NCBI RefSeq assembly: GCF_006345805.1
Contig: NC_043003.1
Location: 104,160,001-104,224,000 of the forward strand
Direction: 5' to 3'
Origin: Octopus sinensis
Lineage: Eukaryota
Length of the DNA: 64,000 nucleotides
Shown piece by piece: positions 1 through 64,000 of this stretch (positions are counted from its first letter, which is position 1; each line of letters opens with the position of its first letter). A model generated the notes under the pieces. It was given only the letters and a program-made list of their open reading frames with translations. It ran no database searches and was not told the DNA's origin. The translations under genes were made by a program, and so were the position numbers.

Positions 1-170
1 ATGCAAGGAAGTTAAAAGAGTTTATTGATATTAATTTATCCAACCAACATAATGTTAATAATAGGGATAGTAGTAGAAATAATAATAATATTAATAGCAA
101 TGGAAGTAGTAATGATGGTGGTAATAATGATCATAGCAGTAGTTATTATAAGGTTAAGAAATGTAATGAT

Positions 171-620
171 TCTTAGCTCAATACTTAATATTGACAATAG
201 ATGGAATGTAAACGTTTCAAATGAAAAATCTTTCAATAACAGACTAAACCATTCATGTAACTGTAATAATTACCTAAAGAACTTAGTGAACTAATATTCA
301 GTAATAACAGGGGAATGTACTTACTATTATATAGGTGCTTGCACAGCTAACTTCAAGTTGAGATTACATAATCACATCTCTTCATTTAGAAAAGAAGAAA
401 ACTTTATTTCTGTAAGTAAATTCATCTGAAGCCTAATATGGTATTAAATGGTTAAAATAAGTAGTGCACTACTGTATAATGATGGTGAATTAAGATGTAA
501 CTGATGCATTGAGGAGGCACTGCTTATCCTTACATCCAAATCCAACATATTAAAAAAAAGAAATGAATTAATGTTAAAATGTTCACACTTATTTCAAAGA
601 ACCATTAAATCATCCCCTAA
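171..620 (+). mobile_element. Penelope-like element, degenerate GIY-YIG endonuclease 3' region
   Basis: One frame with in-frame stops reads CNCNNY...YYIGACTANFKLRLHNHISSFRK...LKKRNELMLKCSH. This matches the PLE GIY-YIG pattern YIG...FK.R..NH.SSF...LNKRSEL..KC.H. Confidence 0.8.
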
Positions 621-1377
621 TAAATTGAGTAATGATTAAAATAATGGACTGAGTTTGCCTTCTAGGTCAAGTCTACTTAGTATATTTAATATACTTAACA
701 GAGATAGTATTTTTTATATCATCAAAATTCTATTACTTAGTCTTCAAATTTTTATTCATATTGTATTTATTATTATTGTTATTTTTGTTGTTGTTATCAT
801 TACTATTATTTAAATCTTAAAACTAGATTGTTTAATTATTTTCAATTGTCTTTAAATTGCATTTTAATTTTTTTAACTATTTAAAATTATTTTATTGTCT
901 TTTTATTTTAATTTATTCATTTTATTCTTAATTTCATTTTTAATTTATTCCTAATTCATTTTAATTTGATTTAATTTTTTCTAGCTTAAACTTTAAACTT
1001 TGAATAATTCCTCTAAGAAAAACAATCTCTTCTAAGTAGAATATATTCATTAGTAAATAATTTACTGTTTATTTCCTTTGGGATTTGCTCTAACTAACCT
1101 GTTTTCTACCAAAAGCCTAAATTTAAAATTAATGCTGATCAAATAGCATTTCATTATAAACTAAATAATATACTTTATGAACAGCTTTAGCTATATCTGC
1201 ATCTTTTTTTATATTTGTTGAGGTCAATAACAGTTTAACAGTGGTAGGAATTTTTACCATGTCATTTTAATACTACAATTAACCTTAGAATTCCTAAATA
1301 GGTCTGCTGGTACACTTGTTTTGGCTAAAAGGCGTGAAGTTTACTACTATCACCCTTAAGTTAGTTGTTCTCTGTTC

Positions 1378-1593
1378 TCTTAGCTCAACACTTAATATTG
1401 ACAATAGATGGAATGTAAATGTTTCAAATGAAAAATCTTTCAATAACAGACTAAACCATTCATGTAACTGTAATAATTACCTAAAGAACTTAGTGGACTA
1501 ATATTCAGTAATAACAGGGGAATGTACTTACTATTATATAGGTGCTTGCACAGCTAACTTCAAGTTGAGATTACATAATCACATCTCTTCATT
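1378..1593 (+). repeat. Second copy of the 216-bp Penelope segment at 171-386
   Basis: Direct comparison shows 216 bp with 3 substitutions. Confidence 0.95.
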
Positions 1594-2095
1594 CTCTATC
1601 CCTAGTGTACCTGTCACCTATCTGTCCTTGTAATCATTTGACAATGTTCCATACTACCACCTTTCTTCCTAATTTTTCAAGTCTGACTCTTAGCGTTTAC
1701 TACACTGTCAACTGTATCATTTCATGTTACTTTTGGTTTGGTTGGAACTTTGCTCCAATCACATCTGATCTAGAGCTCTCAGCAATTTTCGTAAAAATTT
1801 CATGTATGCTACAAGTTCCTAAATCTCCCTCTTTAATGTCACTTGTGTCAATTACAATTTTTCTAAATCTATTCCCAATTGCAGGATCTTTTAGTTACCA
1901 AATCTTTCTTCTCTATGTCATCTTTTTTTTGTGTCTGCCTAGCTTTGTGTCTGAAGTCACTAGTTACTAATATAGTTAGTAATTTATTTTCTGTAGTACA
2001 TTCTTCAGAAGGAAAGGTTTTGGTATTTCATCATTCATTTATTCATTCACACACTCTCTCTCTTTCTCTCCCATACACACACACACTCCCTCCCT

Positions 2096-2134
<39 letters not shown>

Positions 2135-2889
2135 TCTCCCTCTCTCCCATACACACACACTCTTCCTCTCCTCTTCGTGGACTCTGGAAGAAGCTCATCA
2201 AATGCGTATGTGTGTTTTTGTGAATGTTTATGTGTGAGTGTAAGTATATATTCCCCCTGTCTTAACATATGTGCAGTGATTGTTAACAAAAAGTCACCAT
2301 TCATACAAATGGTATCATTTGTTTACATTTCTCTTTGAAAACATGACAGGCTTGTTTGATTTTGAATAGACTAAAGGAAATATTAGCTTAGTTAAGGGTT
2401 AGCACATGAAGAACCTCCACTTAGAACACCATGTCCTTTCATATTAACAGGCAGAGTAGAGACATCCAGCTATAAAACACTTCCTCAGAAAACTCACCTA
2501 ACTCATACTATAATGGAAAAGTGGGTGTAAAATGATGATGCATGCACACACACACACAAACATGTCTAGGAGTAAATTGTCACCATTTTATATTTTTAAA
2601 TTTGTGCATGTGCATTGTTTGTTTTGATTTTGTCAACTACACAGTAGTACAGTAAACTCTTAAATCAATTTCATCATTCGTTCATTCACACACACACACA
2701 CACACACACACTCACTCTTCCTCTCCTCTTCGTCTTCCTCCTTCTATGATTCTTTCTCTTTTATTGTGTTTGTGTGTAGTGTTTTACTCATTGCCTGCCA
2801 CCTACCCTAGTATGTGCACTCAGCCTTCACCTCTTATGCTAACTCTGTATCACTCTTTTACTCTCTCCTCCTCTCTCTATATATGATGT

Positions 2890-3060
2890 AAAATACGACC
2901 GAGGAAATCAACCAACACAGTATAGTACAGTCAGTTGGGACAATCAGTGAGAAACTGTACCATGATGCAATTCCCTCTGCCAGAAATTTGGAAATGACAT
3001 ACTGTACTGCTTGGCATTCATGCCGGAAGCTTCAATATGAACATTTCAGAGTGAGAAATG
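2890..3060 (+). mobile_element. 5' fragment of a Tc1/mariner (maT-like) transposase gene
   Basis: ctgtactgcttggcatt...aacatttcagagtg is shared with the start of the maT remnant at 47571. Confidence 0.55.
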
Positions 3061-3149
3061 AGAAAAAGGCAAAATATGGGTGATAAATAGTGGTGAACAT
3101 GGTTGTAGTTAAGAGAGTGGAAGCAATATTAGTAATGAGTGACCTAGGG

Positions 3150-3460
3150 GAAGAATATTGATCTACTGAAAACTGTCCAGAGACATGCAACTGGACAAAT
3201 ACCCTCCATCAGTACCTTAGCATATCTTAGACATCTTGCTTTTCTGGGCATTGACACAGTAAAGCTTTGACACCTAGTAGCTGACTTAGTAGAAACCCAC
3301 AAGATTGTTCTCCATCTTTCCAACAGTTTGGGCCACCTTTTCAAATTCAGTATCTCTGCTAACTGTGGACATGTTTATAAAATCAAAAACCAGTTCTCGT
3401 GACTTACAGAAATATTTTTGCAGACCCCAAATTGCTGAAGCATAGAATAAACAACGTGCA
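3150..3460 (+). mobile_element. CR1/L2-like LINE, post-RT C-terminal fragment
   Basis: IDLLKTVQRHATGQIPSISTLAYLRHLAFLGIDTVKL*HLVADLVETHKIV resembles the CR1 motif LE.VQRRATK.I..L..LSY.ERL..L.L.SL..RRLR.DLIE.YKI. Confidence 0.7.
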
Positions 3461-3694
3461 TCAGTTATTAGCCCTCAAGACAGTACATTATTTAAAAATT
3501 CCATGCTTCAAGAATTTGGTTTACTCCTGATGTATTTGTGTAGCCTTTCCTTTTTAGGGCTCTTTTACTGTCCCCTTTTCTCTCTTTTTGTGTTTTATAG
3601 TATGTGCTCTGCATGTAATTTTGGCTGTCATTACAGTCTTTCTTTACTTGATTTATTACTGTTTTCTGTCTCCTCATTTAACCTTTACTTTTGT

Positions 3695-3981
3695 TGTTTT
3701 TTGTTTGTTCCTTCTCGAGCCATGCCTGGCTCATAAGGGCCGGTCTCCCGGTTTCCTTGGCGTATAGGTTCCCCACCTGGACGGGACGCCGGTCCATCGC
3801 AGGTGAGCTGCAAGATGCAGGAGGAAAGAGTCAGCAGAATTTTCGCCATTACCTTCTGCCAGAGCCGCGTGGAGCTTAGGTGTTTCGCTCATAAACACAC
3901 ACATCGTCTGGTCTGAGATTCGAACCCGCAATCCCTCGACCTACGAGTCCACTGCTCTAACCACTAGGCCATGTGCCTCCA
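3695..3981 (-). mobile_element. tRNA(Arg)-like-headed SINE, short-tail family
   Basis: Minus strand begins ggaggcacatggcctagtggttagagcag (A box) ... ggttcgaatc (B box). A second copy is at 32003-32299. It may correspond to a described octopus OR-type SINE; not verified. Confidence 0.85.
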
Positions 3982-4055
3982 CATTTAACCTTTACTGATG
4001 AATTGTAGTGCACCTGAATACTGTATAAGATTAGCAAATTATTGTTGTTGTTGAT

Positions 4056-4408
4056 GCTGTTGAGTGAACAGTCTTCGTCCCAGAGCTCGCAAGATGGGCG
4101 AAGTCCGAAACATGGTCCGCAGAAGAGAAAGCAGGTCAACCCCTGACACCGAGAGCATCGGCGGATGGATGAATGTGCATCCAGGCTCAGCGGTTGCGTA
4201 GGAAGTCGGGGACAAGAAACAGGAAGAAAGAGTGAGAGAAAGTTGGAGCGAAAGAGTACAACAGGGGTCGCTACCACCCCCTACCGGAGCCTCGTAGAGC
4301 TTTAGGTGTTTTCGCACAATAAACACACACAACGCCCGGTCTGGGAATCGAAACCGCGATCCTCCGACCGCGAGTCCGCTGCTCTAACCATTGGGCCATT
4401 GCGCCTCC
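4056..4408 (-). mobile_element. tRNA(Arg)-like-headed SINE, long-tail family, flanked by (CAA)n
   Basis: Head ggaggcgcaatggcccaatggttagagcagcggactcgcggtcggaggatcgcggtttcgattcc. Other copies at 23703, 29205, 42568 and (partial) 22665. Confidence 0.9.
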
Positions 4409-4427
4409 TGTTGTTGTTGTTGTTGTT

Positions 4428-4637
4428 GCAGTGAGCTGGCAGAACTGTTTGCACACCAGACAAAATCCTTAGAGGCATTTTGTCTGTCTTTACTTTCTTG
4501 GTGCAAATTCCACCCAGATCGATTTTACCTTTCATCCTTTTGAGATCAATAAAATGAGTCCCAATTGAGCTCTGGGGTTGCTGTAATTAACTACCCCCAC
4601 CAAAAAAATTTCCGGCCTTATGCCTATAGTAGAAAAG

Positions 4638-4687
<50 letters not shown>

Positions 4688-4815
4688 GGCGGTGAGCTGG
4701 CAGAATTGTTTGTGCATTGGATGAAATGCTTAGTGGTATTTCGCCCGTCACTACGTTCTGAGTTCAAATTGCCTTTAATCCAAATTCAGGCCCTGTGCCT
4801 ATAGTGGAAAGTATT
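4428..4815 (+). mobile_element. Two tandem copies of the gagctggcagaa-headed SINE separated by (TTA)n
   Basis: Shared head gagctggcagaa, core cctttcatcctt...gatcaataaaatgagt, and tail gcctatagtagaaa(a)gattattatt. The second copy is internally deleted. Confidence 0.8.
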
Positions 4816-4967
4816 ATCATTGTTGTTGTTGTTGTCATACAAAAGAAGTATGAAGGATTAATGTTGGTGAAGGAGAGTGCAAGTAATTGAGAATCAGGAC
4901 AGTAATGAGGGAATGCATTAAATACCAACAAATCTAATCCAGTGCAATCCCTCATTACTCAGAGGCA

Positions 4968-5308
4968 CTCTTTTATCTCTTTTACTCTTTTACTTGTTTC
5001 AGTCATTTGACTGTGGCCATGCTGGAGCACTGCCTTTAGTCGAGAAAATCGACCCCAGGACTTATTCTTTGTAAGCCTAGTACTTATTCTATCGGTCTCT
5101 TTTGCCAAACCGCTAAGTGACAGGGACATAAACACACCAGCATCAAGCAATGCTAGAGGGACAAACACAGGCACACAAACATATACACACACACACACAC
5201 ACACACATACATATATATATATACGACAGGCTTCTTTCAATTTCCGTCTACCAAATCCACTCACAAGGCTTTGGTCGGCCCGAGGCTATAGTAGAAGACA
5301 CTTGCCCA
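4968..5308 (-). mobile_element. Bipartite SINE (head, internal (TA)/(TG) tract, tail); head truncated
   Basis: Matches copies at 9114, 12620, 15414, 33887 and 51709. Confidence 0.9.
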
Positions 5309-5660
5309 GTGCAGGATTTATGCATGGACAAATCTAAAGTTCTCCCTCTTTTCACAAGCTGCATAGGGCAATAGACAGGAAAGGGGTCTGATAGTTAAGA
5401 AGGTATCAAATAAGCAAGAGGAGCAGTAGACAAAACTTAATCAGTGAGGGAGAGTGAACAGGAGTTAGTGGTGGTGGTGGTGATGGGGTGAAGAGGAGAG
5501 GAGTGCAAGCAATACATGCATACATAAACACACATTCTATGAGTGTACGAGAAACTGAAGGCTTTTAACTGTAACGTAAAATTAAAATGCTTTCTCAAAA
5601 TACCCACACTGCCTACAGTAGCATGGAACTGCTACTAAATGCTGCTTGAGTGTTTGATAT

Positions 5661-5710
<50 letters not shown>

Positions 5711-5799
5711 TTTGTATGCATCCTCCGAAGTTTATTCCACAAATTCTTTCTGCTAACAGATATACTCTGTTTTAGCAACAACACATCGTTTCAAATTTT

Positions 5800-6675
5800 G
5801 GCACAAGGCCAGTAATGTTTTAGGTAGAAGGGAGTTAGTCAGTTTATGTCAACCCTGGTAATCAACTGGTTCTTTGTTTTATTGACCCCCAAAAGTGTGA
5901 AAAGCAAAGTTAACCTAAGTGGAATTTGAACTCAGAATGTAAAGATGAATGAAATGTGACTAAGCATTTTGTCCTGTGTGCTAACAATTCTGCTTGCTCG
6001 CTTGAGTGATGAAATAGACAAATGAATAAAGGAGATTGGAATAAAGTATCCTGTAGAATAAAGTATCCTACAGATTGGTCTCTGAAGAACAGGGAAGATC
6101 TCATCAGAAGGATTTTGAGCACTTGATGGCTTATCGAAATCACGTTAATATTTAAGGTTACCAGTAGTAACCCACTACCCACATAAATTCTGCCAGAAAT
6201 TAAGGTGTCATGATAATAATGTCATAATTCTTTCCACTAAAAGCACAAGGCCTTGAAATTTTGGAAGAGGGGACTGGTTGATTGCATCAACCCTTGTAGT
6301 TGACAGGTACTTATTTTATTGACCCTGAAAGGCTGAAAGGTAAGGTCAGCCTCAGAGTTTGAACTCAGATGTTAAAGAGCCAGAAGAAAACCCACAAAGC
6401 ATTTTGTCCTATATACTAACAATTCTACCTGCTCTCCACCTCAATAATAATAATAATGATCCTTTCTACTAAAGGCACAAGGCCTGAAATTTTGGGGGAG
6501 GGGATCATCAATTATATCCACCACCCCCTAGTACACAATTGGTATGTATTTCATTGACCCCAAAAGGATGAAAGACAAAGTTGATTTAGTGCGATTTGAA
6601 TTCAGAATGTAGCGACAGGTGAAATACCACCAAGCATTTCACCTGGTGTGCAAAAGATTCAGCCAGCTCTCTACC

Positions 6676-6711
<36 letters not shown>

Positions 6712-6940
6712 GTAGTAGTAGTAATAATGATAGTCCTTTCTACAATAAGCACAAGGAGGGGGAAGGGATAGTCAATTACATTGATTTCAGTGCTCAGTTG
6801 GTACTTATTTTATTGACCCTGAAAGGATGAAAGTCAAAGTTGACTTCAGCAGAATTTGAACTCAGAATGTAAAAATGGATAAAATGCTTAGCAACATTTT
6901 GTCTAGCTGCTAATGATTCAGTCTGCTTGCTGCCTTAATA
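5800..6940 (-). mobile_element. Chain of four head-to-tail SINE copies (gagctggcagaa family), mostly separated by (TAA)-rich tracts
   Basis: Repeated gacccc..aaaggatgaaag..aaagt...atttgaactcagaatgt blocks at about 5800, 6230, 6465 and 6735. Confidence 0.75.
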
Positions 6941-7659
6941 ATAGTAATAATAATAATAATAATCATAATGATGTTGATGATGGTTTCTTTATTAACCAAA
7001 AATGTTGACATTATGATCAATAATACAATAATAACACTAACAACATTTTTTCCAGAAAATATCAAATTAGCAAAGTTAATAGCATGTCATAATGAAACCT
7101 CCTGTGACAGAATGCCAAAATTACATAAAAACCACAAGAAATACAATAATGGAATGTCAGAAATAAATTTATGAGATTTTTCAAGATATTCTATCTTTTC
7201 ATTAGGATTAATATAACTGAGGCTCGGAAAGGCTTGTGTGGTCTCTATCAAATGAAAAAAAGAAAAAAAAGAAGAGCTAAAACTGCATTAGGGTAAAATT
7301 TTACACTATTTGCATAATGGTGTAATAAGAGTCATAGTTAAAAAAAACCAAAAATCAACTGAAAGAATAAGGAAGGAAAGATAAAATAATATAATAAAGA
7401 GAATAGATACAGCTCAAATGATAGCATACAGTTGAAAGGAAAGAATATAAGATGGAAAGAAGGATTATCACGTGGAAGAACATAATAGAGTTCATTTCTT
7501 TGTGTGTGTGTGTGTGTGTGTTTGTCTTTGTGTGTGTGGCCCTGAATGCAAAGGGCTTGTGAAGGCTAGAAAGGAATGAAATGCTTTGCTGGATGTACAC
7601 TGTCAGTGTACATGTGTGACAGAGCACGAGTGTATTAAAAGAAAAGTTAGGCATAAGAG

Positions 7660-7830
7660 TAATTAGATACAGTGTGCAGGAAAGAAAATTGCATTGGTTT
7701 GGTCTTTTGATCCATAAGCATGAAAACAGTTGCATAAAGAAGTATCAATTACTTAAAGTGGATGGAACTTGTGGAAGAAGGAGACCTGGGAAGATATGGG
7801 GTGGAGTATTAAAGGATGTTCTCAAAAGCT
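7660..7830 (+). mobile_element. RTE-clade LINE C-terminal fragment
   Basis: QERKLHWFG...SCIKK...VDGTCGRRRPGKIWGGVLKD resembles the RTE motif RRLRW.GH....EG...RGRP.KTW...V..D. Confidence 0.75.
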
Positions 7831-9113
7831 TCCTCACCCAAACCACTTCTCAGCTTTCTCTGATCCAGAAGCTTCCATTTGATCCTCTATAGCATACCCT
7901 CTTCTTTTTAACACCATACAAGAGGTGCAACATTACATCTACATATGTCCTTTAAAAGAAGAGAGTATGCCATGCAGGATGAAATGGAAGCTCCCAGAAC
8001 AACTTGGACTTTACGTCAGTGAGAGCAGATGATGCAAACTCAGCTTGATCCAGGAGCTGTCTTGAACTCCAAAAGTGAAATGCTTAGTTGGCACCCTCAT
8101 GAGAGGAAATTCATGTTGAAGACCTGGAATTCCTCACTTTCTAACAAGTGAATAAAAATATGCTAACCCTTTTTGGACGCAACTGGAAACAATCAGAGGG
8201 AGATAACTCAATCTTGCCCAGAAGGGATGTTAGTAGATATTCATTTCAGGGGTTTTTTCACCATCCTGACTGACCAAGACTGTATTCCTGCCTCCAGTTG
8301 TAGAGAAATTATGTGCCTCTGGTCAGCCAATCCAATAAGTCACCTATATCACTAAGAGCATAATAGGTGTAAAACCAATGGTAACTCTTTGACTGGCCAT
8401 AAAAAATAACTACATGAAATATATATATATGTATGTGTGTATGTATGAATGTACGTACGCATGTATGGTTATAATCTAAGCAGTGTACTCTTGAAGAACA
8501 TCTGCTTATTTCAGTACTCCATAGCTGTATTGAGATATTATATTTATGTGTGGTATGCATAAGAATTGAAAAATACTGGAAAATATTCATTAAAGTTGAA
8601 GATTGGAAAAAATTCTTGGCATTGTTGATTACATTTATATATATTTATCTATACATACACACATACACACACATACATACATACGTACAAACAATTTTTA
8701 GGGAAAGAATCCAATTTGTAAAGACTAAAGATTGTAATAAATACACACTAAATTAATTTGTAATAATTATCTAATCAAAAACAAAATTATTTTAATATCA
8801 AGGTTAAACCTATATATACTGTTGGAGGTTAAAATACTGCTGGAAGGAATGGTAAGATATAATTGGAAGGAAGAATAGATTTGGAAGAATAAAAAGCAAT
8901 ACTTTGATTGTTGGGCACCATAGGAAATAAAACACTGGGTTACCCCTAAGTACCTGTGTATGAATTTGCATATGGTTGACTACATGTATATTTCCTGCAT
9001 ATCTGTACAAAACTATCTCCCTATATATATATATATGTCTACAATACACACACACACACATATATAGGTATACACACATACACATATATAAGTATATATA
9101 TTTATATATATAT

Positions 9114-9512
9114 ATAGGCGCAGGAGTGGCTGTGTGGTAAGTAGCTTGCTAACCAACCACATGGTTCCGAGTTCAGTCCCACTGCGTGGGATCTTGGGCA
9201 AGTGTCTTCTGCTATAGCCCTGGGCCGACCAATGCCTTGTGAGTGGATTTGGTAGACGGAAACTTAAAGAAGCCTGTCGTATATATGTATATATATATAT
9301 GTATGTGTGTGTGTGTTTGTCCCCCTAGCATTGCTTGACAACTGATGTTGGTGTGTTTACGTCCCCGTCACTTAGCGGTTTGGCAAAAGAGACTGATAGA
9401 ATAAGTACTGGGCTTACAAAGAATAAGTCCCGTGGTCGATTTGCTCGACTAAAGGCGGTGCTCCAGCATGGCCGCAGTCAAATGACTGAAACAAGTAAAA
9501 AAGAAAAAGAGA
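9114..9512 (+). mobile_element. Full-length bipartite SINE
   Basis: ataggcgcaggagtggctgtgtggtaag...ggttccgagttcagtccc head, internal TA/TG tract, and tail ending gactgaaacaagtaaaa. Confidence 0.9.
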
Positions 9513-9527
9513 ATATATACAAATATA

Positions 9528-9744
9528 TGAGGGGGTGCTGAAAAGTTCCTGGCTTTAAGGCCATTGCAAAAGGCTTGGTTGGGTGCCCAACCTTCCGAGT
9601 TCTTATACAGGGCTTTGAAAAATTGAAGGATTGCTGCAAGAGGTGTGGGAATATAAGAGGTAAATATGTTGAATAAAATCATAATTAACTGATCCTTGTG
9701 TATTTTCTTTTATTCAAAGCCAGAAACTTTTCAGCCCACCTTTG
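9528..9744 (+). mobile_element. Internally deleted mariner derivative (MITE)
   Basis: Imperfect ~29-bp TIRs (tgagggggtgctgaaaagttcctggcttt / aaagccagaaacttttcagcccacctttg) with TA on both sides. The interior retains a transposase-like end, EKLKDCCKRCGNIRGKYVE*. Confidence 0.75.
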
Positions 9745-10384
9745 TATACATACACACACACACACATACACATAATTATATACATGCATTTATGCATGTA
9801 ACTGCTTACAGTTGTTACATATGCATATAGCTGTCTTGCTGTATCTGCTACATATGTGGAAAATCGGTGTGTGTTTGGTTGTGGCATTGTTAGTTAACTC
9901 CTACATCGTTTTATTGATCTTGATGAAACTTGACAAATCACATTGTTTTTCTTTTTTCAAATAGTTTGTCACCCTTTTGTATCACAAATATATCCACAAC
10001 ATTGCACTTATTTGTATATCCTATCTTACATCAGATATTTTCAATTATGGAAAGATAGATATGACATTGTGTGAGTTTGCATGCAGTTATGAAACTGCTT
10101 GTCCTCATTACAATATTTGAGCACTTTCAGGATTCCATACGGAATAGATAGAATCTTCAATTTCTGTTCTTCCATTTCATAATATGCATGTGACTTGTTA
10201 ATAAATGGGTTCATACAATATAGAAGTATGCTTGTTATGTATGTGAGTATGTAGATATGTATTATGTATGTGCATGTGACTTATTAACAGCAGCATTTAT
10301 AATTTTTACATATCTAAGGATTTCTTTATATGTGCTTGTATTTATATAAGTATGCATATGTATGTGTGTATATATGTTATATCA

Positions 10385-10620
10385 TCATTTAACGTCTGTT
10401 GTCCATGCTGGCATGGGTTGGACGGTTTGATCAGAGCTAGCAAGCTGGAGAGCTACATCAGACTCCAGTTTGATTTGACATGGTTTCTACACTTTACAGA
10501 GTGTGCTACATGCTTTTATGTGGCACTGCACAGGTGCTTTTACGTGGCATGGCACCACACAGGCACCATATGGGTGCTTTTACGTGACGTTGCATGGGCA
10601 GGATATTTTAACATTTTTCA
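10385..10620 (-). mobile_element. RTE-type 3' end / SINE with (GAT)n tail
   Basis: catcatttaacgtctgttgtccatgctggcatggg... is the reverse complement of the family tail seen at 18400-18610. Confidence 0.75.
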
Positions 10621-11644
10621 TACATGCATTTCTTTTTATAGCTTGGCACCAAATACTATCATCAGTCTCTTATAGCTTTTCTACTTCTCTCTACATCTCA
10701 TAGAGTAGAAATATATACATACACATATACATTTATACATACACACACACACACACACATGCATACACACACACATGCGCACATGCACACATCTAATCTA
10801 GAACAGTCTAGTGGTGGTCTGCTCTTGGCTAGGCCCTATACATGTAAACCTCCAGCCCTCTCTATATGACCTAGGAGACCTAGGAGGGCCTGTGCCTTCC
10901 ATTGCTGCTGTTAAGTAGATTACTGGAACTTTGGCTACCATGGTTTGACGTGGGATGAATACTGGAATGGTTTCCTGTTGCCTTCTCCAGGCAGTTGGGA
11001 TTTGAACTCAGAACATAAAGTGCTGGTTGATATACTGTAAAGCATTTCTGCTGAGGTGCCAATGTTTCTGCCACTTTCCCACTCATAGAGCAATGTGAAA
11101 AGAAGTGTTTTGCTTAAGAACACCTTGTGCTCCCTGGTTCAAAAATTGAACCCACAATCTAGCGATTGTGAGTGCTATAACTTAATCATTTGTCAAATAA
11201 AGTGATATTGTCTGCAAAAATTAGAAATTGGACAAACAAAAAATCAATATTCAAGGTAATCGAACATAAACAATGAAATGGATCTTTTCCCTTGAGTGTT
11301 TAAAAAAATATTGTGCAGATGCTATGGGTTATTTCCCTTGGGTGTTTAAAAAAAATTAGTTATATGAGGTAGATATAAAGATCCCTTCCAGGGGGCGTAT
11401 TATCGATTTTTTTTGACCAAGTATGTCACGAGGTTTCCAGACATGAGTTCTACTCACATGTCAAGTTTCATCAAAATCAATAAAACAATGTAGGGGGAGT
11501 TAGCTAACAACACCACAAACAAACACACACCTATTTTCCACATATGTAATAGATATATATATAATGACTACTGGAAATAGTTGAATGTTAAATTTACTAC
11601 AATAAAAAAATATGCATTGACTATTATTTATGCACATTATATAT

Positions 11645-11885
11645 CATCATCATCATCGTTTAACGTCCATTTTCCATACTGGCATTGGTTGGATGGTTTG
11701 ACTGGGGTTTGGGAAGTCAGGAGGCTGCACCAGGCCCCAGTCTGATCCGGCAGTGTTTCTACAGCTATATTCCCTTCCTAATGCCAACCACTCTGAGAGT
11801 GCAGTGAGTGCTTTTTACATGCCACCGGCACGGGCCAGAGGAGCTGGCATCGACCACGATCAGATGGTGCTTTTTACGTGCCTCC
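11645..11885 (-). mobile_element. RTE-type 3' end with (GAT)n tail
   Basis: Reverse complement of the family tail, including ccttcctaatgccaaccactctgagagt. Confidence 0.85.
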
Positions 11886-12619
11886 CTTCATATCTAAAAA
11901 GTTCATTCTAAATTGAAGTGATACCAGAACTATAGTCATGCTGTATTTTAATGCAAAATCTACTGATATGTACTCTGAGGTTTTATGAAACCTCATCTAG
12001 AATATACTTTAAGATGGTCAATCTAATACGTGAATCCTCATCCTCCGTTCACTTCACTCACCCACCCACCCCCATAGGTAAAACTTTGAACAAAGCTGCA
12101 TGGAAATGTCTGCCTTTGATAATTATGTGCTGCAACTGAATCTACTAAATACACATAAATGCTACATCTAAAGACATAAGAGCACTTATCCAGCAGACAC
12201 ACATGTCAGATTGGAATTTAAAGAGAATAATACTGTAATAAATAAATTTTGAAGATATATAATTCTCCATTCTTCTTCATGATCTCTTATACAAACAGAC
12301 AGACAGGTACAGATACATATACACATATATTCACACTTATATAGTGTATCTTAAGAGTATGACTGCTACTGTTAGGTCTAGAATTCCACATGAATTATCA
12401 TCGTCTAGTCTACTCCTGATACAGTAGTTAAGCAACTACTATACTTTGTAGTATTACTAGTTACGGCACAATGAGTACCAATAGGAGAAAGTAGGCTAGA
12501 CACTAGTTCATATTATTAGTTCATTTGTACGTGTCATCATTGTGGTTGTTTGGAGCTCTACATTAGATGTTTTAAGCTCAGTTGCATACTGAGCTTATAT
12601 ATATATATATATATATATT

Positions 12620-12982
12620 TTTTTACTTGTTTCAGTCATTTGACTGTGGCCATGCTGAAGCACTGCCTTTAGTCGAGGAAATCGACCCCGGGACTTATTC
12701 TTTGTAAGCCCAGTACTTATTCTATTGGTCTCTTTTGCCGAACCGCTAAGTGACGGGGACATGAACACACCAGCATCGGTTGTCAAGCAATGCTAGGGGG
12801 ACAAACACACACACACATACATATATATATATACGACAGGCTTCTTTCAGTTTCCGTCTACCAAATCCACTCACAAGGCATTGGTCGGCCCGGGGCTATA
12901 GTAGAAGACACTTGCCCAAGATGCCACGCAGTGGGACTGAACCCGGAACCATGTGGTTGGTTAGCAAGCTACTTACCACACA
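12620..12982 (-). mobile_element. Bipartite SINE copy
   Basis: High similarity to the reverse complement of 9114-9512. Confidence 0.9.
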
Positions 12983-13249
12983 TATATATTAGATTAGCCG
13001 GTGTTTATTCAAAGCAATGAATAGCTTTGCAGAAACCATGGCATACTTTGCTTTCTGACTTTTTAATCATCTCATAATAATGACTTTTATTACTACCTCA
13101 GTCCATCGAAATGTATATATCTGTTGTTACCTTTCATAAAAAGCCTTTTCTGTTTTTATTTACAATGTGCATTTTCGTTGATTTTTCTTCCCCTTACATT
13201 TCCACGTGTATTTTATATTTTCTTTTTGTAACATATTTCTACTATATAT

Positions 13250-13390
13250 CGTCGTCGTCGTCGTCGTTTAACGTCCGTTCTCCATGCTAGCATGGGTTGG
13301 ACGGTTCGACCGGGGTTCTGGGAAGCCAGAAGGCTGCACCAGGCTCCAGTCTAATTTGGCAATGTTTCTACAGCTGGATGCCCTTCCAGA
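13250..13390 (-). mobile_element. Short RTE-type 3' end with (GAC)n tail
   Basis: gtcgtcgtttaacgtccgttctccatgctagcatggg...ggatgcccttcc. Confidence 0.85.
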
Positions 13391-13765
13391 CTGGAGTCCT
13401 GTTGTCAATGACCAATCATTTCTCTAAATTTCCTTCTGTTTCTGTAATGAAAATCCATTGAGTAATTTTTGCAAACAGAAGATTCATATAAGCACTGAAA
13501 TCTAATTATTTAAATTTAGGGTTCCTGTGTGAGACTTTCAGTAATTGCATGAAAATAAGTGAACAATGTAGAGAACCTTAACAGTCAACCTGTCAAACCA
13601 GTTACTCTCTGACCTTTTTCTGTTTTTCCATCAGTCACTCATGGCCTAAATATTTGTCATGAATCACTTATCAAAGTCTATTCTCAAAAGTCCCTTGTCG
13701 GTCAATAAATGCAAGAGTTGCTTTTTCACAGTCTTGTTTTCATCCCTGAAATATATTATCTGTAA

Positions 13766-14374
13766 TAAAAGGTGGCAAGCTGGCAGAAACGTTGGAATGG
13801 CGGGCGAAATGCATAGCCATATTTCATCTGCCATTACATTCTGAGTTCAAATTCCGCCGAGGTCGACTTTGCCTTTCATCCTTTCAGGGTTGATAAATTA
13901 AGTACTAGTTATGCACTGGGGTCGATATAATCGACTTAATCCACCTGTCTGTCCTTGTTTGTCTTCTCTATGTTTAGCCCCTTGTGGGTAGTAAAGAAAT
14001 ATGTATTTCGTCTGCCGCTAGGTTCTGAGTTCAAATTCTGCTGAGGTCAACTTTTCCTTTCATCCTTTCGGGGTCAATAAATTAAGTACCAGTTACGCAC
14101 TGGGGTCGATATAATCGACTTAATCCGTCTGTCTGTCCTTGTTTGTCCCCTCTATGTTTAGCCCCTTGTGGGTAGTAAAGAAATAGAAATAGGCATTTCG
14201 TCTGCCGCTATGTTGTGAGTTGAAATTCCGCTGAGGTCGACTTTACCTTTCATCCTTTCAGGGTCGATAAATTAAGTACCAGTTATGCACTGGGGTCGAT
14301 ATAATCAACTTAATCCGTTTGTCTGTCCTTGTTTGTCCCCTCTGTGTGTAGCCCCTTTGTGGGTAGTAAAAAAC
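13766..14374 (+). mobile_element. SINE trimer (one head plus three bodies) inside a 15-bp target-site duplication
   Basis: Bodies restart at 14003 and 14193. atatattatctgtaa occurs at 13751-13765 and 14375-14389. Confidence 0.9.
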
Positions 14375-14410
14375 ATATATTATCTGTAACTATATGTATA
14401 TATATATGCA

Positions 14411-14520
14411 TACATATATTTAAATAGTATCCTATACATATTCAAATAGTATCATTTACATATTTAAATAGTGTCTCAGACATATTCTATAGTGTCTTTT
14501 ACATATTTGAAATAGTAATA
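14411..14520. repeat. ~22-bp minisatellite, about 5 degenerate units
   Basis: Repeated acatatt(t/c)aaatagt(a/g)tc units. Confidence 0.7.
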
Positions 14521-15413
14521 TGTCTATCATATTTAAAACAGGTACATCATTGAAAGCCTTTTAAACTGCAATATTCATCTCGAGAAGGCATCTCTTATTG
14601 ATATATTGTGCTAAAAGCCGCAGAAACACATCAGCAGTTGATAAAAATTTTCAAGCAATTGTAGCTTTGCTAAATATATATTTCTGTTTTTTGGGGGCTT
14701 CATCAGAAGCAAGTATCCACTGAAACTTCATGCTAAGACAAAATCAACGATTGATGAAACCCAAAGAGTCAGCAATATATATTTAGCAATACCATCACCA
14801 CTGCAGGATGGTTTTTGTCTGCTACTGATAGATTTCTATGTTCTTCAAAACTATACATTTATAAGCGATGTTTTCAAGAGGCAAATGCTACAGTTTATAA
14901 GGCTTTCAGCAATGTATCTGCTTTAAGTATGATATACAGATTACTATTTTGAACTAATACTGCTTGTGTTGTTAATAATGAATTTATATTCAGTATCCTA
15001 TTCATATTCAAATAGCACCTTATTCAACTCACTGAAAGCAATTGAAACAACATTAACAGCCTGGCAAGCATTCTGCAATATTAATGAATATTCACTATTT
15101 CTCATATGTCAAGGCACAAACTCTGTTCAATCATGTTACAAATGGTTACATGTTATTGACAAGTCCCCAAAAGAGTAAAGCACATCTAATATTCCTAGGA
15201 GTCATATTGTTTCAATATATATTGTATTCTTAACACAACATGCCTATGAAGAGATTTTGTCTCAGACAGGAAAAAAAAATCCCCATCAACATACTTTTCT
15301 ACAGTGCATATTCATTTAGTGTGACACACAGATGGTTATTTTTGTGTTGTATTCAGTTCAGCCAACAATTTCACTGTGAAATAATCCTATCAATTTTCAA
15401 CTGGGTTCAAAGT

Positions 15414-15770
15414 GGGTTCAGTCCCACTGCGTGGCATCTTGGGCAAGTGTCTTCTGCTATAGCCCCGGGCCGACCAATGCCTTGTGAGTGGATTTGGTAG
15501 ATGGAAACTGAAAGAAGCCTGTCGTATATATATATATATATATGTGTGTATGTGTGTGTATGTGTTTGTGTGTCTGTGTTTGTCCCCCTCGTATTGCTTG
15601 ACAACCGATGCTAGTGTGTTTGCGTCCCCGTCACTTAGCGGTTTGGCAAAGGAGACCGATAGAATAAGTACTGGACTTACAAAGAATAAGTCCCGGGGTC
15701 GATTTCCTCGACTAAAGGCGGTGCTCCAGCATGGCCGCAGTCAAATGACTGAAACAAGTAAAAGAGAGTA
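15414..15770 (+). mobile_element. Bipartite SINE copy, 5' truncated
   Basis: gggttcagtcccactgcgtggcatcttgggcaag...gactgaaacaagtaaaagagag. Confidence 0.9.
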
Positions 15771-17254
15771 ACTACTTTTGATGGAAAAATCGTAAATGTT
15801 GACTCATATTCATAAAGAAGCCGACATGCACATTAAGAAAACATTTCAAAACTTATTCTCTTCCAGTTTCTATCATCTTTATTGATGAATTGGTTGGGTG
15901 CAGTGTCTTTGACTCAACAACATCCCTTGGCAATTAATTCATGTTTATATTGGTTTTGTTTGAGAAAATTTACTGTCTTGTTAGCTTGTATAATTTCATA
16001 AATGTGAACATTTGACCCTTAACTAATTGATGTGAACATTTAAATTTTCATCATGCATATAAATTGATTTGTGACTCACAACAGTGACAGTCCCGGTCTC
16101 TTCCTCAAAAATGTACTTGAACAATTTATATGAATTGCCTCTTGTTAATCTGTAGAATTCCAAAATTTTCACGAGCACCACAGCCTTTATAGTCACTAGT
16201 ATTGCAAATCCTCAATTTCTCTTAGCAACCACTCATATATATTGATAACATTGCTATTACTGCCTCACAAAAGAGTAGGGTTCTTTTTTTTTTTTTTTTT
16301 TTTTTTTTAGAACTAATAAATACTTCAATCCTCATTCATTTCTAATTCTCTAAAATCTTTAAATAAAACCCTCTTTGAAGCACTGCTCATATATGTGGAA
16401 CTATGTTGCTGCTATTACATACACCAACATCCAGATTATACTTAAAAAACAATGACCTATCTGACTGATTAGCAATGACTGACTCATCAATAGGCTTCAG
16501 CCCTTGGTTTACAAACATGCTTTTTCTTCTCTCTACCTCTTCTGATAACAAAACCAAGGCCTCTGAAATAGCTGATCTTCACTAGCACTGATGCCTTGAA
16601 AAGTGCACCCAGTATACTCTGTAAAGTGGTTGGCACCAGGAAGGACATCCAGCTATAGAAAGCATGCCAATATGGCATGGAGACACTGGAGTATGATGTA
16701 ATCCTTTGACTCCTCAGACCCTGTCAATCTGAGCAACCTGTACCAACACGGAAGCCAGGCATTAAATGATGTGTGTGTGTGTGTGTGTGCAGGCATGGCT
16801 GTATCATTAAGAAGTTTGCTTCCCAGTCATGAGGTTTTGGGTTCAATTCCACTGCATGGCACTTTAGGCAAGTGTCTTTTATTATATACTCTAGCCCAAG
16901 ATCAAAGTCTTGTCAGTGAATTTGGTGGATGAAAGTTGAGAAAAGCTTGTTGCATATTTATATATAAGGGGTTGGGTACTGTTCCCTTGTCTTCACATCA
17001 TGTACTGAATATAAACTAGTGTTGTTCGTTTCTCACCTCCCATGAAAAAAAAACATGTCTAGCCATGGTAAAATATTAACTTTCTCAGAAACAAGTAAGG
17101 GTTGGTGAAAGGAAGGGCATCTAGCCATAGAAAATCTGCCTCAAAAACTTTTGTCTGAACCATAAAAGCATGGAAAAGTAGACTTTAAAATAGATGATGT
17201 TGACAATGGGGACATGGTGTGAAAATTGAACTGGAATGTGGAAACGGTTAATAT

Positions 17255-17480
17255 GTTGTTGGCATCCTTTTTGTCTCGGGAGACAATGGAGTTGCACATA
17301 AAATAGTCTAGTCCGGCTTTTACATTTCATGTCCTGATACATTTCCTGCTGTGGCTGTGTAGTCCTACTGGACAAACACTCCCTCTGGCAGGTACCGCAA
17401 ATGTAGCGAAGACTGTTCCTGGCTGGTTGTAATGCCATAGTTTCTTGTTGACATCTCTTCTTGTCTTTCCATTTCTCCTC
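17255..17480 (-). mobile_element. RTE (BovB-like) LINE 3' end with C-terminal zinc finger
   Basis: YICGTCQRECLS-(frameshift)-GLHSHSRKC, followed by the tail ccattgtctcccgagacaaaaaggatgccaacaac. Confidence 0.7.
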
Positions 17481-17924
17481 TCTCTCTCTGTCACTCGTTT
17501 GTATTCCCTCTTTTACGGTACGTTGCCAATACACAATACTAATTAAATATGGAACAATAATCAGCAATGAAGACCAGAATTAAATAATTTTGGCGTAATT
17601 AAAGAGACTTTAAATTCCATTCTACTATTCTGGTAATGCCAATGATAGGTGACAGATGGGAGATTGAAAAGGACTTAGAATATAGAAGACAACAGCATAA
17701 TACGAGTAAGATGGAAAACGACAGATAGATAGAGGGATAGATTGAACAAATGGATTTCTACTTGTACGCGTATTGCAGTGTACAATTGTTAAACCTGTAA
17801 TATTAAATTGTCATCTCAATGGGTTCAGTGGTGATTATGTATTGACCAATAGTATAAAGGAGAAAGAGTTTCAGTTAAATAACCAACCCTTGGAGTACAT
17901 CTACTGCTGATAGAATTAGTCATT

Positions 17925-18610
17925 AATGATGAGAAGACCCGGCAAGCCAAATGAGACCATAACCTCGTGGCCTGTGCCTGGGGCGTAACCAGCCCACTTG
18001 TGTGTTCCTTTTCCTTCTTTGGACACTAAACTCTGCTTGCGAAGAACTGTTGAGGCAAGTGAAATCAAAATCAAAATCAAAGTGAAACTCGATGATGAGC
18101 ACGAGCACCATATGAGCGTGATCGTTGACAGAGTGGCTAACAGGCTTCTGTGCCAGTGGCACATAAAAGGCACCATTCGAGTGTGATCGTTACCAGCTTT
18201 GCCTTACTGGCACTTGTGCCCCATGCTAATAGGGTGGTAAGGGCACCATCTGAGCGTGATCGTTGCCTGAGTGGCTAACTGGCTTCCGTGCTGGTGGCAT
18301 GTAGGAGGCACCATTCGAGCGTGATCATTACCAACGTCACCTTACTGGCACCTGTGCCGGTGGCATGTGTAAAAAGATTAGAGTGAGGTCATTGCCAGTA
18401 CCGCTTGACTGGCCCCCGTGCCAGTGACATGTAAAAGTACCCACTACACTCTCAGAGTGGTTGGCGTTAGGAATGGCATCCTGCTGTAGAAACTCTGCCA
18501 GATCAAGACTGGGGCCTGGTGCAGCCATCTGGTTCGCCAGCCCACAGTCAAACCATCCAACCTATGCTAGCATGGAAAGCGGACGTTAAACGATGATGAT
18601 GATGATGCTG
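17925..18610 (+). mobile_element. RTE-type 3' end: ORF end, (AAATCA)n, A-B-A-B-C hairpin-unit array, conserved tail, (GAT)n
   Basis: The same architecture recurs at 34505-35055 and 38715-39055. Confidence 0.75.
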
Positions 18611-19060
18611 ATTGTAGTTGTAATAGTTGTTGCTTAACCTCAAGTTACTCTTTGATATAACTGACCTTTTAAAGATTATATTTTTAATGTGTTCTGTCCA
18701 AACTGAAATGATGAATTGTGACTGAAGGGTTTATTTAGTTGCTGTTTCAAGCAGGATGACTGACGCTGCAGAGGCTTCATTTTGGGGCCTGTTAGTAATC
18801 ATTATTTGTGGTAAGAGGTAGGTGATGCACTACTTTTGGTTTTGTAGTTGTCGGTTTATTAGTTGTGGAGATTGTGTTCAAATGTATATTGAGTTCAAAA
18901 TAAAACATGAGGGATTGTTTACAAGATATTTAGTTATAAGGTCGTTATTAGTTACATAAGGCAAATTACATAATCAACATTTAATGTCAAATCATCACAG
19001 ATGTGCAACTATTATATGTAATATTACTGGATTGAAAAAGTTGTCAGCATTCACCAATAA

Positions 19061-19600
19061 TCTCTATATCTATAAATGGCAAAATGTCTGTGTGTCCTTT
19101 ATAAAAATCCAGTTTTTCACGTAAAAGGCTCGCATTTTCTATGGGTTTTCTGAGGATGGTCGTGAAGATATTTTTATTTCCCCAGTCAACCCAGAAAGCC
19201 ATTAAAAAAGTCGATAAACCGACCCCTTATGCCCATAAGTTATGGGCATATCCATTCAAAATCGCTAAGATATAGAAATTTGTGTGTGGTGCGTGCATAC
19301 AGCTAGATACACCAATAGACTGCCAGCTGTTTTTTGATTGGACGGAGATAATTTTACCCTTGACAGTTGAATGCACATGTGCACTTGCAGACAGTCTGCA
19401 TGACTCAGCACATTTTTGTGTTTTGTGAAGATGCATTGTCATGTGTTTTGGCTTTCAAACGTGCACGCTTTTCTGATTTGAGAAATGCAGGGAATAATTA
19501 ACGAGTTAGACCAAGTGAATGACAAGAGAGAGGGATTTTCATGAAAGACCAAATATGCTTGACTAGCACTAGACCCGGCAACGACGGGTCATAGTGCTAG
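19061..19600 (+). mobile_element. Non-autonomous Helitron
   Basis: A|TC start, subterminal hairpin gacccg-gcaacga-cgggtc, CTAG|T end, no TSD. Related copies at 40069 and 54279. Confidence 0.85.
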
Positions 19601-19931
19601 TATGACATGTAATAGTTACACTTCTGATGATCTGACATTAAACTTTGATTGTGTAATTTCCATTATGTAACAAATACTCACCTCATGTTAATAAAAATGT
19701 ATATAAGATGGTGTAACTAAATACCTTATTAACAATCTCTCATGTTTTGCACTGTTTTCCACTTATACTCATTGTAACATTCAAAACTAAAATTTCATAA
19801 CAAAGGAAATGCAGATGGAGTTCTTAATATTGCTTATTATGTAATTGAAGGTTTAAATTGTACTCTATGTATGTATTGAGTTCAGATTTCTAATACTAAA
19901 TATGATTTATCTTCTATTTTTCTATCATTAG

Positions 19932-20065
19932 GGGTGGATATGAGAAGGCCAGTCAACATTTCCAGCCTGCTGATCTTGATGTCAATTTGAAGGGACGCAG
20001 CTTTATGGTCACTGGTGGCAGTAGTGGTGTAGGCAAATCTATTGTTGAGGACCTGGCTAAAAGAG
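19932..20065 (+). CDS. DHRS12: DHRS12-like SDR, first recovered coding exon (134 nt, phase 2 to phase 1)
   Basis: cattag acceptor and gttagt donor. Encodes GGYEKASQHFQPADLDVNLKGRSFMVTGGSSGVGKSIVEDLAKR, including the TGxxxGxG motif. It aligns by eye to human SGYESACKDF...VTGGNSGIGK. Confidence 0.93.
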
Positions 20066-21311
20066 GTTAGTTTTATTTTCCAACTTATTGCTTCTGTTTA
20101 TATTATTAGACAGGTAAATAAGGTCACTGGAATAGATTGCCTTAAAAGCACTGAATTGGGCGAAGGACACTGGATTGGATTAAAAGCACTGGAACAAGCT
20201 AAATGAATTGGATTAGGAGAATCATTAGAGCGTTGGGCTAAATGCCTTCTGTCTCTTTATATTCTAAGTCCAACTTCTGCTGAAACCGACTTTGCCCTTT
20301 ATCCCTCCAAGGTCAATAAAGTACCAGATAAAAACTGGAGTCAATGGTTTCAGCAAAACCCCTCCCTTCAAGATTGCTGGCCTTAGGTTTAAATCAGAAA
20401 GCACTTAGTTGATAGAGACCTTAATCTTTTGAGCTGTATAGTGGACCTTGCTAGTGTTGGCACCACACAAAAAGCACCCAGTACATTCTGTAAAGTAGTT
20501 GGTGTTAAGAAGTAGAAACCATGCAAAAGCAGACACTTGAGCAAAACACTTCATTTCACATTGCTCCAGTCCACACAGCTGAGTTCCAACAATAGCTGGG
20601 GATATTTACACTGCAGCTGACAAGCATCCCATTCAGTTGGGAGAATGTTCTGATCTCAGTCACTGATACACCATGCAAACCAGGTTGAACTCCAACCTTA
20701 TGAGCCCCAGGAAGCATAAGTCTAAGCCTAATTCTAATTCTAATGAAGAATGATGAAACAAGTTAACAGAGAGTCCTTGATTGACAAAAGCCACAGATCT
20801 TAGTAAACTCTCTCATAGGAAAACAAAACAAATTGCTATATTAAATGTCATGGAAAATGAAATTAATCAAGATGAAATCATTAACACACTCAGGTCTATT
20901 AGCAAATTAAGATACAGTTTAGAATCACACCATCGTATTTTTAATATTAGAAGTCTATAAATGATGGTTATTATCTGACCTCTGCACAGCTTGTTTAACA
21001 CTTAATATATTCTCTTAAATATTTATGCTTCTTATATACTAAATGTATAATGATTTTTAGATAAACCTTCATCTTTCTTAGGTTAGATTGATGGTGACCA
21101 TCCCCTCCTCCAATTAGTTTTTAATTAATGACTGGCAAGGTTTTCATCTAATTAAAGTGTACTTCTTCATTGTTATTCTTCATCTCTTGGTTTATTAAAT
21201 TTGGTACACAAACACAAACTCACACTCTCTTATACATGCACAAACTCACACAGACATGCATACACATACAAACACACACACATAAACTTCAACACAGACT
21301 CCACATATACA

Positions 21312-21342
<31 letters not shown>

Positions 21343-21667
21343 CATCATCATCATTGTTTTCACATCAATTTTCCATGCTGGCATAACTTAGACAAAACCT
21401 ATTGAAGCAAATTTTTCTAGTTGGATGCTCTTTCTGTCACCAATCCTTACTTGCATCCAAGTATGGTAATATCTCCCCTTGGTCAGATATATTTTCACAG
21501 AAGTTTAGAAATGAATGACATTGTTTGTATGACAGTAACACTTGCTTACAACTATTTTACGATGTCAAGACAAAGAGACACCAGGATGCACGCTCTCTCT
21601 CTCTCTCTCTCCCAACACTCACATGTAAGCACATATACACATGTCCATAGGCACACATGCGCATGTA

Positions 21668-21725
<58 letters not shown>

Positions 21726-21833
21726 TGTTGTATTTAGGAATGGTCATTTTGCCAGTTTAGCCAATAAAAACACACACACTATATATTTGGTGTTATTCAG
21801 CATTATTTATTTTTTACATTAATCTTAATCTTA

Positions 21834-21876
21834 TTTCGGCCAGAGTTCTTTCATCACACTCCTGTGACCTCATCAG
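21834..21876 (-). ncRNA. Hammerhead-ribozyme-like core, probably degenerate
   Basis: Minus strand reads CTGATGA-ggtc...ggcc-GAAA with a pairable helix II. Helix I partner not found. Confidence 0.35.
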
Positions 21877-22489
21877 TGGTCCTTTGCTTTCTTCTTTCTT
21901 ATTTGTGTGTCTCTCCTTACTAACGGTCAGCCATTTTGTATTCCTCTTGTATGTGTCTTCATTTGGGCATGTGTATACCTCCATGTGTGTCTATGTTTAG
22001 TTAATGTGTGTGTGTGTGGGGGGGAGTGTCTGTAATATCTGTATCTCCTGTTTATACACGTTCGTGTAATTTGTTTTTGTTTATTTTTATTTTGTTCATG
22101 TGTTTACACCTACTTATTATTATTTTTTTTATTATTATTTTTATTATTATTATTATTTTTTAAAAATCGATGCTGGTGTGATTACATCCCCGTAACTTAG
22201 CGGTTTGGCAAAAGAGACCGATAGAATAAGTACTAAGCTTACAAAGAATAAGTCCTGGGGTCGATTTGCTCAACTGAAGGTGGTGCTCCAGCATGGCCAC
22301 AGTCAAATGACAAACAAATAAACGAATATATATATATATATATATACTTTATTTAAAGCAGCAGAAAATTCAACAAAACATGTTACTCTGAGTTTCCGAA
22401 ACTCACTACTTTAAATAAAGCATATTACTCTACCACTGGTATTTGAGTACTCTCTTTTCCACCTTGTTTCACATTTATGTGTTTACTCC

Positions 22490-22553
<64 letters not shown>

Positions 22554-22664
22554 ATCCAAACAAGAAAACACAAAAAAAAACACAGCAACGCGAGGACGTG
22601 GAACAAATAAAGTATTATTGGACATATCATAGCACTCCGACGGTTAACAGAACAACCTGCTCAT

Positions 22665-22855
22665 GAAACAGAAAGAAAGAGAGAGAGTTGTGGTGAAAGA
22701 GTATAGCAGGGTTCGCCACCACCCCCTGCTGGTGCCTTGTGGAGCTTTAGACGTTTTTGCTCAATAAATGCTCGCAACACCCGGTCTGCGATTTGAAACC
22801 GCAATCCTACAACCACGATTCTGCTGCCCTAACCACTGGGCCATTGCACCTCCAC
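22665..22855 (-). mobile_element. Diverged partial tRNA(Arg)-like SINE
   Basis: Head and central gccaccaccccct segment are shared with the 4056 copy. Confidence 0.75.
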
Positions 22856-23030
22856 ACACACACATATATAGCATCTTTCTGTTCCCCACTCCATTAAATC
22901 CACCCACGAGGTTGGCCTAGGGCTATAATAGAAGACACTTGGCTAAGATGTCATGCTGTGAGACTGAACTCAAAACTGGGTGGTTGAGAAGTGAACTTTT
23001 TAACCACACGACTATGCTAGTGTATGTGTG

Positions 23031-23077
<47 letters not shown>

Positions 23078-23702
23078 CTGTCTAGAAATGATATATCAAG
23101 AGAGATAAATGCATTAAAGAGATGGTTATTTCTGGATGTTACATTATCAGCTTTTAGAAATGCACAGCCAAGTCTTGTAATTGTTACCAGAACAGTTTTA
23201 AAGAATTATATTCCACAGAAAGTTAATCTCAGTATACTCTTCCTTTTTTTTTCCTTCCCATTCTTTGGTTCTCTTGTAAAAACAAATAGCTTTGGTTTCT
23301 CCATCAAAAGATTCAAGAATTAATTTTCGTTTCCCCACTCTCTTCCTTCAGAAATCAATAACACTAATATCGTTTCATTATTTGAGAGGGAGTAGTTTAT
23401 TTATCATAGCTGACTGAGTTTTCATTTTGTGGACATAGGAATTATTGATTTTATGTTGTATTTATAGAGTCAGATCAAAGTCCTGGGTTTTCATCATTAT
23501 TCTACAATTTTAACTTGTTCATTCAAATATTTTTCATTTTTCTGGGTTTTTTTACAGTACCAAAAAAAAATGTTTGTAACAGAACAACTTACCATAATAT
23601 AATTAAATAGATTTGAACCTGCATGTTTGCCTCTATTTTACTTTTGGCCTTTCTTACAGATATTTCTCAAAACTATTGTCTTCATTAACAGCAGCAGCAG
23701 CA

Positions 23703-24072
23703 GGAGGCACAATGGCCCAATGGTTAGGGCAGTGGACTCGTGGTCGGAGGATCGCGGTTTCGATTCCCAGACTGGGCGTTGTGTGTGTTTATTGAGCAAA
23801 AACTCCTAAAACTCCACGAGGCTCCAGCAGGGGTAGTGGCGACCCCTGTTGTACTCTTTCGCTCCAACTTTCTCTCACTCTTTCTTCCTGTTTCTTGTCC
23901 CCGACTTCCTACGCAACCGCTGAGCCTGGATGCACATTCATCCATCCGTCAATGCTCTCGGTGTCGGGGGTTGACCTACTTTCTCTTCCGCGAGTCTTAC
24001 AAATAGCAAGGACCACGTTTCGGACTTCTCCCATCTTGCGAGCTCTGGGACAAAGACTGTTCGCTCAACAGC
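23703..24072 (+). mobile_element. tRNA(Arg)-like SINE, long-tail family, between (CAG)n tracts
   Basis: Near-identical to the reverse complement of 4056-4408. Confidence 0.9.
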
Positions 24073-24447
24073 ACCAGCAGCATTGTCATCATCATCATCA
24101 TCATCATCATCAACAACATTGTCATCATTTTATTTATTTGTTTATTTGTTTCGCCAGCTAGGTTTGAACAGGAGAAGGTGAACCTGATTAGCAATTAAAG
24201 TATTGAGCTTTCAAATAGTGGGATCGAGGGTTCAAGTTCATATGAAACATTGTGTTGTCCTTGTTAGTAGAGCAATTCTGTGTTAACTCAGTTTTCACCT
24301 AATTATTTGGAATGAATGTTAGACCTTTTAGAAAATTATTTGCAAGAGTCTATCATTTTATTCAATGAAAGATACTTTGAAATTAGAACTAAGAAACGGC
24401 AGTTTCCTTTCATCTTTTATGAGTATTTGAATTTTTTATGGGTTTAA

Positions 24448-24725
24448 CCCTTTTGCTATTATATTTCTTCTGAAGTACACTGACTTTGTTTTAATTAATT
24501 TTGAAAATATTGAAGAGTTTAATAAAATAACTTTGGTGGTACTCCAGCATGGCCACAGTCAAATGACTGAAACAAGTAGAAGAGTAGAAGAGAGCCATTA
24601 TTAAGATGTTGTGTGGAACATAAATGACATGAAATTTTTATGAATTTGAAATCAGTTTTAAAACAAGAAGCTTGTATTAGAAAAGGTTTGTACTGTAGGA
24701 CTAAGAGAGGTTGGTATCAAAAGGG
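24448..24725. mobile_element. piggyBac-like MITE with TTAA TSD, carrying an inserted SINE tail fragment
   Basis: TTAA|cccttttg ... caaaaggg|TTAA. Internal ctccagcatggccacagtcaaatgactgaaacaagt. Related copy at 33364. Confidence 0.75.
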
Positions 24726-24979
24726 TTAACAATCTCCAATATCATATTTTTCCATTCACATTGAACTTATATCATTTTATCTGTGATCTGCAAGACCATT
24801 ATATTTTGGGAAGCTAACCACAATTCTTTAGAATACTCCACAGAATTTGTACAGCTTTATGTCAAGAGTGTGAAACTAATATTGATAACATAATTTCATA
24901 ATTGCTGTAACTTAGATTGGTTTCAGCCATTATCAGCTTAGGCCATGACTAACTCAATAGCACCACCTGGAAAAGTCTT

Positions 24980-27570
24980 TTAATTAATTATTTTGGGACA
25001 CCATGGACCACTCAAGCAGAGAGTTGTCTGAGACGTATCCAGGTGTAGTTGGTTTGTTTGGTATTTCCTGGAAGAATTTGTCCAGGTACCATTTGAAAGT
25101 TGTGGGATCTTTTTCTTCTTTAATTTTTTTCGGGATAACATTTGCAGTGAAGAAATTGTGCCACGATGTTCTTATGTGATGTAAACTCAACCTTTGTAGG
25201 GGACTTAGTCTTGGGTAAATTGTAAACATAATACCGATATCATTTGAATAATATTGGTGGAATATTTTCCACATGGTGTAAATAATGTATCGATCATGGC
25301 AGTGTTGCAGAGAATAGAGTTTCAGCTGTTTAAGTCGAGCCCAATAATCAAATCCCATCATGCCATTTATTTTTTTAATGATTGATCTTTGTGGCACTTC
25401 GATCCTCATTATGTCTTGTTTTTAGTAGGGAGACCACAATGGGCAGCAGTATTTGAGGTGGAGCCTAGTGAATGTGGAGAAGAGAAGGATGATGCTTTCA
25501 TGATCCCTAGATTGAAAAGTTCTGAGTATTCGTGAGCACATTCTGCAGACAACATCAACTTTTTTGTTGATGTGCACACTCCAGCTGCTGTTGACAGTTC
25601 CACCTAAGTCTCTGATATTATCTGATGGTTCAAGTAGGTCTCCCAACAGTAGTGTATATGGTTGTTTGAGTGTTTTCTGTTTTCCAAAGTGGATGAGCTC
25701 AAATTTTTCTTCGTTGAACTGCATATTGTTTTTGTTTTTTTGTGCCCACTGGGTTTCTGCACATAGGTCCGATTGAAGCATCGTTCAATCATATGTTCCT
25801 TTAATAATTTACTGAAGCTTAGAGTCTTCTACATATATTTTAATGGTGCTATGTTAAATAGAATCTGCAATGTCATTGATATAGACAATAAAAAGAAGTG
25901 GACCCAGTGCGGCACTCTGTGGGACTCGGCTGATTACTTTTGCTGGTCTTGAGTGGATGCCATCAACCAGAATATGCCTGATCCTGTTTGTTAGGAAATA
26001 TTTAATCCATTGAAGTAACTTTCCACTAACGCTACCATTGGACAGTATATTGTGGTCAACTGTCAAAAGCCTTGCTGAAACCAAGGTATATGACATTGGC
26101 ATTGGAACCCTCACTTAGTGCATCTAATATGTCATCAAAGTGGTGGAGGAGCTGTGTTAAACAGTCCCTCCCTCCATGAAAGTCTTGCTGGTTGCAATTT
26201 AGAAGATGATTTTGCTCTAGAAAGGCTGTTATTCTTGATCTCAACACTCTCTCAAATATTTTGATGATATGTGAGGTGAGTGAGATTGGACGGTAATTTA
26301 CTGGGAGTGATTTATCCTCTTTTTTAGATAGGAACAACTGACTGGGAGAGAAGGTTTTGAGAGATAAAACCAGCATCCAGTGATTTCTTCCAGAGATTTG
26401 CAAGAGGAGCTGCAAATTGCTGTCTGCATTCCTTCAGCACTCTAGCAGGGAACCTGTCAGGACCCACTGCTGAATCAGGTTTGATTTCTTTTATTGCTGC
26501 GAGGATGTCAGTAGCGTTGAAGGATATGTTGGAAAGGACATGCTGAACATTCAACAAAACAAAGCTGCTTGATTCAACTGAATCAGGGTCACTGAAAGCA
26601 GAGCCGTATCGACTTTGCAGAATCTCAGCCATGTCTTTGGCATCACTGTGAAGGATGCCATTTCCGTCAGTCAGTGGATTGATAGAGGAAACTGTGGTTC
26701 TATGTGTTTTTGCAAAGGAGTAAAAAATGCCTTAGGATTATTCTAGATGTTTTTAATAGCCCAGGCTTCCTCTGCAGCTATTTGGTTATTTATGAGGGTT
26801 CTCATACAGTCCTGCAGCTGTTGCTTCTTTGATTCCAAGGTTGTTAATGCTCTCAATTGTGGGTGCTGCTGATAGTGGTATTTTAGAGTATTGATTTTTT
26901 GGTTTATTCTTTTTATTCTCCTGATGAGTGCTTTTCTCTGTTTTCGAATCCTGCACCTTCTGTTATTTATGAGTCGTGCTTTAGTGGAGTTAGTGATTTA
27001 TGTCAAATTTTTGGATGCTGAAGATTGAGGTTACAGAGCACTGTGTCATGATTGGATATGAAGGTTCTTTCCACTGTAATGTTATGGATAGTGTCTGCAT
27101 GATTGCTTAGCACTAGATCCAAGACACTTTGGCTGTTTCTGGTTGGTTCATGGATGAGTTATAACAGGAAAAAATTATCCATAAATTTGAAAAGTAACTC
27201 CACTGCTGCTTTGTCTGAGCTTGCGGTGAAGGTTCTTGGTCTAACAATATTAGTGAAACCAATCTACAGAGAGGAGATTAAAATTGCCCGTCATCAGAAT
27301 ATTTCCTGGGTTACATTGCAGGAGGAAAGATTTGATCTTGTTGAGGCACTCTTGGGGATAGTGTAAGGAGCGCTTGTTGGGGTTTGTAGAGCCCAATGAC
27401 AGACAGATTTTTACCCTTGTTGTGTACAGAGACTGATTTGCAGTAGCCATTGGAGAAAAGGCCCTTGGCATCTGCGCTCAAAGAATCATGGAGGAAAACA
27501 GCATTTCCACTCTTCGGCCTGCCCTATCAGCACAAATGACAGTGAAGTCTCTGATTTTCAGTTCAGCCCC
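24980..27570 (-). mobile_element. CR1-like LINE ORF2 (APE endonuclease plus RT), frameshifted
   Basis: ILMTGNFN, HEPTR..SVLDLVLSN, GPDRFPARVLKEC, NYRPISLTSHIIKIFER, VPQSAALGPLLFIVYINDI, NMQFNEEKFELIHFG and RLKQLKLYSLQ occur in the expected order. Confidence 0.92.
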
Positions 27571-28729
27571 TAAATGTGGGGAGGTTCCATAAATCAAACA
27601 ATTCTATCTAGTCTCTGCCAAAAAGGTTCATCGTATTTTTTGATACAAAAACTTTAGCCTTCAAAGTTTTCCCATGAAATGTTACCCCACTAATCATGTT
27701 GTCCCAAAATCATAACTGTTTTCCTGAGATACCTCTTGTAATTTTCACAGATTTTTTCAATACAGGCCTTCCTATTTTTTCCATGTATCCTCATTAATTA
27801 TTGTGATGTCACTACCTGTGTCCAACTGTAGTCTCGTATTCACATTATTTATTTTTATAGAGACAAATTTTCTTTTTTGTGCCTCACTTTGCATTTGTGT
27901 TGACAATATTTTTTTCTTGAATTTTTTACATTTGACCTGTTTTGGTTTCACCCAACAATGTGAATTCTTGTGTCCAATTTTCTCGCATCCAAAACATTTT
28001 AAATTCTTAAAAGGACAGTTTCTTTTGAAATGTATTTCTCCACATCCATAACATGATTGTTGTAGATTTATAATTCTTTAACATTCTTCAGCTATTATTT
28101 GTGGAGTTAGTTTTGAATCTTGTTCAATTTTGTCAATATTCAAGCCCTTATCTCTGCATCTTTACTTGCTGTTAATCCTTGTACAAAGACTAAACATTTA
28201 AACATGTCTGGGCTTAATTCGTTGAGTTTAAATTTTTCACATTCTCTATTTATGATTCCAGCATATCTGACGAAATCTTCCGTTTCTTTTTTTTTTTCAA
28301 AATCAAACACTCCCAGTGAATATAAAATAGTGAACTTCTTTCACTGAATATTTTAGATAATAGCTTAAACAAATTTTGGATGGTTTTCTTAGCAAGATGT
28401 AATTACAAAACTTTTCATGTTCTGCTGGTGATAATTTCTATAAACGAAGGCGTACCTTCTTTTCGTCCATCCAACTTTTACACTCTTCCTTGAAGATTCC
28501 TTCATACCTTCTGAAGTATGCAGAAAATGTAATCCTTTCTTCTGGATTATATGTGAATTCTTCAATTGAATTAGCAACTGCATCTGCCAAAAACAAACTT
28601 GGAGTGTTTTTTGACTGCAATAATAATTCCAACAACTGTTGATTTTTGTTGTTGTTGCTGTTTCCTATTCTTGTTGTTATTGTTGCTGCTGTTGTTGTTG
28701 TTGCTGTTTAGCAACTACCAGCTGGATAG

Positions 28730-29205
28730 TTGGTTAGTGCTGCTCCTCAATCACCATCTGCTTCTCTGCCATCTTCAGCCATCTCTCCCACACCTTGAGT
28801 GCCAGTCTGGGCTCCTTCGCAACCCCCATCGGGATCCGTCAGCTGACCGCAGATCGGCGGATGGATAGCTGGGCACTCCAACATCACGTGTTCTCCCGTT
28901 TCTTCACCCATTTTGCAATTGCGACAAATAGGGTCCTCAATTTTTCCAATCTTGTGCTACCAGCTTCTCAAATCCGGATGGTGGCCACTTCGCAATCTGC
29001 TAAGCGTGACTTGTTCTTGGCAAGTCAACTGTCATTCCTTGATGCGATTGAGTTTTTCTCCTCTTTCACCATAAACCTTTCACAACCGTTCATGCTGCAT
29101 TGGAAGGCTTCGTATCGATCGCTTGATAGCCACCTTTGCTGCTGCATAATGCCAATCTGTCCCCTCTTGATCTTGTTCAGATCCCTCTTTCGCTTTCTCA
29201 GTTGC
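28730..29205 (-). mobile_element. LINE 3' end with CCHC knuckle (I/R1/Ingi-like), ending in (CAA)n
   Basis: LSRLRSGHH...DPICRNCKMGEETGEHVMLECPA gives C-X2-C-X8-H-X4-C. Confidence 0.75.
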
Positions 29206-29585
29206 TGCTGCTGCTTGTTTGTTTGTTGAGGGAAGCGGTTTTCGTCCCTTTGTGGGAGAAGTCCGAAACGTGGTCCTTTGCTATTCGTAAGACTCGCAGA
29301 AGAGAAAGTGAGTCAACCCCCAACACCGAGAGCATCGATGGACGGATGAATGCGCATCCAGGCTCAGCGGTTGCGTAGGAAGTCGGGGATAAGAAACAGG
29401 AAGAAAGAGTGAGAGAAAGTTGGAGCGAGAGTACAACAGGGGTCGCCACCACCCCCTGCCGGAGCCTCGTAGAGCTTTAGGTGTTTTTGCTCAATAAACA
29501 CACACAACACCCGGTCTGGAAATCGAAACCGCGATCCTCCGACCACGAGTCTGCTGCCCTAACCATTGGGCCATTGCGCCTCCAC
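29205..29585 (-). mobile_element. tRNA(Arg)-like SINE, long-tail family
   Basis: Same head and body as the 4056 and 23703 copies, with a variant tail. Confidence 0.9.
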
Positions 29586-29666
29586 TGTTGTTGCTATTGC
29601 GCCTCCACTGTTGTTGCTACTGCGCCTCCACTGTTGTTGCTACTGCGCCTCCACTGTTGTTGCTAC
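29575..29666. repeat. 4 x 23-bp tandem repeat of the SINE 5' junction
   Basis: tgcgcctccactgttgttgcta(t/c) four times. Confidence 0.95.
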
Positions 29667-29825
29667 TGCTCTTGTTGTTGTAGTTGTCGTTGCAACTAAA
29701 CCATGGAAGCTAATAGTTTTTCAATGCTAAGAACGTCCACCATGAGCTTCAGACATCTTGTTGCCACTGTTGTGTCTCGTGGGCACTGTTAATGTCCTTC
29801 TCTGAACTCACTGTATCTATGCCAC

Positions 29826-30005
29826 TTTATAACGTGGACTTATAACAAGTTTATAACACTACAAATATAAATCAGAAACAACATGTGACAAACAATATCT
29901 CTTCTCACCGACTTCTACAACTGTCTTCACAAATCCCCAGCACACACCACACTGTCCTTCACTGACAGAGTTCATGCAGTGTATTTCAACAGAAAGAGGG
30001 TAACA
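29826..30005 (-). mobile_element. Possible 5' LTR of the Gypsy remnant
   Basis: Minus strand starts TGTTA and is followed by TGGC (PBS-like) upstream of gag. No second LTR is available to confirm it. Confidence 0.3.
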
Positions 30006-30559
30006 AAAGGGTCAAAGTACTTATCTCTGCTAATCAGCTGAACAACAGAAAGTCAGCCTAAAAACATTGCATTCATGTTTAATTTCAGAACTGAATTAGA
30101 TTCTAGCTTATCCATAGTAACTTAGATAAGGTTAAAGAAGATACACAAATTTTTAACCTTATCTAAGCAAGTTTTCATGATGACAAATACATCAGCCATA
30201 TACTGGAGTGTTTGTTTATCATAGAACTGAGCATCTCCTGCTCCCAATAATTTATATAAATCCTGACAAAAGTGAAGTCTAACATTAAACCTATCAAAAC
30301 AGTTTGAAGGGTTTCTTTGAATAATAAATTTGGTTTGTAATTGATCCTCAGATGACATTGGCTATTCAATCAAAGAACATGCAAACTTTCTGCAGTAAAA
30401 ATGGAGTGGGGTAAAATAAGATGTAATAGAATATCTTTGGGGATTTGCAATGGAACACTAGGAAATGAGCTTTCAATGGGAACTTAGAAGGTGACACTTT
30501 TAATAATTCTAAAGAGAATTCTGATAATTAAATAGAATGTCTTTATCTCCTTTTTGGTT

Positions 30560-30790
30560 AGCTTGTGTGCTCGTATGGTCATGTAATGCCTATGGATGAG
30601 GACAGCTTCATAAAAAAGTGCCAATCTCTAATTGTGTAGGGAACCTGGGAAGTGATAGATCCAGGAAGACATGGGACAAAGTGCTGAGAAAGGATCTCCA
30701 GATGTTGATCCTCACTAAGATGACAAGGTACCAAGACTTCTGGTGATTTACTGTGTTTGAAAAGACATGCATATCAAGCTAAGTAAAATA
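30560..30790 (+). mobile_element. RTE-clade C-terminal fragment
   Basis: YGHVMPMDEDSFIKKCQSL...RSRKTWDKVLRKDLQML. Confidence 0.75.
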
Positions 30791-31199
30791 CCACATTGAC
30801 ACCACCCACTGCTGGCTCCTCCACTTACACTCACCTGCCTACCTGCACTCTTTCCATACCATCACATATCTACCATACCCCCTCTCTACCACTTCTAATT
30901 CCTCTCACCATCACTTGCTATCTCTAAACATCTTCCCCTTGCACTTTTATGGAACATCCCCCTCTAGTTCTACTAACCCCCATTATTCTCCATGGGCAGG
31001 CCCTCTCTCTCCCTCACTCCAACTGTCTCTCTATCTTTCCCTCTAACTCTCTCCCACCTTCCTCTCCCTCCTTGTCCTACTGAGGGAGGTAGCCAAGTAT
31101 CTCCTCAATTGTAAAAGGGCTACCTCTGTCCCTTTATCATACTCAAATCTCTTGGTTCCACTCCTTCTCTCAGTGAGAAGTCCTTGTCTTGTGAACTCT

Positions 31200-31520
31200 C
31201 AAATGCTTGTGCTATGTAAAAAGCACCTGTGTTGAGGCCACTTAAAAAAGCACCCATGCTGGTGTCACTTAAAAAGTACCTGTGTTGGTACCATGCATAA
31301 AGCACCTATGCTGGTGTCATATCTAAAGCACTGGTGCTGGTGCCATGTAAGTAGCAACCAGTATACTCTGTAAAGTGGTTGGAACTAGCAAGAGCATCCA
31401 GCCATAGAAACCATACCAAAACAGAGAATTGGAGGCTGGTGCAGCTCTCCTGATTGTCAGATCCTGTCAAATAGTCTAACCCATACCAGCATGGAAAACA
31501 GACGTTAAATGATGATGGGT
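31200..31520 (+). mobile_element. RTE-type tail with an array of ~24-bp aaaaagcacctgtgctggtgccac units
   Basis: Five to six degenerate units precede the conserved tail and gatgatg. Confidence 0.7.
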
Positions 31521-32002
31521 ATAGTACTGAAACTGTGACCTCTCAATGCAGAGAAATAGCAGCTTGACCTGGAAGGACTCCCTGATCTTCAAGTCATTCA
31601 CCCTGTCAAGTAACATTACTCCAGAACTCCTTTGGAAGTACCCTATTTCAGCCATTAGTATCTGCGATCATACTCTTTTGGTCATCACCCAGCATTCATG
31701 ATCATGTGATTAGAATGTCACAGGGAAGAATCGTAAGATGGTTTCTTCAAGTCAAGCCAAGCAGTAGGAAATGTTGGAGTGGCCCAAGAATGAGATGGTT
31801 GAATAATATATACAGAGTCTTGGTTGGTCATGCTTGGGAATCCAACTGAAGTTCATTGGCAATTGCTTCTGATGAGACCTGCAGAGGAGGTACCTGAGGA
31901 CTCTACTACCACAATTCTTCTGGGAATAGTGGGCAGAGATGGATGGATGGATGGATAATTAAATGATTTATATGACTTGATTTAGTCTAATTCTTTCTGT
32001 AT

Positions 32003-32299
32003 GGAGGCACATGGCCTAGTGGTTAGAGCAGCAGACTCGCAGTCGAGGGATTGCAGGTTCGAATCTCAGGCTAGGCAATGTGTGTGTTTATGAACAAAAA
32101 CACCTAAGCTCCACGAGGGCTCCCGCAGAAGGTAATGGCAAACATCTGCTGACTCTTTTGCCGCAACTTTCTCTCACTCTTTCCTCCTGCATCTTGCAGC
32201 TCACCTGCGATGGACCGGCATCCTGTCCAGGTGGGGAACCTATATGTCAAGGAAATTGGGAAACCAGGCATGGCTCGAGAAGGAACAAACAAAACAAAA
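32003..32299 (+). mobile_element. tRNA(Arg)-like SINE, short-tail family
   Basis: Matches the reverse complement of 3695-3981. Confidence 0.85.
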
Positions 32300-32397
32300 T
32301 TCTCTCTGCAATCATTTTTTAAAAGTTTAATTTGAGGAGGAGGTTGGACATGCCTAGTGCAAAAGGAGACTCTGTCAAAATGATGAAGTTAATATAT

Positions 32398-32810
32398 ATT
32401 TCTTTACTACCCACAAGGGGCTAAACACAGAGAGGACAAACAAGGACAGACAAACGGATTAAGTCGATTATATCGACCCCAGTGCATAACTGGTACTTAT
32501 TTAATCGCCCCCGAAAGGATGAAAGACAAAGTTGACCCTGGCAGAATTTGAACTCAGAATATAACGACAGATGAAATACCTATTTCTTTACTACCCACAA
32601 CGGGCTAAACACAGAGGGGACAAACAAGGACAGACAAACGGATTAAGTCGATTATATCGCCCGCATTGCTCAACTGGTACTTATTTAATTGACCCTGAAA
32701 GGATGAAAGACAAAGTCGACCTCGGAGGAATTTGAACTCAGAACGTAACGGCAGACGAAATATGGCTACGCATTTCACCTGGCGTGCTAACATTCCTGCC
32801 AGCTCACCGC
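32398..32810 (-). mobile_element. SINE dimer (one head, two bodies)
   Basis: Junction gtaaagaaatag-gtatttcatctg at 32580. Confidence 0.9.
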
Positions 32811-33363
32811 ATTTCCCAAACTGATGTAGTTAATATAATTGAGGTTTAGCTTCAATTTTTGTAGGTCAATAACTATTTTGACTGAGTGGGTATTCCAGAT
32901 GGTTACAAGTCTGAAGAGGAAGGATTGGGTAAAAATATTTAGTCTAGAATTTAAGCTTTGAAACACCAGCTGTATGTTGTAACTAGCTAGAAGTGAGCAA
33001 GATATCAACAGTCACACAGGCACAAACACATATGCATACCCATGTATGCACACACACACACTCACACACACACGCATCCTGCCAACCCTCACTGGTTTAT
33101 AAGCAAGACAATATTTGTCCGTGGTCTGACATATTTCACGAAAAATTGGCAATAAAGGACTATGACTGTCCTACAATGTCTAAATATCAACAGTCACACA
33201 GGCATAAACACATAAGTACACACACACACAGATACACAGCTATCTTCTTTTGGTTCTGTTTTCCAAATTGCAGGCTTTAGTCATAACAGTAGAAGACATT
33301 TGCCCAAGATACTAGGCTGTGGTTTGAACCTGAAACCACATGGCTAGCAAACTAGTTTCTTAA

Positions 33364-33583
33364 CCTTTTCGTTAATGTATTTATTTTGAGATGCTCTGTG
33401 TTTCTTTCAATTACTTTAAATATATCAAAGAATTTAGTAAAATAACTTAGTTATCATTCTGCTAGTTTTAGGAACATAAATTGTGACTAAGGTTTGGTGG
33501 AAGATTCTAATTCAAAACTTATGGAAACAAGACATTTGTACTCAGAGCCAAAGGCGGTTTCAGCCGGGTTGGTAACAAAAGGG
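33364..33583. mobile_element. piggyBac-like MITE with TTAA TSD
   Basis: TTAA|ccttttcgtta ... taacaaaaggg|TTAA. The interior resembles 24448-24725. Confidence 0.75.
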
Positions 33584-33886
33584 TTAAACACAGCCCGCAG
33601 TCTGTGGATTGAAATATATTGTAAGGAGTTAGTTTTGGTATATTCAATGGTGTTCATTTGGATGAACTCAAGTGTGAAAGGGGTTTCTAGTTTATGTACA
33701 TTATACAAATCCCCAAAATATAATTTGGTGAAAATTTAATGAGATCCTTTATTAGTTTGAATAACGACATTATTGATTACAGTAATGATGTTGTTGATTG
33801 CAACAAGTTGGATCAAGTATATATTTGTGTGTGTAGAATATAAAGAAAGCCAGAAGGTATGAGATGAATATATTTATTTCACCAGT

Positions 33887-34278
33887 ATAGGTGCAGGAGT
33901 GGCTGTGTGGTAAGTAGCTTGCTAACCAACCACATGGTTCCGGGTTCAGTCCCACTGCGTGGCACCTTGGGCAAGTGTCTTCTGCTATAGCCTCGGGCCA
34001 ACCAAAGCCTTGTGAGTGGATTTGGTAGACGGAAACTGAAAGAAGCCCGTCATATATATATATATATGCGTGTGTGTCTGTGTTTGTCCCCTAGCATTGC
34101 TTGACAACCGATGCTGGTGTGTTTATGTCCCCGTTACTTAGCGGTTCGGCAAAAAGAGACCGATAGAATAAGTACTGGGCTTACAAAAGAATAAGTCCCG
34201 GGGTCGAGTTGCTCGATTAAAGGCAGTGCTGCAGCATGGCTGCAGTCAAATGACTGAAACATGTAAAAGAGTAAAGAG
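33887..34278 (+). mobile_element. Full-length bipartite SINE
   Basis: Same structure as 9114-9512. Confidence 0.9.
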
Positions 34279-34504
34279 TTGATATCCATAAGACTGTGAT
34301 TGTTTTGCAGTCAACGGAATTTATTATAGTGTAATAAATTATTTTTCATGTCTGCACTAGTGTATATGATATAAATTACACAATGCTATTGTACATTTTA
34401 CAAGCTAATACAGATATAGAAGCTAATACAGATCCATAGAATATCATGGTTACACTGATTCTTCAATCATCTTCATTTAATATCTGCTATACATGATGTC
34501 AATC

Positions 34505-35055
34505 AAAATCAAATTCGATGACTGGCATCTGTGCTAGCAGGGTGCAAAGAGCACCATACGAACGTGATCGTTGACAGAGCGGTTAACTGGCTTCCGTGCC
34601 AGTGGCACTTAAAAGGCACCATCGAGCGTGATTGTTACTAGCGTCGCCTAACTGGCACTTGTGCCCATGCTAGTAGGGTATTAAGAGCACCATCCGAGTG
34701 TGATTGTTGCCAGAGCAGCCAATTGGCTTCCGTGCCAGTGGCACATAAAAGGGCACCATTCGAGCATGATTGTTACCAACGTCGCCTTACTGGCACCCGT
34801 GCTGGTGGCATGTGTAAAAAGATTCGAGCGAGGTCGTTGCCAGTACCGCCTGACTGGCCCCATGCCGGTGGCATGTAAAAAGCACCCACTACACTCTCGG
34901 AGTGGTTGGCATTAGGAAGGGCATCCAACTGTAGAAACTCTGCCAAATCAAGATTGGAACCTGGTGCAGCCATCTGGTTCGCCAGCCCTCAGTCAAAATC
35001 GTCCAACCCATGCTAGCATGGAAAGCTGACATTAAACGATGATGATGATGATGCT
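34505..35055 (+). mobile_element. RTE-type 3' end with A-B-A-B-C array
   Basis: Unit-by-unit match to 18100-18610. Confidence 0.85.
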
Positions 35056-36287
35056 GGTATGAATTAGATGGTTTGACAGGAGCTGGCAAATCAGAGGCCT
35101 GCACCAAGCTCTTCTGTCTGCTTTAGCATGGTTTCTATGGCTGGATGCCTTTCCTAATTTGCCAACCGCTTTACAGAGTGTTCTGAGTACTTTCCATGTG
35201 GCACCAGCACCAACAAGGTTACCCAATAACTTGCAAGACAAGATGCCTCAACTGAGAGGAGATGAGTATTGAGTGCCTGATGAGGAGAGGGTAAGTGTGA
35301 TAAAAGGACAGAAATGGATATTTTGCAGTAGATGAGATACATGGCTCACCCTGGTGGAAAAAAGTGGAAAGAATGAGAGAAGGTGAAGAAGGTTTAATGG
35401 GTTTTTAGCCCACTAATTTAAATATAACGTCTGGTCTTCCTTCGAATAGCTGTAGGAATTAATCCAGTGAAAAACAACAACAATTTGTATGGGTTTTTGA
35501 GGCCTTCATGTACATGGTATAGTTATTCCAATCCAGGAGGAGAGTATTCGTACACAGCTTGAATATTTAACATTTTACAGAACAGAATGAAGTTGAATAA
35601 GAAAAGGTTTTCATCTTGCCACCTTCCATGACTGGTATAGTGGATTCCACTCAATTCAAATCGATGCTGGGTAGTCTAGTAGCAGAGAGGGAGACGATGC
35701 AGTTAGCAGCAGGCCGCTTGGTCAGCAACAAAGAGAGCGTTTCTTGGCTCTGCCCGTCTTTTTATCCCCTATCTCACGAGTGCCCTCTTGTTGTTAACGA
35801 TGTGACCAGGGAAGATAACTCCAGATGACCCACGTTCGGACATGGATTCAACTACGGTTGCCTACAAAGGTATCAGAACGTGCCCTCAAATTACAGGGAG
35901 AGGTATATAAGTGGAAGAGAGGATTAAATAGATAGGGTGGGCAGGAAAGTTTGTGAGTGTGTGAAAGAAGAGTGAGAGATGGTGGGGAGATGAATGCAGT
36001 GAGTGAACATAGGTGCCGGAAATAATGGTTTTGTGAGTGTGTGTGCATGCATGTGTGTGTGTGTGTGTAAATAATCATCATCGTCGTTCATTTTTCTCTG
36101 CAGGTTTTGTGGCTTTCGTTATGCCAGCTTGCGGTAGAAACTACTCTCAATCTAACCACTATAACATTCCTGTGCTATTATATAGCTGTGCTGGTACATC
36201 ACATCACAGACCATACCTCCATGCTCACAGGCATCATCCTTCTATATATTAGCTGATGGACTCAATGATTGTTTGTGTGTTTTTCAG

Positions 36288-36370
36288 GTGCTGTTGTCCA
36301 CTTGTTATGTCGAAATACGGAGAGAGCTGAGACAATTAAAGATCAAATTAAACAGACCACAGGAAATGAG
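36288..36370 (+). CDS. DHRS12: DHRS12-like exon (83 nt, phase 1 to phase 0)
   Basis: ttttcag acceptor and gtaaga donor. Encodes (G)AVVHLLCRNTERAETIKDQIKQTTGNE. The Arg after beta-2 is typical of NADP(H)-preferring classical SDRs. Confidence 0.93.
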
Positions 36371-36547
36371 GTAAGATTTCATTTGATATGCTATGTGGAC
36401 ATTTTATTTTCGTTTTAAAATTGACAACTCCACTGCATTGAGAGGTTACAACTCCAGTACATGTGATTAGAATGTTGCAAGAAAGAATTGCAAGAGAGAT
36501 TCTTCAAGCCAAGCCAGCTGGCAGGAGACCAAGGGGTAGAGCAAGAA

Positions 36548-36778
36548 TGTGAGCTGGCAGGAACGTAAGCACGCCAGGCGAAATGCTTAGCGGTATTTCG
36601 TCTGTCGTTACGTTCTGAGTTCAAATTCCGCTGAGGTCGACTTTGCCTTTCATCCTTTTGGCGTCGATAAATTAAGTACCAGTTACGCACTGGGGTCGAT
36701 GTAATCGACTTAATACCTATGTCTGTCCTTGTTTGTCCCCTCTATGTTTAGCCCCTTTTGGGCAATAAAGAAATAGGT
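36548..36778 (+). mobile_element. Monomeric SINE of the family that forms the 13.8-kb trimer
   Basis: gagctggcaggaacg...cttagcggtatttcgtctg...taaagaaatagg. Confidence 0.9.
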
Positions 36779-37476
36779 TGGTTGAATAATATTGGTAGTT
36801 GTAGTTGATCACACTTGGAAATCCAACTTGAAAGTGTAATGACAGATGCTTCTGATTGAACCCTATAAAGGAGGTGCCTGAGGGCTCTACCACCACAACC
36901 CTCCCAGGAATAATGGGCATAGAATGGATGGAATTTACAACAAATGTTGACAAATCTATTATTGTAATAGTGACTTTGTACTAGACAGTATTCCTAGTTT
37001 TTCCCCCTCAGAGCATCAGCCCTCTGGAATCTTCTCTTTGGTCATGCGAGTGTTGAGTTGCAATAATTTAAATAGAACATTAATGGTACAAAGCTTGCCA
37101 GTCCCAGAGGTCCTTTGAAAGTGATGGGCACTGTCCTTTCATCCAAGTTCATCAAGTAAAATAAAAGAAAAAAGAAAATATTACTATTTCGTCAACCCCA
37201 GAAAGGTGATATAGTTAGTCATTGACTCTGGCAGGATTTGAACTCAGTACTCAAAGGGATACAACTGAATACTAAGAATCATTTAATCAGTTGCTCTACT
37301 AATTATGTTAATGCATATTTCTCAAGTACAACAATAGTGACATCAACAAAATAACAAGTGGCATTAGCAACAGTAACAACAACAACAATAGCTAAGTCAG
37401 ATACATTATTCAAAAAGTAAATTTACTTTATACAGACACACATACACACATACTTACACACACACACACATATGTG

Positions 37477-37526
<50 letters not shown>

Positions 37527-38064
37527 TATATATATACACACATACATATATATACACACACACACATATATGTATATATGCACACTCACACACATACATA
37601 TACACATATAAACACACACAAATACGTAATTCTTTAATGGGATAGATTCATTTAACATTTCTTTCTTGGATCCATAAAATGCCCAAGCTGAAGCAGATGT
37701 AAAACCTCCATCATTGCATTCAGACAATCTCTGATGGCAACAATGGCAGATGAAAGATGTGTTAGCATATATTACAAAGTGCTGCTCTTTTACCTCCTCA
37801 GTTCTTCAGCTCTTTCGCATTGTTTCTTAGCTCTTCTCTGAAGACTTGCAGGATGCAATGAATTCTATATTCAATAGTTTCTGACTTTCTTTGTTTTGTC
37901 TCCCCCCACCCCATTTGTCTCCAAATGTCTTTTGATTCTCTCAATATTTCTTGTCTTAATTGTTTTGGCATTTTTGTCATTTTCATTGTTACTTTCTGCT
38001 TTCTTTCTCACTCATCCCTTTATTATCTTTCTAGCTTTCTTTTTCCTTTTTTCCCCACGTTTTT

Positions 38065-38152
38065 TTCTATCTATCCATCTATCTATCCATCTATCTATCT
38101 ATCCATCTATCTATCTATCTATCTATCCATCTATCTATCTATCCATCTATCC

Positions 38153-38247
<95 letters not shown>

Positions 38248-38248
38248 C

Positions 38249-38290
<42 letters not shown>
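38065..38290. repeat. (ATCT)n/(ATCC) tetranucleotide microsatellite
   Basis: Seen directly. It produces the spurious ORFs 37896-38480 and 37925-38476. Confidence 0.98.
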
Positions 38291-38714
38291 TTCTTTCTGT
38301 TATTTACACTTCTTGCTTTCCATTGCTCTCTCTCTCTCTCTCTCTCTCTCTTGTTATTTGAACTCTTGGCTCTTTCTCTCTCTATCTTTCCATATCTTTC
38401 TTTCTTCCTTTTTGTCTTCAGCTTCTTATTTATATTTTGTTGCCAAGATTCTTTTGTTAAACTCAGAAATATTTAAATAATTAACAATATCAGTTAATAG
38501 ATAAACAAAGAAACAAACTAGCAAATAAAAACAGAAAGATATATGAATGAATCATTGGAAAGTTGCTTAAAAAATGAGATGCTATTTTCTCTTCAGTGGA
38601 CTGATTGAATAAAATTTTTCTTATTTCTGTCGGACTACTACAACACTAACAACAATAGTATTGAACAAATAAAAGAAGTGATTCAAATAGAACAGTCAAC
38701 TTTCTTTTGCATTT

Positions 38715-39055
38715 GATCCATGCCAGCGGCACATAAAAGGGCACCATTTGAGCGTGATCGTTACCAGTGTCGCCTTACTGGCACTTGTGTCCGTGCTAGT
38801 AGGGTGCCAAGAGCACCATCTGAGTGTGATTGTTGCCAGAGCAGCCAACTGGCTTCCATGCCAGTGGCACGTAAAAGGGCACCATTTGAGCGTGATTGTT
38901 AATAACATTGCCTTACTGGCACCTGTGCCAGTGGCATGTGTAAAAAGATTCGAGCGAGATCATTGGCAGTACCGCCTGACTTGCCCCCATGCTGGTGGCA
39001 CGTAAAAAGCACCCACTACACTCTCGAAGTGGTTGGCTTTATGAAGGGCATCCAG
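38715..39055 (+). mobile_element. RTE-type array copy (partial A-B-A-B-C), tail truncated
   Basis: Same units as the 18.1-kb and 34.5-kb copies. Confidence 0.85.
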
Positions 39056-39189
39056 AGCATTTCTTGGCTCTGCCCGTCTTTCTATCTCCTATCTCACGAG
39101 CGCCCTCTCGTTGTTAACGATGTGACCAGGGGAGATAACTCCAGATGACCCATGTTCGGACATGGATTCAACTACGGTTGCCTACACAT

Positions 39190-39620
39190 ATATTTTACTG
39201 TTCCATTTCCAGATTGTATCTGTAAAGTTTGTGCAAACCACTTTCTTTCTTTGCTTCAAAATCCTAGCTTTTTCACTAAGTAAACCAATGTATATTTGTA
39301 TTAATGTATATTTGTAATCAAAGTAGAGGAGCTGCAGGTTTTATTCACTGATATTCCCTTTCTTGTTGATTTTAGAAAAGATGTTTACATCTGCCAGGCA
39401 GTTTATCTCTTTGATTGTTGATGACTTTTCTGTCCCAAATAATCATGTCAGGTCTCTTATCTTTGCACTTGCTAGAAGTTTTGATGGGAATGTTCTACAA
39501 ATATTCCTTGTATTGATATGTTTGTATTCAATAGCAGAGGTGATGTTTGTATTTATCCTAGGATAATCTTCACTGCTGGTATCATTGTATATTGTTTTAA
39601 CAACATCATATCACAGTGGG
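39190..39620 (-). mobile_element. R4/NeSL-type non-LTR restriction-like endonuclease fragment
   Basis: KCKDKRPDMIIWDRK followed by frameshifted EINCLADVNI resembles the RLE motif RPDI.I.D...IEV.CP.D.N. Confidence 0.5.
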
Positions 39621-40068
39621 AGATATTACTTTTATGACATTTTTGGGCAGCTGTTAATTACATGTTTTGTGACCACCACAGAAGAGTAAATTAATCAGCT
39701 GTTGCATCTTGGAATTTTTAAGGGCTTCACAGTTTCATTTATTCATGGGATATTTTGTAGCTGTCTCCTGCCCTCAGATTGCAAAAGCATGACCTTTGAG
39801 ATGTAATGTGATGTAGCAACTCTTGAGTTCAAGTGAGGTTACACTTCATGCTAAGTTTAAGTTTACTGGAACATGTCTATGCATAACGTTTTAATGGTAT
39901 GCAGAGTGTTTCTCTTTAATGGTATGCATAGACATGTATTTGCTGAGATATGCAAACCCTGCTCAAGCTCACTCCAAATTGTTGGAAAATGGTAAAAGAG
40001 GAGACAGAGAGCAGCTGTAAGGCAAGTAAAGAGCAACAGCAATGAGAGCCAAAACTACATGCATAGTA

Positions 40069-40436
40069 TCTTCTCTCTATATATAAACAGCAAAATGTCT
40101 GTGTGTGTGTCCTTTATACAAATCCACAATTTTTCAGTTAGAGGCTCTCGCACTTTCTGTGATCATTCAAAACCATCCAAGGGTGGTCGTGCACATCTTT
40201 ACATTTCCCCAGTCACCCCACAAAGCCATTAAAAAATCAATAGAAGTAACTTTTTTGTGAATTTTCTATCCAAAACCCAATCAAAATGCCTGAAACTTGA
40301 TACGCCAATTGAATGCCAGCTAGCTGTATGTGATTGGTCGGAGATTTGGACAGTATTCGCGTATATGTGCGCATGCATGCAGCTGTATATGCATGCACTA
40401 GCACTATGACCCGGCAACGCCGGGTCATAGTGCTAG
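40069..40436 (+). mobile_element. Non-autonomous Helitron
   Basis: A|TC start, perfect hairpin gacccggc-aac-gccgggtc, CTAG|T end. Confidence 0.88.
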
Positions 40437-40869
40437 TAGTAGATAAAACACAAGACAAATAAGTAAACAGTAAAAGAGCCATTAGGAGGAAAGGGAACAG
40501 ACAGGCACATCAAGAGTAATGTTGACTAGTTTTAGAAAGCATGGAATTTATAAAGGATGCAGTATCCTGACAGCTCAAAATTGACACATGTAAATTATTC
40601 GATGCTTCAACAATTCTGACATTAGAAACATGTTTCTGAAAGCCATGGGTTTGCTCCATGCTTTGATTTTATAAACATGTATATAAGAGATAGAGGTATT
40701 AAATTTTGAAAAGTGGCCTAAGTTGTTGGAATCATGGTGGATAATCTTGTGGTCTTTTACAAAGTCAACAACTTGGCATTGGTGCCTTACAAGTGTGTTG
40801 ATGCCCAGAGAAGCATTATGTTGAAGATATGGTTAATGACTGACAAACCATATTCATCTGAACAACTTC

Positions 40870-41135
40870 CATCATCATCATCATCATCATCGTTTTATGT
40901 CCATTTTCCATGCTAGCATGGGTTAGACGGTTCGACCGGTGTCTGGGAAGCCATGAGGCTGCACCAGGCCCAGTCTGATCTGGCAGTGTTTCTACAGCTG
41001 GATGCCCTTCCTAAAGCCAACCACTCTGAGTGTAGTGGGTGCTTTTTACGTCCCACCGGCACAGGGGCCAGAGGAGACTGGCAAACGGCCACGATCGGTT
41101 GGTGCTTTTACGTGTCACCGACACGGACGCCAGTC
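40870..41135 (-). mobile_element. RTE-type 3' end, inverted partner of 45578-45835
   Basis: The reverse complement aligns over about 255 nt and includes a 60-nt perfect block. Confidence 0.9.
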
Positions 41136-41314
41136 AGGCGGCGCTAGCATCTGCCACGTTCGGACGGATATTCTGGAAAACATGAGGGTTCCAAACTGGA
41201 AATGCAAACTGTTATTTTCTCATTTACTCAATCCACCTATGTTTAGCCTCTCTCGCAAAATAGGACTGAATGTGTGCATCTGTGTACATTTCTCTTCTCT
41301 GTTTTTTTTTTCAG

Positions 41315-41410
41315 GACATCACCATACATGCATTAGATCTATCTAAACCAGCTGAGGTTTATAAATGGGCCAAGAACTTTGCTGAATCTCATCACAAGCT
41401 GGATGTTCTG
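41315..41410 (+). CDS. DHRS12: DHRS12-like exon (96 nt, phase 0 to phase 0)
   Basis: Polypyrimidine-tcag acceptor and gtgagt donor. Encodes DITIHALDLSKPAEVYKWAKNFAESHHKLDVL. Confidence 0.93.
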
Positions 41411-41842
41411 GTGAGTAACCTCTATTAAGATATTTAAATAATTGTGTTTTTTACAGCAGAAACAATGGACAATGGTTGGAATCTGGTGGTGATTCTACCA
41501 TATGACCTGAAACTCATGGTAATAACAATGGTGCTGATGACAACAACTATAACAAACATGGCATACTCCTGCAAACTCCCTAATCTCAGTTGAAAATTTC
41601 TGGAAGTCCTTTCTTTATGACATGTATAACTTTTACATGCCATGGTAGAATATATGCAAAGTATGAAGGAAGCAATCACAGACACTGTACTCTATCAATT
41701 AGCTTGCAGCTTGTACTGTCAAGAAGAATTAATTTATATTTATTGTTATTATTTATTATTATTATTATCATTATTATTATTATTATTATGATGGTGATGG
41801 TGGTGGTAGCGGTGGCGGTGGTGATGATGATGAAGATGATGG

Positions 41843-42294
41843 CAGCAAGCTAGCGGAATCATTAGCATGCCGGACAAAATGCTTGGTGGCATTTTCCCAT
41901 TTTTATGTTCTGAGTTCAAATTCCACCGAGATCGATTTTGCCTTTCATCCTTTCAGGTTCGATAAATTAAGTACTGGTGAAACAATGGGGGCTAATGTCA
42001 TTGTCTAGTTCCCTCCCCACAAATTTCACACCTGTGCCTTTAGTAGAAAGGATTATTATTATTATTATTATTATTATTGTGGCAGCAAGCTGGCAGAATC
42101 CTTAGCACATTGGACGAAATGCTTAGTGGTATTTCACTCATTGCTACATGCTGAGTTCAAATTCTGCCAAGATCAACTATGCCTTTCGTCCTTTCAGAGT
42201 CGATGAATTAAGCACCAGTTTCATACTGGGGTCGATCTAATCGACTGGCCCCCTCCCTCAAAAAATTTCAGGCCTTGTGCCTATTGTAGAAAGG

Positions 42295-42332
<38 letters not shown>

Positions 42333-42560
42333 CATTATTATTATTATTATGGTGATGGTGGTGGTGGTGGCAGCAAACTGGCAGAATCATTACCATGCTG
42401 AGAAAAATGCTTAGCAGCATTTCTTCTCAAATGCTACCAAGGTCATCTTTGCATTTCATCATTTTGGGGTTGATAAAATAAATACCTGTCGAACCCTGGG
42501 GGTCAATGTAATTGACTTGTCCCCTCCCCCAAAATTGTTGCCTTGTGCCAAAATTTGAAT
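41843..42560 (+). mobile_element. Chain of three head-to-tail SINEs separated by (TTA)n
   Basis: Heads ggcagcaa(g/a)ct at about 41843, 42080 and 42368. The first two tails end agaaaggattattatt. Confidence 0.85.
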
Positions 42561-42567
42561 TTCTTGT

Positions 42568-42908
42568 TGCTGTTGAGCGAATAGTCTTTGTCCCAGAGCT
42601 CGCAAAGCGGAAGAAGTCGGAAACGTGGTCCTTTGCTATTCATAAGACCCGCAGAAGAGAAAGCAGGTCAACCCCCAACACCGAGTGCATTGACGGATGG
42701 ATGAAAGCGCATCCAGGCTCAGCGGTTGCGTAGGAAGTCGGGGACAAGAAACAGGAAGAAAGAACAAGAGAAAGTTGGAGCGAAAGAGTACAACAGGGGT
42801 CGCCACCACCCCCTGCCGGAGCCTCGTGGAGCTTTAGGTCTGGGAATCGAAACCACGATCCTCTGACCACGAGTCCGCTTCCCTAACCATTGGGCCATTG
42901 CGCCTCCA
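42568..42908 (-). mobile_element. tRNA(Arg)-like SINE, long-tail family, flanked by (CAA)n
   Basis: Matches 4056-4408 with a short internal deletion. Confidence 0.9.
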
Positions 42909-43775
42909 CTGTTGTTGTTGTTGCTCCTGAATCCTTAGTGGTATGTCTTCTGGCTCCTTACATTCTGAGGTCAAATTCTGCTGAAGTCAACTTTCATCCT
43001 TTCAGTGTCAATAAAATGAGAACCAGTTGAGCACAGAGGTTGATGCAATTGACTTTCCCCACCTCCCAAAAATTGTCAGCCTTGTGTCAAAATCATTAGG
43101 TTCTCACAGTTTTTCTCCTGCTTCTTTATGATCTGAGTTCAAATCTTACAGCAGTCAATTTTACCATTCATCCTTCCCTAATAGTCAAGTATTATAGCAG
43201 TGGATGAATACTCTCCAGTTGATGGTGGTAGATTCTTTAAATATTGTAGACAGTGTCCTTTGACGGCAAGTGAACCACTGGGGCATTGGTGTTTCATGGA
43301 TCTTTGCTTACGTGGGGAATGTGTGAGGTGTACCTGGGAGAATGTGCTCAGTTACCCATTTAGTTGTTTCAGACAGATCAGAAGGGATGCACCTTTCATG
43401 TTAACAGTAATCAATGTAGAATCAGCTAAGTTCCAACAACCAGGGGGCTTGAGATGCTTTAGGGTTCAAAATATGGATGTATGGTGGGTTGCCTTGATCA
43501 GGATATAATTATGGGATACAGGGCCATTTTAACAGCATTATAGGCCCCAGGGCGAATAAGTGCACTGGACCCTTTAGTATTTATTTGACACAGGTGAGGT
43601 ACCCATGCTAGTGATATGTGAAAGGAACTCTGTGCCAGTGACACGTAAGAGGCAACTGTGCCAGTGATATGTATTAATGTCAACATTTGTCACTCAGAAT
43701 GCTGAAAATATCCTTTTTATTTTCTAAGTTATAGAATCGTAGACAAATATATATATATATATATATATATATTTA

Positions 43776-43924
43776 ATCAAAATAAGCAACAAGAATGACT
43801 CCGGTAATTTGGTACGATCGTTTCGTACTACATCATTTTATTAAATGTTGTAAGTATTACAACATGACGTAGTACGAAACGATCGTACCAAATTACCGGA
43901 GTCATTCTTGTTGCTTATTTTGAT
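43776..43924. repeat. Perfect 56-bp inverted repeat with an inner hairpin, within a (TA)n-flanked insert
   Basis: 43776-43831 is the exact reverse complement of 43869-43924. Confidence 0.97.
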
Positions 43925-43999
43925 AATAATCACCCCATACAAAATTCTGGTGCATCTAAATTAAGTACCATATTCATTTGAATCTAAATTTTTGCTGAA

Positions 44000-44056
<57 letters not shown>

Positions 44057-44141
44057 TCACACATATATATGTACACATACACACATATAATTACTTCACA
44101 CATGTATACATATATGTATAAATCTATTTTATCTATTTCAG

Positions 44142-44223
44142 ATCAATAATGCTGGTGCTATGTTAAATGTGAAAACTGTTACCCTAGACGGATTGGATGC
44201 TGGCTTTGCTGCTAATACCCTTG
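44142..44223 (+). CDS. DHRS12: DHRS12-like exon (82 nt, phase 0 to phase 1)
   Basis: tttcag acceptor and gtagaa donor. Encodes INNAGAMLNVKTVTLDGLDAGFAANTL, including the NNAG motif. Confidence 0.95.
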
Positions 44224-44252
44224 GTAGAAAATAATTTACATTGTCTTCCCCT

Positions 44253-44287
<35 letters not shown>

Positions 44288-44580
44288 TGTATAGTTTTTT
44301 TATTGAAGTTGTATATGTGAACATACATACACACACGCACAAATATGTATGTATAGTTTTTTTTATTGAAGTTGTATATGTGTACATACATACACACATA
44401 TATGTATATATATGCTTGCATAAGATCATATATGGTTATGTTTGTAAATATATCTATTTTACCTTCTATGATGGAAGGAAGCTCACCAGACCTTTCATAA
44501 GGGGTTTAACAAGATCTTGAGGCTTCTTTTCAACATTACATGTGTCATATCAAAGACTCATTTGAACTTATATATATATA

Positions 44581-44711
44581 CAGGTTGTCCCAAAAAAATG
44601 TATACACACCTTAAATAATTGTAAATTTGTTATTCTTTGTAAGCCTAGTACTTATTCTATCGTTCTCTTTTGCCGAACCACTATGTGTATACATTTTTTG
44701 GGGACACCCTG
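44581..44711. mobile_element. Tc1/mariner-type MITE (28-bp TIRs, TA TSD) containing a SINE fragment
   Basis: caggttgtcccaaaaaaatgtatacaca / tgtgtatacattttttggggacaccctg match at 26 of 28 positions. Confidence 0.85.
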
Positions 44712-44719
44712 TATATATA

Positions 44720-45121
44720 TCTTTATATATAAAAGTGAGGTTGTGTGCTGTCTGTCTCCTACGATTTAGATTCCTAACTACTCCCACATTTTGCGGTGCA
44801 GTTTAACCAAAACCAGGTATCTTATAGTCGTGATTCATATCGAGCCCCTCTGGGTATTAGCGCACGTCTACGATGAGTCTACGATTTTTAAAAAAATTTA
44901 CCATCAATTTTTCCCATTTTTAATGCATTTTTGGCATATATAAGGGAAGTAACTCTCTAAAAATTTATTATTAAATCTCAGAACGTAAAAAGCTACAGTA
45001 ACCCCCCCACCCCGCCTTTGTTGTTAGCCATATTGAGATGGCTATTTTACTTTACATCTCTAAAAATGCTTATATAGTTATTTCCCTTACAAACCCGAAC
45101 AACGCCGGGCGATACTGCTAG
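44720..45121 (+). mobile_element. Non-autonomous Helitron, second family
   Basis: A|TC start, cccg-aacaacgc-cggg hairpin, CTAG|T end. Confidence 0.75.
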
Positions 45122-45202
45122 TATATATATATATATATATAGCATAATTAAATCTCAGAATGAGATTGAAACAGTAATCGCTCGATAATGTAAAGTATAG
45201 AA

Positions 45203-45253
<51 letters not shown>

Positions 45254-45393
45254 AAAAGATGTGTATCTGTGTCTACACATGTATGTATGTGGATGCAAAT
45301 GTATTTACAAATGTGTAATGCACTTGAGCATTGTATACTAGTTCATTATATTATATTATATGTATGTAAATATCTGACTATTTTATGTTTCAG

Positions 45394-45455
45394 CTCCACA
45401 TATATTGACAACACAACTAATTTCTAAATTATCCCAGAGTGATGATGCCCGAGTA
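45394..45455 (+). CDS. DHRS12: DHRS12-like exon (62 nt, phase 1 to phase 0)
   Basis: tttcag acceptor and gtaagt donor. Encodes (A)PHILTTQLISKLSQSDDARV, compared with human GVYILTTGLIPVLEKEHDPRV. Confidence 0.9.
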
Positions 45456-45577
45456 GTAAGTACCATTGAATTTTTTTACTAAATGTGCAGTCCATATATG
45501 AGTGTGTCGGTGTACACAATGGGGAATTTGAAAAAATGAAGCAGATATGTTCCATTAACTGTGTAATGTGAATATGC

Positions 45578-45835
45578 GACTGGCTTCCGTGTCGGTGGCA
45601 CATAAAATCCACCAACCGATTGTGACCGTTGCCAGCCTCCCCTGGCACCTGTGCTGGTGGCACGTAAAAGCACCCACTACACTCTCGGAGTGGTTGGCAT
45701 TAGGAAGGGCATCCAGCTGTAGAAACACTGCCAGATCAGACTGGGCCTGGTGCAGCCTCCTGGTTTCCCAGATCCCAGTCGAACCGTCCAAACCATGCTA
45801 GCATGGAAAACGGACATTAAATGATGATGATGATG
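45578..45835 (+). mobile_element. RTE-type 3' end with (GAT)n tail
   Basis: Family tail; inverted partner of 40870-41135. Confidence 0.9.
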
Positions 45836-47083
45836 AAAGGTGTGCAAAAGAGTTGTGTGGAAAACTGGATACAAGAGGAATTTAAATGTAGTGCACTGGA
45901 GCCAAGACTGTGTTAATATGAACAGGTGCTGCATATGAAGAATGACAGCTACATAAGAACATGTGAAGTAATCGAAGTGGATTGAACCTATGGAAAGGGG
46001 CTGAATGAAGAAGACTTGGAATGAAGTGGTTATGACTCATCTCAAAATGTTGCATCTCACAAATCATCGTCATTTAATATTCACTTTTCCATGGCTGCAT
46101 GGGTCAAATGGAGTTTATTGGGACAGATTTTCTATTGCCAGATGCCTTTCAGTTTTCCAAGTAAGGTAATATTTCCCTTTGGTTAGATGTAATTTTGCGG
46201 AATGCTGGAAACAAAGGATTATTTGTATGTCAAAGGCACTCATTTACCATTATCATGCAGTATCAATACAAAAAGACTCAAGCACACACGCATGTATGTG
46301 CACGCACGCACATGCACATATAATGAGCTTCTTTCGGTTCTGTCATCCAGGGGCTGTGCCCAAGGCACAGCCACACCATGGGATGAACCTGAAAGCATGT
46401 GACTGGGAAGCAAAGTTCCTAACCACACAGCCACGTCTGTGCCAAGAGGACAAAGACTCTGTTGATTGGAAAAGACCCAGCTATCTATACAAACTTGGTA
46501 AAATGTAAATTATAATAATGAGAGGGGTGCAATGATGAAGTTTCAGGTATATAATACATATCTACATCTGAAAATCTCACCCATTTGTACCTGTTGAGTC
46601 ACCATCTTCTATCTCTCTTCCCTATTTGTTACGCTCCCATCTTTCTGTCTGCCCTTTTCCTAGTCACTGTATCAGATCTATCCATATTTAATCCCTTTCT
46701 ATTCCCTTCATATTGCCCTACTTCTCTCTCCTTCAAATCACAGTGCTTGAAGAATGCAGGAATTTCATTGGATCTTTTACCACCCAATACTTTTATCCCT
46801 ATGTTTTACCTATGTTTCTCGTAGGTCACTCTTTTATTAACATCCATCACTTTTTACATACTAATGTTATCCTTCTATACCTCCTTTCCCTGGTCACATC
46901 TCCTCCCGTAGTCACTCTTTATTGACATTCATCATACTCACTTATTTCCATTTCTATGACTGTCCACCTCTCCCCCCTCTCTCTCACTCACACACACACA
47001 CACACACACACACACGCAGCCATTAGGGTTTGACAAGATGTGTGTAAAGCTAAGCACTTTATGGACACAAAACCCTGGGCATA

Positions 47084-47125
<42 letters not shown>

Positions 47126-47203
47126 ATTATTATTTGAGGGAATATTAATCCTAACTTACAGGGAAAAAATTCAATTTAGAAATACTAAATCAAATTTCAC
47201 ACA

Positions 47204-47246
<43 letters not shown>

Positions 47247-47252
<6 letters not shown>

Positions 47253-47554
47253 ATTAGAAAGAACCACCTTTTATCAATTCAAAACGAACAATTAAATTAC
47301 ACCATCTATAAAATTATATACAATAGAAATATTAAAATTAAAATAACAATAAACTACCAATGATTAAGTAAATTGCAAAAAATAATAAAAACATATATAA
47401 TTGGTATACGTTTTTATTATTTTTTGCAATTTACTTAATCATTGGTATTTTATTGTTATTTTAATTTTAATATTTCTATTGTATATAATTTTCTAGATGG
47501 TGTAATTTAATTGTTCATTTTGAATTGATAAAAGGGGGTTCTTTCTAATTTTTT
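47247..47554. repeat. AT-rich fold-back with ~146-bp arms between (TA)n tracts
   Basis: 47247-47392 versus 47410-47554: about 4 mismatches and 1 indel, with a 17-nt spacer. Confidence 0.95.
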
Positions 47555-47570
47555 ATATATATATATATAT

Positions 47571-48240
47571 GATATGCTGTACTGCTTGGCATTTGCAGCA
47601 GAAGCTCCAATGCAAACATTTCAGAGTGTTTGGGTGTCAATCTGAGGACATGCACCAGGGGTGATAAAAATCAAGCATCCAGTCAACATCACATCATGAT
47701 GTTTGGAGCGATCACTAATGATGGTGACATTATGCCTCCCTTCATCTTCCCACACAGCCTCAGACTCAACATGGAGGCCTACATCAAGTGCCTGGAGGAG
47801 GTAATGTTGCCTGGGTCAAGACCCTATGTCTGGCAACAGGACTCTGCACCATGCCACACAAGCAGGAGAACCCAGTCATGGCTGTCAGACAATTTCTGTG
47901 ACTGCATCACCCGTAACCTCTGGTCACCTAACTCCCCAGACTACAACCCTCTTGATTATTATGTGTGGGGCACATTTGAGCAAGAGACCAACAAAACTCC
48001 TTATAACACCAGAGATGAACTGAGGGCAAGGATTATGGCAGCATTCAATAACTTAAACAAGGAGACTGTCCAGAAGAGTTGCAGGAGATTCCAAAGTTGA
48101 AGCTAACAGTGATTTTATTGAATAAATTTACTCTTTAATATTTCAAGATATTTTTATGCAATTTTGGTAAATATATCTGTTAAAATGAGATGTCAGTGTT
48201 ATTTTCATTTTTGCATAATTTAGACAACAGTTTATTCATA
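47571..48240 (+). mobile_element. Internally deleted DD37D (maT) transposase remnant
   Basis: WQQDSAPCH...WSPNSPDYNPLDYYVWG has 37 residues between the second and third catalytic Asp. The N-terminus is fused directly to the catalytic half. Confidence 0.88.
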
Positions 48241-48503
48241 GAGAGTAGTGAGATATGAAGGTAGTAGAAAGGGATTAAGTATGGATGTGTGTGTGTATAC
48301 ACCCATAGTAAAGATCAGCAGTGATATTATGGTTCCAGTTTACCAACCCTCATTATCAGCTTGTTAAAAAGTACTGACTGTTCCTGCAGTTTAATAGGAA
48401 AAGAAAACGGTGCTAAAAAAAATTTATGATCAGAATATATATTTATTGCAAATACTGACTACATGTGAAATATCCTTATGTGTTTGACCACTTTCTCTTG
48501 CAG

Positions 48504-48699
48504 ATTATGGTCAGTTCTGGTGGTATGTTGGTCCAAAAGTTAAGTGTCACTGACCTCCAAAATGACAACAGTCCATATGATGGTACCATGGCTTATGCAC
48601 ATAATAAGAGGCAGCAGGTGATAATGTCTGAACAATATGCAAGGAAATACCCTAGCATCTACTTTTGCTCCATGCACCCGGGGTGGGCTGATACACCTG
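48504..48699 (+). CDS. DHRS12: DHRS12-like exon (196 nt, phase 0 to phase 1) containing the catalytic residues
   Basis: ttgcag acceptor and gtaagt donor. Encodes IMVSSGGMLVQKL...YDGTMAYAHNKRQQV...MHPGWADTP, with the catalytic Ser and YxxxK. Confidence 0.97.
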
Positions 48700-48749
48700 G
48701 TAAGTGTTATTTCTATTTTTTATTCTTTTTTTTTTATTATTATGTTGTT

Positions 48750-51140
48750 TTTTGTTTGGTTTTATGCTTATTTGGTTTTTCTCTGTTTGGTTAAGAGTTT
48801 TGCTTCTTTACACCCACATGATTTCAGGCATCCAGATCATTTGAACTTTTTAGGGTCATTCTTCTCTCAGCCAAGCAAAGCTTGCATCACCCAGGTTTTT
48901 CCAATGTTTTCCTTTCATTTGATTTTGTATGGCATTTCTTGTTTTAATTGTCTTATATAACTAACTAATGTTATAATGCTGTACCTTGTTTGGTTTCCAA
49001 ATAAGCACCTGTGATTATTTATCTTGACCTTAAAGAGGCCCTCCTTTGCTCCAACATATATCTGTGAATCTGTCTTCATTGTTGTTGTTTTCACTGTATT
49101 GGCCAACATCCCCTCTGCTGCATGAGCATCCTACCTCTTCACAGAGTTTTGGGGTAATCACTAATAGCTTTTTGACATTAAACAACAACCAAACACAATA
49201 TCTAAGTTATGCCTCTTGGATAATCCCCTATTACATATGAGACTCTGTAAAATGCTTATCCACTAATCTAAGGAAGGCCTTCCCATGCAGGTTTTCACAT
49301 TGGGTAAAACAGTGAGGCAAACCAAAAAACTTTGGTGCTTTTTCTTGTGAGTAAAGTTGATGTAGTTCTGAAACCTGCTGGTTGTTAGAGTTTGACTGTA
49401 ATAGGAGGATGCATCAAAACATCTTTATTCAAAGATAGGTTTGAACTCCTCCTACTGACAGGTTTGAACTCCTCTTACTGACACCCTTTACAAAGATTTT
49501 AAAGACTATAGACAAGTAGCAGAAGGTTGTTCTGATATACGACCACCATTAGGTTTGTATTGGAGCCTGTATGAACTGATGCCCAGATTAAGTTTAATGT
49601 TTAAGAAATTTACTACTGTAAGTTGGATCTCTATGGTTACCTCAGTCCTAAGGAGTTAAGAATGTGAATCAGGTATTTCCTAAGCCTAACCAGAGTGTGT
49701 CTGTGCCTCGAGAGATAGCTAAAGTGTTGTCTCTATATAAGCCAAATTGAGTTGATAGGAATTCCTTACTTAAGATGTCTTGTATAGATAATCCTATAAG
49801 GTAGCAGATAAGCATGCGGTTGTTTGTTCCCATTTTAACAATGAAGGAGCCTTTGGGATCTATTCATTTGACCCAAGCTGTACCTTTGTTAAACAGAAGG
49901 GCTTTTCTTGAGTGTATTATTACTTTTATATTCTTACAGTTAACATTGGTAAACTCCTTGATAAAAATAGGTGACCTTTCTACAGCCTTTTCAATATGGA
50001 TGGGTGAGAGCCCTCTATATCAAATTGCTTGAACCTTGCTCTGCTTCTTTCCTGACTGGTCTTAACCATGAAACTACTTCGTTATTGTTACACCATAAGA
50101 GATGGGGTGCTTTCCTTATGTCAGCTTTTATCTTCTGCAGTATGTTTCCCACACCAACCCAATTTCTGATTAAGCTGGTAGCAGTTTGGGTTGGAGAAAA
50201 AGTTCAGTTTGTGATCCTTGATGATGATAAAGATATTCTTCTTAGCTAAATTTTTTACTCTGTCTAGTATATCTAACTTGCTAGCTGTTTGGTCTTGTTT
50301 ATTCTCTGAGCCAGTGGTACATAAAAAGCACCATCCATACGTGGTCGATGCCAGCACCACTTAGGCTGGCTTCCGTGCTGGTGGCATGTAAAAAGCACCA
50401 ACCGATCGTGGCCGCTGCCAGCCTTCCCTGGTACCTATGCCGGTGGCATGTAAAAAGCACCAACCGATCGTGGCCGTTGCCAGCCTCCCCTGGTACCTAT
50501 GCTGGTGGCACGTAAAAAGCACCCACTACACTCACGGAGTGGTTGGCATTAGGAAGGGCATCCAGCTGTAGAAACCCTGCCAGATCAGACTGGAGCCTGG
50601 TGCAGCCTCCTGGTTTCCCAGAACCCCAGTTGAACCGTCCGATCCATGCTAGCATGGAAAGCGGACGTTAAACGATGATGATGATGTATAAGGAGAAACC
50701 TGTCTATAATTCTGTGTAATGCTATTCTCCAAGAGCTTATCATATGCATTGGTATATTCTCTATATAGGCTTTTGGTTTTATCTGAGAAAGGTAAAGTAT
50801 TTAAGGATTTGTGTACTTGAACTAAGCTTGCACTGAAAGGGGTTAGAGGACTTACAGAATTTCAATTTGGAGACAATGTCCAGTAGGTCTGCTTCAAAGG
50901 CCTCCAGTTCTTTAAGTCTGGCTGGGAACTTTCTAGATTTGATGTCATAAAAATTGTACTCTGAGAGCAACATTTCTTGCTCATAGAAGTCAGCCTTCCA
51001 TCTCGTGCACATTATTAGGGTGATGAGGATCCTTTGGAGGATCCTCGTGTAGAGTTTGTGTGCTTGTACTAAGTCACAAAGGGACTTGTTTTATATTTTC
51101 TTTATGGATATGGAGGTATACAATCTTGGTTACTCTACCA
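48750..51140 (-). mobile_element. Near-complete degenerate Penelope-like element (RT plus GIY-YIG), antisense in the intron
   Basis: In order: RWKADFY..ELEAFEADLL, DKTKSLY, IKDHKLNF, FKQFDIEG, HSRKALLF, GLYRDN, VVNFLNIKLNL, YVGAKEGLFK..NNH, CKLCLAE. Confidence 0.9.
50310..50690 (+). mobile_element. RTE-type 3' end with three ~62-bp units, nested in the Penelope element
   Basis: Repeated aaaaagcacc...gccag..ctgg..ggtggca units followed by the family tail. Confidence 0.88.
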
Positions 51141-51563
51141 AAAACAAACATATCCATGCTATGCTGCTATGGGTAGTAGTTGTTGTCATGGTCATGATGA
51201 CAGCTGCTGTGGTGGTGGTTATAGTGGCAGTGATGGTGATGGTGGTAGAGTGAGGCGGGTGGCAGGCAGACAAAGAGAAATAGTAAGGGTTACTGTTACT
51301 ATAACAACCACACATGCACACACACTCACACATACACACACTCACACAGAATCACATAAATGCACTTAACTTTATAAACCCACAGACAGAGTAACATACA
51401 AATGCACATGTCCACAACAACCGAAGGACTGATAGGGCCCCAGATTAAATGCTCAAAAATATTTACTTTTCTCCATTCATATTCTGTGTTCAAATCCCAC
51501 TTGTACCAGTAAGGGAAATCAATATCATAAAATAAAAGTAAAATATTTGTTTCATGTTAACAG

Positions 51564-51701
51564 GAGTTGAAACTGCCATGCCAGGCTTCTATTCTAAAAT
51601 GAAGGATCGCCTCCGTACACCTCAACAAGGGGCTGACACTGCGTTGTGGCTTGCAATTGCTTCAGCTCCAAAGACTTTTGTTAGTGGACAATTTTTTCAA
51701 G
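51564..51701 (+). CDS. DHRS12: DHRS12-like exon (138 nt, phase 1 to phase 1)
   Basis: taacag acceptor and gtatgt donor. Encodes (G)VETAMPGFYSKMKDRLRTPQQGADTALWLAIASAPKTFVSGQFFQ. Confidence 0.96.
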
Positions 51702-51708
51702 GTATGTA

Positions 51709-52122
51709 TACTCTTTTACTTGTTTCAGTCATTTGGCTGTGGCCATGCTGGAGCACCGCCTTTAGTCAAGCAAATCGACCCCAGGACTTATTCTTTGTAA
51801 GCCTAGTACTTATTCTATTGGTCTCTTTTGCCGAACCGCTAAGTTACAGGGACATAAACACACCAGCATCGGTTGTCAAGCGATGTTGGGGGGACAAACA
51901 CAGATACACAAACATATACACACACATTTCTATATATATATACATACATATATACGACGGGCTTCTTTAAGTTTCCGTCTACCAAATCAACTCACAAGGC
52001 TTTGGTCGGCCCGAGGCTATAGTAGAAGACACTTGCCCAAGGTGCCATGCGGTGGGACTGCACCCGGAACCATGTGGTTCGTAAGCAAGCTACTTACCAC
52101 ACAGCCACTCCTACGCCTGTAT
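51709..52122 (-). mobile_element. Full-length bipartite SINE starting a few nt after the exon donor
   Basis: Reverse complement of the 33887-34278 type. Confidence 0.92.
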
Positions 52123-53889
52123 AGGGTTTTTTTTTCTTTTTCTTTCTTTTTTTTTTTGCAAGAAGCTTGGCTGTGTGATTCAAAAGTTCGCTTCTCAATC
52201 ACATGATTTGGGGTTCAGTTTCCCTGCATGGCATCTTAGGTGTCTTTTATTATTGCTCTGTACCAACCAAAGTTTGTGAGTAGAAATGGAAAGAAACTCT
52301 TCATATATATCGATGTCATCATCAACATTTAATGTCTGTTTTCCATGCTGGCATGTGTTGAACAGCTTGACAGGAGCTAGCAAGTCTAGAGGAGGCACCA
52401 GGTTCCATAGTCTCTTTTGGCTTGGTTTCTATGGCAGGATGCCCTTCCTAATGTCAACAGAATTTACTGGGTGCTTACCATGTGTCACCATCACTAAGTG
52501 CTTTTTAGGTGAAACTGGCACCAGTGCTTTTTACCTGACAGCATGTGTGTGTGTGTGTGTGTTCCTTTGTATATTAGTTTCCATTTGTACTCCACAAACT
52601 TCAAAGACATGGGAAATATAAAATTCCTTACTTGAAAAATAATTAAGGGTTTGTAACAAACAGGATATCTGGCTATAAAACAATACTTCAATAATATAAC
52701 CATCTAACCCATGCTGATATGAAAAAAAAATTGATGTAAAAATGAATGAATAAACAAAATAAGTTTCTTTCATTCTAATCCACTTTTTGCTTTGTTTTGT
52801 ATTTTATTTCTGGTTGGTTCCGACAGTTGATACTTTTCATTTACAATGCTGTGTTCCTCATATTTTCTTTATAACTAGTGGAATGCTTGAAAGAAAGTTA
52901 GTTTAGTTTCTATGCAGGAGAATTTGATACAGACAAGTCCAAGAATCCAGTCTTCAGTGGAACAACAGTGCTAATCATATTTTATTATGTTGGTATAGAT
53001 GTAATTTGTATGCAAAGTTTGATATTTGCATAATGTTGCAGTAATTTTTTCCCCCTTTTTTTTCTGTATAACTGGATATCTTTTCTATAGCTACCCAAGC
53101 ATTTTAAAGTGGTACTAGTTGTCAGCCAAGTAGATTGAGGCTGGCAGAGTTATGTATCTTGCCTAGTAACCCATAATGTGTGGTATCTCATATCTACTAC
53201 AAGTGTTTCATTGTGTCTCTTGGGAGAATACTTTTATTCTACAGTGTCACAATTAATTTGGCTTGGCAAACAAGTGCCAAATTATCTGTGAATGTTACCT
53301 GCAAAAAACTTCCATTCAGGTGAAGAAGCTATTTCATTTGCTTCAAACACAAGATGTAGGATACATTTACCATTTTTTTTAGCAACCAATAAAATTTGGA
53401 CACTTCTTTAGATGGTCATTAACCCAACACCATCTTATAAATTCCATAATGCTATTCTGTTTGCCACAATATCTATTCAAGTGTCACTCTTTTAGAAATC
53501 TTAAAACTATGGAACAAAATCTATGAAATAATTTACTTAATGGCATAAGAGCATGTTTAGCTTTCAGCAAGCTTATCAAAGACATAATTGAAATATTTAA
53601 CAATGAAATGTGTGAGTATTTAGCTTTGAAAAAGCTTATGTATGGAAAACAATCAAAGACATAATTGAAATCATTAACATAACAAAATGTATTTAGCTTC
53701 CAACAAACTTAACTATGAAGAACAATTAAACACATAAATATAATATTTAATATAATCAAAAACTGTGGTGAAGTTGTATAAGTTTATGAATCAAAATAGA
53801 AACAAGAACATTTATAAAACAGAATTCCAGAGATCCCACTAGTTTGTTATTAACCTTGTGCCTGTTTAAGAAATCAGTATCATTACTAA

Positions 53890-54270
53890 GGCAGTAGCTA
53901 GCAGAATCATTAGCATAGCAGAGAAAGTAGCCAGAAGAATTTTTTTCCAGTTGTTTACAATCTGAGTTCAAATCCTGCTGAAATCAATTTTACCTGTCAT
54001 CCTTTCAGAATTGATAAAATAAAATACAAGTCAAGCACTGAGTTCAATGTAATTGACTTTCCTCACTCCTCTAAAATTGCTTGCCTCATGGCAAAATTTT
54101 AAACCATTACCATTGACAGAATCACTAGCACATTGGTCAAAATTCTTAGCAGCATTTCTCAAATCTCCACTGAGGTCAACTTTACCTTTCATTCTTTGAG
54201 GGTTGATGTAATTGATTTACCCCTTCCACCAAATTTCAGGCCTTGTGCCTATAGTAAGAAATATTATTAT
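53890..54270 (+). mobile_element. Two tandem SINEs of the gctggcagaatc family ending in (TTA)n
   Basis: Same head, core and tail as the 41843 chain. Confidence 0.75.
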
Positions 54271-54278
54271 TATTATCA

Positions 54279-54633
54279 TCTCCCTATATATAAACTGCAA
54301 AATGTCTGTGTGTGTGTGTCCTTTATACAAATCCACAATTTTTCAGTTAGAGGGCTCGCACTTTCTATGGTCATTCAAAACCGTCCAAGGGTGGTCGTGC
54401 ACATCTTTACATTTCCCCAGTCACTCCACAAAGCCATTAAAAAAAAAATCAATAGAAGTGACTTTTTTGTGAAGTTTCTATCCAAAACCCAATCAAAATG
54501 CCTAAAACTTGATATGCCAATTGAATGCCAGCTAGCTTGTATGTGATTGGTCAGAGATTTGGACAGTACTCGCGTGTATATGTGCATGCATGCAGCTGTA
54601 TATGCATGCACTAGCACTATGACCCGGTGCTAG
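54279..54633 (+). mobile_element. Non-autonomous Helitron lacking most of its 3' hairpin
   Basis: Aligns to 40069-40436 but reads gacccgg-tgctag, a 16-nt deletion. Confidence 0.85.
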
Positions 54634-54699
54634 TTATTATTATTATTATTATTATTATATTATTATTATTATTATTATTATTATCATTATTATTATTAT

Positions 54700-54952
54700 T
54701 GCCTTTGCACATCTTCTAACGCTGGAGATGTACTATGGTGTCAGCTGTTCACTAACAGTGAACTAAGGTAACACCTCTTATTTTTCAAGCACCTTCCGGA
54801 GTATTTAAGCGATTCCAAGCAGTGCTGTTTTCTGCAAGTGCTCCACCCTTATTGCAGCCCCTATTTGTTCCATGTACTTCTTGAGATTTTTACTCACTGT
54901 TCCCTGGGCTCCAACAATTATTGGTACTACTACCACCTTTTTCATCGATCAC
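54700..54952 (-). mobile_element. R4/Dong-like non-LTR 3' end followed by (TAA)n
   Basis: SMKKVVVVPIIVGAQGTVSKNLKKYMEQIG...LQKTALLGIA*ILRKVLEK*, then a short UTR and (TAA)n. Confidence 0.8.
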
Positions 54953-57900
54953 ATGTTCAACAAAGGAACACGCTCCTTGTCGATGAAAACTGAAAATGAG
55001 GAAAGAATTGAGAATATGAATATCGAATGGCCTAAACTTAATGACATCACCATGGTGAAAAATGTTTCGTCTCTAAGCAACATTAAAACTTTCGGTGTCA
55101 ACAACAACAACCTCAACAGCAGCAGCAGTGACAACAACAACAACACCAATAATAACAGCAACAACAATATGAAAGAAATGAAACATAAAAACGCAAATAT
55201 TGCCTCTGTATATTTTGTGTCTGCGGTGAGAAATATGGAAAGTTTCCACATAGATGAAGGAGAATTAAAATTGGCTAGAAAAATTGTTAAAAGAGATGGG
55301 AAAAGGGTGGCTCTAAACCGTCCATCCGATGTGATAGAAAATATCACAAGATGTATGGTAACATATTATTGCATAAGAGTCAAGTCTCAGCAGGTGGAAA
55401 ATGCTTCTGAGAGTGAAGTACAAAAGTGTCTCGAGCGCATGTGGGAACAAAAGACCCACATCACCCAAGGAAAGAAGTTTGCAACCATTGAGGTGAGATT
55501 TGGGATGGAAGAAGAAGCTAGATGTATTCTACAACCACCTTGAGGAATGATGACTTTTTCTTAATCCCCAGCTATCATGGCTAACGCCTTGCCAAGATTA
55601 GGGTGCTAAATGTGCCACCAGAAATATCCATTACCTGGTTAGTGGCAGCTGTCTTGGCAGGTTTAGAAGAAGATGAAGTCACAATATTGGAGGTCAAGAA
55701 ACTACCTAGGCAAAACTGGTTAGGTATAGGTATGGAACTGACCTTGCAATGGAAGCAGGACCATATCAACCAGATGTCCAATCTAATCGATCTCCTGGAT
55801 GGTATTCACCTGTCAGTAGTCATGGAGGGTAGAAAGCCAAGATGCCACACGTGGATCTGTAAATCACTTAAAGGTTTCCTGTCCCGAAACAAGGAAAAGT
55901 AAAGTCCCTAAAGGTAGTGCCTTTAGACTGGTGCTGGTTTATGCCTCAACAGGGACTAGAAGGCCAGATTTCTTCAGACATCTAGGAACATTCTTGGGAA
56001 CATCTCACACTTAAGTACTAGTGGGGGACTGGAATAGTATTTTGGACACACAGAAGGACTACAGGTTTAGTACACAGTAGAAGGGAGTGTAAACGCTTCA
56101 ATAACCTGCTCAGGACTTTCCAGCTTTCTGCATTTCTCTGCTGTGCCAGTGTGCACATGGAGCAACCAGAGTGAGTCATCCAGATCGTATTTAGATAGAG
56201 TTTTGTTAGGTCAGAGGATAGGGTTAGCGTAGGTTGTCCACAATTTAAATTGGTCGGCTACACAGATCCCAAATTTGTGATATGCTTAGTCAATTTAGAT
56301 AGGACCTGTAGACAGGGATCCAGTTACTGGAAGTTGAATGTGTCCTTACTGGCTTGCAAAGACTACAGGGACCAGATTAGCGAACTAGTTAAGCAGGAGT
56401 TGACAGAGGCTACCATCAGCAACCGGTGGTGGATTGCTCTGAAGAGAGCAATTAAATTAGAATTGATAGCATTTAGCAAAAGAAAGAAATAGATTAGAGG
56501 GAGAACTAATTAGCAATCTAGAAGAGGCTATTAGTAAAGGCATCACAATCGACCTATCAGTGGTGAGAATGGCCCTTGACCATTTCTGAGGTGAAACATA
56601 AAAGGTGTGTTATCAGAGCTAAGGCCCATGCGCTAAAACATGAATGAACTAAAGCCATCTGATGGGCGCAAATGGAAACAATCCACGATCAAATCTTTGA
56701 TGGATCAGGACAGATGCGTTCTACTTGGTTCTGAGCAGATGTGTGCTGCTTTCCAACAGCTGTTTGGAGAGGGTGATGGGTCAACAATGGTAGCAAACAT
56801 TACTTTGTACCCAGATGGCCTACCATGGCTCTTGGCTACAGATGCAAGATTCTGTGAAAAGTCGATTACAGCCTCTGAAATATAGGAGTATTTCACAAAT
56901 TGCCCGATTTGGATGGTCTGACCTACGAATTCTATGTTTTCATGCCAGATTTGTTTGGCAGATGTTTACAGTAACTTGCAGCAGATCAGGAAAATTCCTA
57001 GTGCAGTTAGCCAGGGTGTAGTAACACTACTGAGAAAGGACGCCCACAATGGGGACATGCTAGGGAATTTTCAGCCCATAACTCTGCTAGACACAGAGTT
57101 TAAGATTTTGGCCAAGGTTTTAGGGGAAAGGTTGGTGCTTGTCTTTGGTAGTCTGGTCGGGGAGGCACAAACGTGCACAATCCCGAGCAGGTCTTTCCAC
57201 GACAACCTCCACCTTATGCGATACATCATAGAGAGGTCTGAAACTAAAGCTGGCTTCAGTGGGGCCCTAATCAATTTAGATTAATCGAAAGCTTTCAATA
57301 GGGTAGACCATTGCTACTTGGAAGCCATCCTTAAAGCGGCTGGCTTCAGATTAATTTTCAGAGGCTGGATTGCTGCAGTGCACAGCGGTACCTCCTCGGT
57401 GGTCAAAGTAAATGGCCACCTATCAGAACTGTTTACTATTGCACGTTTGGTCCATCAGGGCTGCCTGCTGTCACCTCTCCTATATGTGCTGGCTCTTGAG
57501 CCACTACTGTGGAAGTTGGACCAGTTAAGAGGCCTCCTTTTCAAAATTGGACTCAGGAGGGCTGTGTTTGCATATGCAGCTGACATTACCATCATGGTGT
57601 TGGACGCCTCCAAAGTGGAGATGGTTGGCTCCATTGTAAAGGAATATAAGTCAGTTGTAGGGGCTAAAATCAATGCCAACAAGTTGGTGAGATTTCAACT
57701 GGAGAGGCAGATCAATGCTGTCAGACAGCTGCATCAGATGCTAGACTGACAGACCAGTTAAAATGCTTGGGGTCTGGTTTGGTCCTGCCCTCCAGGTGGA
57801 TAAGAATTGGGAAGATGTGACAAACAGGGTAACCTCTCTTACCCTGAAATAGGCAGAGAGGAAGTTGTCACTGAAAGGTTGGGCAGAGGTGATGAATGCC

Positions 57901-59079
57901 TACATCACCACTGTCATTATTTATCATACGACCATTGTGCCTTGCCCCAGTTACTGTTTGATTAGATTGGTGTGTATCCTGTTTATTTTCTTGTGGAAAG
58001 GACATGTTCCAATGGTCATGCGGTCAGGCTGCTGCCAGCTCCCTTTGCGTGGTGGCTCAGGCATGCCATGGCTTTTAATGTGCACACACACATTTAGGCT
58101 GCATCACCTGCAGCAATTTCTGGAAGGTGAACATGTGTGGGCTCCATTTGTGAGACATGACTTTCTGCAGCTCATCTCCTTGATAGAGCTGTGGTCCTGG
58201 ATAAAGGATAGACCAAGGCTGGGTGCTTAGAATGTTGTCAGGCACTCACTGTCCTCTACAAGTTGGGCAATAGGATCGGTGGATGTTCCCCTTTAAATAT
58301 TCACTGAGGATTAGTAGCAGGGAAATGTGATGACATCCTCCTCGGGGAGACCCTAGGTGTTGATGAAGACAAACTGGCAAGTCTAATCCGGAGGACTTTC
58401 TGGTTGGGGACTGTTATGGATGATTTCCAGATGTCTTTGGCCTGGCAGTGCTACCAGGGGACAATACCAGTTTGAGATAGACTCTACAGGCACGGATGTG
58501 CTGTCAGATGGGCTTCTCCAAGATGCTTGCAGAGCAACAGAACTGTTCTGCATGCACTCAGTGTCCAGGCATTGCTGACTTGTGGAGTTATGTTGAACAG
58601 CTGCTATCACTTACAGGACAGATCCATCTGCCAGCTGAGTCCGTAATGATGATTGCTCCACCGCTCTCCTTTAATTGGGCTGGCAAGGCAGTTTTCCTGT
58701 GTCTGGTGGCCGAGGCTGAAAGGAATGAAGACAGAAACGTTCCTCTTTGGTAAAGTCCTCATCGACTTTTTTCAAGTTTCACTTGAAAAGGGAAATGAGG
58801 GTGGAGAGGGAGGTGCTGTCCTCGGGTTAATTTATGAAAAGGTGGGTGAAAGTTGCAAAAATGGCAAGAGTGGATGGTACCACTCTTAGTATAGACCTGT
58901 GAGTCGGAAGAAAGAAGTTGGAGAGGGCTCTTGTTCTTGGTATTCTGGGTGATCTTGGATGGTGGGGCTCCTTGATTATCCCTAGAAGTCCTCCTGTATC
59001 AGGGGTATCCCATCACAATCACTTTTCCCCACCTTTTTTTCTAGTGTCATATGCTATGTATACTTCCTTTTTTCTAATG
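54953..59079 (+). mobile_element. Tx1/L1-clade LINE, ORF1 plus degenerate ORF2
   Basis: ORF1-like 54953-55900 ends EGRKPRCH. ORF2 motifs: VYA..R.DFF..L, GDWN, YWKLNVSLL, FQPITLLDTEFKILAKVL, HQGCLLSPLLY, YAAD, CSACTQCP. The N-terminal half of the endonuclease is missing. Confidence 0.9.
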
Positions 59080-59081
59080 TA

Positions 59082-60729
59082 TCAGGTCATCCCATAAGTT
59101 CTGTCCAAATTTTGAATAAAGAAGACAAGTGATCAAATGTTATATTTAATTGAAATTTAATCATCAATGTACTTTTCTGGATTATCTATGACTTCCTACC
59201 ATCTATTTACAAGCTTTTTAATCCCATCAATGTAAAACTCTTTTGGTTTCAAAACAAAGAATTCTGAAATGTCAGTTTTGACTTCCTCCTGGTTTGCGAA
59301 AGTTATGTCTTCCCAAATGATTCTGTAAACTACGAAACAAATGGTAGTCTGAAGGAGCAAGGTCGGGGGAATAAGGTGGATGAGGAATTTTTTCCCAACC
59401 AAACTCTTCGATCTTCTGTGATGTAATCTTTGCAGTGTAGGGTAGCGCATTGTCCTGATAAAACATCACTTCTTATCGATTCACTAAATGGGTCTTTTTT
59501 TTCTTCAAAGCTTGGTTCAAACCCTCTAATTGCTGACAGTAGACTTGAGCATTGATTGTTGCATTAGGTGGTAACAATTCAAAGTGAATTACTCCTTTGT
59601 AATCCCAACAGATAGAGAGAAGGACCTTTTTTCCATGAAGTTCCCTTCTCAGTTGTGGTTGAGCTTTTTCCCTTTTACCAAGCCACTGTTTACGACATTT
59701 AACATTTCGATAGAAGATCCATTTTTCGTCACCAATCACAAGTTTATCCAAAAATGGTGAAATGAGTTTGCAAGAATGGAGAGAAGAGTAGATCAACTCA
59801 GGATTTGTGGTTGCTTTCGGACAATTCATGAGGCACCCATTTTCCAAGTTTAGGAACCTTTCCAAGTTGTTGAAGATGACGATGAACAGATGTATGGTTT
59901 GAACTAAGCTTTATTGCCAATTCTTCAACTGATAATGCAGGATTTTCTTCAAGTAATGCCTTAAGGTGTTTATCATCAACTTAACTTGACGTCCTGTTCG
60001 ATCTTCATCTTGAAGGCTGAAATCTCCACTTCTGAATTTTGCAAACCATCTTCTGCAAGTTCTTTCATTCAAGCATTCTTTCCCATAAACTGGGTGTATG
60101 TTTCGAGTTGCTTTGGCTGCAGAGTTTCCTTTTTTGTACTCATAAAGCATTATGTGCCTCAAATGCTCTTTGGATACTTCCATGTTAGAAAGGGTTTTAA
60201 TCAAAGAAATTTTAATTCTGTTAATCGAAGTCGGATGTAGAGGATTCGTTGGACACAGTGTGAGATGACTGTTGTTATCGTTAGGCCTAACATATCGTAA
60301 AATCAATACCACCATGACCGATATTCAAACTACAGTGGAGAAAGCTAGCCACTGGATTTGGTTAAAAAGAGATGATGGCTAGAAGAATATTGAGCTTTAT
60401 TTGATAACCAGCTGATCTAGCAAGCGGGGCCTCATATCAGTTAGGGGGGCCAGTGCGCATTGATGCCATCGAGAGGTAGGCCCCGAAACGGCGCACATTC
60501 TCTCCTGATGACCCCATACACTTGCTGACTTCTGGTATGCAGAGTTTTTGACTGGTAGCACTTGCATGTGCCAGTTGTTTGCAGGACATCTAAAATAATA
60601 TTTAATTAGTTTAAATGTACACAAATGCATAAAAATAATTTTTAATTCCATTAGACATTCTAAAATACTATTAAATTTCATTCAAATTTAAAAAGGGTAA
60701 AATGAGACAGAACTTATGGGATGACCTGA
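59082..60729 (-). mobile_element. Full-length mariner (DD34D) with perfect 24-bp TIRs and TA TSD; transposase 59157-60183 disrupted
   Basis: TIR tcaggtcatcccataagttctgtc at both ends. WVPHEL, GDEKW, QDNA and YSPDLAPSDY motifs present, with 34 residues between the last two Asp. Confidence 0.96.
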
Positions 60730-60865
60730 TATATTATGTATACTTTTATTTCATCATTCCATTATATGTTAACACCCCACACTTTATGTTTGTCTTTGTA
60801 TTGTCCCCCTCATCCTTTGCCCTGGTAGCAAATAAAAGAAATCATTATTATTATTATTATTATTG

Positions 60866-61201
60866 AGTGAGAGAGCAGTGCATGCCATCAAAGTGACACT
60901 GGGGTAAAATATACGAAGCCCAGTATACCCATCATGACTACCCGTCTGATAAGGGTACACTAGGCACATGCATCACAACCATATGTGCGCGACATGGTGA
61001 TGTCATATCAAGATAAACAGCACATGACCTTGCAGGTGGGACTCAGTTAGAATTTTCTTCTCGTCGAGCAGCCCATCCCGCTCAAAAGGTACCTGAATAA
61101 GGATTGTTTAAGGATGTTGAACGAACCACCCATGTTTCCAGAGGTGAATTATTCGAACCCCAAAGAATCCCTCTCAACACATGGCTATGATGTTCCCCCA
61201 C
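60866..61201 (-). mobile_element. Non-coding retroposon-like insert embedded in (TAA)n on both sides
   Basis: A GC-richer 335-bp block bounded by (TTA)n runs, ending ctctctcactcaataataat on the minus strand. Family not identified. Confidence 0.5.
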
Positions 61202-61238
<37 letters not shown>

Positions 61239-61298
61239 TATTATTATTACCATTACTATGGTCAGAGTAATTCTTCATTTCTTTATTGTTAATTTCAG

Positions 61299-61504
61299 AT
61301 CGCAACCCGACTTCAACGCACCTACCCCTGGCCAAGACCAAATGTACTCCAGAGGAAGAGGTTCTTTTCATGAACAAACTTGATGACCTAGTAACTAAAT
61401 TTAGCAAGAATTCCGGTGGTGATACACTGCCAGGCCCTGGCACAACAGAAGATGGTGAATATGCTTCATCCAGCTCATCGTCAACCCCTAAATACAGCCC
61501 ATAG
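61299..61504 (+). CDS. DHRS12: DHRS12-like terminal coding exon (206 nt including TAG)
   Basis: tttcag acceptor. Encodes (D)RNPTSTHLPLAKTKCTPEEEVLFMNKLDDLVTKF, compared with human DRKPVSTHLPLA...EEEKLIEILEQLAQTFK, followed by a Ser/Gly/Pro-rich tail. Confidence 0.93.
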
Positions 61505-61519
61505 ATCAACAGTGACATC

Positions 61520-61840
61520 ATGAACACACCTCATATATCTCGTCACCTCGACAATGAAGATAACGATGACAACAACAACAACAATAATAATATTATTAAT
61601 ATGACAGTGATGATGACGGGAATAATGGAAGTGATGATTACAAGTACAATGATGATGAGGAGGAGGCTGAGGATGACAGTGACATTGACAATGACGACGG
61701 TCATGTTGACAAGAATTAAAATGATAATGACAATGACAAAAAATGATGATAATAAAGATAATGCTGACAACAATGATTATGATGATGACAGTGGTGATGA
61801 TGATTATGTTGACGATGGTTATTATGATAATTATTTCTTA
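61520..61840. repeat. Degenerate (GAY/AAY)n low-complexity tract in the presumed 3' UTR
   Basis: Seen directly. Candidate AATAAA at about 62034 and 62303. Confidence 0.8.
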
Positions 61841-62667
61841 TGTAGCAGGCATGAAATCTACATATAAATGGTACAGTGAAACAAAAATGAGATTGTGTGA
61901 TGTTCAAACCTTTCCTGAGAACATTAGTGATATAAACAAAATGAAACAGTGAGATAGCTCCAACCAGGAACTGAACTTTGATTGCAAACGTACCTGTATG
62001 CTAGGGAAGAGTAGTAATGATTTGTAACATTAGAATAAAGATTACTCTCATAATCATATTATTAATAATATTAGTAATAATACTAATAATGTTAATAATA
62101 TTAATTTCATGTTTGATAAGGGAATTTGGTTGAGGGTATTTAGGTATGCCATCAAACACTCTAAGTTCAAATCTTGTCAGAAGCTTTAATCTCTTCAAGG
62201 CTTGATAAAATAAGAACCAGTAATCTACTGTTATCGTTTTCAGCAAGATGTTTGCCTGTGTATTAAATCTGGCCTCAGTGGCTCAACAAAATACTACAAT
62301 AGGAATAAAAATAATAATTTTTTTTTTGCCTTTTTTTTCCTGTCCTTGCACAAAGGCTATACAGAAAACAGTATTTCACAAATTGATTACCACACTGACA
62401 AAAATATATGTATGGGAGAACTATAGTTATGCTGAAGACCACTACAGTGTATTATAGACACATGTGTGCACCCACTCACACACGTGTGTGCACAAACACA
62501 CACACACACACTCACACATACACTTTCTGCTTAGAGTACCACCAGCTAAATACAACAATACAAAGAAAACTTATCTTGATAATAATGCAAACATTAGTAA
62601 TGATAGCAATAATAATTATATTTTTATTTTCTACAGCATATATATATAGCTGAATTAGGCTGTGTGA

Positions 62668-62702
<35 letters not shown>

Positions 62703-62714
<12 letters not shown>

Positions 62715-63027
62715 GAATTAGAGATAAAACCACTATTAAGCAACTCAAACAGTGATAGACATAAACCAATACGTAAATAACAAATAATATAAATATAATT
62801 TATAATATATATATTTTTTTTTTTTCCCAAAAGTATAAAAAGAATGATAAATATAATATATTATATTTATCATTCTTTTTATACTTTTGGAAAAAATTAT
62901 ATATATATATATATATTATATATCATATTAATTATATTTATATTCTTTGTTATTTATGTATTAGTTTATGTCTATCACTGTTTGAGTTGCATCATAGTGG
63001 TTTTATCTCTAATTCATATTTTATATA
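62703..63027. repeat. AT-rich fold-back with a loop-less 64-bp palindromic core
   Basis: 62827-62890 is self-complementary. The outer arms (62708-62790 versus 62925-63022) are about 90% complementary. It abuts (TA)n. Confidence 0.93.
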
Positions 63028-64000
63028 TTTATACTGTGAAATTTGATTTAATACTAAATCTAATTTTTCCCTGTAAGTTTGGAGCTATACTCCCTAATAT
63101 TATATATATATATATATATTTGTGTATGTATGTGTGTGTGTAGAGAGAGAGAGAAAGAGATTTAATAATACAATCAGGTAAAATAGAACTCAAATATGAA
63201 TATATATATATTTTTATTTTTAATCATTAGAACTTAGAAAGTGATTCAAGAGCCAAGAGTTTTGTGCATGGCATTAATCAAAGAGCCATGAAACTCTTGG
63301 CCCTTGAGTCACTTTGTAACTTCTGCTGACAGTAAATAAATAAATAAATAATATGCATATATATAATATATTTATATATATCGTAAATATCATGAAAAAG
63401 ATAACACAGAGTAGACAAGTTTTAACAAATACTGTATTAGCTTAATGCATATATGTATGTGTAATGTGATGTTCTTGCTGCTGCAGGTCTGCTACAGGAC
63501 ATATCCAAATGACCCTGGTCAAATGACATGTGTATAATCTAGTTGTTTCTATCCTCTCACTGCATTACTAGCCGAAACATTTTGCTTTTTTTTCTAATCA
63601 CATTCTGGTGTTTCTCTCAGAATGGTCAATTTGTATTTACACCTCAATCTTCAAACTTATTCCAGACCATTTTTCTGTCAGAGATAACACAGCATGCACC
63701 ATTTCCTTAAATGCTTTCATCGAATCCAAAACCATCCTAGTATAAATCATGAACCCTGTTTTCGACCAATTCCTTTGCTATAGAATGAGGTACCAGTAAA
63801 CGCTCGTCTGTTTTCTACTCAGTGGTAGCCTGACCACTGGTATTTTTGATATTCAGTACCATTTCTATAGCCTCTTAAATGGGACTTCTGTTCATGTTGT
63901 CTATACGTTAGGCCATTTATCCCTTCCTTACTGCTTTCACAAATCCGATACTGAAGAGTTTCACTCAACTTTGCATCTGGAAGTGTAGGCAGTCATCCTC

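What the first reader, a model, noticed from the sequence alone, without database searches (positions are those of the whole stretch)
40870..45835. Inverted repeats flank exons 4-6 and predict a 240-nt circRNA with an endless ORF
Seen: same-subfamily repeats in opposite orientation end 180 nt before the 41315 acceptor and start 123 nt after the 45455 donor. They are roughly 85-90% complementary over ~255 nt by eye, with a 60-nt perfect block. The enclosed exons are 96+82+62 = 240 nt, phase 0 at both ends, stop-free, and contain an in-frame ATG. Established: this geometry drives back-splicing, and stop-free circles of 3n length can support rolling translation. Inference: a TE-created circRNA, plus an in-frame skipped mRNA lacking the NNAG region. 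The stem would also be an ADAR substrate.
Basis: partly seen in the sequence, partly recalled or inferred. Interest (0 to 1): 0.7.

Follow-up and report, generated by a model that had tools for sequence, protein, structure and literature searches.

The report
Inverted SINE pair around three DHRS12 exons
Two young SINE copies in opposite orientation really do bracket three coding exons of an octopus dehydrogenase gene. This layout is common in this repeat-rich genome, and nothing I could check shows that it makes a circular RNA, let alone a translated one.

Summary
The window is Octopus sinensis chromosome DNA carrying the DHRS12-like short-chain dehydrogenase gene. Exons 4-6 (96+82+62 = 240 nt, phase 0/0, stop-free, in-frame ATG) are bracketed by two copies of one SINE family in opposite orientation. 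The copies are 89% complementary over 261 nt, share a 60-nt perfect block, and lie 177 and 123 nt from the splice sites.

New findings:
- Both copies are lineage-specific insertions. They are present in O. sinensis and O. vulgaris, and O. bimaculoides has clean empty sites.
- They diverge at the same rate as the neighbouring intron, so there is no sign of constraint.
- The 240-nt, phase-0 property is ancestral, since Argonauta and O. bimaculoides have the same exon lengths.
- The same SINE family has about 15 copies in 64 kb, and every internal exon from 2 to 7 lies inside some inverted pair.
- Near-equal rival partners exist that would instead enclose exons 4-7 or exon 3.
- No annotated isoform lacks exons 4-6.
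- Published work mapped to this very assembly found only 296 low-level circRNAs in 18 tissues.

Verdict: this is an ordinary, probably neutral intronic repeat pair. It is a likely ADAR substrate and at most a weak back-splicing promoter. Whether the circRNA exists could not be tested here.

The parts
40872..41163 (-). Upstream arm: a SINE insertion in intron 3 of DHRS12, antisense to the gene. Its (GAT)n tail lies at the left end, read as (ATC)n on the + strand. Homology with the downstream arm covers 40878-41135.
   Evidence: Searches show the repeat match. Searches show the segment is absent from O. bimaculoides: the flanks 40438-40871 and 41164-41278 are contiguous in L001 apart from 4 nt. 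One search shows it is present in O. vulgaris. The sense strand is inferred from the tail and from the pattern of 5' truncation among copies.
45578..45836 (+). Downstream arm: a SINE insertion of the same family in intron 6, in the same sense as the gene, with an (ATG)n tail at its right end.
   Evidence: Searches show the match. Searches show that 45578-45829 is absent from O. bimaculoides, where L001 61998 and 61999 are adjacent. One search shows it is present in O. vulgaris.
40955..41014 (.). 60-nt block that is perfectly complementary to 45700-45759.
41315..41410 (+). DHRS12 exon 4 (96 nt, phase 0 at start). Its AG acceptor would be the back-splice acceptor.
44142..44223 (+). DHRS12 exon 5 (82 nt). 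It encodes the INNAG motif and holds the in-frame ATG at 44160-44162.
45394..45455 (+). DHRS12 exon 6 (62 nt, ends in phase 0). Its GT donor would be the back-splice donor.
36288..36370 (+). DHRS12 exon 3 (83 nt, ends in phase 0). It would be the donor side of the hypothetical exon 4-6 skip.
48504..48699 (+). DHRS12 exon 7 (196 nt, starts in phase 0). It would be the acceptor side of the hypothetical skip.
50366..50686 (+). Rival partner in intron 7: one or two overlapping copies of the same SINE family, 88% match to the upstream arm, duplex -451 kcal/mol. Pairing here would enclose exons 4-7 (436 nt, not a multiple of 3).
34783..35056 (+). Rival partner in intron 2: same SINE family, 79% match to the upstream arm, duplex -389 kcal/mol. 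Pairing here would loop out exon 3. It abuts an oppositely oriented copy at 35051-35210.

Best explanation
The feature is two independent, lineage-specific retroposon (SINE) insertions in introns 3 and 6 of the Octopus sinensis DHRS12-like dehydrogenase gene. They happened to land in opposite orientations close to the splice sites of exons 4 and 6.

Shown:
- The insertions arose after the split from O. bimaculoides and before the O. sinensis / O. vulgaris split.
- They have since drifted at the same rate as the surrounding intron.

Inferred:
- In the pre-mRNA the two copies can anneal into an imperfect duplex of about 243 bp.
- The most likely consequence of that duplex is A-to-I hyper-editing by ADAR and unwinding, as for other intronic hairpins in octopus.
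- At most there is occasional, low-level back-splicing of exons 4-6 or exon skipping, as splicing noise.
- The open 240-nt frame is an inherited arithmetical property of the coding exons. It is not a feature that evolved with the repeats, and no translated product is expected at meaningful levels.
For: - Identity of the locus: 100% match to GCA_006345805.1. Gene identified, and the full exon map.
- Origin of the arms: clean empty sites for both arms in O. bimaculoides, and both arms present in O. vulgaris.
- No constraint: arm divergence between O. sinensis and O. vulgaris is 5/288 and 2/259. Flanking intron gives 4/451, 0/151, 1/122 and 18/1162.
- Age: the arm-to-arm difference of about 11% fits the SINE burst at Jukes-Cantor distance 0.065 (about 18 My) reported for O. 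vulgaris. That falls within the 13-33 My since the O. bimaculoides split. SINEs make up 11.6% of that genome (PMC13282606).
- Abundance: about 15 copies of this family in 64 kb and 19 inverted pairs with arms 10 kb or less apart, enclosing every internal exon 2-7.
- Ancestral exons: lengths of 96/82/62 are conserved in O. bimaculoides and Argonauta hians, and the encoded 80 aa are almost invariant across octopods and cuttlefish.
- Isoforms: none lacks exons 4-6.
- Published octopus data: only 296 high-confidence circRNAs at low levels in 18 tissues, mapped to this same assembly, which the authors attribute to ADAR. Most editing is in introns and 3'UTRs, where hairpins are concentrated (PMC9699675).
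- General background: most mammalian circRNA output behaves as splicing error (PMC8365531).
Against: - By the rules worked out in mammals, this is a favourable layout for back-splicing. It is the strongest exon-enclosing pair in the gene (-461 kcal/mol), and its arms are only 123-177 nt from the splice sites.
- Intron 6 holds no internal partner, intron 3 holds only a 76-nt fragment, and the flanking introns are long (4.9 and 3.0 kb).
- With arms this close, the layout appeared in only about 3% of random placements for this gene.
- No RNA data could be examined, so a real and reproducible circRNA is not excluded.
Confidence: 0.7

Rival explanations
1. One reading: pairing of the two SINE copies brings the exon 6 donor next to the exon 4 acceptor, so a 240-nt circDHRS12(4-6) is made at reproducible levels in O. 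sinensis and O. vulgaris. It would be a lineage-specific circRNA created by TE insertion.
For: - Strong complementary arms close to both splice sites, with canonical AG and GT.
- Pairing across the exons beats pairing within an intron.
- The arms are absent in O. bimaculoides.
- Complementary-sequence-driven circularisation is well established in mammals and C. elegans. This rests on my own knowledge, plus Ivanov et al. 2015 as cited in PMC9699675.
Against: - There is no RNA evidence.
- Octopus circRNAs are few and weakly expressed even though SINEs fill 11.6% of the genome, so the layout alone predicts poorly.
- Near-equal rival partners exist in introns 7 and 2.
- The stem shows no sequence constraint.
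- High ADAR activity is reported to oppose this route.
Confidence: 0.15
2. The circle is translated round and round from the in-frame ATG, which is Met130 of DHRS12. The product would be concatemers of an 80-aa fragment of the dehydrogenase.
For: - The circle is 3n long with no stop in the coding frame and an ATG at codon 39.
- Rolling-circle ORFs are translated from some human circRNAs and reporters (PMC9242994).
Against: - It requires the circle to exist in the first place.
- The open frame follows automatically for coding exons that sum to 3n, and it is ancestral.
- No internal ribosome entry element has been shown.
- Human rolling-circle products are of low abundance and quickly degraded.
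- A repeated internal piece of a Rossmann fold is unlikely to fold.
Confidence: 0.02
3. The looped-out exons 4-6 are skipped, giving an in-frame mRNA that encodes a 270-aa protein without residues 92-171, which include the NNAG motif.
For: The exon 3 to exon 7 join is in frame. Looping by intronic complementarity is known to favour skipping (my own knowledge).
Against: - No such isoform is among the annotated or collected proteins. The only variants, of 423 and 446 aa, differ at the termini.
- A 270-aa form would have ranked near the top.
- The deleted 80 aa are almost invariant across cephalopods, so the product would be non-functional.
Confidence: 0.08
4. The upstream arm pairs mainly with another copy. 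Pairing with the intron 7 copy would give an exon 4-7 circle of 436 nt, which is not open-ended. Pairing with the intron 2 copy would loop out exon 3.
For: Duplex energies are -451 and -389 kcal/mol against -461. The intron 2 copy is transcribed before the downstream arm exists.
Against: - These partners are further away (9.2 and 5.8 kb against 4.4 kb).
- The intron 2 copy is less similar (79%).
- That copy also abuts its own inverted partner at 35051-35210.
Confidence: 0.05

Closest known systems
Exons flanked by inverted Alu or other complementary intronic repeats that circularise in mammals, and the reverse-complementary matches described in C. elegans (Jeck 2013, Zhang 2014, Liang & Wilusz 2014 from my own knowledge; Ivanov 2015 as cited in PMC9699675)
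   Same: - Two copies of one SINE family in opposite orientation in the introns on either side of an internal exon block.
- Arms close to the splice sites.
- Pairing across the exons stronger than pairing within an intron.
- Long flanking introns.
   Different: - No back-splice product has been shown here.
- The host is an octopus, where circRNAs are few and weak despite very abundant SINEs.
- The SINE family is unrelated to Alu.
Rolling-circle ORF (rcORF) circRNAs, e.g. circPSAP, circPFAS and circABHD12 (PMC9242994)
   Same: Circle length is a multiple of three, there is no stop in the host gene's frame, and an in-frame start codon is present.
   Different: Those cases have peptide and reporter evidence. 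Here the RNA itself has not been observed. The property is also common: about one ORF-bearing human circRNA in four or five has it.
ADAR hyper-edited intronic inverted repeat pairs (primate Alu pairs; intronic and 3'UTR hairpins in octopus, PMC9699675)
   Same: A long imperfect intramolecular duplex (243 predicted bp, with 45 and 60 paired adenosines on the two arms) inside a pre-mRNA, in an animal with very high ADAR activity.
   Different: Editing at this locus has not been examined. The arms are 4.4 kb apart, whereas a local foldback at 43776-43924 would form more easily.
Octopus 'unclassified' SINE families with microsatellite tails (PMC13282606; RTE-type LINE partners discussed in PMC9115989)
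   Same: About 290 nt long, no ORF, a (GAT)n tail, many dispersed and 5'-truncated copies, and an age that matches the reported SINE burst.
   Different: I could not assign the family a name or a polymerase III head type.

Membership tests
Complementary-repeat-flanked circRNA locus | Reverse-complementary sequences in the introns upstream and downstream of the circularised exons | tested here: met
   89% over 261 nt, 243 predicted bp. It is the only inverted match between intron 3 and intron 6.
Complementary-repeat-flanked circRNA locus | Pairing across the exons is stronger than competing pairing within either intron | tested here: met
   Intron 6 has no opposite-sense copy, and intron 3 has only a 76-nt fragment. 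However, rival cross-exon partners are almost as strong.
Complementary-repeat-flanked circRNA locus | A back-splice junction seen in RNA, resistant to RNase R | not testable with these tools
   No read data were available. A search with the circularly permuted junction peptide found nothing, but it also had no positive control. The published circRNA list is not in the held supplements.
Rolling-circle ORF circRNA | Circle length divisible by 3, with one frame free of stops and containing a start codon | tested here: met
   240 nt, frame 0 open around the circle, ATG at codon 39.
Rolling-circle ORF circRNA | Cap-independent initiation, and peptides or footprints across the junction | not testable with these tools
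   No proteomic or ribosome-profiling data. IRES-like elements were not assessed.
SINE (non-autonomous retroposon) | Short, non-coding, dispersed in many copies, with a simple-repeat 3' tail and 5' truncations | tested here: met
   About 290 nt with a (GAT)n tail. There are about 15 copies in 64 kb, many keeping the tail end and losing the other end. Presence/absence between species is precise.
SINE (non-autonomous retroposon) | Polymerase III head derived from tRNA, 5S or 7SL RNA | tested here: not met
   No Rfam match on either arm even at E up to 1, and no ARAGORN hit. This agrees with most octopus SINE families being 'unclassified'.
SINE (non-autonomous retroposon) | Target-site duplications | tested here: inconclusive
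   No clear duplication at either site. 8 nt of the O. bimaculoides sequence are missing at the upstream site, and the tail merges with the flank at the downstream site.
DHRS12 (classical short-chain dehydrogenase/reductase) | Rossmann-fold SDR with TGxxxGxG, NNAG and YxxxK motifs, and orthology to DHRS12 | tested here: met
   Pfam adh_short at E = 2.4e-22. 100% identity to XP_029638869.1, and 53-59% identity to most listed vertebrate and invertebrate DHRS12. TGGSSGVG, INNAG and YAHNK are all present.
ADAR substrate | A long double-stranded RNA region | tested here: met
   243 predicted intermolecular bp. Actual editing was not testable.

The most novel reading that the evidence does not exclude
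The two SINE insertions, which are specific to the O. vulgaris / O. sinensis lineage, switched on a reproducible 240-nt circDHRS12(exons 4-6) that the empty-site species O. bimaculoides lacks. That would be a naturally controlled example of a circRNA born from TE insertion in a cephalopod, possibly one that escapes ADAR antagonism. Its open frame could also be translated.
Probability: 0.1. Interest if true: 0.45.

Novelty: new member of a known kind. Interest (0 to 1): 0.15.

Why it matters
As it stands this is a routine consequence of a SINE-rich genome and needs no special attention.

Its one useful aspect is comparative. The arms are present in O. sinensis and O. vulgaris and cleanly absent in O. 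bimaculoides, while the exons are identical in length. This locus, and the many like it, would therefore be a natural test of whether intronic complementarity drives back-splicing in an animal with extreme ADAR activity. If it does not, that would support the idea that heavy editing suppresses repeat-driven circRNA formation in cephalopods.

Tried and rejected
1. Direct search for the back-splice product. I searched the 5.8-billion protein collection, which includes assemblies of public RNA-seq runs, with the 80-aa peptide rotated so the exon 6 / exon 4 junction sat in the middle. Only one candidate shared words with it, and it did not score. No linear fragments of the octopus gene turned up either, so there is no positive control and the result is uninformative.
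2. Search for a skipped isoform. The only high-identity (84-100%) hits to exons 2-7 are full-length cephalopod proteins: O. sinensis / O. vulgaris, O. bimaculoides, and a cluster that includes the cuttlefish Acanthosepion pharaonis. The cluster members of 423 and 446 aa differ only at the termini.
3. Published octopus circRNA data. The supplements held give only the total of 296 circRNAs, with no list and no DHRS12 entry.
4. Classifying the SINE head. Rfam at E up to 1 and ARAGORN found nothing on the arms.
5. Test for selection on the stem. There are too few substitutions for a compensatory-change test. The rates simply equal those of the flanks.
6. Assembly artefact. Rejected, because both arms occur at the same sites in two independent assemblies.
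7. Sepia pharaonis locus.


Full report
**What the window is.** The 13 kb compared (36001-49000) is 100% identical to Octopus sinensis assembly GCA_006345805.1, chromosome record CM016865.1. By offset, the window corresponds to about 104,160,001-104,224,000. It lies inside one gene on the + strand, the DHRS12-like short-chain dehydrogenase.
- My hand-spliced exons 2-7 match the annotated 350-aa protein at 100% identity and coverage. That protein is XP_029638869.1, and it is identical in O. vulgaris.
- Pfam gives adh_short at E = 2.4e-22.
- tblastn places the exons as follows: e2 19932-20065, e3 36288-36370, e4 41315-41410, e5 44142-44223, e6 45394-45455, e7 48504-48699, e8 about 51563-51700, e9 about 61290-61501. 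Exon 1 lies upstream of the window.

**Checking the observation.** All of it holds.
- The inverted repeat is 40878-41135 against 45578-45836, 89.3% over 261 columns, E = 3e-93.
- The longest perfect block is exactly 60 nt (40955-41014 against 45700-45759).
- The two arms co-fold into 243 intermolecular base pairs at -468 kcal/mol, against -104 and -84 for the arms alone.
- The downstream arm starts 123 nt after the exon 6 donor. Homology of the upstream arm ends 177 nt before the exon 4 acceptor.
- Exons 4-6 are 96+82+62 = 240 nt with canonical AG/GT borders and phase 0 at both ends. The frame is open around the circle, and there is an in-frame ATG at 44160-44162. My first attempt had exon 5 shifted by one base.
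- Joining exon 3 to exon 7 is in frame.

**What the repeats are.** They belong to an abundant family of about 290 nt with a (GAT)n tail and no ORF.
- There are about 15 copies or fragments in the 64 kb, in both orientations. Many keep the tail end and lack the other end, as expected for 5'-truncated retroposons.
- Judged by the tail, the upstream arm is antisense and the downstream arm is sense relative to the gene.
- Rfam (E up to 1) and ARAGORN find no tRNA, 5S or 7SL head. This agrees with a recent annotation in which nearly all recently active O. vulgaris SINE families (893 of 900) are 'unclassified'. In that annotation SINEs make up 11.6% of the genome (PMC13282606).

**Comparative evidence.** I fetched the orthologous loci of O. 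bimaculoides (L001), O. vulgaris (L003) and Argonauta hians (L004).
- In O. bimaculoides both arms are missing, with clean empty sites. Window 40438-40871 and 41164-41278 align to L001 58582-59020 and 59025-59134. Window 45456-45577 and 45830-46820 align to L001 61878-61998 and 61999-63050.
- In O. vulgaris both arms are present at the same sites.
- The two insertions therefore date between the bimaculoides split and the sinensis/vulgaris split. The literature gives 13-33 My for the former.
- The 11% difference between the arms fits the reported SINE burst at Jukes-Cantor distance 0.065, about 18 My.
- Between O. sinensis and O. vulgaris the arms differ at 5/288 and 2/259 sites. The adjacent intron differs at 4/451, 0/151, 1/122 and 18/1162. 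The stem shows neither conservation nor acceleration.
- O. bimaculoides has only weak inverted matches between introns 3 and 6 (70-74%, under 90 nt) and far from the splice sites. That makes it a good natural control.

**The 'endless ORF'.** Exon lengths of 96/82/62 are the same in O. bimaculoides and Argonauta. The encoded 80 residues are nearly invariant across octopods and a cuttlefish.
- The 3n, phase-0, stop-free property is therefore an old feature of a conserved coding region and did not come with the repeats.
- Any block of internal coding exons summing to 3n has this property. In this gene exon 4 alone, exons 5-6 and exon 8 have it too.
- In human data, rolling-circle ORFs are roughly one in four or five of circRNA ORFs. 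Their products are scarce and quickly degraded (PMC9242994).

**How unusual is the layout?** Not very.
- A self-comparison of the window gives 53 inverted pairs of at least 100 nt and 75% identity. Nineteen of them have arms 10 kb or less apart.
- Exon 2, exon 3 (three different pairs), exons 3-4, exons 4-6 and exons 4-7 are each enclosed by some pair.
The upstream arm can also pair with a copy in intron 7 (-451; this would enclose exons 4-7, 436 nt) and with one in intron 2 (-389; this would loop out exon 3).
- I simulated 15 randomly placed and oriented copies. Both arms fell within 200 nt of the outer splice sites of some exon block in 3% of trials, within 500 nt in 16% and within 1 kb in 43%. 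Across a whole genome that means very many such loci.

**Evidence about the predicted RNAs.** None could be obtained.
- The protein collection contains no octopus isoform lacking exons 4-6.
- A search with the circularly permuted junction peptide returned nothing, but it also returned no linear fragments, so it carries no weight.
- The only cephalopod circRNA survey in the library mapped O. vulgaris total RNA-seq from 18 tissues to this same assembly. It retained 296 high-confidence circRNAs, mostly found in a single tissue and at low levels. The authors attribute the low levels to ADAR melting intronic duplexes, and they report that most editing lies in introns and 3'UTRs (PMC9699675). Its circRNA list is not among the held supplements.
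- With SINEs at 11.6% of the genome and only 296 circRNAs, an inverted SINE pair by itself predicts a circRNA very poorly. This last step is my inference.
- In mammals most back-splicing behaves as splicing error (PMC8365531).

**Most likely mechanism.** Two neutral SINE insertions created a potential 243-bp intronic duplex.
- Its most probable fate in octopus is A-to-I hyper-editing and unwinding.
- Back-splicing of exons 4-6, exon skipping, or the alternative exon 4-7 circle may occur as rare by-products.
- Translation of a 240-nt circle is possible on paper, but nothing supports it.
- I put 0.7 on this reading, about 0.15 on a reproducible repeat-dependent circRNA, and about 0.02 on rolling translation.

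**Comparison with known systems and novelty.** The locus works, if it works at all, like the exons flanked by inverted Alu copies in primates. It meets the sequence-level criteria for that class and for the rolling-circle ORF class. The defining RNA-level and protein-level criteria could not be tested. It is one more instance of a known kind and not a new one.
- Its only real value is as one of many natural presence/absence contrasts between octopus species. These could test whether intronic complementarity drives back-splicing in an animal with very high ADAR activity.
- The decisive data already exist (SRA PRJNA791920).

Noticed in passing
window 43776-43924 (intron 4): A near-perfect foldback: 64-nt arms, 97% complementary, 21-nt loop, RNA MFE -105 kcal/mol. 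It is 100% identical in O. vulgaris and has no counterpart in the O. bimaculoides locus. It is single-copy in all loci held. Rfam gives only sub-threshold miRNA-like matches. It would form a local dsRNA (ADAR or Dicer substrate) more easily than the distant SINE pair.
   Followed up: partly
window 44583-44716 (intron 5): A MITE-like element with terminal inverted repeats of about 33 nt. Its 58-nt core recurs 7 more times in the window. It lies inside a 650-nt stretch (44581-45233) that is absent from O. bimaculoides.
   Followed up: partly
window 41836-42560 (intron 4): Three tandem, same-orientation copies of a second SINE-like family, each followed by an (ATT)n run. The adjacent 42494-42909 segment is another insertion absent from O. 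bimaculoides, and copies of it occur elsewhere in the window (about 4147-4302 and 29253-29598).
   Followed up: no
window 34783-35056 and 35051-35210 (intron 2): Two copies of the same SINE family abut each other in opposite orientation. They would form an immediate local hairpin (-173 kcal/mol), which would partly sequester one rival partner of the upstream arm.
   Followed up: partly
window about 55585-58750 (intron 8, + strand): Long ORF fragments that look by eye like reverse transcriptase from a LINE, in the same orientation as the gene. They were not searched against any family library.
   Followed up: no
protein P0122 (O. vulgaris CAI9726274.1, 423 aa) and P0123 (O. bimaculoides, 446 aa): Alternative annotated DHRS12 models with a different C-terminus (O. 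vulgaris) or a long, odd N-terminal extension (O. bimaculoides). By eye the extensions look like read-through into repeat-derived sequence, which was not checked. Neither affects exons 4-6.
   Followed up: partly
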